Shown one piece after another: positions 1-64,000 of a stretch of 64,000 bases of DNA. The stretch's first letter is position 1. Each line of letters starts with the position of its first letter. The stretch spans positions 744,001 to 808,000 of the forward strand of contig JAQGDQ010000038.1 in the NCBI GenBank assembly GCA_030141605.1. The letters are read 5' to 3'. The position numbers and the translations under genes were made by a program. This stretch comes from Tubiluchus corallicola (taxonomy: Eukaryota > Animalia > Priapulida). The notes below the pieces were generated by a model. The model did no database searches. It had not been told where the DNA came from and saw nothing but the letters and a program-made list of their open reading frames with translations.

Positions 1-1754
1 AGCTGTTCTTTAGGAGCGGGCGAATGAGCATGGTCACGCTTACTTCTCCCTTTTGTACGATCTTTTCTCTGCATCTTAGGTGAAACTCTCACTGCTTCTT
101 CCCTTAAACCTCCAGTTCCAATACTGAAATGTCCTTTGATATCTAAGGGACTTGTTTGTGTGCCAGTCTGTATTACTCTCTTTCCTGTGGACAGCAGCAC
201 AGACTCTTTTGTCACAAATGGACCATCATGTTGTTTCAGCAATGGAGATGGCCCTCGTAATGGGCTGCCAGATGGAGAAGAACCAAGGCTTATGCAATCT
301 TCTTTAAGTGTTGAAGAGAGAGTGCTGCAACTATGCTTCTCTCGTTCCAGTGTCGAAAACGGGCTTGTCGAATCATCTTTTGTCTCTTTATAAACATGGA
401 TGGTTGCTGGATCCCGGGTTATCCCAGCAGATGGATTTGCCCCAGGACTCGGATGTACCGCACTAGATTTCAAAATGGTAGAATATGGACTAGTCCCTGG
501 GCTAGGATGTCCTGCTTCCTCGGGTTTTGTCATAGCAAAAGGACTTATTTCTCCACTAGAAATGCTCCACAACGAATCTCTTCTTGACTCGGGGCTTGAA
601 CAGAAACTACCCCTTAGTGGTGATGGGATAGGTCTGGGACTTGAGCTTCGACTATTGCTCCGTTTTGGAGTGCATGGTGGGCTTCGTGGTGGTGTCACTC
701 CATTGCCATTAACTCTGCTTTCTCCCAGTGCTTTCACTAGTTCCTTTACAGACATGCCATGCAATTCTGGTGGAATGTCTTTATTGAAACTCATATGACG
801 ATCTCTTAAAATAACATCAGGCGGTTTTTCATCTCTCACAACTCTGCGATGTATATCTGCAGATCTTTTAATACTACTCAATGATGGTTTTTCTGGAATT
901 GGAGGTTTTATTATTGGCACATTACGAGGAACATGTTTAACATTTGTCAAATCACCAATTGCACTATCATCCTGATCAGAAAATACAGACAGATTCGGTT
1001 CGTCCCCTAAGCCGTTTGCAACAAATGTGGGCTGAAGTAAAGGTTGCACTTCTGCTTGAAACACAGAGGAATTGGCTATCACACTACCACCTATAATATC
1101 ATCACATACATCTGAAAGCCCGTTTGACAAAATAACAGTTGAACCAGTATGCAAATCTTGTTTAGTAGATGGCCTAGACAAAGTGCCCATGCGTGGAAAT
1201 TCAGAATCGCCACTACTAAAAAGGCTGCTACAATGCTTTATAAATGACGGTTGTGGTTGTTGAGAAACATTACTAAAATCAAAGCCCTTTTCATCATTTT
1301 TCTCCTTTAACCTCTCATCTACTGCATCATCTTGTTGAAGATAGTAGAGGTCATAAAATGTACGACACAGTGACCAAGCTTCACCTTCAGGATTAAAACA
1401 AAACTTTCTCATGCTCTCTTTATCTAGTTTCACCCAAGTTCCCTCACTGTTGGTAATTTCATCGACTACACCAATCTGATTACCAAGTACTAACATACCA
1501 ACTGCAGCAGCTTTCAGGTTAGGCCGTGTCCTGATATTGTGGCCTGATGATCCACATTTTACCACGCGATATATTCCGCATCCATTTTGCTTGGCTTGAC
1601 CTGTGTTTTCTGTGCAAGATATATCAGGCATTTTGCGCATGATGGTTTCTTTGACAATTTCATCTAGTATTGACTTTGGCTGATCTAATGGTACAAGTAG
1701 TGTCTTGCCCAGATGCTGATTGTACTGTAGTGCCCAAGCCTCTATGTGACTGTT
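1..1754 (-). CDS. MYCBP2: MYCBP2 coding exon 5 (partial; includes Ser/Pro/Lys-rich region)
   Basis: Acceptor TTTCAG|AAC at 1754 gives NSHIEAWALQYNQHLGKTLLVP... It is absent from the ORF track, consistent with a frame that stays open to the window edge. Confidence 0.85.
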
Positions 1755-4700
1755 CTGAAATTAAATAAAACAGGTGTAAATTACATGCAATTTACTTGAA
1801 GGTTTTCTAAATGTAATTTTGATTTTTATGACAGTTACATTTATGGATCTTCTTTTACACATTTGTAAAGTTACCTAAAGCTTAATATTTGTTTCATGGG
1901 TGCAGCTGAAATGGTTTCATTAATAGAGATCGATTTATTAACAAATTGTTACTGAAACAGGCCTGTTGTAGTATACGAATCAGAATAAAAATAACTTAAA
2001 AATATGCTACCAGCTCGTAACATTGCATTACGCAAGGCAAAATCACAACAAAAGTCAAACAACAGAATCTCCAATGCTTGCACTATATATAATGCCAATT
2101 ATTATTTATGTTAGTAATACAAAAATGCAAGTTAAACATATCCAAACTGACTCCCACTAAAGTATGCAGAGACTGTTTAGTTTATAAGAGTGTTCAATGG
2201 AGCCTGCATTTTCTGGTGTAGTAAGCTAATTACCAATCTTCAGAACATGAGCAACGTAAACACTTACAACACGGCAATATTTCTTGATGGAATCATAGTC
2301 GAGCCGAAGCCAGACACCATCGTCATTATGAATTTCATCAATGAAGGTTAACGTTTCATTGTAGCGAATGATACCAATTTGCTCACTCTGGAGAGAAGGA
2401 TTCATGCGGACACGTAGACCGGCACTATTGCGTTGTATAAATTTGCGAACCTGTAACAAACGTTCAACCTTAGTAGACTAGATGAAGAAAAGTAGGACCC
2501 TGAAGCTATTTTTTCTAAACGTGGGCAATGTAGCTAGTCTCGTCGAATTTGAGTGCATCCGAAAAAACTGTTTCCATCTGAAAAATTTGTGGAAAAGTGT
2601 CAAAAAAGCCAAAAAAAAAAACAGAAAAGCCGCCAGATTTTTGTGAAAATAACTTCCCAGAATCCCAGAAAATTAACCCTAAGAGGTGACTGCGACATCT
2701 TCTCCAAGGTAATGCAACCTCTTTTCAAAATGGCCGCCATACACAATGAAATTATGCAAATTCTGCAATTACGTTAACTGTTTCACTTAAAGATATATTA
2801 TAAAAATAAAAAGGAAATTATTTTTTTTGCTGAATTTAAAAAGCTGCCCAAAAGGGATGAAAATCAACATAAAAAGTCCAATGAGCAAGAAATAAAACGG
2901 AGCCAGGGTCATGACATATATCAAGATGATTAATTTGGATTCGCGATCAATCTAAAATCATCCATTTTCAAAATAGATGACAAGATAGCTGTTTTGCTAG
3001 TTCCTAAAGCCATATCGTAGAGCAGATAAGATTATGATTTTGCTTTTAAAATATAGCTTTTTAAGGTCAAGGAATCCATATTTGATTAGAATTCAAATAT
3101 GGAAGCCAGGATTTAGGGTGTATCCAACATGTCTGCAATTCTCAAGATGACCAAGATGACCTTAAATTGAGAATGACACATTTGGTTTTTTGTTTTTTAT
3201 AACAAATCTTTAGGCGAAACAGCTAATATAACTGCATGATGATCAGCATAATTTCGTTCTGTACAGCGGTCACTTCTGAAATAAAAGTAACAGAAACAAA
3301 TTTTATAGTCCAACTGCTCTGGAATAAATGTCATAATCGCTTCTTCATATTAATTTTGTGAGAATTTCTTTTAATTTATATATATATAGTTACTGCAAAA
3401 ACTTGGCAGCTATTTTGCTTCTTGCAATTTTAACCATTTCAGCTGATTTTTCAACTTGGCAAGTTTTTTTTTGGATTCAGCATTGTCAAATTGATAAGAC
3501 TGCCTATGTTAACCACTTTTAGAAAACAATGCCCTTCAAACTTCACAAAAGCACCTTTTCTTCTAGTCTATTGGATAAGAAAATGTACTGAAACTGCAAT
3601 GACATTTAATCAACAAAGAAACAGTAATCCAAAAAACAGATTTTATGGTAATTAAACAAATTAATTCACTATGATTTAGAGTATATAATTGACATTATTA
3701 GTCTAATTAACCTTAAGAATTAGTCTATTTTGACAGATCACTGCCAATTATCACTCTGCCTTTATTAAAACACAAAATAGTAATACATGTATGTGTGACA
3801 TTAATAAATCGCTCGCGCTTTTGTCACAAACACCACTTTACAAAAATTGTTAATTTGTAACAAATTAAAAGTTCATCTATTGTAAGAAAACTGAAAATGG
3901 TGTTTAGTCCTAGTTAACATATTAAGCACAAACGGCATGTGCAACCGTATGTGCACGATGAAGCAAATAAACACCTACTGTCAGAGAACAGAACAAGCTC
4001 AGCTTCCATGATTTGCTAATAAATATAATCAAAACACAGAAATACTGAAAAAACAGCAAAATTAACCAGAAGACGATTTTTTTCATGCAAATAAACGAAA
4101 ATGCATTTGAAAGCACAGCATAAAATGAATATAATTTTCAAATTTAAGTAAAAAAGTTCAGTGGAAGTAGGCTCTTATTCAACAGTAGATGAGCAGAACA
4201 AGCAGAGCCGCGCAACAGGACCCAGTGTTAATTCAAAAAAAAACTTGCTATGTATAATAAATAAACAAAAGCATGTAAATCTAACTCTTAATGACTAATT
4301 TACTAATTTGCAACGTTAACCTACCTCTTTGACCCCATCAGAAGTCATGTGCGCACAAGAAACTTTTTGCGTTTTTGAAATTTAACCGTTCTGCTTTAAA
4401 ATCCATTGTCATTTAATCACCAAATAATGTGTTTTACATATTTGCACCATCTATTTGCACTTAAATATGCACTATTTGCACAACGTGTCTCCTGTATAAC
4501 TTATAAGAATATTAACAACTAGATACCTTGCTAGGTTGAGCTGAGCATTTTTGGTTGGCATAAGGCGGCTGCGAAATTCCCTGAGGTGGTTCTTTTACTT
4601 CAACTTTTTGTGCCTCTGTATCAAAACCATCTACTGTTACATGTAGAGAGTACCAGCTGCAACACCCAGGACTCCAGTTAGCAATGTATGAACCATTGTT

Positions 4701-7700
4701 TTGAGCACGCACCAACATGTTCTCACTTGGGCGCCTTACAGTGGGAGAAGCCAGACGGAGTTCCTCAAATGAATAGTTATCATAGTGCTTCATCATACAA
4801 ATGGCATTATAACACATCTTGTCTTTTACAGTACCCTCATATGGAACATCAAGATTTGGTACAGGATGTCCACCATATGCAGCAGAACCATGCACTACTT
4901 TTGTTATGCGTGGCATTTTTCTCATTCCATTACTTGCCTTTGATGAGTCAAATTTATCAATTGGGATAGCCTTCATTTCAACTTTTAAATTAGGTACATG
5001 CACGACATTACCATACTGGTCTTTGGTTAATATAGTGATCACAGTAGGCCAACTGCAATGTAACTCCTTTTTATTGCAGATAATTTCACATTTGCTAGGA
5101 TCTACATAAGAATCCGGTTGCAACCACCGAGCTAGGCGTCCACCACTTGTTCCAGGAGTGCACTTTACAAAGTCTTTCAGGAAAGCTCTTTCATTAGATT
5201 GACTGCAGAAAGGCAATGCCCCATCAAGAGCTTGATGAATAGATACCAAACTAGATAGAGCATAACCTCTTCCAAGAATACTAGAATGAGTGGCATATAC
5301 TTGTTCTGCTACCTCCTCAACAGTCTCAGCATCTTCAATGTCTGGTGATTCTGCAGATGGCGGAAGTGTTAAACCTTTGCGAAGCAGTGATGCTGCGCAC
5401 ATACCTCCCAAATACGCAAGTTCTTTTTCCAATTGTCGCAGTCCTTCAGTAGACTGTTTCTTCCATTCATAGCCTATGACCAAACACTTGAAGCCATAAA
5501 GCGCAGACTTATCATCCTTCACATAATCAGATGCCGTTTCCAAGGAAAAATGTAGCTCATTACCAGGCAAGACAACAGCATTTGTTGGCCAATTCTGTGT
5601 GCCGCTGAATCGATACAGAACTGGAACAAGATGCCTCTGTCCATCATTATTTTGAACGTATTTACCAGGTATCAACAACTGTAATGAGTCTTCAGCTTGC
5701 ACTGTTCCACACTGAGGGTCAAATTCCACTGACATCCATGTTACAGCTTCTGGAAAGCAAACTTTATATTTTGCGACTGCTGCTGGCTTGTAAGGATGCT
5801 CACTCTCAATAAGTGCATAATGATTTGATGTTGTGCAAAGCTTATCATCAAGATGGTTGGCTACAGCTACAATTTGTTGCATCTGTGGGGCTGAAGAATA
5901 AATCCGATTGTTCAGAGCTGCCACAGAAGGCAAAATCTCTTGCAACAATCCTAATACCTGAACAGCGCTTTTAGGACTAAGTGAAATGACAGGTCCTATG
6001 TAAGCTAAGACTCGAGGCAGAAGAGAAGAAAACAGATCTTGTGCACCTAACGTTTCAATCAGGTTATCTTCTTGGTTAATTTGGGCACAAGTTAACAGTT
6101 CAGCAGCACTTTTAGCAATGCTTCCAACAATGTACAACACATTTTTAGTAGCTTGTATCTCTGCATATGCTCGAGCATTTTCTTGGTTACCTCTAAATGG
6201 AGAACTGTAGTAAACTATTTGAGGAAGTTGTCCTCGCACGTGATTTGTACCATTGCTACTCAGTGAGCAAGGAAAGAAAGAAAAGATGGTACCATCTGAT
6301 CCTTTTACAGATGACAAACCTGCTTCACCATTAGTTGTTTTGCCTCCATGCATTCTTAGTCTGAAAATGTGTGTAATATGTCTGAAGTTAAAATTTTCCA
6401 AATACTTTTATAAAATCATTATTAGCAAAATGTTTCAATTTCAAAAATATGAATGCTCACAAATGCTGCAACGTATATTAATCTTAAATGTAATTCACAG
6501 TGACAAAATAAACAATAAATTACAGAAGAATTCAACATTTTGCAAATAGAAATTAAAGTTTAGCTGCCAGGCCAAAAATCACACCACAGCTGTCTGCTAA
6601 TAAATCCATTAAAGATCCCATTTGTATCACAGGTTAAAAACAAATGACATACCTGACAGCATATTTGATCCCTTCTTTTATTGGTACAGGGTTATCAAAC
6701 TTCACTTCAACGACTTCATTTGCACATTCTTCTGGTCCAAATGTTCCCTTCACAATTTCTAAGCTGTTCCAGCGTTGAGTGTGGGATGGATTGCTACTGT
6801 TTCCACTCAACTGTTAAAATGTGGAGTAAAGACAAAAAATCACTTTTTACAACAGCTTATCTTTGCATTCATGTTTCTTGTTTTATAATTTTGTTACTAG
6901 CTAAATTTCATATAAGTTATGTTTTCCTACAGATTGGCTTCCTGCAACACTCATCAACAAGCTTTAAGTCATGGCTACTGGTGGGAACCAGTACCTAGTT
7001 CATTATGATAGCCTCTTAAGATGAAACAATGAACTAGCAGACATGTTTTACGCATCAACAGATACGTATATTAGGTAATTAGCTCAGGCAGCATGGCACA
7101 TGAAACAGCCAAAAAGCAGCTTTCCTGGCAGTCACCCGTACATTTGTTAACTAGGCTTACAGTTGCTTAACTTCAGTCATAAATCATGCACTGTGACTGT
7201 TCAATTATTTCGCTTGCCCAGTAAAATATTATGAACCATGATTGTAGTATATGACACATATCATATACAGAAATTCAAGTCACAGTATTTAGAATTTACA
7301 TAACATACTAATTGGAATAAAGTAGTTAATTAAAAACGTCATCATTTGACTTACATCATCCAGTAACTCCAGTTCAAAATCATAGTTCATACTGCCTCCA
7401 TACACGTAACAGCCTGCAATCATTATCCCAGGCTTATCAACAGTGAAGCATACAGCATCTGGTGATCCATTTCCTGTGTTCCAACTTCTACCTGCACTAG
7501 TACGAGGGAATCGTGTTGGAGTGACATAGATAGGAAGTGTGGAGCTAGTCATGTCTATCTCACATCCGGCTGCAGCTGCTGCTAACTCACCAACCAATGT
7601 TGATAATGTCATGCATGTATTAGAAACGAGGATTTCACTAAAGCACACATGCTGCTGATCGAGCAACTGCTTTACAGGAAGTATTATGATTAACAGGAGT

Positions 7701-10700
7701 TTCTCTAGGAGATCCTTAAATGTGTATGTTCCAGTCTTAGAATGATCTGCAAGACTTCGCTCTCTCATGTATGAAATAAGCAAGGGAAAGCGTGGGGTCA
7801 CATCAGTGGTAACAAGTGTCTCTTCTCCACTGAAAGGAATTTTGCCTAATTTACCTGGATCAGCATCACTAATTACTTTAAACAGGCTTGAAAGTTTCAC
7901 CACTGGACTGCAAAGAGCTGCCATTACAGCAGCCAGCAGACGATCTTTACCTTCAAGTCCATGGCCACTATTGTCAACTAGGATAAGCAAATCACATAAA
8001 GCCATCCACTTCAGTTCGTCGATAGGATAAAAGACATGAAAACACGAAATAAATGTGTTCGAACACTCGTCCAATATCTTCTCCCTAAGTGGCAAGTATT
8101 TAGTTGCTGGCTGTGTTAGAGTCCGCCGTGGTGATGCATGGACAGCTTTTCTGTCAGATAAAATCTTTTTCAGTATAGCTCTGGTATCTCCAACACAGAC
8201 CGCAAGCTGACGACATTCAGTTGGTAATGTCTCAAAGGTTCCGCAGTTAGGATAGATCTCATTAATGTAAGTCTTTATCAGACGTAAGCAGGCTCTGCAA
8301 ATATACACAAATCTTTCCAAATCTAGAAGAGCTGCTTGAGCATCAATGCCCTTCATCTGCTGCACTTCAGAAAGATTGATGTTAAAAGCATCCCAACCCC
8401 AATGCAACAGTCGAAGTAAAGACTCAAAACATTCAGGTGACACTTTGCGAGCAAACTGTTTACTAAGAATACTAACAGGCTCTGTATCTTCCAATGTTTT
8501 TGAACTTGACATAGAGTCTTTAGTTACAATTCTGTACAATAGTTGAGGAATTTGACCAGCATTCACATCAGTACCATTGTTGGACTTTTTTGAGCTTTTG
8601 AAAGAAAATGTCACATGATCATCGGTTGTCACAAGTGGCTGTCCACTAGACCCACAGTCACTACTTGGACCCAAAACACAAGCCCAAGCAACGTACCACC
8701 TGCCACAGTATATCGGGATTGGTTCGTCAAAAAGTATTTGGTATTTTTCTCTAGGGCTGCACTCATAATGGACTTCATCAGATTCAGCAAGAAGTTCACC
8801 TTCCGACTCTAACTCCCCACCATCAAGTCCAATGTCAAATAAACGTATTTTGCCAATGTACTCTCCCCTTCCTCCAAATAATCCAAATCCACCTACGAGT
8901 ACGTCCGTGTCACAAGAAAAACGAATTGCCTCTTTTGAATGACCACTGTATCCCCAGCCACCACCATAACTCTCAAAGCGATTTACTGCAAGGTAATCTT
9001 CCTTGGTATAACTTTTATTTATACTAGGTAAGTCTTTATTGTCTTCACATATGGAAAAACCCATGTTTTGAGCAAGAGTCAAGGTATCCAGGGCACCAAG
9101 TAGGTGAAGCGCTGTGTGTGATCTTGTCGTCCAATTGCCAGGATGAGCAGGAAGTGAAAGCTCTGGGCTAAGAATGTTAGGATCGCCATCTTTTCCTAAC
9201 AAGCGTGCTTCTGCGGCAATTACATTATAGCACAAAAATGAGTTCAGTGTGGGATTGAAACTCCACAGAACATTATACAATGGATCAAGACAAACACTAT
9301 ATCCAATCAGATCAGCCTGATCACTGCCAGTTGGAAAACTGCGACAAGTGCCATCTAAGGGATTTATCATTAAGCAAGCAATTTGTGAAGAACTATCTTC
9401 AAAACTAGGTATGACTCCTATACAAGTTTTACTGGCTATAATATTGCATTTACGTAAACTGTGCAAATTCACCAAAGACTCGTCAATTCTGACAAAAGTC
9501 TGGTCACTAGAAGCACTTATCCACATTGCTCGTCGGCCGTGCTTTAAGCCAATCCCCGGCACTGGACCAGGTAGCGAATTCCATTGTGCCTTGCAAATGG
9601 TTTGTCCTTCACATAAAATGCGACCAAGCTGACCTTTCTGATGACTGCCGAATGTCAGAACTTGTCCCTTCGTGGTAAGCACAGCTGTAAAGTTACTACC
9701 AGAAGCAACTTGGACAGCTGGACCAGGAAGAACCACTTTAGTTGGAAGTTCACGAATGCTTGAGTCACCTTGGCCTAATTGACCATATTGGCCATTGCCA
9801 AATGCATAAACGTCACCATTTTGCACTAAAACAACTGTATGATGCAGCCCACAGACCACTTGAACTGCACTTACATCACCATTACCAATTAGAACAGGAC
9901 CTGGTGGAAGAGAGCACATCTTGCTCTTGTCTTGTTCTTGATCACTACCTTCATCAACGACTTTATTTATTCTTGTTATGACTTGCTGAACAAGCTTATT
10001 CTTAAGTTTACCCTTCCGTTCATCTGCATGCCTTGATATCAAACCTTCAGCCAACTGTCCACCTTGAATTTCTTCTTTACCTGCTGAAAGGTTAGCAGGC
10101 ATCAGATGATGTGTCTTTGCCAACACTTCGAACAGAGAATTTCTATCAGTAGGTCGAGCAGCTCCAGCGCAAATTCGACAACAGCCACACTCCGAGCAGC
10201 CGGCATCCCCAGAGCCACATCCGCAGGGCATTCCTGGCTGTCTGTCAGGTCTTCCACTACTTATACAACTGCTACCGTAACCTGTACATTCTCCACATAT
10301 GGTGCATACCATGCATTGGAAAGAATCCCAACGATGTCGCCCAGGTGCACACATTATGTCACTGTATTCTACTTCCTCATCTTCAAGCTCTTCTTCATTT
10401 GCTGTTGTCATGGCAACAGTCATGACCTCTCTCGGCTGAGAACAGAATTCTCGTCCACACTGGCCTTTGTTATTTACTCCAAAACTATATACTTTGCCTT
10501 TATTAGTCAGCACAGCTGTATGTGCCTTACCAAGTGCTACATGACAAACTACAACGTCTTTCAGATCAGTAACTAGACCAGAAGAATCACAATACTGTGT
10601 ATCTTTGCCAAACATATACAATTGGCCATCCTTTGTGACAATGGCACTAGTATCATTACTACATGCAGCATAGACAACATGCTTGCCTTCTAATCGTATC

Positions 10701-12415
10701 ATTTTTTTGGGTTTAATAGGTTTCAGTTGGCGTCTGCTCTTATTGCTATCGCCATCTTCTCCTCTCCGTGCCAGTCCAGTGAAGAACACTGTACCTTCTT
10801 CTGACACTAAAAGAGCATGCTGTCCGTCATGACCGACAGCACAATGTACAATTTTTGGTGACTTTATAATGGGAAGTTCTGTCCATTTTGTTACTAAAGG
10901 TCCCCCTTGCTTAAGGCCAAGACTCTGTGGTTTACCTGTGAATAAAACTTTACCAGCCATCGTTCTTATCATGCTGAATTCTTTTCCCGAAACAACTTGT
11001 GCAATATCATCATCTTCCAATTGTACAGCAACAGGTCTGAGACCAGACTCGTCAGAAATGCTGCAGTAACCAAATGTATCTAAACACTTCCTGGCTAATT
11101 TTAAAGTAACTTCTCCCATACAGTGCATAGGAGCATGTGCTGGGCTAAACCAACGCACTACAAAGTTATCATTTCTGCTTGCAGCTATGTGACCTATACG
11201 TTCACCATCACTAAACATAATGTTTGGACCAAAGATATCTCCTTCAAGACTAATTCTTTCACCTTCTTTAAGAGTTTCTCTATCAATTACTGTTAAAGTG
11301 CTATACTTCTGATCTAACACTTTGTAAAACAACTGACCTTTAGCGAAAGCCAGCCAGCCAGGACTACCATTGTTAAAAATACTTCGGCAAAGATATACAT
11401 GTCCTTTAATCGTTCCTCCATAGCCAGACCCAACTTTAAATAAACCTTGTGAGCTGGCAACATACAGAAACCTGCCATCACTTGCCAGTGCACTATGAAG
11501 CTTGTTGTTTTCTTTCTTTTCTGTTGCTTTTGTTGGTACACAAAGATGGATAGTATCAACAAGTGATTTCTGTCTGATACCATAAGTAAGCCAGTCAGGT
11601 TTGAATGTATTGCCCAGCAAAACAGCATGAATACTTCTTTGTAAAGAAGACAAAATTCCAGGTAACTTTATTACCTGGCAGTTTAAGCTAGTTTGGCTCA
11701 TCAGTAAAGCCGAAGAAGCCTGGAGCATCTTGCCCGTATCACCCCTAGCAACAACCAGACTAAGTAAACAAGCACATGCGAGTGATGTCAGTGTGTCGAC
11801 ATGAGATGCTGGAGACGGTGTTGTTGCAATATTAAGCAAAGAGTCAAATAGGCTATTAATTACATCATTTGGTTCAGATTTTAGTCCTTCTGGCTGCTGT
11901 CCTTGTAGCAGATCTAGTAAGGCCTGGAGAGCTCGAGCACATAAACTTGGGTGGCTTGTACGAGATTCATGTATTAGTTCAAATACACTACATAAACCAA
12001 TTCCAACGACTTTCGCTATTTGAATGGGTTCTTTTACTTGATTATCTTCATCTGCATCAGAATCAGCTTGTAAATCGCTGGTAGTTGATAAATATATGTT
12101 AGCAGAATCTTTAACTTGTCTTTCTAATATGGCTAGCCTGATTCGCCAGTAAACTGCAAACAGTGAAGGGTTGACTGCAAGGTCAATAACAGGTGCCAAA
12201 GACCTACTAAAGTCATGTTCGGCAACTTTCTTCTTTTCGTTGCTCTTGTAAGAATATTTGTTTCTTTTGGGTGACCTTTTTGCTTTCTTTTTGAACTTGC
12301 TGTCAGAATTTTTGAAGAGCTCCAAAAATTCTGCTTGCATATCTTCAGCTTTCTTCTTAGAAAGAAATGCCGATGGATTTAAAAATGATGCTTTTACTGC
12401 ACTCTCTACTCCCAT
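1..12415 (-). CDS. MYCBP2: PHR-family E3 ubiquitin ligase (MYCBP2/Highwire/RPM-1), 5' part; gene continues beyond the left edge
   Basis: Exons 12415-7355, 6810-6653, 6360-4527, 2450-2268 and 1754-<1, with GT-AG boundaries and consistent phases. Contains RCC1-like repeats (VYSFGVNNKGQCG, VYAFGNGQYGQLG), PHR domains (NRFESYGGGWGYSGHS..SKKSNNGTDVNAGQIPQLLY; RSWNTGNGSPDAVCF), SGGRLARWLQPDSYVDP, a filamin-like region, and AGLRVRMNPSLQSEQIG / EAWALQYNQHLGKTLLVP. The first in-frame ATG is 12415; the ORF track start at 12442 is a TTG. Confidence 0.95.
2474..3570. mobile_element. Non-autonomous DNA transposon/MITE (~1.1 kb), family copy 1
   Basis: Terminal inverted repeats TAGACTAGATGAA ... TTCTTCTAGTCTA, plus longer imperfect subterminal inverted repeats. 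A related copy lies at 54322-55304. Confidence 0.7.
4527..6360 (-). CDS. MYCBP2: MYCBP2 coding exon 3 (end of PHR2, RAE1-binding and filamin-like region)
   Basis: Acceptor TTTTCAG|A at 6360, donor AAG|GTATCT at 4527; lies within ORF 4512..6401. Confidence 0.9.
7355..12415 (-). CDS. MYCBP2: MYCBP2 giant first coding exon (~5.06 kb; RCC1-like domain and PHR1)
   Basis: Uninterrupted ORF 7289..12442 in the track; donor GAT|GTAAGT at 7355/7354. Confidence 0.93.
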
Positions 12416-15199
12416 TGCACTTGCCACGATATCTTCAGTCAAGGCATGTCAGTGATGTCAGCATTCCTATAAAATAATATAGCAACATTAGAATGCCAAA
12501 AGATTTTGCAACTGCACACATCTGATTTAAAGTAAATTTGCAGACAGTTTTATAGAGTGAGTCTTCTGCCAAAACAAGTGCTCTATCAACAACCTATTTT
12601 ATCGATTTATATTAAAACTGAGTCTGCTCTAATACAAAACACAATTTCTTGAACTTTTACGAAATTGCAGCACCAGAAAAACGGTTGCCAAAAACTTTGC
12701 ATTGGGCAACTAACTGTAAAAAAATTAATAATTTAATTTTATGAACATTATTTTCCAGCAACCAAGCAATGTCTTTGAAATATATAACTGATGCCTGAAA
12801 CAACACATTTCTATGCTTGGAAATCTTAAAATGGAGATTTTTCAAACATTTTGTTCGAACAGCACACTGCTAATTTATGGGTCATGAAAGTTCTTGCCAA
12901 CTTGTCATTGTTGTAATTCTCCTTTAGAACATTTGACCAACTAAATTACAAGTTTTCTGTTTGACAACTTGTTACCTATTGTTTGCCATAGACCATAGAA
13001 TTTATATTAGAACATGGTGCCCATTGTGGCTTCATTTTTGTGCAAGGCTAGCAATCTCCCTGTGCACATGTGTGGCGTTTAAATGAATGCCTATCACACA
13101 ACATTAGTGTACTGCTAGCAATAACAACTTACAATTAAGGTAGTTAAAGGTACATAATTATTCAAATCAAATCTATTTATCTCTGCCATAAAAACAAACA
13201 TATTGACATACAAGTATAATCCACCTAAATTGGAAGGGGTGACAAAAAAACATGATGTTACTGAATCAGCCACCCCACAATTAATTCAAACTTATTCAAC
13301 ATACTGCAAAACAGACTATCGGATGTTTTTTCTCAGAAAAATATTACAAATCATTAACAACAAAAAATAAATAAAAAAATCAACATGCAAAAATAGACAC
13401 GGATTTGTAGAGTAAACATTACAAAATATCATGTCAGTAAATAAATAGAAAAATATAATTCTCAAGCAAATCATGCTATAATACTGTGTATGCTAAACTA
13501 TACACAGGTAATTTTTCATTAATGAAAAAAGTGAACACTACAAAAAACTGTCATCAGGCAATTGTACAATGTAAATTAAAATTCAATATGCTCAAACAAA
13601 AAATAATAAAGAAAATGTCATGCAATTAAATAAATGCTAAGTGCCTTAGATTTTTCACATATTTAGTAGACATTTGTAGAAGCTAATAAATTCCTTTTTT
13701 AATGTTATCCTGCATACATCTAGTAGACAATTTTTGGGAATTCGGCCGTTTACTGCATCATCCTTTTATTTTCATTCTTTCCAATTAAGTCCAATCGAAT
13801 TGTAATTGCATTTACAATTGGACCGACGGTAACCTTAACTGTCATTTCGTATTGTTTAAATGTTAGTAACGGGCCGTATCATTTTATCAATAACTTATCT
13901 TCGGCAAAAAGAATCGCGTCAAATCGTTATTGCACCGCTGGATTCGTATCGTCTAACATCACTGGGCTAGATACACTAGTTCAAAATTCCATTAACATGT
14001 GAATTTAAATAAGCATTATATCAAGCAATAACAAAAACAGCATGTCAAACCTTAGCCTAGATTAGCACTCAACTTCAACAACTAAGCAGTAGACTTTGAA
14101 GACCAGTCAACGAACTTTTCATACAATCGATTTTTAGAAAACTTCCTAGAAAATCAGCACCAAATGTCTCTGCGTTTGGTTTCTTTTGTGGATATCAGTG
14201 CTTTTAAACGCAACCCATTTTTACAGATTTCGTGCTAATCTGACAGGACGCCGTCACGCTCATGTAAGGTTCTGGCGATAAATAATGAATGCAGCTTGCT
14301 AGCTCGGCGAATGCACCGATTCTAGTATAAATTTGTGATCTAATGTGCTTTTGTTTTATTTGCAGTTACCAATACTATAATGCCTTGCATCAACTACTGC
14401 AATCGATACTGAGTATTATAGGCAAAAACTTGCTAAACAGTGCATTGCATGTGGAAATTTTTTAATGACATTGCTAGGTCGGTACAAAAACAACAAGCAA
14501 TACAGTACAGAACAATTTATTACATCAGACTACTACTGAAACAATAGGAAAACCACAATGCCTCAGAATCTAGTATCAAAGCTTCGGATGTCTTCCACAG
14601 CCTACAAACATGAAAAGTGTGTTTGGAGCAGCGAGTTCGAACCTCTGAAATTGATTTTGTTTTTGATTGCACTGAATGACGTTGAAATTCATCTCAATCT
14701 AGCACATTGGTGTTACTTGGAAAGACAAAGTGAATGCCTATAGATCATCCTAAAATATGCTGCTACTGATGTACAATCGTGTATTTGAATTGCTGTGATA
14801 TTATGTAATAGCTGTTTTGTCTAAATAAAATGAACTTGAATTTAGGTGACAATATGCAGACCGTGCATGGAAAATTGGACATGCGCAGATGAGCGTTTTG
14901 CTATACCCTGCATGAAAATGGTAATAACAAGATCAAAACCCGGCAATGACAAATATTATTGTCAATATGAATGACGGTGGTCATAATGGTGGACTCTGCA
15001 AATTTAGTTAAATCGGTTGAAAATTTTATTAATCAGTAAATTTAAACCCAGTCATTGAATGCATAAAATGGGAGAAAATGAATAAAAAATTAAAGCCCCA
15101 CCCCACACAATGCATGCCAAGTGCTATTTGTGTATCATCTGTCAATCCAAGAATGAAAAATGAAGATATGAAACTGAAAGGTAAAAAGTAAACAATATA

Positions 15200-15330
15200 C
15201 TATAATGTAATGTAATAAAACATGACATGGCATAACATAACACAACACAACATGACATGACATGGCATCACGTGACATGACATGACATAACATAACATAT
15301 TCACATGCAAATAAAGATGATGGCATGCAG
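15200..15330. repeat. Degenerate pentanucleotide microsatellite (CATGA/CATAA)n
   Basis: catgacatggcataacataacacaacacaacatgacatgacat... Confidence 0.8.
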
Positions 15331-15512
15331 TTGAATCGAATCTAATTGAATTTTTGACATTTGAACTCGAATCAAATCGAATATCAACATTTCGAATCCG
15401 AATCGAATTCGAAGTCAGTTTTAAATTTTCGAATAGCAAATAAATGCAGTCTCGAATTGTAGGTTAGAATCGAATTAGAATTAAAAAACTCGTTTATCTA
15501 ATTCGGATGTTC
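15331..15512. repeat. TCGAAT-rich repeat relic, resembling the arms of the element at 63146-63670
   Basis: Clustered gaatcgaat/ttcgaat motifs. Confidence 0.5.
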
Positions 15513-15884
15513 GATGTACATGCCTAACAGTCTCACAGTTTGCTTCATACAAAAGTTGAAAAAGCTTGGGTAAATTTTGTCTGAGGCTATTTGAACCGGG
15601 CAATTTCTTGAAGAAAGTGTGACTAGCATAGCTATTATTGTAACACGTCACGTCTATCCGGATCAGTCTACGACTCCGAGCAATGTCATATATCTTATAC
15701 AGACCGCGCATAATGGCCGTAATGCAGAAAATTTCTTTGCGTCTTAATCTGAAAAAATATTAAACAAACGACTCAAAACAGTATGGCTTAGTAAACTTGT
15801 GACCGGTTACTAGTTATTGCAGAGCACGAACAGAAGATTGGAAAATTGTTATTAAGTTTCATTTCTTTAAAAGATTATAAAGAA

Positions 15885-18800
15885 ATGGCTGCAATACGGC
15901 ATACATTGCAAAAAAGCGTATTTCTTCCTAGCGATGAAAGGTTGATTGGCGTTGTTCATGTTACGAAAGTTGCAAAAAAGAAGAAGCAAAGTTTTTTGTG
16001 TGCAGCAGGTGATTTGAACTTCTGAAGTTGTATTTGATTTTTTTTGTTGACAGTTGATATTTGTTCGGAATCAGCATATTTCTTTCAGCTAATCACCCGC
16101 ATCGTGATACCTGGTGCGAAGGTTTTAACGTCAGTTTTATTTACTGTTTTGCAGCAGAGCTAATATTGCAAAATATTATTGTATCGTAATAGAGGTGACC
16201 TGCAAAGTCCGGGTATCAGTAAAAGTAATAAGAAAAACGACCGTTTTTGTTTTACAACTTAAAACTTTTTTCCATTTATTTGTAATTGTTTATGAACAAG
16301 GACTAACATGTTTGACTTATTGTAAGCCTTTTTTTGAGAAAAATGTGATCTCGATCTGTGTGATGTTACAGAATATTATATGTTTGAAGGTAGTATACTG
16401 TACTGTTTTTTAGCAGATACATATCTGCAGCAGTTAGCTAGAAACTACAGCAGTAATATAGAAAAAAATCAGTCTTTTATTTTTACTTTAAGTTAGGGGA
16501 ATGGAAATGCGAAATAAAGACAAGTTCTGCTAAGTGTGACCACAAATTTATCATTTTTCTCCACGAAATGTACTTGCAAGCAAAAAATCCTAAGAATAGG
16601 CCGCAATGCAAGATTTGATTAGGACACTGACTGATTTTATTGGGTTTGAGTTGGACATTTGATGTATTCGATTTTGGTAACATTGGGAGCTTTGTCCATC
16701 CATTTTTAGGAAGCAGCAATAAGTTCCGTTTTTTGGAAAACTTGTGGTAACATACAACTGAAAGTGAACTTACTATGCTACTACCGCTATGGCTGTCACA
16801 TTTATACATGTAAACAGAAGTGTTTAGTTTAGTCACTCTAAATGTTTACTGATTTTTGAAAACGATAAACAGTTCCATTTACCTTGCTTTTGAAATGATT
16901 AACAGTAGCTGATAAAGTTGTTTTTTTAACAAAAGGATCATTCTGAGAATGTATGGTGATAAATTTATTAGTTACTACACTTATTTGTTTCTATTAAAAT
17001 GTATTTTCATCTACTAGGATCTAATACATCAGTAAAATATATGTGAATTTATTTATTTAATCCGGGAACTGAAGGAACTACTAGCTTTTAACATAGTTAT
17101 TCCTAGTTGCTGATAAGCAGCAGCAGCAGCCTGCACAGCCAAAGCTGCTCATTTCTCTTTCAAGGCTGTCATAGTGTAATTAATCACCGCTGATCACCTT
17201 TCTTGTCTATCCTTAAGGTATCTAAGTGTACACTACATTGGAAATATTTGCATAAATGGCATGTAAGTTTATGTAATAGCTTACATGCACAATAAAACAA
17301 ATAGTTGTGGCTTATCCTGACTTTTTAACCTTTGTAAGGTATTCAAGTTTGACAGAAGTTTAAATTAAAATACCTTTCCAGCTGTAATAAACAGCTAGAT
17401 ATTATAACATAGTTTTATGCTTACAAACAAGTGAATACTATATATACAATTATACATAGAGCTTGTACTATAAATACAATATTTGAAACACAGCCAATAT
17501 TTAGAAATGATTTTATTTACTTGCTATGTTTAATGTAATAGGTTATCAAAATTTTAGATTTGAAGCGTTAGATTAAGCGAGCACAACAATAGAAACCACA
17601 TATATTTCCACAAAGTAATCGTCATTAAAGATTTAAAGTTGCTATTTGATACTATTTGACAAGGTGCTTTAGTTGGTGCTTAATGCAGTGCACATTAACT
17701 AATAATTAAGTGCGGTTTTTCATGATGAAATGATGATGTAATGTTTGGTCGTTTTTTATTTGGCTGGAAAAATCCCCTGGAATATTCTTCTCACATTGAG
17801 GTTTCTTGTTTTTAATGCAAAGCTTTCTGATTTTCTGTTTGTTGATAGTTTCTACGGATAAACCACCTGTAGCTGCTGTTTACACTGTGAAAAAGAGTGA
17901 CAAGGGTGACACCTACAAGAAACAAAAGTCATGGATGTTGACAGCTCTTAAAAAAGTGGATGGAAAAGATGCAGGAAAGGTACTGTATAGTTTTAAGCTG
18001 TTTATCTGGCATTTTTTGGGATTTGTTTGACAATGAGGGTTGTGGCTTACAAGAAATTATTTGCTAGTAACTGACAGAATTAATTTTTAAATACGATTTA
18101 ACAGACAGGATTTAAATACGAAATCTATAGTACCCTAGCGTAACAAGAATTTACTTAACTAATAAAGTTCATCAGCCACAAGGTTTAACTGATGAGTATA
18201 AAAATGTTGTCTTGTTCTAAGCTGTCAATGTTTAGTGGAAATTGTTTTGTGGTAAAATTCTGTTTGTGGGCTTTTGTAATACATGTTATTTGTTAAGTTT
18301 GAAACTAATATAATTTGAATGTAATTTCTAGGAGGTGGTTGAATTTGACTTACATTTTGAGAAGATATACAGGTGGGCTGCCAGCAGTGTTCAAGAAAAA
18401 AATGCATTTGTCAGCTGCATATATAAAGTAAGTTGATGTTCTAAGCATTATCTAACTTTGCAAAAATTTGTTTACTTTTTTCTTCCAACTTTTTTCGTAC
18501 AAAAAAGTCATAAGTGTATAATGGTCATTTGATTGTTGTTTGACATTTTTTGGATTTTTTTGTGAAGCTATTTGATTGTTTAAATAACATTATTAACTGT
18601 ACAAACTGTCACTATATTGTTGATATCATCCATTTTAGCTATGATTATTTTACATGTGAAGTTTGTGTTACAAAATGCTTTTATAATGAAATGAACTTAT
18701 TTTACTTAGTTGTGTATTTTGTGTGATTCTTGAATCATGCTTCTAGTCTTTATAATCTTTTTCCAATGTCTAAAACCTTTACAGCCAACAAGAACATTGC

Positions 18801-21800
18801 AGTCATTCAACACTACAGTTTTGTGCAAGTGTAGTTTCCAGTTTCTCGTAGTTTGTGGATTATGTAAATTAAAAAGTCAGTGGCAAAATACTGTACCACA
18901 TTTATCCACCATTAAAATTCACTCATTTTATGGCTAAGATTTATTGATCATTTACAGCAGTTTTGGCAATAGTTTATCCTACCTTATGAAAATGAAGAAT
19001 TTAAAGTAGAAATTGTATGAGTAAGTTTATTTATTAAACATTATTTTCTATAAATATACCATTATTTTATTTTTCAGTTGGTTACCCGTTATCTTCCTCA
19101 TCATCAGATAGAATTTGAGAATGTTCAACAAGATTTGTTGATAGGTAAGGTATGCTGGGTGATTTGAAAACTAACTCTCTTAGTTGCTGCATTCACACAA
19201 GGTCATTTTGATATAATGCAAGTTAGAAGAATTTTTCATTTTTTAAATTGGCAGACATGATTGCTCATGTGAACTACCTTGCCTTAATATGTGGTGATTT
19301 TCTATGAAATTCATTTCGAAGTGTTTTATTCATGTGAATATTATGAATTTAACTGGAAAGAACAGAAGCAAATCTAACAACCTGTTATTTTGCATGCCAT
19401 ATTGTCATTTTTGACTTGTGAACAGCATATATCAAGTAGCATGTATGTGTGAAACACTAGCAGTATGAAACAGCATACATTCAACAGATTGTTGGAAGTG
19501 AAAATTAGAGCTTCATTATATGACAAGCTTTAGTTGCTCAAAATGAATGCTATTTGAAAGTTAAATTTTATGATCAAGCTTTAATCTAATGTGATGTTTA
19601 TGTGTTATCAAATTCCTTTGACCAGACTTCTTCGTAATTTTTTTATTAATTTTCATAAAAGATATTATAGCTATTTATTGCAGAATTTGTCTAAAACTCT
19701 TAGTTGAGTATAAGTTTTATCTTGTTATAGCTTTTTGTACTATTTGTTTCTTCATAACCAAAAGGATTTATTTAGTCTGGACCCTTGTTGATGCAGTCTT
19801 GCTGATTGTGCTTTTAATGACTGTTTTATATTTTGAAAAGTTTTACATGACAGAACATGTTCAGAAGCATGTCACAACAGTCATACAACTTTCAAATCAA
19901 AGTATTTTGTTTTCAAGACTGCATAGAATGCTATAGAGCCTTTTTGATACTGTTTAGAAGCTAAGGCCAGCCATCTAAGATGTAAAACTGAACTATCTAA
20001 GACAGCTTTCTAAGGCTGATTGTATGGAAATGAAATGCTAATATTTGCTCTTACTTTACTAGTGTTTGTGCACAACAGTAGTGTTGCAGGCATTTACTGA
20101 TATATCGCTTTAATTGTATACCTCCTAGTCAAGACAAAATTTGGTAAAATTTTTGGTAACAGGAATTTGTGCAGCTGATATAGCACTTCTAAATAAAGAA
20201 ATAATAGGGTGAAGGTTTGGCATTTGAATTGCATAAAATAAAATTTGCAATGTGTAGTTCTTTTATTTTCTAGAGTCAGTGATTAGAAAAACACGAAGGA
20301 GCTATCATCACCAGTCATTAGATTTTTGGGCTTGTGACCTTGCCTCATTTCTTTGTGTTTCTTTTGAGAATGGAAGTTTTTTGATCTATGGTTCAGAAAC
20401 TGTAGCTCAAATGTAAGGATGCAGTATTTATTTGTTTAATAGATGCATCTCTACAAGAGGACACGTCATCTGCAGCTCCAGCTGATTCGCTAGACATGCA
20501 AGATTATCAGGCCTTGTCACCTAGAGAGGAAGCAGATGTGAAGAAGCTTATGGCTGAATGTGATAGTTCAGTAACCAATGCGGAACAGTTTGTCGAGCAG
20601 TTAGTTAAAGATTTGTCTGTGTTGGATGAGGTAAGAGATATCTCATTATCATCAAATACTAAAACAGAAGCCTATGTATGTAGTTACTTTGATTAATAAC
20701 TAATGATTAGCAAAGTCAAAGCTGTATTGTGTGACAATTTTGTTATGCCCTTAAAGCAAGTGTGTGATGTACAAAAATTTGTTATAATATTTTAAAGAAA
20801 AAAGTCGAAAGGGAAGTAACATCGCCAGCTAAAATTCTAACACGGAACTTATTTTAGCTGCATTTTACTGGAAAACAATCCAATTCAATGCTTCATCAGT
20901 GATACTTCCATTAGGATGAGGTCTCTCTGTAAAATTAGTAGGAAGACTTGTAAAGCATGTGGTTAAAGTTTAGAGGCAATGGAGTGTTCGAAAATGTGCA
21001 AAAGTACTTTTGCAAGATTAACATTTTTTCTTAAAATGATCTGTTTTGTCTTATAACATTTGTTTTAAAACAATAAAGAGTTCCCCCAACAATGTATTGT
21101 TGTCTTGCAAGTGCTTCTCCAAAATCTGAACAAAAAAAAGCACAACAGCATCTTTTTTGATGGAAAATCCATCGTTTGTTTTGTAGTCTGTACTGTGTGT
21201 GTTGAGGTTCTGTCATGTTTCTTACACTTTTGCTTCAGGCTAATCTGCATTCTTTGATGGCATCGGAACAGCAAGTCACGGAGCTGATGAGTTTACTAGA
21301 GCAGGGAATTAATGAAGCTGAGAGAATAGAACAGCGGCTAGACAAATACGATTTACTTTTGCAAGTAAAACCAATTACGTTAACCTACAGTATCTTACCA
21401 CATATTTCTGAGTTTGGAAAGTCGGTGTGTTTAATGATTATCGTGTCTAATTTATAGAAAGTCCAGTTTCAAAATTCAATCAGAACTAAAATATCTGAAA
21501 CTTGTGTAAATTTGAGTTACCCATATTACTAAAAATGTATATTTTTGAAAACTTGAAGTGATTTTTTATTTTTTAAAACAATTAAGTGGCTTTGCCTAAT
21601 TGTTATAATAAGCAAAGACCGAATGTTTACTGTTTTATGCAGTTAGCCAATTCTTAACAGTTTTAATCATCTCATTGCCGTATTTTTATTAATCACATTT
21701 TTTCATTAAGTTTTTCAAAAAGCTAAGTTTTTCATTGTTCGGCTTCAGAAAAGCTAGATTGATCTCAGGATTGTTTATAGGGAGTGAAAGATTACATGGA

Positions 21801-24800
21801 GACAGTCACCGAGAAAGACACAATGATTACTGTGCACACATCAAACAAATCAAAGTTAACTGATTGCTTGGAGGATTTGATAGTAAGGATATATTTTGAC
21901 ATTTGTTACCAAATGAGTTAGTTAAGAATGACGTTTGTTCAGAAAACATGGGTCACAAACAGTGACTTATCAGATTAAATAGGTGTTGCAAAAATGTATT
22001 TTAATTGTTTTTTTAATACAAAATATTTCAAAATTACTTTACACCTGCTAAGTTCTGACTCAGATGTGTCACAACAAAAATAGTAAAGTTTGCAGATGAC
22101 TCTTATTTAAGTGTTCTTTTTTTATGACAAAGAAAACCCACTAATGGAAATGAAAAATATTAAAGCTTGGCATGTGCCACATTTCGAAAATAAAAAGAAG
22201 TGGTGTTTGACTTTAGGAACGCTTCAATGTCTCCTGAAGAATTAGATGGAGTCAGGGGAATATTGAATTTAAACCTACTTTTAATAACATTCAAAGATGA
22301 GTTGGCCTGATCATATTCACTTTACAAGCAAAAGAAGTTGGCAGACAATCTGTTGTTTAGACTGCAGAAAATGAGTACACTGTAGAAGTAAACATGTTTT
22401 TTCATTCGTTAATAGTGCTATTATTATTCTGTGCTTTTCAGTTATGGAACTTTTTAACCGGGGGATATTTTAAGCAGTAGCGGCTCGTGTATAGGTGTTG
22501 TGGAACTGCAGCACCCCCTATTTTCACTCAATATTATCGATAATATTCAATATAATAAGTCTTTTTTTACCTTAGTTCTTTCTTTATAGTAGTATGGTCC
22601 AGAACATACGTGAGGGCAGTACTGTTTGCTTCACAGACCAGCACAACGCGCTTAGAGCTTAAGCAACGTGGTGTTTGGCTGTTCTGCACATGTGGCCATG
22701 TGCACATGTCTGAGATAAGATGCTGCACTTTAGGTAGAAAGAGTACTGTCGCTCATGCAGTGTGCGTTGTCAGTTGTCACGTGCTTAAAAGCCTTGTACC
22801 GGCATTTTCTTGAACTGCGACAATTTAGGCTATTTGTAAGCAAACAGTATTTTTTGTTTAGAATTTTATGAAGTTTGTGTTTGTTTATTTAATATTACAA
22901 TTACAACATTAAAAATTTCATAAGTTTGTTTCATTTTACACAGTATTAAAACAATGGCTAAAAATTTTCTGAAGCAGCACCCTCAAACATTTTAGCTACG
23001 ACCCACCACCACTGATTTTAAGTTGATTCAATATGTATGAAATAGTGCAGGAAAAGGCAAAGTGGAAAGTCTCATGCAGGAGCGAAAGCATTATTTTGGA
23101 GTAAAGATGCAAGATAGCTCAGCAAAGTAGGGTCACACGTTTCACAGTCTCCTACCGCCAAACAGAAAATAGAACGTCTTACAAATACTTGTACGAAGAG
23201 CAGATGATACTTTTATACATGCATGTAAAGAAAATTTAATGAGGATTTTCATTATTATTTTTGTGTTTATTATTCTCTGTTGGTTTTATAGGTTATCCAT
23301 ATTAATTAGTTCAAAATAATCTCTTTCTTTTTTACACTTTAAATTACCCGTGAATTTGTTTTAATACTGATGTATTGGAATTTTATTTGTCAATTTTAAT
23401 TTAAGAATATTGTAGTTCAGCTTGTAATAATAATACTTCAATTAATATTTCTGTAAAATATTCATGGAGAATGGTAATTTTTTAGTTCTTTTCTTTCTTA
23501 CTTAAACAAAAACATCTTTAATGAACTGGTGAATTTGCAAACAATTTGCCAAATTTCTAGCAGTACATTAATTTCAACAGTACAATGCCCCTTAACTTAA
23601 TATCTGCATGAATTGTCTGCTGAAAGTTCATAATGCATGTAATTATTGTCAATACTAAGGTACCTGGTACAACATTCCTATAGTTTTTTGCACATACTGA
23701 CATTAAAATCACATTACGCACACTTTTTTGCCGACTGTAAGGGGTTTAGGGAATTTTTTTAAAAAATCTTTAATAATAGTAGACTTTGATAGTTTGCAAC
23801 TAATTTTTTAAGGAAATCGAAACCATTTTTGTGTTTCAAAACGGTTTATCATTTGCTTTCTTAAAACATGTGTAGATTAAAACATTATAAATACTTTATT
23901 TCAGTATAAACTAGACATTCCCCACAACGATCAGATGACGTTATTGGACGGTGATCTGACAAAACCACATGGGATACGTAAATGTGTTGCTGCAACCAAA
24001 ATATTAGACCAGGCTATGAATGCAGAACTGGATCCTGGTAATTCCTGCTGAGCTTATATTAAATGCCTTTAATTGAGTTTTGTTAGAGCTTTTAATTAGA
24101 GATTTTTGTTAGAGATTCACTACATTTAATTTAGTTTCACATTTTCGCTACTTATAACAGAGGTTTTTTTATGTTCCTGTATTGATTTTTATTTTTTAAT
24201 ATAGGTCTAGAAAGAATGCGAGCAGTTCAAGAACAGCAAAAGTTATTTGACAAACTATTACATACATTTGCTAAACGCTTTTCGCATCAGATGAATAATC
24301 TTTTCATCCATCTGGTAAATATTATTGAGGTTCACTATTAAACATTATTTGTTTTACTGTATCCTGCATAGTAATGGAGTGTAATCCTTTTTTGTTGCAT
24401 CTTGTTTTTGAGGTAGGCCAGAAACAAGCTGCCCGTGTTTCTAACACTGAAATAATCAGAATTAAGTGCCAAACTAAAGCATGTCAACGACTGCAAACAA
24501 TTTTTTTGCATACAAAAAAATAAAAGCAGTTACATGCATGAATGACAAGATATAATTGGAAAAAAATAATTTTTATCTTCAATACTTATTTAACCTAGAA
24601 GACTAAGAAACCCTAAAACCTACATTTCTTATGTTGCATGCTTTATTTGCTTTAAACAAAAGACTCGAATTCTAACTATTTAGTAATGCCACAAATTTAT
24701 GTAATGGTGGTTTGAAATTAAGATCAAGATTTCAAATTTCAAGTTCTTAAATGACTCTATGGCCAGATAAATTTTTTGGCGCAAATTTAAGGCAATAGAC

Positions 24801-27069
24801 ATTAATCTTGCACCTTGCACATTAGTAGCAGAGTCGAACTTTTTACTGTAACACTATTAAAATTTTATACAGCTTATGTGAGCAGAACTTCTCATTTTGT
24901 GTCGTTCACATTTTCCAGAATATTTTGCATTATAGGTGCGAGTTGAAATAGCTGCGAGTATGCATGTCGATAATTACAGGAGCAGTTTTTCAAATTGCTT
25001 TTATTTTAAATTAAATTCATATTTGTTATCCTATTGTCGTAAATGCACTTAAGTTGCATAATGTTGTCATGTATATATTATTTATATTAGAAACTGTAAA
25101 TGGATTTAGGTGCTCTCACCTCTACTTTTAGTGCAATGAACATGAATCAATGGCTCACCAATCACTAGTCCTTTACACAGAGTCGGGAGGCGGGCATGGC
25201 CTTCAGAGTCACGTCAAAATTCATCGAGAGTTACAACCTTATGCTGAGCTAATGACCTGGTTGAAGAAATCTGAACATAACAGTTATAAGCAGTTAGTAA
25301 AGGTAATAAAATATATATTGCTTTGTTTTTTCCTTTGTTTACAACAACTGTCAACATAACAAACTTGGTAACACGAGAGTGAGTTCAAACAGTTTTTAGA
25401 GTAATTTTGAAAGTTAAATTTGTCAAGAAGTGGGATGAGTGATCATGAGGCTCTGAGATTTATTTAATTCACTTTACAGTGTGTAATATGTGTTCAACTT
25501 GATACAAATAAATACACTGTTGCAAAGAGTTTTGGAAGTATTTTGTTTCTTTAACATGTGTTTTTCTTTGTAGATGTATACATCATCTTTTAGTAAATCT
25601 TATGAAAAAGAAATCAGGCAATTTATGGAGCAGTATAGATCATCTCCTCAAAGTCGCCCATCAGAACGAAAGTCAAATACTTTGGGTAAGTCACAAATAA
25701 CCAGGTGAATAATTAAGTCTATTTTGATCAGCGCTTTTTTGTAACTACACAGCTAGCAATTTGAGTTGTACACAAAAATTCAATGATGACAGTCGTGAGG
25801 ATGCTTGGTGACATCGTTGGTATCGTTGGTAATGGCAAAATAGTTGTCTTTTTAGTTAATGTTCTCGTTAATCACATTACTGGAGTTCTGAAATAAGAAC
25901 CAAACACACATTGTCTTTGAATAACATGTCAAGCAAGTCAGTATTTCTCTGTTAATTTTTTCTGTCATTTTGAAGTCACTATTTTTCTTAATCTGTCTTT
26001 TTCTATGTTTTGTATGTTTTAAAAAAAACTTATTCTGTCTGAAATATACACCTGTACTAAAACTAACAGTGGTGGCTATGAGTCTTTTAATTTGGTACTT
26101 TTTATTTCTACTTGTTATAAAACTCAAAACGTTTCTTATGCTACATATATATGATAAGTTTTATTGACTTTTTGTAAAGAACATGAACTGTTACTGAAAT
26201 CGTAATACAAGTTTCTAATTGTCATAATTCATACATTACACCTATACACATGGTTTATGCTGCATGACACTGTCCACGTTTTGTTTTCTTATTTCTATTA
26301 CAGGTGCTGGTTTATCCTCACTGAGCTCTGCTGCACAAGACATTGCCCGTGTGCGATCCAACGCTTCATTGCTGAGTATGGAAGGAGTCGACAGTGGGTC
26401 AGAAATTGACTTGGCAGAGAGGTCAAAATTCGACCTTGCTCTAGAACACATATTGTCGGAATTGGAGCCCATCTGTCTTTCGGAGCAGCAATTCTGTGTG
26501 GAATTTTTTAACTTACCAGACATAGCTGAGGTATTTTTAAGGACAAATATGTAAAGATGTTCTTTGATTTTATGAAATTTTTGTTATTCAGTCATATGTT
26601 GCAGTATCTGAGTATTCATATAAAAAAGGCATATACTGTGTAGTGTTCTTTTTTAGAGTTCTAGAATGCACGTGTATAGCCAGTAATTGCAAAACATCTA
26701 AGCATTGTTTGTTGTACCTTTACATAGTAAGCAGAAAAGACACATTCTAATGTATCATACCTGATGCTCTTCAGTTACATAGTTAAACTTTTCTTTTACC
26801 ATGAACTTGTTTTTAATCCAGGAAAATCCGGCCGATACACCCCAGAAACGTTTAAACAAAACAGAAGAGATGCGAAGGACAATGCACGATCTGTTCCCTA
26901 ATTTAGAATCTGACTTGTATAAATATCTAGATGATTGTTGCAAAGTGGATGGATTGTGAGTTTTCTACAGAATATTGTTTTTTTTACTATTGTTCCTTAA
27001 TTGTAGTAAGGATATTTTTCAATGCATCAATAGTTACATAATTATTAGTTCTATTATACATATTGTTAT

Positions 27070-27129
<60 letters not shown>

Positions 27130-29330
27130 CTTTTACTTTTGCAGTTATTCGCTGTACATGCTCGTTCGTGTTAATCAGCACGTAGTCAGCACGCAAGAAT
27201 CTGGCTCGTTTCTGGGGAAGATCTTGGCAGCTTGCCAGCTTCAAGCCAAAAGAAATTTTGACAAATTTATGGTAATAGAATTTGTTTTGCATTACTAGTG
27301 TCATAAATTTAGTAGTAAAAGAGTTTCTAGACTCTTTCTAAAAGCACAGCTGTATAAAAACACAGAGAAAGTATCAAGCGATTTAACTGCTCATCCATTA
27401 TTAATAAGGCTTTTCACAGTTCGAGCGATTGATAATGATTGCAAAAAGGGCAAAGCTTAAGAGTATCAGACAAAACAAGTGTGCTTGCACTTGACAACGC
27501 CTCACAGCCCATGCTATTGTAACAATTTTAACAGCTAGCTATAATCTTACCTAGTTCGTTTTTTCTTGTTGCCAAGGAAGTTCCTGCTAGTAAATCACTC
27601 TACATGTATTGATGCACAGATTGATGCATAATTAAGTAAAGTCCACATAAAACAACAAGGAAATGGTGTTGCAACTGAAGCTACTGAACTGATGTGTCAG
27701 ACGGTTTTCCTTTACCATATTTCACATGCTGATTGTAGTTAAGACGCATAATGCTAACCTTTGACCTACAGTAGCTGTGCGTGCGCATAGCGAAACTGCG
27801 AGAAGTTTGTAGGTCTAAAATTATTTTTTATTTTTTTTAGAGTAGCCAACAGAGGGCAATTGAAGAAGCTAAAGCTGTAAAAAGTAAAAAATGTGGGATT
27901 CTCCCATTTGTGCACAATTTTGGGGTAATATGCCACTATGTGCAGTAGTTTTAAATACTGGTTAAAAATTAAGGATTTTTATCAGTGAATTAACTGTCAT
28001 TGCATTGGATTGTTTCTGGGCATAGGGACTGATTGATGGATGTTTATGGAAATATTTATGTTTTAGGAAATGTAATCGTGGATTATGTGACATTATATTT
28101 CATTTATTTGGGTAAACTTTCTAACATAAGGCTTCGTAGACAATTTATGATCTTTGAAATGAAAAATATTGTTAGAAACTGCAAACTAGCAGAATATAGA
28201 TGCTGTACAATTGTAACAAAATTTGGAGTATGCTGTTTGCCATACATTAATCAAGAGGTGTATAGATTTGTAAATTATTTGAGACATTCAACTGTTGTCA
28301 TTGTAATTGATGTCATTGCATATTGGCTTTGTTGCGAGTCAGAGAGGCACCACCGTGGTAGAGTTCAGTACAGCTATCTTATCTAATAGAGGCATTGTAT
28401 TTATAATATGTAAAGTCTTAATAATGAAGTTGTTAGTGTTTACATTATCACTATGATCATTCAAGATCACTTCGTTGGCAAGAATTGCTGTGAGAACAAA
28501 GCAGAAATGCAACAGTTTTTCTTTCATAGAATCCATTTCTTAAATCCAGATAACACTTGTGACACTAGTCTTCAAAAATCATTTTTGGTTTTTAGGATTT
28601 TGCTGAGCAAGCGGAGAATATTTTCCGTGCTTCGGAGAGATACTCAGATCTAGAAAAATGGTACAGTAGGTTAATTAAGACGATGTTTGATGCTATCGTG
28701 CGTATTGCTGGCGAACACCAGAAAACACCTGTTGAAGTCGTACAATTTGGTAATTTTTAACTTTGGTCAGATTTTAAAAGTTGGCAATTTTTTATTGTAA
28801 TTATATAAGCACTTACAAATGTAACTTTGTGGATGTCAGATACATTACTTTCTTGTCTTCAAAATGCATTCGGTGCACTGGCCATCAACTGTGTCCCTTA
28901 AATGTTTAGTGTATGCTCTTTTGCTGACATATTTAAAATTGTTGCATAATTGTATAGTAATCTTATTTTGTTTTTTTTTTCAGAAAATTTTCACCACTTG
29001 AATTGTAAGTATTTTTGTACTTTCGCATTACTTTATTTTTAAGTCATTGCCAGTGTTTACCACTTTGATAAATAAGAAGTGTCGTTTAATTGCTGCTAGT
29101 AAAGGATATTGTAAACTAAGTTACAATCGTGTTTCCTATTTTTTTTAATTTTGTAAGTTTTTTGCACTTGATATGCACTTTGCTAAACTTTCAATTATTG
29201 GTTAGCAACACTATCGAGGTTGAAGATACCATGTCTGGAGAGTGAAAAGAAGGAAACTAAACGATTGTGTAATGAACAAATTGCTGCTTACGTCACAACC
29301 TACCTAGGACGTCCTCTTGAAAAATTAAAT
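15885..29330 (+). CDS. EXOC1: Exocyst complex component 1 (Sec3); C-terminal exons not found
   Basis: Exons 15885-16008, 17849-17979, 18332-18427, 19078-19144, 20443-20630, 21239-21364, 21781-21882, 23905-24037, 24205-24314, 25132-25302, 25574-25685, 26304-26530, 26822-26955, 27145-27271, 27841-27924, 28596-28749, 28984-29004 and 29206-29330, all GT-AG and phase-consistent. Translation: [90 protein letters not shown]. Confidence 0.93.
22475..23014. mobile_element. hAT-type MITE in an EXOC1 intron
   Basis: Ends CAGTAGCGGCTCGT ... ACGACCCACCACCACTG, with a perfect 8-bp target-site duplication ATTTTAAG (22467-22474 and 23015-23022). Confidence 0.8.
27073..27126. repeat. (TA)n microsatellite
   Basis: Direct reading; lies just upstream of the EXOC1 acceptor at 27145. 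Confidence 0.95.
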
Positions 29331-29937
29331 GTAAGCATCACTGCATTGCTAGCTTGTAGTAATTTAGTTAGTATAAGTATGAGTATCTTGATTTGTTATG
29401 CCAGTTAAATATGAAATTTAATTTATTAGCAAGGTTAGTCCTCAAAAATGACACGCTGTACCAGAAGCAAATTTTTAGCCGCATTCAGATGCTTGTGCAT
29501 CCTCACTCGTGGCAGTATACCAGATGAAACTACCTAGAAGCACTTTTGCTGCAGCACCCAAATATAGACCTGGTGCTTAACTTTTAGCCAAATATTGTTA
29601 CCATTTCTTGTTGGTTTACCAGTTCATTTTATAAAACAACTTGAAGCAACCTAATCAGAACTGCCAGTTTTGAATGCGCTGTAGTGGCTTGTTAATCGTG
29701 AATGCTGCTTGTTCTTAATGTTTTGTAATCAATTGAATATTAACACAATAATGCACATTAACTAATTTAAGCTTATGTTATTTTTTGTATTGGTGACGTT
29801 TTAGTGTATTTTTGGTAATTTGGAAAATAATCTTATAAACGTCATGATATTATTTTAGCTTATTTAAAAAGACACTGTAAGTAACTGGTCACTGTAGTTT
29901 AACTATTATTCTTTTTAGTAAGTAGTTTTTTGTAAAA

Positions 29938-30093
29938 AACATTTATTTGGTTATACGAGAACAAAAGATATGTCCATTAATTTTAACTCAGGTCAAGGTC
30001 AGATTGCCTCTTAACATTTATTTGGTTATACGAGAACAAAAGATATGTCCATTCATTTTAACTCAGGTCAATGTCAGAATGCCTCATAACATT
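29938..30093. repeat. 75-bp tandem duplication (~2 copies)
   Basis: aacatttatttggttatacgagaacaaaagatatgtccatt... starts at 29938 and again at 30013. Confidence 0.9.
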
Positions 30094-30449
30094 GTCACAT
30101 AAATTTTGTTCCATAATTGGGTGACATTCAGTGTTAATGTGGAGCAGTGTAAAGACTCTCCAAATTGCAATCTCAGCCCAACTTAGTCTGTTCTAGTAAT
30201 AAATCTAACGGGAGCAATTTTGTAGAGATTAATGGACAAGACCTAACAACACTCTAACTCACTGCTAACTTGACACACAAACCATGGGACTTTGGGACTG
30301 TTGGACCTCAAGGCTTGGGTAGCCCGAAATAGAAGGTTGTCCAGTCTCAACATAGCAACCATTGAGTACCACTGAGAAGGCAGTGTATCAGCCTTTTTAT
30401 AACTTTCAGATGTCTTCAGATAACCATTTTCGTTTTACCGCAGCTATAC

Positions 30450-30457
30450 GTGCAGCT

Positions 30458-30488
<31 letters not shown>

Positions 30489-30600
30489 TTGCTGTCGCTG
30501 TCGTTGATGTTGTTGTCGTTATGCTATCATTGCTATCAGTAGCATCATTGTTGATCATTGCGGGTATTGTTGTCATTATCACTGTTATTGCTATTGTGGC
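30450..30600. repeat. Degenerate (GCT/GTT)n trinucleotide repeat
   Basis: gctgctgctgttgttgttgttgttgctgctgctgttgctgtcgctgtcgttgatgttgttgtc. Confidence 0.85.
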
Positions 30601-30719
30601 TAACATAAACGCCGTTGCAAACAAAATAAGATATTTCATTTCAGAGGTTTCATACTTTCCTGCCCTCGGCAATGTTAAACTCTTAACTTATTAAATTAAT
30701 AAGTCAATAGGTTTAATAC

Positions 30720-31543
30720 CTTACTGTCATAAATGTAGAGGCGACCATCGACAACAATGCAGTACTTCTCCCTCCAAGAACTAAAGTAGCCGAGAAGTAT
30801 TGCAGGACCTTTGTGAAATTTATGCAAACGTCCCTTTTTGTCCACATTCACAGACTCAAAGGTTGAGGCATCTGGCATTCTCTACAGAAAAGAACGACTA
30901 GTGATGTTACAAGCCAGTAATTAATTCACTTTTGGTACCAAACTTGAAAGACTGAAAGTGTGGTCTAACTAGCTAAATCACTCTATTGTGAGCTGTCTAG
31001 CATTGGAAATGCCGAATTTGTCTTGCCAGCTTAAAGAAATGAATTTTGAAAGCAGTGTGTTTTGTAAGCAGAATGTTCAAATCCAGGCAGCATTCCATTT
31101 TTTACATTTCCTGCCTTTCAAGTATGGTATCAAAATTTATTTGGCTGTTGGTTCGTGCCATGTATATACACTTATTAGTATAAAAAAACCTTTAAATGGT
31201 GCAAAAAATTGCTGGACAATAACATAGACTAAACCAAAGAAACGACTCTTGCTACTTAACAAACCAGCCTGTTCAACCAAAAAATTTTTCTGGAAATTAT
31301 AGAAAAGGACTTATGAAATAAGTGGCAAATTTCGTGTCAAAAATGCTAGAGAATTTATGAAATTGGTTTTGAAAAAAATTTTAGTCCTCAGAATATTAAA
31401 TTTAATATTTGTACATAATTAACGAATATTTAAAATAAGAAGACATTGTTTTCTTATTTTAACTCTGAATAACGTACAGAACAACTTTCGGATATATGCA
31501 TTTCCCAGTTGTGGTGCTTGGCGGTAGGGGTTGAGATGATCAT
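30720..31543 (-). CDS. PH-domain protein (SKAP/SH3BP2-like adaptor), N-terminal exons only
   Basis: Exon 30881-30720 (TGTAG|AGA ... AAG|GTATTA) encodes RMPDASTFESVNVDKKGRLHKFHKGPAILLGYFSSWREKYCIVVDGRLYIYDSK, matching the PH beta1-beta3 pattern K.G.L.K...W..RY.V....LY.Y. A putative upstream phase-0 exon is 31543-31478 (MIISTPTAKHHNWEMHISESCS|GTACGT). No downstream exons were found. Confidence 0.6.
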
Positions 31544-32529
31544 ATCTTGACTTTAAGAAGTTTTTTAGTTTACTAAGCGAACATGGTAAAGTAATATCCT
31601 CATCTGAAAACTTGCAATAATTAAATTCAGTTGATTTAATATCTGTTCGAGTCTTGATCAACGTCGAAGCCATTTTGAAAACGGTTCATTATTTGTTTCA
31701 AAAGAAAATTGGAAAGTTAAAAAAGAATAAACTGTAGATAAGACGAAAATCAACACCAAACCACGGTCAAACTCAAAAATTTGATAACTGTGCGAATTTC
31801 ACTTATTAATTTGATTACCTTTTTCTTGGTGGCTACCTTCCCAGTAGTACGTGCCATGCCATCTCTCACAAGGCGTAACTCACTGGCTATCGTCAAGGTG
31901 ATACAACGTGATTAAAACTTATGTCACAAGGAATGTATGTCAACGCTTAGAAACAGCAGCTTAACAGCACATAGAATCAAACGCAAAACGGATTTCTAGC
32001 ATTGGAAGCTACACTGTTCTTAGATGCAGGCAACTTCGGGTCTAACAAATGAACAAAACTCAGACCTACTTTGAGCCATGTATATACAGACCTACTTTGA
32101 GCCAAGCAAACAAAACAATCAAGCCTATTTCAGGGCTGTCTAGCTCTACTTCGGGCCTTTCAAACTTCAGCCCACAACGTCAAACCGTTTGTTCAGCATA
32201 AGCTTTACAAAGAAAAATTAATCTATTCCATATACGATTTAAGCTAACACCATAAAAAGGCCTACTTACATATGGCGACAGCTCCATTGCCTTGTCTAAA
32301 CGGTGCCCTTCGCTAAAAAACAGATTTAAATGGCCATGCTTATAGATCTAAATTTGACACCTGGCAGCCAGGCATATACTGACAGGTACAATGTTATGGC
32401 ATCAAGGGAAGGCGCGCCCTTAGAAAGGAAACTGTAATACGTAAAACATCCTGTGAACATGCACCAGCAGACACAAACGCTTTTTACATTACTGTATGCA
32501 TGATTATATAAATGTGTAAATGTGTATAT

Positions 32530-32531
32530 AT

Positions 32532-32562
<31 letters not shown>

Positions 32563-32580
32563 CGCGCGCGTGCGTGTGTG
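32530..32580. repeat. (TG)n(CG)n alternating purine-pyrimidine microsatellite
   Basis: tgtgtgtgtgtgtgtgtgtgtgtgcgcgcgcgcgcgcgcgtgcgtgtgtg. Confidence 0.95.
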
Positions 32581-34781
32581 AACTGAAAAACTGGAAGAAA
32601 ATATGCACTGACTGTGTGCAACAGTTGTATATTATATACCTGCGAGATTAGAATTATAGAAATGATGATCTCAGCAAGATTTCGTCAATGTAAATCTGTG
32701 TAGGTGGGCTACATGCAGAAAATCACAGGTGATAAAAACGCATAAACGATAGCAACAGCAGATAAATTATGTTTTCTTTTTCTCTTAGAATAACTCTCTA
32801 AGTGTCTCAAACGCCCCCGACTCAACGCACTCCCAAACAAAACTGAGGAGCTCCTCATCTATAGTTTGCCAAAAGGTGAAAATTTTCTGTGGAATAACCG
32901 TTAGCCATAGCTATTCTCATTCTTCCTATTGTACAAAATGCTATTGAAGTACCCATTGTTTTGGGTATGAGTTTGAATATTGATGCAAGTTTGAAACAAT
33001 ATTGAAACAGAGTTTTACGCTGTTTTTCACCTAAAAAATGACATAAGATTAGCTGCCAAACTCCATACCATTACACTGTAAGAACACACCAACCAGTCAA
33101 GAATTTTTTAACAAGATGATGAAAATGCTTCAATGGACTGGTTTTAATTTTAATGCAGATTTGTTCTGGGGCATTATTTATAAATGCAAAATTAAGTTCT
33201 TTCTATTGGATGAAATATAGTTTTGCATTAAACTACACTTTGCTCCTAACATTAGGATGGTGGTGGCTTCTATGAACAAGAAAAAGAAATCATTATAAGC
33301 CCGTGCCCCCAATTTAGCTTGTGCTTAATTTAAACAGACTACATTCTGGAGCTTCTGGCACGACACTATTAAAATGTAATGTACAACAAATTAACATATA
33401 ATTTAATGAACATACAATATACAAATATTTACAATCATTACTTTTATTTTACAAAACATGATCACATTGTACAACTAATATAACAACTATTTCAATGTAG
33501 CTGACTAGATAACAATTCTGCCTATTTTACTGCTTGTTTTTTGCTTTTAGACTAAAACTACTCTTTGAAATTGTAAATATGTCTGCACTTAGTTTAACAT
33601 TCAAGTGTTCTAACTTATTACAAGTCAATGTTACTATGCATGACTGAGAACACTAGAGTCTAGACATTGCAAAGACAATGACTATTGCTAAGTATCAAAA
33701 CAACCTTGTGGAATGGAAGCAAAATGGGACACATATTGTAACTGCACAAAAAATATTTGCATCTAATTTGTACTGTAATGAATGGCAACGAGTAGACTTT
33801 TCTTAAAATCAATAAAAAATAATTGCTTTATAAAGATCTGGTGTTTACTTAGCTAAACAATACTTACTTTTAGCAAAACGATTAAAAAATAAACATCAGC
33901 CAAAACAGGCAAGTGTGAGCCTTTCTTCATAGATATTTCATTCTTAATTTATTCAATAATGTGCATGTAAAGGACCAGCACTAAATTTCCAAACCAATTT
34001 TGCATAAATTGTGCCTAATCTGATGAAGGTGACATTTAATGTAACATAACAATGATTGAGGTTGCTTTCTATTTCACATCCGGTGAACTTTTGTCCAATT
34101 AGTTGGGCTTGCAAAAATTCATGCTCATTTTATGTTTGCTAAAACAATTTCAAAGTTAGACTTATGAATTGAAAAACTTCACTATGATAAATTTGGCAAA
34201 ACAATAACAAATCACAATGAAAACTGACAACTTTATACACAAAACTTCATTTCAACCATTGAGGAATGTTTATCAGACGTTTAGCTTCACATGTAAGATG
34301 AAAAATATCACACCAAGCACAAGCGCTGCATACAACCACCACGAAAAATAAGAAACATTTCAGGAATTGTGACAACTAGTTTCATATTAACAGTTCACAT
34401 TCATCTTCATGCTAGTTCAACAACAATGAGCGAATGGCCAAACCTGTGGCCACAAGGCATATCATTCTTTTATCACTTTAAGTAGTCATTTGTTTCTGCT
34501 AATGCAATTTATGTCAGTTAGCACAGTGTGCAAAATTGCTGTAAACACTTTCAGCAGACACTCAATACACACCCCACCATTACAAAGGCTAGCAAATTGC
34601 CAAGTCAGACATAATCTTCTTGGGGACACTTTTTCAGCTTCAACACAACGAGCAATCAACCAGTGAGACTACTATTCAAATAACTCTGTATCCTTGGAAT
34701 CTCCTAATCATACTAATGAGCACAAGTATTTCGCTCTGTACTATATCCTATTATCCATGATTATCCAAAACATTGTTTCAT

Positions 34782-37700
34782 CTATACAGGAGTGATACAC
34801 TTTAATTCCTCTTGTTCATCTTCATCCTCATTTTCTGTTAGTAAGAGAGGCCGATTTCCAGTGCTCTCGCTAGACGTTGAGGGAGTAGTTGATCGAGGTA
34901 GACCCATCACAGCATGGCGACCTAGTAACTCATAATTTGGAGTTCTCACGGAAGCTGTCGTCGCCCTGCCCGAAATCACACTTTTTTCAGAAGTGCCTGT
35001 GATGCTCTTCCTTTTTGGAGAAGACCATGCCTTCCAGCTTCCTTTAAAACCTCTGCTGCTACTGCTTTCTGGTCTGTCTACTTTTGGAGTGAATCTCAAG
35101 CTCTTTACACTATTAAAATAGAAAAAAAATTAAAGAAGATATTAATTTAACTGACAATGCATGGAAAAATATACGTAGTAATTTCTATGCTCACTTGAAG
35201 TTAACGTTAATTTTTAACTTTCAACAAAATAACATTGTACCAACTGCAGAACACTGTACAATAATAAGACACTTACGAAATGAGTAATTCTTTTAACAAA
35301 TCTGTATATTCTTTGTATTCTTTAATACCAAATTCCTGAAAATCAAACATAACATTAAACCTTATATAATGATGTTACAATATCTAAAAAGTACTTTAAA
35401 TAAACCAAGCTTGATTTCAATGCATGGCATTATTAGAATATAAGAAAAAACTTTAGCTAGCATGATCTATCTCTTCCGCTGCACATTTGGTTCATTTGGT
35501 AATAAAAAAATTAGCAAGAATTTCTTATTCAGCACAAAAGCTAATACACTAATAATTCATTTTAGAAAATGAAAATTACACTAATGAATATATATGGCTC
35601 ACTTTGCACAAGCTAAAAATGTACCTATGAATGTGATATTACACTTCTAAAGGATGTTTAGAAGAACTGGTTGTCGCATTTTAGAACAACAGTGAATACT
35701 ACATGAATTTTCAACTCCATACTTGAGCAGTCATATCTCAATGACTTCACGATTTTGAGTCCTGACTTTCAAGATTTTTTTACCCCATAGAGAATCGTGT
35801 TTGACTTGTCAAATTTACTGTTATCCAGGCACATAATGCTGTCACGGCCAGAAAACTTCAACCATCAGTGACACTGTACCTATGAGCGGTGAACATTTGA
35901 GGTCATAGAATTAATTAGGGGTAATAAATGATCTTTCACATTAAATGTAGAAAGCCTTGTCCTGGTCGACGGATTTGACTGCAAATGTTAAAACGCTAAT
36001 TAAGCAAATAGTGAAAAGCAAACATTTTCTTTACTTTTGCAATTTCTATTCAAAAATCGTAAAACCACAGAACATACTGCAGGATCGTGTCTAGCATCTT
36101 CATACAGCTGTGCTAATCTTGCTACTGAATGGGGATTTGCTTTGCGCAAAGCATCTTTCTGTAATCCCAGCAGAAACATGTGCATACTCTTGCCAGGCTT
36201 CCGGTGAATCCGATGATCATAATCTCGTAATTCTTTGTCTGGAAAATTAAGAACAAACACATCAACAGTGAATGCTTATTAAAGTAAATGCCAACTTGAA
36301 ATGATGGCACATCAAGGTAAATAAGAGCTCTTGAAGTGCAAAATACTTATTAGGCCCAATAAGTTAAAATGTTCCTTACTAAAACTAGTCAAGAAGCATG
36401 TGTGAACAAGTAAATTCTCTAAAATACATCATCAGTAATTTGCAGAATGAGTCCAAGATCACGTAATGTTGCCCAACCAATCTGAATAATTAGCATAAAA
36501 GCTACTGTCCAAATGGAATCTCAAGTGATTTGTCAGATGATCAAGTTAGACCAAAGACTAAAACTTGCAAATGGGATAGTGATTCTGTTAATACAGTAGC
36601 ATTTGATACGTACCTAATAATGAAAATGAATCGATGGCTTTCATCCGATAACAGAAACTGAAGTTTTCTGCAACAAAGACATAAAGAGATGCTACAAATA
36701 TGAAATGAAATGCTAAATGGAAAATAATTGCGGATTTCTGACATAGTCCTATCCCTCCCTGATGCAAACTCAGTGCAAAATCATTGCCAAACGTTTAACA
36801 ATTTCTCGACATAACTGCATAATGTAAGTTAAGATACAGTTTAAATTTGCTTAGATAAATCAACTACACTTCATATCAGCAAGGCCAACTAGCTAATGAG
36901 AATTACACAATAAACATATAAGTTAAGAAACAATAAACAATTAAGGAACTTGTATGAAATATTTTATTGACCGTGAAAAAACCAAGACTTCTGATCCAAT
37001 TCCAGTTGCAAGCAGTTAATCTCTAACAATAAAGTTAGTTTTAAATGTCAATATGAAAAAATTGCTGGAGATCAATAAAAAAAGAGAAAAATAATCTTGA
37101 CTTTTTCATTTCCAAATTTATCATGTCAGTAATGATTAATATTAGTCATATACCTAAAGCTGAAGGATCATCCATGTTGGCAGACACATTACTAAAAAGT
37201 TTTGGTTCGTATTTCACTTTTTGGGTACGATCCATTCTTCGATAAATTTCTTCAATTAAGTTCTAGAAATTAATTAGACATACAGTTATATATACTAATT
37301 TATTAACAGACTAAATCATGTTTCTGGTTTTGGATGTAAAGTTGGGGACACCTATACAAGTGCAGTCAGCTATGCCGATGACTTAACACTGTCTGCACCC
37401 AGTGTTTGCGCCCTTCAAAATACGCTAACTTTTTTTAATTTTTGCTTTAAAGTTTATGATTTGGGTGCTCAGAAATGCCAAGTTCTAGGGCATTAATTTG
37501 CTTCCTAGATCCTGCCAGAGGCAGAATGATTCCTAGTCTTTCTATGTTTCACACTCATTATTACATCAAATGGTTGGCAGGTTTGCAGCACTTAATAAAG
37601 TAGACTTGCATGCATCATAACATACCTTTGGTGCCTCAAAGCCTATCGGAACATGTGGACCTTTTCGAGATTTTAGTGCAAAGCGCATGATTTGCCTTTT

Positions 37701-39069
37701 AGCAAATATGAACAGAACAACAAAACTCTGAAAAGAAGAAAAGCTTCATATTTAATCTCATTCAAGTTTATAATATTATAAAAAAACACCAACGAATCGA
37801 ATTACTGAACAGATTCATTAAAAACAATCCAATTTGAGACCAGTTTGGATGGCTTGCAAAGAAAGACATGATCAGGTTAACAATAAGGCAAAACCATTTA
37901 TTTTTACTTATTGAGGGGGTAAGTGAGTGAGTTTATAAATACTATCTGGCTCAGAAACTCGAGTTTGCAGTTAATCAAGTCATGCTCTCATGAACAATGC
38001 ATGATAACTGAAAGATTTGCTAGGTTGCCAACATCAGATGTTATGTGAGTCCAATGAAAAACCCGGTTTATAGTAGTGGAGGGCAAAATCGACTACTAAT
38101 AATCAATTACTTGCCCTCAACTCTCTAGTATTGATTACTTTGTTAAGTAATCAAATATTAAATGATGACTTTTCATTATTGAATTTATAAAAAAATTGAA
38201 ATGCAAAAAATATAAAATGCATGTATAGCAAATAACAACATGTGTAAATCGCGGACGTAAACGTTTCGTGCGTCGAACAGCTAAAGTATAATTTAGTCAG
38301 TTTTCTCAAATCATGTTGTACCGATCTGGAACTCATTGTCTGCATATATGTTGATGGTGCACCCCTCGTAACTGCACAAAATATTAAGTTATTTAAAAGC
38401 CGCTTATATAAAGTCAACTTGCATAAATTCCTTGTACACAATAGACACATGTAAGCAGTTAATCTCTTTGTCTTTACCACACTCTTGTAAATATTTTATT
38501 TGTATGTTTTTGCCAACGTGTTTTATATTATATTGTTTTTATTGTAGACTGTATTTTACTTTTGGGCGTGAATAAAATAACATAAATAAATAAATAAACA
38601 CTTTCAAACGCAAAACTCGTTCAGCTCCACCTTCAGCGATTTCAGTTAAGCTTTAGTATGCACTGTGAGTACAGGTTTGTGTTAGCCACCCATTTTTAAA
38701 CAGACACCGCGGGCTATCTCAGTAATCGATTACTGCCTAAAAGTAATCGGTAATCGCGATTACTTGAAATCACTTGTATTGCCCACCACTAGCTTACGGT
38801 GTCGATCGTGTGACACAGGCCATACACACTTTAGTGAATCTACCCTATTTTTGCTTGAATCATCAAAAGAACGAAAACAATTTTTGTATGTCAAAATTTT
38901 ATTCACTAGTTTATTCAAAGCTTTTTAGTTACAAAAGCACATCTTTACCACTTACCAAAATGCCGAAAGCTATAAATAGAATCAAATTTATCCCAGCTAA
39001 ACCTTTTGGTTCTTTAGTAGTCGTTTCTGGTGCGACCGTAGTAATGTCTAATGTAATGTTTGAATCCAT
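34782..39069 (-). CDS. C1orf43: C1orf43 / NICE-3 family protein
   Basis: Exons 39069-38956, 37727-37626, 37262-37154, 36667-36614, 36238-36078, 35335-35277 and 35109-34782, phase-consistent. Motifs GINLILFIAFGILSFVVLFIFAKRQIMRFALKSRKGPHVPIGFEAPK, KYEPKL, YRMKAID and YEDARH match the NICE-3 family. Confidence 0.88.
37300..37430 (+). mobile_element. LINE reverse-transcriptase fragment (YADD motif) in a C1orf43 intron
   Basis: Translates as SGFGCKVGDTYTSAVSYADDLTLSAPSVCALQNTL, the catalytic-motif context of non-LTR retrotransposon RT. Confidence 0.75.
38074..38791. mobile_element. hAT-like MITE with a nested LINE 3' end
   Basis: TIRs TAGTGGAGGGCAA ... TTGCCCACCACTA; internal GTAATCGATTAC-type motifs; degraded 8-bp TSD GTTTATAG/GCTTACGG. 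Confidence 0.65.
38290..38600 (+). mobile_element. CR1-like LINE 3' end
   Basis: FSNHVVPIWNSL ... LVTAQNIKLFKSRLYKVNLHKFL (CR1 ORF2 C-terminal pattern, interrupted by a frameshift), followed by a (TAAA)n tail at ~38570-38598. Confidence 0.65.
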
Positions 39070-39489
39070 GCAAAATAATTTCCAAAAACCACTTTAAATG
39101 ATCAGCGGTCTTAAAGTTAAAATATATCAAGTGAACAAGAAAATTTTCACATAAGCATGTAAGCTGACATATTGGTTTTTCGTAACAAAAAGTGTGGGTA
39201 GTATCAGTTTATAAATCAAATCAAAATGCAAACACAAAATTATTTTAAATAAATTAAAAAATTATTAAAGATTGCACTGCAGTTTACGTTTTATTTTTCA
39301 ATTTTTTGGTTTAAGCAATACATTTAGGAAACTATTTTTTTTAACAAATACCACTTATACATGGCTGCCCCCGTGTTACAGCAAATATTACATGCTTAGT
39401 TACTTTTAATAAAATTTAGCACTTTCGATGTTTTTACGGGTAATATTAACAACGTTTCAAATAAATGTTGACAACCACAATACGCACTC
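39070..39489. promoter_or_regulatory. Putative bidirectional promoter between C1orf43 and MTHFS
   Basis: Divergent start codons only 420 bp apart (39069 minus, 39490 plus). Inferred from gene arrangement only. Confidence 0.5.
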
Positions 39490-40878
39490 ATGAAGGCTGC
39501 AAAGTCTGCTTTACGGAAAGAAATGAAACAGCGCATTAATTTACTGAACGAGGATGAAAAGCTGAGACAATCACAGATTGTAACAAACAAAGTACAGTAC
39601 TCAGTATTCTAGTTAATAGTAAAAGGCTAGTATTAATGTAATAGTACGTTTTAGTATTATTGTTTACTTCACACTAGTTACCAAATAAGTAAAGCCACTG
39701 ATAAGGCTGAATTGAGGCATAAAGGCAGTGTATTTTTTCAGTTACTGCAAATGCAGAGTTATAAAACCAGCCAAAGAGTGTCAGTGTTTCTTTCAATGCG
39801 AAGTGAAATCCAGACACAGGACATAATTAAGAACATTTTTCATCAAAGGAAAGATTTATTCATTCCTAGATACACAACTGTAGGAGGTAACAAGATGGAT
39901 ATGGTAAGGTAATTTTAGAATCTCCTCTTCTTAACTGTGACAACTTTTTTGATTATTGTTATTTACACAATCAGTTATGCATACTTATTGCTTTGTATGT
40001 GGCGAATTTGTAAGAATAAATTTAAATTGCACTAAATTCTTATTAGACTGGAGTGATTGGTAAATTAAAGAGCTTAACCAACTTTTAGGTTGGCTTCCTG
40101 CGAAACCCGAAAAAATGTTTTTCATTAAATTGAGTATGTAACTTTTAGCCAATAAAGATAAAATTGTGGATAAGCATGTTAATGTGCCACATCTGACACA
40201 TTTTAAGATCAACTACATTTTTGTGGGAGTTCAGTTGTTCTTTCTAAAATTCATTGTTGCTGCTGTTTTAGATTGAACACCTGGGAAGAATATGAAGAAT
40301 TACCTGTGACCAAATGGAATATAAAACAGCCGTCACTGGATGCTCCGAATCAATCAGCTGATGATGCAGGTATTGCCAATTGCTAATTTCATTAATGAAT
40401 TTAATTCTCAAGAAATCGATTCCTTAAATATATGCTTGCCTCAGCACTTTCTCACAACATACTTATTTACATGTTATCAGCAAAACACAATGTACTTGTT
40501 GATACAGATTTTTTTATAAAATGACGTATTTACAAAATACTTGCCAAAGAATATTCAACAGCAGATTTGCACCTCATCCTATAACTGACAGAGTGCTACT
40601 TTATCAACAAAATTATATTATGATTGTTTTATTTTCAAGGCGGCCTAGACTTAATTATAGTTCCTGGTGTAGCTTTCACAAAAGACGGACATCGAATGGG
40701 TCACGGTGGTGGTTTTTATGATGCCTATATCAAAAGATGCACGACAAAATTTGCTCATCGCCCGTACCTCATTGGCATGGCTTTCAAAGAACAAATTGTA
40801 GACAGTGTTCCTATTACTGAACACGATGAACAAATAGATGTAGTTTTATATGAAAGCCGCGATCTCTCTGCCTGCTGA
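39490..40878 (+). CDS. MTHFS: 5-formyltetrahydrofolate cyclo-ligase
   Basis: Exons 39490-39591, 39742-39908, 40272-40369 and 40640-40878. Motifs: MKAAKSALRKEMK, SVFLSMRSEIQT, FIPRY, KWNIKQP, LDLIIVPGVAFTKDGHRMGHGGGFYDAY, EQIVDSVPITEHDEQID. Confidence 0.93.
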
Positions 40879-41670
40879 GAAATGGCTGACATAAGAGATA
40901 CGTTAAATAGTAGTATACATTATATGTACCAAACAACTTTCACTTTTATTCACTTTTGCTCATATTGTGGTATGATTTTAAGTATTGATTCTTATTTCCA
41001 TTTTGTGATGCCATGGATGTAAATTTGCAATAATTTTTATGAAAATCAAAATCATATCCACTCCGAACTTTTACAAGATTGTTAATATTGTATCTATTTA
41101 CCTTATTTGATAGATAATACAGTTTTGCTTTTTGCACACATAATGATACAGAAAAAGAAACTGTTTCAGAAGAAAATTGTTTATTTACAAGCTATACCAC
41201 AATTATTTAAAATTCATTTACAACTTGATTGCATTTTCAGTTTTGAAACGCAATGGAAAATCATTTAAGACTATAACGTAGCCAATTGCAAATATAAAAA
41301 TTATACTTTCTGGTCAAGGTAAAACACTTTTCATCCTTTATTCCACGATCGTAAAAGTGCTGACTGACCAAAGTCTGACTGACGCAGTTGCTGAACCATG
41401 CTAAGATGACTTTGACAATCAGTCATAATGAATGGTATCTATGTTATACTGCAGTACAGTATCGACAACAATAAAATAACTCTGCCACAATACAGCAAAA
41501 TTAAGTAGCTCAAATCTGCTAGTTTCAGGAAAATTTGTAGAACAAGCAACAAGCTACGCTGATAAATTCATTTTGTTCTACTGTGAAATTTTCCCTACAG
41601 CAAAATTGCAATGCTTAAATATGTAACACAAACAAGAAGTGACGTGAAATATGTATGATACACAAAACTT

Positions 41671-44600
41671 TTAACCGGTTAGGTCTTGAGCGTCGAACAT
41701 TGACTGATCATACAGCTCTGCTTTAACCACACGTCCTCCGAAAAATCGCCCATTGAGAGCATTCTTTGCTGCTTCAGCTTCTGAAAGAGCCAAAAAATCT
41801 CTAAATTTGTAAATTCTGGAATAATAAATTTTCTGCAACACAACGATTATTCTATTATAAAAACAGACAACTTGGAAGTATACTAAAATTGTGTCAAAAC
41901 CCCATCAAGCATCCACCAGTAACGATGCATCACACAAATTACTAGTTTTTAATTCTGATAATAATTACTACGTTAAATACTAGCAACCATTTTCCAAAAA
42001 GCAGAAACTATAATTTCTAACAGAAGTTGTAGTTCTAATTACATGTTACATGTAACACGACTGCAAGACTGTGCTGATCAATTCAACTTACCCCTTGGTA
42101 AACTGAATTCTACAAACAGCTTCACAATAACTGCCGCATCCTCATCTTCACCTTGCTTCTCTTGATAAATGATCACACGGTCTACGTTGCCATATCTACT
42201 GCATTCTTCCGTCACTTCAGTTTCAAGGTCATCATCTAAATCCTCTGGACCAACCATGTTCTTCAGAACTAATACTCTTGACTAGGATAAGTCAAAAGAG
42301 AGCACTATGACAACACAATTGGTGCATAATTTTATAGCCACTAAACTACCACATACTGCTTATACGCTGCAGGGTTTCATATCAACCCTATACATAAATA
42401 CTAACATAACAGTCATTTTACTTATTTATATGAACTTTATATCTTCAAGGGACACGAGTTAAACAGAGCCGATTGTATCATAAACTTTCGCACTTGCTCT
42501 TTTGAATACAGAAAATGGGATAAAAACATTTATGAATACAATTTTTATTATTTTGTAATAAAATAAAAAAAAATTGTTGTTGAAAATATGAATGGGTATT
42601 TTACCATTGGGTATCTAGCTTTTTGGCACCAAAGAACTCTGGCTTCTATCATTCAGTGCAGTATGCTTTCAAATACTTTTATTTTAGAGTTAGGTTTAAT
42701 GTAATAATCACATTAAAATATCTTTAAATAACACATTAACATCACAAATATCCACCCACCTCAGACTTTCGTAACAACTTCTGCATGACCATATGTCGAG
42801 CATTGCTTCCACTAATATGCATCTCCTCCTGCTGTTGGAGAGTAAGTGGAAGTTCTGGCTCCTCTTTGGGCGGCTCTTTGGGAGATGACACTTTGGTTGC
42901 TGGAGCAGGGATGCTCGTTATGATTCCTGGAGGTGGAATAACAACTCCTGAGAACCAACATTTAATTAGTGAAATTGTTTGCCCATTAAATACGTGTATA
43001 TTATAAAGAACTTCTCCCGTTAACAGTGTACAAAAAATAAATGCGTATGACAGCTGCTATATCTAAAACTGACAATAACAGACATTCTAAACAAAACAAA
43101 ACTTTGTTACTCTAACCAGATATTTTTAGCCAAATTTGCATGCAGTTTCAGATCTGCATCAAATTGAAACAAAACTTTAGGTAAAATTACAGTACCTGGT
43201 GGTGGAACAATGGGTGATGAAGCAGCTGGCATTCCCGTAGGTAAATTTGCACCTGCTGACATAACAACAGGCTGTGATACAGGCACTAGCCCTGCTGCCG
43301 TTGCTATAGTAGGCAAAGCAATGCCAGGTGGTGGAATAGCAGCGTTGGGAGCTGTGGCGATTGTTGGTACACCAGTTGACATCATTTCATTGGTTGCGAC
43401 AGTGCTTTGTGCCAGTGAAGATGGGGTTGCAGCAGCAATCTTCTCAATATCTTCTTTTGAAGCATCCAGCTTTATTCCTGTTAGAGCCTATAAGAAATGC
43501 ACAAATGAGAAAAAAAATCAAACAAAAGATAGTTGCAATTCGGTTGTCTTCTACAATTACTTGAAAATTTAAAACAATGCAAAGAAATTACAAATGAGTT
43601 AAATTTTGATATAATTTGAGCAATTATGAACTCAAATTATTGGGAACTGCATTTTTTGTTCTATTGTAATTGGAAGTTGAAGAAGATGGACAACCTGTTG
43701 GGTCCGTCCTGCAGCCACTTTCCTTGGTTCTCATGACAAGCATGCCAGTTAAATGAGCTAGCTGTAGTTTTAGCCATGCAAAGTCAGAAGAGTCAATTGA
43801 AATGCCACATAGGCGATTTGAGTTTATTTGGCTACATCTGTACAATAATTGTAACTAAAGTTGAACACTTGTCAGTGCCAAAGAAATCTTGGTTTCACTT
43901 ACTTGCACGTTACTTGTAACTGCCTCCATTGCTTGTATCTTTGCCGTTACAGCTGCTGCTGCTACCGCCGAAGCTGTGGGCATTGTACTTGGTTGAAGGG
44001 ACAGTGCAGCAGAGTTGGGTGAGGTAATTGCCTGTTTAAAGAGAAATAACTAACAAGTTGGTTATCGAGTTTTACCAGAATTCCATCAAAGATATAGATG
44101 TCAATTGACATATGCAACTTTGCTGGATGCATTTCTAAATTAAAATTATATTTTTCACAATTATGTACCATAAAAACATTTTGCAGTAAAAAAAGCTGTC
44201 TGGTAATTATACTGGACACAGTCAAGTCCTTCGCCCAAGAATGACCAAAACACTCACACAGCAATTAATTTCAAAATATGAAGTTGCCTGGTTTACAGAA
44301 AAATTTTGAAATCTCGAACCTCCTTCATTTTTAGTTTGTAAGCCATGTAGTTTGACAAAGGAACTGTTTTTGTGACTTTTAAATTTAACAATATCACAAC
44401 TGTCTATAAGAACACAAAAATCTTACCCGGCCCACCCGCAGATACTGTCCGCCTAAATCAAACAAATTCATCGAACTGATAGCATCAGATGCAGATTGGT
44501 AAGATCCATATTCAACAAAACCATATCCCCTATGTAAGAAAATGATAATTAGTACCATTTCTGTAAGACCACTGCCAAAATTGTGCCTCTTCTGCAAAAT

Positions 44601-47600
44601 CATTCAGGTTAAAGTAAATCTACTTTTCACTAAAGACACTTCAACACCCTTATACCTATGCAGCAAAGCTCATTTATTAAGGTTTCCAAACTTAAAAATT
44701 CCAGGCAGTATTAATCAGCTTAGTATATGCCAAACAGTGATCTTTATCAGACGTGTCATTATAATAAAAGGTAGTTTATAAAAAGATGCACACTTACGCA
44801 ATTTCAATTTATTTATTTATTTACCAATCATAATTAATTAATCTAAAATTATGCTGAGCTACTCAAACTTTGAAAAAATGGGTGATTCTAAACTTGAGCT
44901 TAAAATATCAGAGAAGAATGAGCAATATAAAATAACACCACTTTTCCATACATACTTATGTCGACCTGGGATTGAATCTGGTGCTAATTCACACGAAATC
45001 ACTTTTCCGAATGCCTCAAATACACTGAAAACACAAATACAAATTATTATAAAAAAACATATAGGTACCAAATAATATAATATATATTTCAATATATACT
45101 ACTCTATACAGATATTAGATATGATCACTATCTTCATTATCACTAGTATTTGCTATTGTGTAAAATGAAATGCAATCATAGAATATCTCAAAAACAGAAA
45201 CCAAACAAAAATTTCATTAGTAAATTGGTCTACAATATTGTCTGCGCATGCAAAATACATGATCTCCTTTAATGAGAAAAAGCAACACTAACCTCTGCAC
45301 ATCTTTTTCCGTCAAATCTTGGTGTATGGAGGCAACATAAATCCGGTTGAAATGTTTAGATTCTTCCATAAGGGATTCAATTATTGGCTGGGCTTGAGGC
45401 ATATTGCTCGGCCGACCAACCTAAAAATAAATACGGAAGTGGTTAAGAAGATGCATAGATTTAAATTTCATGCCTGTGCAGAAAGAGATACTGCAATGAC
45501 GAATCTCTTCACTATCAATACTTCATGACTATGTCACTCGATAGCTGTTTTATTCTAACAACTGAATTCAGTTTTTGTATCAAATATGATGCACTATAGA
45601 ATTTGCTTTACAAAATGGCAGCCATTGTTAACTTGACAGATCGCAAGAATGCATTGTTAATCTGCAGTCCATCTCATTTGGAATAAATTTTGCAATTTTT
45701 TTGGTTTTGGAGGTCTGTTGCCACATTAAGCCCCTTTTATTTCTATTTTTGTTGTAGATGCTTTCAAGACCTATCTTTATTAGTCCATAAACCCCAACAG
45801 TTTGTTTCGCGTCTCTGCTGGTTCTAAATTTTTGGTGAATTCTGTTTCAGTTTTTCCTTCAGGCATCTTATTTGAAGAATTTAGTACCAGAAAATTGCTT
45901 TCCTGCCAATTATAATCAGACTTGATCAAGAAAAACAACGGATTCTTATTTTTCCCAACTGGTATATACATCTTCCCTTTTTCAGCCACTTACCTTAAGT
46001 GATCACTAACCTTGTTTACATCACCAATTTATATAAAAAAATCCCCTTGCAACAGACCAGAATATGTTAATCTTTACACACACTTAATTACTTCAATGTC
46101 TGCCAAGTGGCAATATAATTACTGCACGAGATGTGTAATCCTACGATTACAAATTTGTAACCAATAAACAATATAATCTGGCATTATCAAAACGAAATTA
46201 GTATAGCGATAAAATACCTTGATATTTCTGCCCCCGATCATGACGCCATTCATCTGCTCTAAAGCTAACTGAGCAGCCTCAGGTATGTCATATTCCACAA
46301 AAGCAAAACCCTTGTGTTTCATGGTAATCGGATCCCATGACATGTTGACGGACTTTATGGGACCAAACGGTTGAAACGCCTGTCTTATTGTGTCTTCTTT
46401 CAGCTCAAAGCTAATGCTCCCAACATATACTCTGAAAAAGTGGTTACATAAACTGATAGTGTTTGATGAAGCGTGAAAGTTTCAAACAACGATTGTAAAT
46501 ACATGGTCGTCCGGAATACACATTCCCAAACTAACCTATAGCCTTTTATTATGGTAAAGAGATTCGTAAAAGTGACACACATCACCGTGTACCCAGGTGT
46601 CTCCTTTTTCAAAACAGCTATAAATTTCTCTCCAAGTTCTCCTAACACTGGACGTTTTTTGTACATGGTCCAATAGGCATTTTCTCAGGCCTAACTTCTC
46701 AATTTTTTACTGGAACACTGTGTTCAAAAAAAGTCAAAGCAGCACTTGACCATGGTGTTTGAGTGAAATTTATGAATCATTGGAAAGAGGAGAAACCGGG
46801 CAAAACAATAATGTAGGTTCTTTTTACAAATACCTCTACCAAACCAAGACGAAGGCTACATGTTAATTTGAAGCAACTGCTTTTGGACGACCCTGTATGA
46901 ATTGTATTAACAGCCATATTATTATGTAAATACCTATCATTTTTTACCATTGGCTATCATTTTTTATGTTACACAACCATATATGCAAAAGAATTTTTGC
47001 AAAAAGCATCCAAAAATGATTATTTACACATGTGGCTTTACTCACAAATCAGAAAGCCACCATTTGAAAGTCATTTGAAGGGACGTTTTTATTATTTGTA
47101 CTTTACTGTTTAAATATAAGACAAAAAGCACCATGGCAACTTACCTAGAAAATAATTAAAATAATTTTAGAATACTCACCTGCAAGCAAGTACCAAAGCT
47201 TGCTGACGTTGTATGCTTTTCATTTGCTGGAAAAAAGTAAAAGCATAGACTAACCAAGTGAACAAGTGCATAAAAATTTAATATAAATCAGTGCGAGACA
47301 CAACGCAAGACATTTCAAATATATACATATATATATATATATATACATATATACTTTTCAAAAATATCAGCAATATGCACTAAAATGAATCACCATTTGA
47401 TGTATTCACTGATATACAAGTATCAGTCAGCTCAAAAAACTAGAAAATTAACATCTTATAATTATTAGCAATCTCCTGACCTCTAAAAGATTTTGCAGTG
47501 TCTCCTTTTGTCATTAAACATGTACCAAAAAACTAACATCTCATGTGGAACATTGATGGATTTATGCTTATCTCAGCTTTAGCGATTCTTGAATGAATCG

Positions 47601-48551
47601 TTGTTAGGCGTATTCCATCACCTTTTAGGTAACTGCTGATATTGAAAAATTTGAAAATTCTTACCTGTTGTTGATGGGCAATTGTTTGTTTGATCAGTAC
47701 ATGTTTGATGCTCTGTTCCATGGCATACTTTTTAGCTTTTTTCACAAATTCATTTTGCTCTGTGTTCAGTTTGGGGGCTGGTGTTAACAGAGGTAGATCT
47801 TTTTTTGCACCAGAGCCTGCTAAAACTTGCCCAATCTGAAATCAAACAAATCAAAATAATAAGAAAAGGTTATGCCAAAAGATGAACATATTATGAAAAT
47901 TAGAATTCCAAGCACAAAATTTATGCTAATCAGGGAACAGCATTTCATCAGATTTCTTCCAAAAGCCTGGTGAAACAAAATAAAACACAATAGAAATAAG
48001 TACATTTTCAAGATTCAGTTTACAAAAAAATAAATATTAGGCATCAAATTCAGAATGACAATTGGATTCGATGTTAATGAAAATTAGTCTCACTAAAACA
48101 ACAGTAAACAAACAGTCAACTATGATTAAAAATAAATATTGTTATGGGGGCCAAATGCCATTTATTTTCGAACATCTTCTAACTTGTGAATGACTAGTCT
48201 GTGTGAAGCCATTGCATTGAATACTAGGTATAAAATCATCATTATGGAGTAGCCTGGTCGATTCAGTAGATGAACAGGCCAGGCGTTTTTAACATCTCAG
48301 CACCTGTTCCATTCTTGTCAACCAGCATGAAGTACATGAGATAGATTTCTGGCAAGCCTCCTTTTAAATTTCGACTTCCAGATTCTCTGCATATCAGTAC
48401 CATCGTAAACAACATGAATTTTATTTATTCGACAAAATTGCACACGGACATTAACTATAGCAGATGCAGAAAAGTCTGAAGAGAGCACTAACCTGTTCTT
48501 GTTCAGGCAGAGGAGAGTGACTGCGGAACGCTCCAATTGCAGGAGGATCGC
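41671..48551 (-). CDS. PUF60: Poly(U)-binding splicing factor PUF60 / half-pint / rnp-6, conserved core (RRM1, RRM2, UHM)
   Basis: Exons 48551-48493, 47835-47665, 47226-47180, 46431-46218, 45420-45293, 45024-44956, 44529-44427, 44031-43903, 43487-43196, 42947-42760, 42281-42092 and 41780-41671 (TAA). Motifs: [122 protein letters not shown]. Confidence 0.95.
46590..46897. mobile_element. Possible Tc1/mariner-like MITE relic in a PUF60 intron
   Basis: The right end reads TACAGGGTCGTCCAAAAG on the minus strand (TA + CAGGGT, mariner-type); the left end is degenerate. Confidence 0.4.
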
Positions 48552-51418
48552 CTGCAAAGAAAAAACAAACATCAGCACCGAGCTGTATCAAAATAGGAAT
48601 TACAGTTTTCTTTGCCAAGTTCACCTTTAACAACTACATGCAAAGTGCAAGCAAACAACATCAGTTACATAAATACTGTACAAAACATTGCACATCGTTT
48701 TCCATACGTGAGCTGTATATGTTTAGCAAAAACCTCAGAAATTCAAGATATTTATATCTTATTTTGTACATAACCTGATGATTATGGGTTGGTCACAGGA
48801 CCTGTGCATCTTTCGTGACCAGCAACACCAACGGCTACAACCACGATCAAGACATGCTGAGGTGTGCCCATACACATCCTCCAGACTAAGGGTCACATGT
48901 TCGTACACAAAAAAAGAGAAAAGCAATACGTGATTTACTGATTCAGATATCAAACTCAATTGATGCAAAAACTGAGTTCATTAATATTAAATTGTCTTTA
49001 TACTTACAAGACAGCTAGTGCACAGCATTTAACCTAGATATTATTTTTATTTTAGTGATCAGTTACTGATAAATATGAAATGGCCATTTATTTAACAAGC
49101 TACTGTTACTAAAAGTAAAGGAAAGTGACTAAAATACTGAATGTGCTAAAAAGAATAGCTAAAAGTTAGCACTTTCCTGAAAATTAAATTTGTATTATTC
49201 AGAAAAATTTCCATCTTGAAAATCAAAACAAAAGTCATCACAAGCTCCTTAGTACTAATAGCAGTACGTAATTAAGTATTGCATTCTATTCTATAATATG
49301 AAACTACCCGAATTCGCCGTTTGTCAAATGTTTTGCTGGTGTCTGTAAAGCACATACAAAAAAGATAAGCATCTATTGTGAATATATATTACGAGCAAAA
49401 TTAGTAAATGTGTTCTGTTCACTCAGGGTACTTATTTCCATATTGTTTTATGAAATATAAAGGCAACAAATGAACCCAAGTAACTAATACAAATTATCGT
49501 CGTGTAGTCCTGTGCCAAGAGTTACTCTGAGCTTGCAAAACCTACAAAATGGAAAAATAACTACACCCAAATATTAATTTCACAACTTAAGCTAGAATAT
49601 CACTACTAATATCACTTAAGAGTGATAATCTCAATTTATACAAATTTTTGCTAGCCCGACAACATCTTACAAACCCCTGCACTGAGCTATAGAATGTCAC
49701 ATTGTTCATGAAATGCTGCACAAAGTTCAAACATTACACCCAGATGTGTGAAACACTGGTCAACAGAAAATGTTTGACTATAAAATGCCTGCAAAACACA
49801 GACAACTAAAGACATTAATTGTACCAGCAAATCTAATAAAAGTGCATGGCTAAGTTGTTTAAAATAAAATTGGTCAAAGTTTAGGCCAATGAAATCGAAG
49901 AAACACTAAAATGTTTACTTAAAGGTTGATCAGAAACTGCTTTACGAGTCCATGTGCAAACTTACGGCTTTATCTGCAAAACACTATTAAAAACATGGCC
50001 ACCATTAACCAATAATTCAAATGACAGCATCAAGGAGATATTCATTGCCACCAAGTAATCCATAATGTTAATAAACTAAACAAAAACCAGCTAATTATAA
50101 TTTTATTCTATATCCAAGAGAGATGAACTTGCAGTAACTTGGTTTCGTTACACTTAAGCTAGCATAGATTCACATTTGCCAAACTTATGAACGAACTCGT
50201 TTACCACTTTCTTACTGAAGTCACCTAAAATAAAAATCACAGTAGAACAGAAATTCATCCTGGATATTCATTCATCTCTAAGACTTGCACTGCGTGCACA
50301 CAAACACACGCATGGCCACACACATTACACACACTCCTCATTTATAATAGTTAAACAAAGATAATTTTATGAGTAAAATTTCTCATATTGTTTCATTGCA
50401 ATAGTATATCAAGGTCGCAGTAAACTTACAAAGCACAGCCAATAAAGCACAAAAGCAGATGTAAATTTTGATGTAAATTTACAAACTAGAAATTGTTCCA
50501 AGCACTCTACATGTAAGGAAAAGTAACACAAGTAACAAGAAAAGTAAAGACCACGCCGAAAAATGATTTAAAAAAGTCATCTGTTCTGATTTCGCTTTAA
50601 AGAGACATCACTCACTTTAGGACCAGCACTTATACTATTGGGCATGGGCTGACTCTTCAAGGTTCTGTTACTCCAATGCCTGCAAAATGAATCAAAATAT
50701 CCCATATGCGACGATATGGACTGTAACACCTGACAGAAATAACAACTTCCTACTGACTCTATTCATTTGTTAACATTTTCTGTACCTTATAATTGAATTT
50801 TCTAATTATATTAGGTGGATAAATCTTTGCTGCTGCAAGTACTATTACATATATTATACAATATCACATTATCCCGAAGAACTTTTAATAATTCAAGCAA
50901 TGCCCAACAAGCTTGATGTCTAGAACTTCTGAAAAACAGCAGACGAAATGTAAAATGTCACCAGTAAATTAAACATAAAACATGACAACCCAAAACTAAC
51001 TTATTTAAGATAATAATATATGCAGTTTACAGTTATCCAGTAAGTCTATGAGATAAAACGACAATCTCTTGGAACGCCATTCACAACTAGTCCCTTGACA
51101 CTTAGAACTCTGCAAGATACAAAAACCGACAAAACAATGCACACTTTTCCATCTAAGAATACCAAGAGATGTTGAACAGTCAATTAAATCTCATGTCCCA
51201 AAATTAACGTGATTAGTTAAACGTTTCCTCAGGTGCAGTCGAACTTGCATGAATCAGATATATTACAAAACTGCGACAGAAAATAACGAACCACCTCTTC
51301 ATCAATTCTGATACAAACACAGTCTTTCTGAAACACCAAGAAAAGTAGCACAGCACCATTAGGGTAAACAGCACAAACTAAAACAGCATGATACAAAATT
51401 TGTCAGTTCAGTTATAAT

Positions 51419-51823
51419 TAGGGTCCCACAGAATTTTAAAATAAATTTCCCCGACTTTCCCATGATTTTTTTCCCTGACCAAATATTGATTTTCAATGAC
51501 CTAGATAAGCAGAAATTACATACCGGTATACATATTAAAGCATTATAGGCAATCATACATATACTGATATATAATGTGTCGGCCAATCATTATTTTTGGA
51601 ACAGAAATCAAAACTGTGAGCCTGGCATAGCAAAATTTTATTTAAACACGAATCGCTGAAAAACATCGGTTCATGGTGATTATTTTAGCAACCCATTCCA
51701 TTTTCCCTGTTCACCCCATTCCATTGTCAACCCATTTTTACCAAATTATCTTTTTCCCTGATTTTTCCACAACTTTCCAGGAGCCCGTATTTTTCAGGAT
51801 TTTCCCTGACCATGGGAACCCTG
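51419..51823. mobile_element. hAT-like MITE
   Basis: TIRs TAGGGTCCCA ... TGGGAACCCTG with repeated TTTCCCTGA subterminal motifs. Confidence 0.65.
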
Positions 51824-52119
51824 AAGTTACTAAAACCTCATAAGCAGTCTTCGACAAGTCCGCAGATGCAATACTGTACACAGTTTCCTGATAACAATGT
51901 ATATCTGTTGATAACAACTGCTTCCTAGCTCTCAAGTCACATTGATAACAAAATGCCTATATGCGAACATCACTATATTCATTTATGCACTTTTTACATA
52001 AGTGAAACTAAAGTGAATAGCTAATGATAGTCCAAATATACATACGTGTTTTGTCTAATTACATCACATGGATGTCAGTACCTACAAAAGAAATGCGAAA
52101 GTAGTCGGAGGCACGAAAA

Positions 52120-52830
52120 CGTGGATGGCTGACCTATGCAGGCAATGCACGATGTTTAGTGCTTCTGCAAAACGGAGACAACAAAAAAAGAAAAAAAAGA
52201 AATACAAATATCATAAATAGTGGCAGCAAATTCAGAATAACTAAATATCTTTGAGGTTTGATTAGTTTAGTGAGGAAGTTATGACGTATCTTAAAATGCG
52301 ACAAGACAGAAAAATCTTCATTTGAAACATGATGTATGATTAATTAATCATGAAACGCTTGTCCTGACCACCGCAATCACTGTGCAGTATCCTGCCGGAT
52401 CCCTGAGTGCTTAAGTTGTTTTTTCCTGGAAAGCAGCAGAAAAGAAAGACATCCAATGCAGCCAAGACTAGTATAATAATAAATCACCAATAGCTTTGCT
52501 AACAATATTAGATATAGTGGAATACGTTGAACATAACTAAAATATGTTACATGGTTATGACTGGCATAAATTCCATCTCTGATCGATGCTTGGAAAGTTT
52601 GTTTACGTGCTTTTTGATTTCTTTTATACGGAACACATTTCCCTGGAACAATGAGAAAGGCAGGGCACATTCATTAAATTAAAATAATGTGCAGATTATG
52701 AAACCAGTTCTGTATTTATCAGCCCAGTTACTTTCACAAAGAATATGATAGAGACACACAAACTAATACGCATGCTTACACAAATCCACCTGTAAGACAC
52801 ATATATGATTATGCTAAGAGACTGGTATAA
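52120..52830. repeat. Diverged ~700-bp local duplication of 55790-56460
   Basis: Collinear shared blocks: gcttctgcaaaac, aaattcagaat, gacaagacagaaaa, cgcttgtcct, atgcagccaa, atattagatata, atgactggca, tatacggaa, atcagcccagttactttcacaaag. Confidence 0.8.
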
Positions 52831-53599
52831 TGGCTTGAAGAATTTGCATGAACTAAGATTTATTACTAAATCAGAGCTGCTGCTGAGACTTACGACGAAC
52901 CAACTCTTCACCAATTCTGATATAAAAACATAGTCCATCTGAAACATCGAGAAAAGTAGCACAGCACCATTATGACAAAACAGCGCAAACTAAAAAACAA
53001 GCTACACAATTCACAAGTTCAGTTATTCATATCTCACAAACATTCTCCAAAAGATCAACAAGAGTATTATTATATATACATAGGCAAAACCTTAGATTAT
53101 CATCCATGACTCCATTTGATTATATTACACTGTGCAGTAAGAGATCAAATGTTTTAACTATGACTTTGAATGGTTCCTGGTAAGATTACTGCAGTGTTCT
53201 TGCATTTCTTGTGAAATGATTCAATCAGCAACAGTCTGCAAAACACAGACAACAAAACACAAGTGCAAAATCTTTTCACAAACAATGTTTAAATAAATTT
53301 TGAATTTATTACAAACTTATTTAAAAATTAATGTCTGATGCGCGAAAAAATGTTATTCTTTAGAGGCTTTCAAAACCAGAGAAAAGCAAAAAGATACGCA
53401 AATATTGTCTATTTTGACTGTGGTTATAAGTAACAGCACAATAGGAAAATGTATAAGTGCTGACAGGAGTTGCTTCCTTAATTTCTACGACACCGAGAAT
53501 TTATTCATAAAACGATACAAAATGCCCCTACACAAAGACATAGCCTACCAAGTGTGCAAAAATGTCCACTTATCAATCACTTAAGCACGTTTTAAATAA

Positions 53600-56000
53600 C
53601 TGAAATTAAAGTGAATAGCTAATGATAGTCCAAATGATAGTCCTATAATACACACCTTGTCTAATCTCATCATGTGGATGTTTTGTCTGTTGTTACAGTA
53701 GAATTTCAAACCTTGTAAAAGGCATAAAAAAGTCACTGAATTCTCAATGCAGGAAACACATGTCAAATGCTTCTGCAAAACACAGACAACAACAAAAAAT
53801 ACTTTTTAAAGGCATCCAATTTAATATAAAAAAAACCTTTGTTGCCCAGCGAATGTTCACGCATCCTAAGCCAATAGAAAGACAGAGAAGCCTCCATTTG
53901 TAACACGACGTAAAATTAAGCAATACATAAAATTGTGGATATAGCCATATGCAGGAAATGCATGATGTCTAATGTTTCTGCAAAACACAGAGAAAAAAGA
54001 AAACAAACAAACAAATATACAGCATCAAATTTAATATAAAAGAAACCTCTGAAGCTCAGATACATTCATGAGTCCAACGACAGTGGCAAGACAGAAAAGT
54101 CTTCATTTGTAACATGATGTTGAAGCTTGTGCACTATACAAAAATGTGGATGGTGTGGCCATACAGGAAACATACGATGTCTAATACTTCTGCAAAACAC
54201 AGACAATAACAAAAAGAGAAAGAGGAAGTCGTATCACATCAATTAAATGCAAAAAAAGAAATCTATGAGGTATGGCTAGGTCGGCCAAGTTAATATTCAA
54301 GGTGAGTCCAACAGTGACCAATAGACTAGACGAATCTTTAGAAAAGTGGAACTTTGTAGACGTTTTTTCTAAGTCAGCAACACAGCTAGTCTTATCAATT
54401 TGACTAGGTTGAATCAAAAAAACTGTTGTGCCAACTTGGAAAATTAGCAGAAAAGTGTCAAAATGTAAGGAAACAAAATGGCTACAAACCAAAAGACATT
54501 CAAAGAAAATTAAAATTTATAGGCAATTATGAGACATGTCCCAAAGTAGTTGGATACCCAAGAATCCATTTCTCTTATTGGATTATTTCAAAATGACCAC
54601 CAGACAAATGCCCATCATGCAATTATTTTTATTAATTCCACCTGAAGAATTTAAAAATCTGCTATTAAGCCCCAAAAAAGATGCAAAGTGACTTTAACAG
54701 TCCAATAAGCAAAAACAAAATGGCCACCAGGCTCATAGCATATCATGACACAGTCTAGGTGAATGATGAAAAACTTGCTCATTTTGCACAAAACTTATGA
54801 AACTTTGCACAAGCCAATTAAATTTACATATGCGGCTAATCGAAAATCAACGAATATGGCTGCCGTTTTAAGATGACCAAAGGCGGCGGTTGTTTTTCTC
54901 TGGATTGTTTAAGACACTCTGCATTTTTTAATGGTCGAATTAGTAAAAATAATTTGCCCTTTGTTTTGTAATAAACTTTTAGGCGAAATCGTTAATATGA
55001 TTACATGATCGGTGTAGTTTTGTTTCTCGTGGTGGCCATTTTACCCTGGAACATATATCATAAATGCCTGTTAATATTAATTTTCTACGAATTTCTTTTG
55101 ATTTATGTAGTTTGTACAACGATTGGTGGCCATTTTGATTTCGATTTTTTGACCCCTTTCTGCTAATTTTTTGAACTGGCAACAGTTTTTTGCGGTTTCA
55201 TAGTCAAACTGATAAGACTGGCCACATTTATCACTTTTGTAAAAAAAATGACCCGGAACGTAGGAGCGCCTTTTCAGGATCTTTTCAGGATTTTCTTCCA
55301 GTCTGCAGACAGAAAAGCCTTCACTTGAAATAGGATGTTAAACCTTGCATAAGGCAAAAAACGTGGATGGCTTCCCTTTTGTGCAGGCATGATGTCTAAT
55401 GTTTCTGCAAAATATAGACAAAAAAAAGAAAAACAAATGTCATACCACAATGTCAAATTTAATATAAAAAGGAACCTTTCAATCTCGGCTAATCTTCATG
55501 AGTCCAAGGACAAAGCAAGACAGAAACGCCTTCATTTGTAACACAATGTCAGAGCTTGTGCAAGGCATAAAAGTGTAAACGAATGCCCAATGCAGAAAAC
55601 ACACGATGTCTAATGCTTCTGCAAAACACAGACGAGAAAAAAGAAAAACAAAATTTAATGTAAAAAAGAAACCTACAAAGCTTGGCTAGGTCAGTCAAGG
55701 TAATATTTAGATTGAGTGCAAGAGCGACTATAGCGAGCAGCCTTCACTTGAAACAGGGTGTCGAACCTTGTGCAATGCACGACAACATAGATGGCTGCCC
55801 TGTGCAGAAAATGCATGTTTAGTGCTTCTGCAAAACACAGACATCAAAAAAGAAAAAAATGTCATATTATGGCAGGAAATTCAGAATGATTTCTGCAGCT
55901 TAGCTATATCAGTCAAGATAATAGTTACGACGAGCTCCAAGACAGTGACAAGACAGAAAAGCCTTCATTTCAAATACAATGAAAAATTATTTAGTCACTA
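53600..56000 (-). repeat. ~210-bp tandem array of 3'-splice-site-containing units (6 copies, split by a MITE)
   Basis: Core plus-strand motif TTCTGCAAAACACAGAC (minus GTCTGTGTTTTGCAG|AA) with AG at 53773, 53978, 54190, 55405, 55619 and 55828. Spacings are 205, 212, 1215 (including a 983-bp insertion), 214 and 209. Confidence 0.85.
54322..55304. mobile_element. Non-autonomous DNA transposon/MITE, family copy 2, inserted into the tandem array
   Basis: Ends TAGACTAGACGAA ... TTCTTCCAGTCT; shares agctagtct..aatttga..aaaaaactgtt..gaaaagtgtcaaaa with 2474-3570. The flanks rejoin into one array unit (gagtccaacagtgac|agacagaaaagccttcac). Confidence 0.7.
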
Positions 56001-57083
56001 AGCGCTTGTCCTTCTGACCACCTCAGCCATTTTGAACCATTCTGCACTGGATTCCTAAGTGCTTTTGGGTTTTATCTGCAAAACATCCAAAAAGAAAAAT
56101 ATCCCATGCAGCCAAAAAACTTGTAAAATAATAAATGATCAGTTTTTTTGTCAACAAATATTAGATATACTGGTCTATCCTGTACACAACCAAAATACAT
56201 TACACATCCATGACTGGCACAATTTCCATCTCTCACTTGGAAGTTTGCGTTTACCTGTTTCTTATTGTTCTCTATACGGAATATAACCATCTGGAAAAAC
56301 GAGAAAAGTAGCAAATAACTGTCAAAAAACTGTGTGCAGATAATGAAATAAGTTCCATCAGCCCAGTTACTTTCACAAAGCAAATTTCACAGACACATAA
56401 ATTGATATACCCGCCTGTATAATTCCAGCTGCCACAGATATGTGATTGTGCTAAGACTTTACTTGTCAGTGTGTCCCAGTATCATGCCTAAGTGACGCAT
56501 TTAGTATGTCTTAACGATACAAAAGTGAGAATAGCATTCTTCATTCTAGAAACAGTCTAGAAAACACAAAACACAGAACACAAAACATATGCAAATCAGT
56601 CTGCGCAGAGGAACATCTATGCCAGTCTTGTTACTGACCTGGTATCAGAAAATGATATTATACTAAAGGACATTTCGCTTGAAATATTGCACAAGTAGCA
56701 AAATAATATCCAAATTTATCTACCTAGAGCATTATAGACATTCACACTCTCTAAGAATAAATAACACTCAATAGGGATAAATGTCAAGACTTGCACAAAA
56801 TAAACCTGAAATTTCGCAAACATCAGTTAGAAATTATAACAAAATATCTGAGTACTTCTTCTCAAGAATGTGATATGATTTCGTGCATTGCATATTAGTT
56901 TCGATCAGGTACAATACATCTAGTCAGTAATGTCACGCAACTAATTAAGAATTACGTGCAAATAACGATCTAACATTAAATATTGGACATCTTTCTCTAC
57001 TTTCCTTATTTTAATCAACTTATTTTGTTATTTTATTTTATTATCATTATATTTATTATTTTATTTTTATTTACTAAGTTTAA

Positions 57084-57165
57084 GGTACCATAATAAACAG
57101 CTAATATTCGGAAAGGGTTTAAGGCAGGGTACCATAATAAACAGCTAATATTCGGAAAAGGTTTA
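57084..57165. repeat. 44-bp tandem duplication
   Basis: ggtaccataataaacagctaatattcggaaa occurs at 57084 and 57128. Confidence 0.85.
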
Positions 57166-60095
57166 ATGAAGGTTTGTCCTGTTAGCAAATCAGTAATTAC
57201 ATTTGTATTTATTACTAATGCATGTATGATTGTAATGTTTTCTTCAAATAAAATAATGTCTGAATAAATAAAGAGTAACTCAACTACATGTACTTCTGTA
57301 ATAGCAACATTAATCTTCAGACACTAAGTTTTTGAAGCAATATTCAACCAAAAAGGAAAATGGGAAAATTCAAAATTATTAAATCGAAGACTTTGATATG
57401 TATGTCCAAGAGCTGAAAAACTGTTATAACATCCAGTTCTTCATGATTATGATCACTTTCAGTTATCCTATAAAGGCTCAATGGCAGCAAAACTTTTCAC
57501 ATGAAGCCTGGAGACCTAGGTTGTGATGATGAAGATACTGTATGATTAACACTGAAACTAAGAATGCAAAAATTGTAAATTCAAAAATGTAGTTTCTAAC
57601 TTGTATGCCATTAGTTACTATTAAATTAAGACAGGAAGTGTCAGACTGCGAGGAAGCCAGTATTATCGTACAATAAAACCATTTATTGGCCGAAGGAAAT
57701 GGTATTATCTGCTTAATAACATAAATAATTTTACAAGTGATTTTTAAGGCAAAGGCGAGTTTTAAGCTTTTCAAATTTCCTTTTTCACTTATAAAATTCA
57801 GTCTTAAAAAATTGAAGTTGATTTAATCAGTCAACTAATTTAGTAAAAAAGCTCTTACATTGTTATAAAAACCACGGCTACTCAGTGAAACTATACAAGA
57901 CTGACCAAGACATAAATATGGCTGCCCAAGAGACAAGCGTAGCACTTCTACAAAACACAGAAACAAATAAAGTAGTAAGTCATCACTATCATAAAATGTA
58001 AAAAAATTTCAGCTGAGGCTAGTTTTGTAAACAATAAAATACATCTAACTTCAGGAAAATTTATGAAACTAAAAGAAAGCCTTTCCTTGAGGAAAAATTT
58101 CCACAATCTAGATACAGATAATAATTCATGATTATGTTCTTTCCAGCATTTGTGTAAATCAAATAGTTTAGCAATATTGCACCTGCAACAGCATGACGGT
58201 TTGTAAGCATGTTCATTTTATCTGCAAAAGACTCACAAAAACCCATATAGTGTTGTAAATTTTTAGATTCTTATGTGTTTTGGCATCATTGTTATAGTTT
58301 TTTAGATTCTGGTAGAAGAAATAAATCATTTTCAGATGTAGATAATTTGCAACAAAAATTTCATGATTCCATGAAGAAAGAGATCGTGCCGAACAACTCA
58401 ACTGATTTACCTCTCCCGAATTGATCTATTCATACTGCTTGAACTGTATTGAAGCTAATGCATTATAAACGGTATTATAAACGAGGGATTTTAATTTCTC
58501 GACAAAGTGTCAACCACTTTAAATTGCATAATTCAGCCAAATGTGTGCTTGCATATTGTGCCAAACAATAGTAGGACTGCCTATTTAATGGATTTTATTA
58601 GGCTGTTCAAGCATTTATAAACATTGGTATTTTTAAATCAGCAGAATGTACAACACAAGCAGCATGATAACTGACTCAATAACTGTAGCAAATTAAAAGA
58701 TCTTTTATCAAGCAAATATGCACCACAAAATTAATTCAAAACATTAGTAGTGAAAACAGCTAGCTAGGTACAATAATAGTAAGCACTCAAAGTTTGAGAA
58801 AAGTACTAAAATGTAGCTTGGATAAGTGAATAACCAACTAAATTAACAAATTCCCCATCCGTTACACATCCCCATCCCCATAATTTATTTCATCCTATAG
58901 ATTCGCATGTGTAACACACACTAAGCAAAATGAATAGTAGCGTGTAAGTTACATATTAGAGAATATATATTTCTTAAGCTAAAGATTATAGTCAGCAATC
59001 ACCAAACTTACATAAAATAACACTCAGATCAGTCCTCACAGGCGGCAATAAGCTCAGTTAAGTTAAAAACAGTCTGCAAAACCCAGTCACATGCACCAAT
59101 TGGTCAAACGCAGTCACATGAACCACATTTGCTCTTATTACAAAAATTACACACCTACCAAAGTTCTAATTAAAGGAAAACCAGATGATTGTGTAAATAT
59201 TAGTTCAGAATAAAGAATGCTCTAAAATATTGAAAACTACAACAGCTTCTTTTAAATCAAAGCTTAGATTAAATAATAAAAATAATAATTACCTCGGATA
59301 CTCAAATTTCGTTAAACTTTCAAAGCTATATGCGGCTCAGTGAATCTACTAAGATTGGCAGCAGCACCTTTTTGTCGCATACACATGGCCGACAAATAGA
59401 AGGCAGTACCATGATAAGCATGATCATGAACTGCAGTGTTAGTTTCTGACATCATATGATGTAAAGCCCATTTTTCGTGACATCATGCATTTAAGCAGTA
59501 CTGTAACACTTATGCAAATGTGCTTGACGTGCAAAGGAAGATGTCTGCCATTGCAAAAACTGTGGTTAGTTTCTGACGTAAGCAGCTGTGTTCAGTTGCC
59601 GTTAATTAACTTTCTAAGCTAATTATTCAAATATAAGGAACAATTGTTAACTTTTATAGGCAAGAAAATACATATTTTGGACAGTAAATTAAAATGAGAT
59701 TGAGTCTAAACAATCGTCCGGTCTTCCTTTAAGTAATGTTTCGCCTTGTAAATGTCTGAACACGTGCTAGCAAATTGTTATTGTTTAAAAAACTACTATT
59801 TAAATAAAGAGAAAGATTTCTAAATGAAAATTATCTGTTGTTGCAGTCCATTCTGATTTCTGGTTCCAAGTAAAATTGGTAACAAGAGTTACCTGTTCAA
59901 CTCCTGTAATATATAGAATCTGCAAAATGTAAAATAGAAGCCAAATCCAAAGATATGGCCTACAATTTAAGTGTGAGAGAAGTTTTGCTCTGCTATTACA
60001 CTAAGTGTTTTTCTCTATAATATCATTAAATACATACACCAAAGATTATTAAAAAAACCTAAAAATAATCAGGCAACAAAGTTAACAAATATTAC

Positions 60096-62315
60096 CTGGA
60101 TGATTTTCACCATGTATAAGCTTTGCTAGAGTTGGATCTATTGGAAGTTCAAAAGAAGGCTGCTGCATATTTACAGGTGGTGGTGCTGCAGGTGCTTGCA
60201 CAATAGCAGCACTCACAACTGACTGCATTGGCAGCGGTGGTTGGCTACCAGGTACAACCGATGCTGGTAGTGGAGGCGGTAATCTCGACACTGGGGTACT
60301 TGATGATAGCTGACCCGATGGTGGCTGCGGTCCAGTTGTTGCAGGCGGTGGACAGAAACTCTGCATAGGAAGAGGAGCAGATGGATAGGGTGGAGCCCCG
60401 GTGGGAGGAAGGGATCTGTTGGGATGTCTGACAATAGAAGAGGATAAGTTAGATGCATTGGCATTAGGAGGAGGAGGAGGACCAGGAGCAGGGGGAGGGG
60501 GAGGTGGCATACGTTGGCCAAATGACAGAGTTGGTTGTGACATAGGTGGCGGAGGGGGTGGTTGTCTAGGATGCTGCTGTCCAGGAAAATCTCCTAAACC
60601 TGGAACCTAAGAAATAAGAAGAATGTTTTAAATGTTAAGCACAGTTCACATGAGTAACTGTCGGATGAATCATTTACACGACTAGATAAAATCGAATGGA
60701 GTCTTGCAGCTTCGATTCAGACCCGACAAAGTTCTATTTTAACTGCTTTGGATTCAATTCAGTTTCCATAGAAAAATGCGAAGCAGTCTTCATAATTCGT
60801 GTAAAGGAATTACTCAGTTTAAGTTGCAAATCTGCAGTCAAATAGTGCTGCTTCAGAACTACTAGTAAATTTCCACCTAAGATTTAAATTATTTTAGTTC
60901 AGTTAGTTTAGTTTAGTAGTAGATCTTCGCTGACGTAGTTCGAGAACTTTGTAATTCATTATTAATGACAATTGATATTAATACTTAAAACATTACTGTG
61001 GCACGTGGAATTGACCGGTAGGAAGATGAAGTATCAAGTGATTTACCAGGCTTGTTGGCCGAAATTGTAGGGTGCCAGGCACGCCACTAGCCGAAGTAGG
61101 ACACTTTCGCTAAACTGCATGTGCAAAATTTGAGGAAAAGCAGTGTCGTACATGGGCAGCCCAAGTAGGGCACTGGCGATTTCTGTCGAGAATAGAGAAT
61201 TATGACATAATAAAACATAAAACTAAATTTGTTTTAGAAAAAAGTAACTTTATAATAATGATGGATAGTCCTTGATAATTTACAAATGTATTTTTTGCAA
61301 TAATATCATCATAATGCTTTAAAGAGAGAAACTATGTAGCGCATAGCTCGCTAGCCCTTTTACTAAGTACAAAACAATTATTTGTCCAAAAGGTAATGAA
61401 ACGGATCACCTGTCTGTGAAGCAAGACAAAATAATAAATGACATACATTAGACAAATGTTGGAATCGCCTAGAAAGCGGGCTTATTTCACTTCAAAAAGA
61501 TTAATATCGAAGCCAAATTTAATAATGGCCATTCTCCTAGCTCAGAATAAAATCCTTTTATTTTATCCATTGCATAATAAATCATTCAACCTGTATTGAG
61601 ACTTTCAATTATTATTATTAAATAAACGAAGACAACGGACACTGCCAGAGTACTGTTAGCAACTCAATTCGCGGGCTAGCCTACGTACGACACGTCCTAC
61701 TTGGGCTAGCCTATGTACACCAGTTGTCCTTCGGCTAATGTCCTACTTCTCTCCCAACAGAAGTGTCTTTATATATAAACACAAAAAAATTGTTTCGGAA
61801 CTTTTATTATTTTTTGTGTTTACCACATAGTGTAATACTAGTAATAGATTAATTTATTCACATCCATTAGTACATAAAATCACATTCATTAAAAAAATAA
61901 AAATACAATACAATTACTAGCATACCACATAATTAGCACTTAGTAAGATGTGCAGGAGGACACAGAGCAAAACTACTTGCATGTGTGTCGAATTTAAGAA
62001 ACCTTGTTAATCAATATGTTCAAGTCTTAGTTTTACGAAATAACTTAACATTTGCAGCAGTAACTAATGCCGAACCATTTACAGAAGCAGGCAATGAGTT
62101 CCATATTTGAACAACCACTCATCATGATCAAATAAGAACAACACTCCAAAGATTAACATAACAACATTTAACGGAAAATCGGTATCATCGTGTATTATTA
62201 ATGTATGTTACGTTAATAATATTTAACGTTAATTCCATTAACAAACAAATCAATAAATCACGATACTTACTGGAAATTCTCCATCTTGCGCCAACGCAGA
62301 AGCAGAGAAAAACAT
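60096..62315 (-). CDS. PUF60: Probable 5' exons of PUF60 (proline-rich N-terminal extension)
   Basis: Exon 60606-60096 (TTAG|GTT ... CCAG|GTAATA) is open and Pro-rich, and ends in phase 1, matching the phase-1 acceptor at 48551 (ENHPG-DPPAIG). A candidate first exon is 62315-62271 (MFFSASALAQDGEFP|GTAAGT, phase 0). The start codon is uncertain. Confidence 0.6.
61020..61754. mobile_element. Probable MITE with inverted subterminal repeats
   Basis: tagccgaagtaggaca / gcccaagtagg near 61090-61170 are inverted relative to cctacttgggc / ttcggcta / tgtcctacttc near 61695-61750. Confidence 0.5.
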
Positions 62316-63145
62316 TGAACGATGCATATTCATATTTACTGGGCCAATTTTTCTAAATATTAAAAATTCGCGAAACTTCTTCGGATTTCTGACAGAGAAG
62401 TGAACGACTGAAACGTTCACCAGGCGCAACAGCCCGATCATTTAAATTAAATTCAACTTATTTGCAACCAACATACGGCCACAGTTGACGAACTCAAGCG
62501 GCTGAGCCCCGCGTCGTACACGAGGTGTAGTGGAACATCCAATAGCATAATTACGTAGATCTGGAAGAGCTATAGAAATGAATCTTCAACATAATGATAC
62601 TTGAAATGTATACATGGTTATATATTATTATTACATGTGTAAATTTTCATATCATTTGCAAACATCATAATTTTTATAGTAGCACACGTTTTGACTTTGC
62701 TTTACATGTGCTTAGTGGGTTTGGTCAAGCAAAAGAACTAGGGAATATTGTTTGATCAAGAACGTAGATTAAATAAAAAATAATTAAGCTGATTAATCTG
62801 CAATAAAGAAAGTCTTATACGAGTAATAATACTACTGAATAGTGATCGTAATTACTGTAATTCTAGATTTCTGGATAGGCCCTACTTCTCTCCTTGAAAT
62901 GAAACGTTGTGAAATTATTCATAAATTGGTGCCCTTCTAGGCTACACCATAGAATAGAATTTTCATACATTTGATACATGTAATATTGCAACATTGAACA
63001 TTGTTATAGTTGTTAGTTAGTAGCAATTAATTTCAATTGGTGGGTATCAATTGTCCAATGACATTACACCCATTCTTCTGTGCATGCTATTTGCATGCTG
63101 TTTCAAACATTTTAATGATAAAGAACATATGGATGAATTGCTGAA

Positions 63146-63670
63146 TAGGGATGAGCATTCTCTACCAGAAAGCGAATTTAAATCGAAGCAAATATGTAAC
63201 TTGCAAATTCAAATCGAACCTCAGTGCTTCGAATACGAATCAAAATTGAATTGAGATTGAAAGATTTTCGAACAAGTTTTTGAACCACCAGTAAAAATTA
63301 GTCTTACATTGATCATGCATATATCTCGATTTTGTTCTGCAGTAAAATCACTAATAATTTCATTAAAATTGTGCAAAGAAATGACAGCTAAATTATGTAA
63401 TTGCATGATGTTTCAATCGTTTTAATGATAAAAATATCATTAAAACGATTGAAACATCATGCAATTACATAATTTAGCTGTCATTTCTTTGCACAATTTT
63501 AATGAAATTATTAGTGATTTTACTGCAGAACACGTGTGATTGAAATGCTAAATTATTCGAATCTACAGTTTTAGGTTCGAATCGTACTCGAACTAGTGCT
63601 GAATTATTTGAATCAATCATTTTAAATTCGATTTGCACGTTTGAACTCAAACGTTTGGTGCTCACCCCTA
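63146..63670. mobile_element. MITE with TIRs and a central perfect palindrome
   Basis: TIRs TAGGGATGAGCA ... TGCTCACCCCTA; TCGAA-rich arms; 98-bp perfect inverted repeat at 63333-63532. Confidence 0.7.
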
Positions 63671-64000
63671 ATGGTCTTATCTATGTTAAACATTAAAACC
63701 GCAGAAACCGCATGAATCTGTAGGCTGGTATCAAATAATTAATTACTTGCCAATACTTTTCCTGAATTTTGGACTAAGTTTAACACACTAACTGTGGCCT
63801 GTGGCCACTAGTGGCTCAGATTCTATATGCCAATGTGGTTAACGCTGTTGGGCACTGATTACCGCACTAGCCCGTATACCCGTCAGTGACGATACTAACG
63901 GATACTTAGTTCATTCCATTTGGACCAAATCGCATGCGGGCTTCAAAATCCAGCAGCAAAAATTTAACCGAATTTAGCTTAGCTTAGTCCTATTTCACTG

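Follow-up and report, generated by a model that had tools for sequence, protein, structure and literature searches.

The second intron of the PUF60 gene of Tubiluchus corallicola contains about 30 acceptor-like sites on its sense strand, mostly donor-less, together with a conserved candidate exon that carries a stop codon. Within the 64,000-nucleotide stretch of DNA that was analysed (the window), direct observation covers the strand-biased sites, the duplications from which they arose, the stops that follow them in frame, the excess of conservation seen in the oldest family and the conserved element at 48.8 kb. With a probability of roughly one half, intron 2 acts as a decoy and poison-splicing feedback rheostat that limits PUF60 output.

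Gene model and layout of intron 2

The gene had been called PUF60 in a first-pass annotation of the sequence, and this identity was confirmed; its 14 minus-strand exons join into an open frame of 757 codons (Table 1). Intron 2 is 11,544 nt long, compared with 246–1,663 nt for the 12 other introns, and extends from a GT donor at 60095 to an AG that ends at 48552, with 48551 as the first base of exon 3. The exon 3 acceptor is the sole one among the 13 genuine PUF60 acceptors to end in TTTG-YAG, and none of the others has as high a tract score. The possibility that intron 2 hides a coding or first exon was considered and rejected, as a comparison of the intron with the N-termini of fetched PUF60 proteins carrying the anchor motif gave no match.

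Table 1. Features of the PUF60 locus discussed in the text (window coordinates).
Feature	Positions	Strand	Basis or remarks
PUF60 exon 1, coding part	62271..62333	-	Open frame with exons 2–14; inferred start; phase 0 end
PUF60 exon 2, Pro-rich, phase-1 end	60096..60606	-	Open frame; X6 contig cover
PUF60 intron 2, about 30 sense-strand acceptor-like sites, spacing mostly 150–300 nt	48552..60095	-	
Candidate 27-nt poison micro-exon after AG 59920	59893..59919	-	Sequence only; donor 8/9 U1, in-frame stop at codon 8
High-copy MITE-like element in intron 2	59170..59733	.	Inverted arms; very high X1 depth and loose ends
Candidate 62-nt exon after AG 59074	59012..59073	-	Sequence only; donor 7/9, stop at codon 4
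B-A module, oldest copy; acceptors 58222, 57948	57880..58300	-	Aligns to 56150-55740
D-B-A block; acceptors 56291, 56076, 55828	55777..56456	-	Paralogous to 52111-52819
Tandem A units of about 210 nt; acceptors 55828, 55619, 55405 (last split by inserted element)	55299..55860	-	
Inverted-repeat transposable element inside A unit, ends approximate	54321..55298	.	Arms 54385-54548/55042-55222
Tandem A units; acceptors 54190, 53978, 53773, and tail of the split unit	53698..54320	-	
E block, acceptor 52939	52840..53026	-	Paralogous to 51241-51415 (acceptor 51328)
Second D-B-A block; acceptors 52642, 52426, 52165	52111..52819	-	blastn and alignment
Third multi-copy insertion in intron 2, ends approximate	51430..51800	.	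Raised X1 and X3 contig depth
3' acceptor run: 51110, 50929, 50680, 50225, 49974, 49789, 49542, 49343	49343..51110	-	
Single-copy conserved element with candidate poison exon 48885-48775	48775..48915	-	X6 contig and sequence
PUF60 exon 3	48493..48551	-	Matches Priapulus caudatus PUF60 residues 45–65

Duplication of the acceptor units

Sixteen of the 30 sites are paralogues that arose through tandem duplications of about 210 nt and block duplications of 0.2–0.7 kb. The first-pass description of many sites as paralogues holds for these 16; the remaining 14 or so show no detectable similarity outside the motif and therefore cannot be called paralogues. The two D-B-A blocks align by blastn at 69.5% identity over 725 nt (E 1e-72) with the three YAG retained in both, and the E block matches its paralogue at 76.6% over 188 nt. 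In the 3' acceptor run the sole detectable A paralogue is 50929 (profile E 2e-4). Tandem Repeats Finder did not detect the array, and a derivation of the A units from exon 3 was rejected because the similarity did not rise above the shuffle threshold.

It had been asked at the outset whether the unit belongs to a dispersed, randomly oriented repeat family. When this was checked the unit proved to be locus-specific: a profile search found no copy elsewhere within the 64 kb, and the summed depth of X1 contigs (at least 82% identity) was 180–213 over bins within the units compared with 987–850,736 over the insertions, a qualitative check that would miss older copies. Three insertions have been tolerated within the array, and the inverted-repeat element at 54321-55298 has relatives at 2474-3529 and raised X1 contig depth.

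Excess of acceptor motifs on the sense strand

All 25 AG positions listed in the first-pass annotation coincide with the G of a minus-strand YAG that follows a U- or UG-rich tract, and the crowding of sense-strand acceptors noted there was confirmed by motif counts on each strand, by shuffling and by tract score. All 15 occurrences of the motif TTTTGCAG in intron 2 are in sense orientation, none in antisense, whereas the two strands of the other 52 kb of the window carry 3 and 4; 100 dinucleotide shuffles of the intron, performed in 100-nt blocks so that the local U/G strand bias was retained, gave a mean of 1.07 and a maximum of 6. The 15 copies are not independent, and when collapsed to four lineages the excess has p=0.02. 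TTTG-YAG occurs 20 times in sense orientation (genuine site excluded) and once in antisense, and a sense TTTG is followed by YAG in 20 of 183 cases in intron 2, while elsewhere in the window the figure is 36 of 1,032 (p=7e-5). With only the 13 genuine PUF60 acceptors as its training set, a tract score returned 30 sense and 3 antisense sites in intron 2, compared with 4 and 3 in 6.4 kb of other introns; its counts in neighbouring genes include genuine acceptors. A homologue search with the exocyst-like neighbour gene of the window, made for mapping further genuine acceptors, gave no match. The control for the motif excess comprised the other genes of the window and the contig-set comparison.

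TGTGT is also biased towards the sense strand (45 versus 11), and similarly so in the other PUF60 introns (17 versus 8). The weaker AG/A context, with A at +1, is found at 21 of the 30 sites. Recursive (ratchet) splice sites were rejected, with AG directly followed by GT at only three of 30 (52790, 50225 and 49542).

The decoys copy the type of acceptor that they precede, the TTTG-YAG of exon 3. The same motif also fits RBM39, and nothing ties the sites to PUF60 over RBM39 or U2AF. Fourteen interior sites read N(G/U)NUUUG and then YAG, with no such site in antisense orientation or in the other 12 introns, and N(G/U)NUUUG is described (PMC10477243) as the consensus of RBM39 RRM2 through which the poison exon of RBM39 itself is controlled. 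Reading of the array by RBM39 or U2AF, which would amount to cross-regulation of PUF60 and not autoregulation, is nonetheless improbable: the motif adjoins the AG in RBM39, whereas here one pyrimidine intervenes, and the array sits in PUF60 itself, splicing factors being described as commonly feeding back on their own gene (PMC6547761).

Donors, stops and a conserved candidate exon

Four of the 30 acceptor sites are followed by a donor with at least 7/9 U1 matches, ten by one with 6/9 and 16 by none listed; nor is there an excess of donors in intron 2 (10 sense versus 7 antisense). An in-frame stop lies 3–54 codons after each acceptor at all 30 sites, on which ground, and for want of any match inside the intron to N-termini of other PUF60 proteins, an array of Dscam-type mutually exclusive coding exons was rejected. 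The first-pass proposal of a decoy or poison-exon array is supported in part: the tandem units are orphan acceptors and not poison exons, and the best poison-exon candidate is the single-copy 48885-48775, which the first-pass annotation did not list.

This candidate is 111 nt long, with its AG at 48886, a TAA at codon 35 of the phase-1 frame and the donor CAG/GTTATG. It is 97% identical in X6, a single run of a diverged relative that was chosen by species label, consists of contigs only and is by guess RNA. Over 48774-48915 the X6 contig differs at four of 142 positions, compared with 39 of 472 in three coding pieces (p=0.024, a contrast that loses significance, with p=0.24, when only the two best-conserved pieces are taken) and with 10 of 37 in a unit body; the piece within exon 2 (60248-60413) has 22 differences in 166. 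The contig ends at the 48775 donor and this, with depth arithmetic, suggests that the donor is spliced to exon 3 in X6. At its other end the contig reads through AG 48886 and extends 30 nt upstream, showing no upstream inclusion junction. Neither intron 2 nor the 48.8-kb element showed meaningful similarity to 74 other PUF60-family loci.

A further X6 contig (55739-55850), on a tandem unit, reads through AG 55828. Read-through at both AG 55828 and AG 48886 fits retention, not acceptor use. Among the junctions listed, whose rows were filled by X1 transposon joints, none led from the exon 2 donor to a decoy AG; gaps in X6 coverage are uninformative, as filters and divergence remove contigs.

Last exons typically have an acceptor and no donor, and the donor-less units might accordingly be taken for miniature terminal exons, each consisting of an acceptor, some 160 nt, a poly(A) signal and, downstream, a U/GU-rich element that also serves as the tract of the next unit. 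An mRNA ending in such a unit would be truncated before the RRMs. In keeping with this, ATTAAATT and AGGTT are invariant in all four intact A units and are the next-best blocks after the acceptor. However, across the intron AATAAA/ATTAAA is scarcer in sense than in antisense orientation (28 versus 45), and the ATTAAATT block lies in low-complexity sequence, exists in four copies only and is missing from the B, C, D and E sites, which makes terminal exons decidedly improbable.

The regular 150–300-nt spacing and the X6 contigs over parts of the intron could also be accommodated by a small non-coding RNA cluster, a nested transcript or trans-splicing acceptors, as could the 12-pair hairpin that RNAalifold places across the A acceptor. 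Against these readings, which are very unlikely, no Rfam match reached the gathering score (best E 0.59), none of the 12 hairpin pairs is compensated, with z from 0.25 to -1.07 in nine copies, the 48.8-kb element folds no better than its shuffles (z 0.26), donors are few, and a literature search for spliced-leader trans-splicing in priapulids returned no title on the topic. An intronic snoRNA or miRNA cluster was rejected for want of an Rfam match and of a covarying conserved fold; masking of the acceptor by the hairpin was likewise rejected, the fold being no better than that of shuffles or of genuine acceptors.

Conservation of the acceptors

In the seven-copy A family identity is 0.91 in the acceptor and 0.62 in the unit body. 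Ten consecutive bases at the AG are invariant among copies that are 54–74% alike elsewhere, a run that in star-tree simulation has P<=0.004, or 0.045 if only four copies count at 70% identity. The B-A module 57880-58300, aligned with 56150-55740, gives 0.81 in the acceptor windows and 0.65 outside them. By contrast, acceptor windows and flanks of the two younger block duplications stand at 0.77 versus 0.72 (64/83 versus 562/782) and 0.68 versus 0.76 (27/40 versus 162/214). The claim that the acceptor is more conserved than the rest of the unit therefore stands for the seven-copy family and fails for these two duplications. YAG is kept at every paralogous position. A profile that covered only the unit body found the seven training copies and two B-type bodies at E<1e-5, all after a YAG tract; the sole body without one is the tail of the transposon-split unit. 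In the X6 copy of unit 55828 the acceptor has at most 3/30 differences and the body 10/37 (p=0.12).

The many UG and U tracts on a single RNA had also suggested a sponge, the PUF60 pre-mRNA titrating PUF60 or U2AF in trans. This version of the earlier proposal found no support and is extremely unlikely, as the invariant part is the AG with its neighbours and not the tract alone, and some 30 sites on one nascent RNA would be few against all the introns of the cell.

A survey of 34 other PUF60 loci, from which ten were dropped (seven without the anchor motif, three with less than 500 nt upstream), left 24, for most of which exon 1 or intergenic DNA may fall within the 2.5 kb taken upstream. One alone was clearly enriched: in another animal, L019, the orthologous intron holds TT[TGC]CAG 12 times in sense and never in antisense orientation, with no repeats, against a mean of 3.0 and a maximum of 8 in 300 shuffles. 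Two loci were marginal (p 0.03–0.04) and the rest not enriched. The comparison of orthologous introns thus yielded the same excess in L019 and little or none at the other 23 loci.

These data bear on neutral accumulation, in which a pseudo-acceptor in a U-rich stretch was copied locally, the copies are silent because they have no donors, and only the 48.8-kb element is functional. Such a history is in line with the paralogy of 16/30 sites, the general U/G bias of the sense strand (TTTG 184 versus 65), the lack of a donor excess, the three tolerated insertions, the younger duplications without extra acceptor conservation and the lack of a decoy junction among those listed. It is nevertheless unlikely, given the ten-base invariant run at the AG, the YAG kept throughout, an excess that survives both local shuffling and lineage collapse, and the excess without duplications in L019.

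Discussion

In the feedback rheostat favoured here, the decoy acceptors and the stop-containing candidate exon would act jointly, the decoys competing for the exon 2 donor. When PUF60 is low, only the exon 3 acceptor, with its pure U tract, AG/G and strong downstream donor, would be recognised, giving full-length mRNA. When PUF60 is high, it would load U2 on the upstream G-interrupted tracts, which would then capture or stall the exon 2 donor; the intron would stay in the transcript in whole or in part, or a long exon with a stop codon would form that ends at the 48775 donor. Such unproductive transcripts would be removed through nuclear retention or NMD, and added acceptor copies would tune the gain of the feedback. 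Human PUF60 is described as favouring UG-rich tracts and TGTGT and as activating exons with long U tracts (PMC6093180). The sites in intron 2 share these features with the human PUF60-activated 3' splice sites, but in the latter the UG-rich stretch is found close to the branch point, with a C/U part 3' of it (PMC6093180), whereas here it adjoins the AG.

The closest parallels are found among known decoys. SF3B1 intron 4 is likewise a large splicing-factor intron with several cryptic stop-introducing sites, some highly conserved, and its decoy exons are proposed to engage flanking splice sites, leading to retention or NMD (PMC6097662). PUF60 intron 2 resembles it in that it exceeds 1 kb, belongs to a splicing-factor gene and contains splice-site motifs. 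In SF3B1, however, there are six short exons, unrelated to one another, whose 3' and 5' sites are paired, and the OGT decoy needed both splice sites (PMC6097662). In PUF60 half of the sites stem from tandem or block duplication, and only a handful, 48885-48775 and 59919-59893 among them, are paired. Decoy function, shown in the SF3B1 type (PMC6097662), is inferred for PUF60 intron 2. The candidate 48885-48775 has the form of RBM39 exon 2b, a cassette exon with a premature stop; that poison exon is single, with the motif adjoining its AG, and not part of an array, and knock-down and mutation showed it to depend on the protein (PMC10477243). The 16 of 30 acceptors without a listed donor recall Caspase-2 In100, an intronic 3' acceptor that decoys an upstream donor without forming an exon. 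As presented in PMC2082412, In100 is 100 nt long, single and unamplified; it carries PTB sites, favours skipping of the exon upstream and has no part in splicing-factor feedback.

PUF60 is dosage-sensitive in humans, and the feedback exon of its relative RBM39 has been worked out. Among Creative Commons PMC and bioRxiv main texts, no splicing feedback of PUF60, half pint or RNP-6 was found described, only a promoter-level loop, and no paper was found on a decoy array built by duplication; the term 'autoregul' is absent from the main text of PMC6093180. It is possible, though doubtful, that the phase-1 intron preceding the conserved N-terminal exon of PUF60 has long served, unrecognised, as a feedback sensor in several animal phyla, in which the number of orphan 3' splice sites, and not their sequence, is under selection and was raised by tandem duplication in this lineage. 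Paralogous acceptors of different ages form a natural series at this locus, together with one conserved exon, so that self-sensing of PUF60 through weak 3' splice sites, and gain set by decoy number, are directly testable. If the intron is indeed such an old sensor, its orphan 3' splice sites would supply the splicing autoregulation so far missing for PUF60, in the form of a rheostat set by splice-site copy number.

An excess of acceptor-like sites in PUF60 intron 2

PUF60 occupies 41.7–62.3 kb on the minus strand; matches of its RRM1 exon to PUF60/half pint proteins reach 99%, and the frame is open across 14 exons (757 codons). Intron 2 is 11,544 nt long, compared with 246–1,663 nt for the remaining twelve PUF60 introns. 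When ten PUF60 proteins were tested, that of Priapulus caudatus gave the top overall match (946 summed bits, next 832) and alone covered the whole of exon 3. The Pro-rich N-terminus encoded by exon 2 (170 residues), which is covered by a contig of the sequencing run X6, had no match in the annotated P. caudatus protein or in Pfam. In a quick 25-row tree, the neighbouring minus-strand gene, MYCBP2/Highwire, grouped as the sister of arthropods (support 98). On both counts the animal is probably a priapulid or a near ecdysozoan relative, other than P. caudatus itself. The very long open stretches of MYCBP2, set against the many short exons of the genome's other genes, suggest heavy intron loss.

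All 25 AGs named in the first-pass annotation were confirmed at their positions, and the motif is biased to the sense strand: TTTTGCAG occurs 15 times in sense and never in antisense in intron 2, and 3 and 4 times, respectively, in the other 52 kb. Because the sense strand of intron 2 is U/G-biased (TTTG, 184 sense vs 65 antisense), shuffling was done in 100-nt blocks, and 100 shuffles gave a mean of 1.07 and a maximum of 6 octamers against the 15 observed. Even with the strand bias as null, 15/15 in sense gives p=0.011, and collapsing the octamers into four lineages gives p=0.02. Moreover, YAG follows TTTG three times more commonly in intron 2 (20/183) than elsewhere (36/1,032; p=7e-5). A tract score trained on the 13 genuine PUF60 acceptors picked out 30 sense and 3 antisense sites in intron 2, and 4 and 3 in the other PUF60 introns. 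Site spacing is mostly 150–300 nt after allowing for inserted elements. The array is real and locus-specific.

Coordinates of features in the window
Feature	Position	Remark
PUF60 exon 2	60096-60606	Pro-rich
A units (AG position)	55828, 55619, 55405, 54190, 53978, 53773, 52165	~210 nt, n=7
Older A copies (AG position)	57948, 50929
Block duplication	55777-56456 ~ 52111-52819
Block duplication	52840-53026 ~ 51241-51415
Block duplication	57.9-58.3 kb ~ 55.7-56.2 kb
Segments nearly unchanged in X3	55495-56550, 53564-54566, 49750-50271	another sample
Candidate poison exon	48885-48775	111 nt, stop at codon 35
Inverted-repeat element family	54321-55298; 2474-3529	PUF60 intron 2; MYCBP2 region; ~70% alike
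MITE-like elements	59170-59733, 61.0-61.7 kb, 51430-51800	very high copy; common to X3, X5, X6
MYCBP2/Highwire open stretches, minus	7289-12448; 4512-6407	1,719 codons; 631 codons
Thr/Ala-rich, mucin-like small open frame, minus	30409-30687	between two genes
NICE-3 family exon, minus	36000-36272

Duplication and conservation of the acceptors

The bodies of the seven A units, which are clear paralogues, are 54–74% alike. The description of the acceptors as paralogues holds for 16 of the 30 sites, through unit and block duplications; the remainder have only the motif in common. One unit is split by a transposon of ~1 kb, and two further multi-copy elements lie in intron 2. In genomic contigs of X1, possibly the source sample, the unit bins stay at the baseline summed depth (180–213; insertions, 987–850,736), so no family of close dispersed copies aligned to the units. 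X3 carries segments of the array nearly unchanged, which rules out an artefact of assembly.

Identity among the seven A copies is 0.91 over positions -15..0, as against 0.62 over +1..+100, and ten invariant bases run in a row across the AG, every other run being ≤3. Star-tree simulation gave P of 0 to 0.004 at 62–75% background identity, or 0.004–0.045 when only four copies were counted. The oldest module likewise has acceptor windows at 0.81 against 0.65 outside. The expectation that the acceptor is more conserved than its unit was thus borne out in these copies but not in the two younger duplications, which showed no extra acceptor conservation (0.77 vs 0.72 and 0.68 vs 0.76), with YAGs kept in each. 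Together with the octamer excess, the pattern supports selection on the acceptors, though not uniformly, and the array appears to be partly under selection. Neutral duplication, to which the younger copies would conform and the A copies would not, is an unlikely account of the whole.

Coding potential of the putative decoy sites

An in-frame stop lies within 3–54 codons of all 30 sites. Behind them, donors with at least 7/9 U1 matches were found at 4/30, weaker ones at 10/30 and none at 16/30; donors are not enriched in intron 2 (10 sense vs 7 antisense). That the sites belong to a nested RNA or to trans-splicing is very improbable. Recursive splicing is excluded as the rule because the AG is followed directly by GT at only 3/30 sites, with A at +1 in 21/30. 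Structure and small-RNA readings of the array both failed.

Exon 3 alone among the 13 genuine acceptors ends in TTTG-YAG and also has the top tract score; the decoys thus resemble the exon-3 acceptor that they precede, without its +1 G and downstream donor. AGGTT and ATTAAATT are invariant in the four intact A units and may, as a lead, be weak donors or poly(A) signals; intronic polyadenylation as the purpose of the array is improbable.

Human PUF60 prefers UG-rich tracts and TGTGT (PMC6093180), and RRM2 of RBM39 recognises N(G/U)NUUUG at RBM39's own poison exon (PMC10477243). The latter motif is matched by 14 interior sites, as cross-regulation by RBM39/U2AF would predict, an explanation that we consider rather unlikely.

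Probable transcript contigs of a relative

X6 was taken to be RNA by guess and compared as contigs; its pieces end at splice sites (43904, 48774), as expected of spliced RNA. X5 and X6, which carry X1's species label, have almost no words in common with the intron, and X6 differs from the window at 5–13% of coding bases, a pattern suggestive of cryptic species or of labels loosely applied.

One X6 contig spans 48774-48915 with 4 differences in 142, beginning 30 nt upstream of AG 48886, which opens the candidate poison exon. It ends on the first base of the GT, position 48774, and exon 3 begins with that same base. For the exon-3 bin, depth amounts to 61 nt at the depth of this contig, from which we infer that 48775 is joined to exon 3 by splicing in X6. 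A second contig, 55739-55850 (13 differences, 10 at +15..+51), reads through AG 55828, and smaller pieces map to 49.4–50.7 and 52.1–53.4 kb. Neither of the two contigs shows use of a decoy AG; both fit transcripts retaining upstream intron-2 sequence. Their depths of 114.5 and 82.8, against 50–163 for exon pieces, are unfit for ranking expression. That the pre-mRNA acts as a sponge is the least probable reading.

Orthologous introns in other animals

None of 74 PUF60-family loci fetched resembles intron 2 in sequence, and 21 of the 24 scored lack motif enrichment. In L019, a locus whose best match is a mollusc PUF60, the orthologous phase-1 intron (2.3 kb; flanking exons join in frame) holds TT[TGC]CAG 12 times in sense and never in antisense (shuffle mean 3.0; Poisson p=7e-5, 0.002 after 24 tests), with no repeats found; downstream stretches give 14 vs 9. 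Two loci are marginal (L002, 7 vs 1, p=0.04; L063, 9 vs 5, p=0.03). In L027, a perfect 46-nt tandem duplication with an acceptor-like motif (1113-1204) lies ~0.85 kb upstream of the corresponding conserved PUF60 exon. As a lead, the acceptor architecture may be older than the duplications of this lineage. By eye, L002 shows an extended U/C/G tract with an AG and, downstream, a donor-like site (~3100-3260). Lying ~1 kb before the orthologous exon, these mark a candidate poison exon in a different animal.

A proposed feedback switch on PUF60

The SF3B1 intron 4 decoy exons (PMC6097662), the caspase-2 In100 decoy acceptor (PMC2082412) and the RBM39 poison exon (PMC10477243) work similarly. However, SF3B1 intron 4 has paired splice sites, a feature that fails at most sites here, and the array is therefore not classed with its decoy exons. 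No description of PUF60 splicing autoregulation or of a duplicated decoy array was found among listings of Creative Commons papers in PMC and bioRxiv, nor by term look-up in PMC10154236, PMC7332298 and PMC12841381.

The most likely reading, which we put at roughly even odds (about 0.5), takes intron 2, with its observed acceptor sites, ubiquitous stops and conserved A-copy acceptors, as a feedback switch on PUF60. Abundant PUF60 itself would activate the weak upstream acceptors, which would capture or stall the exon-2 donor; the product would be a retained or stop-containing RNA, closable at 48775 and presumably destined for decay. When PUF60 is scarce, exon 3 alone would be usable.
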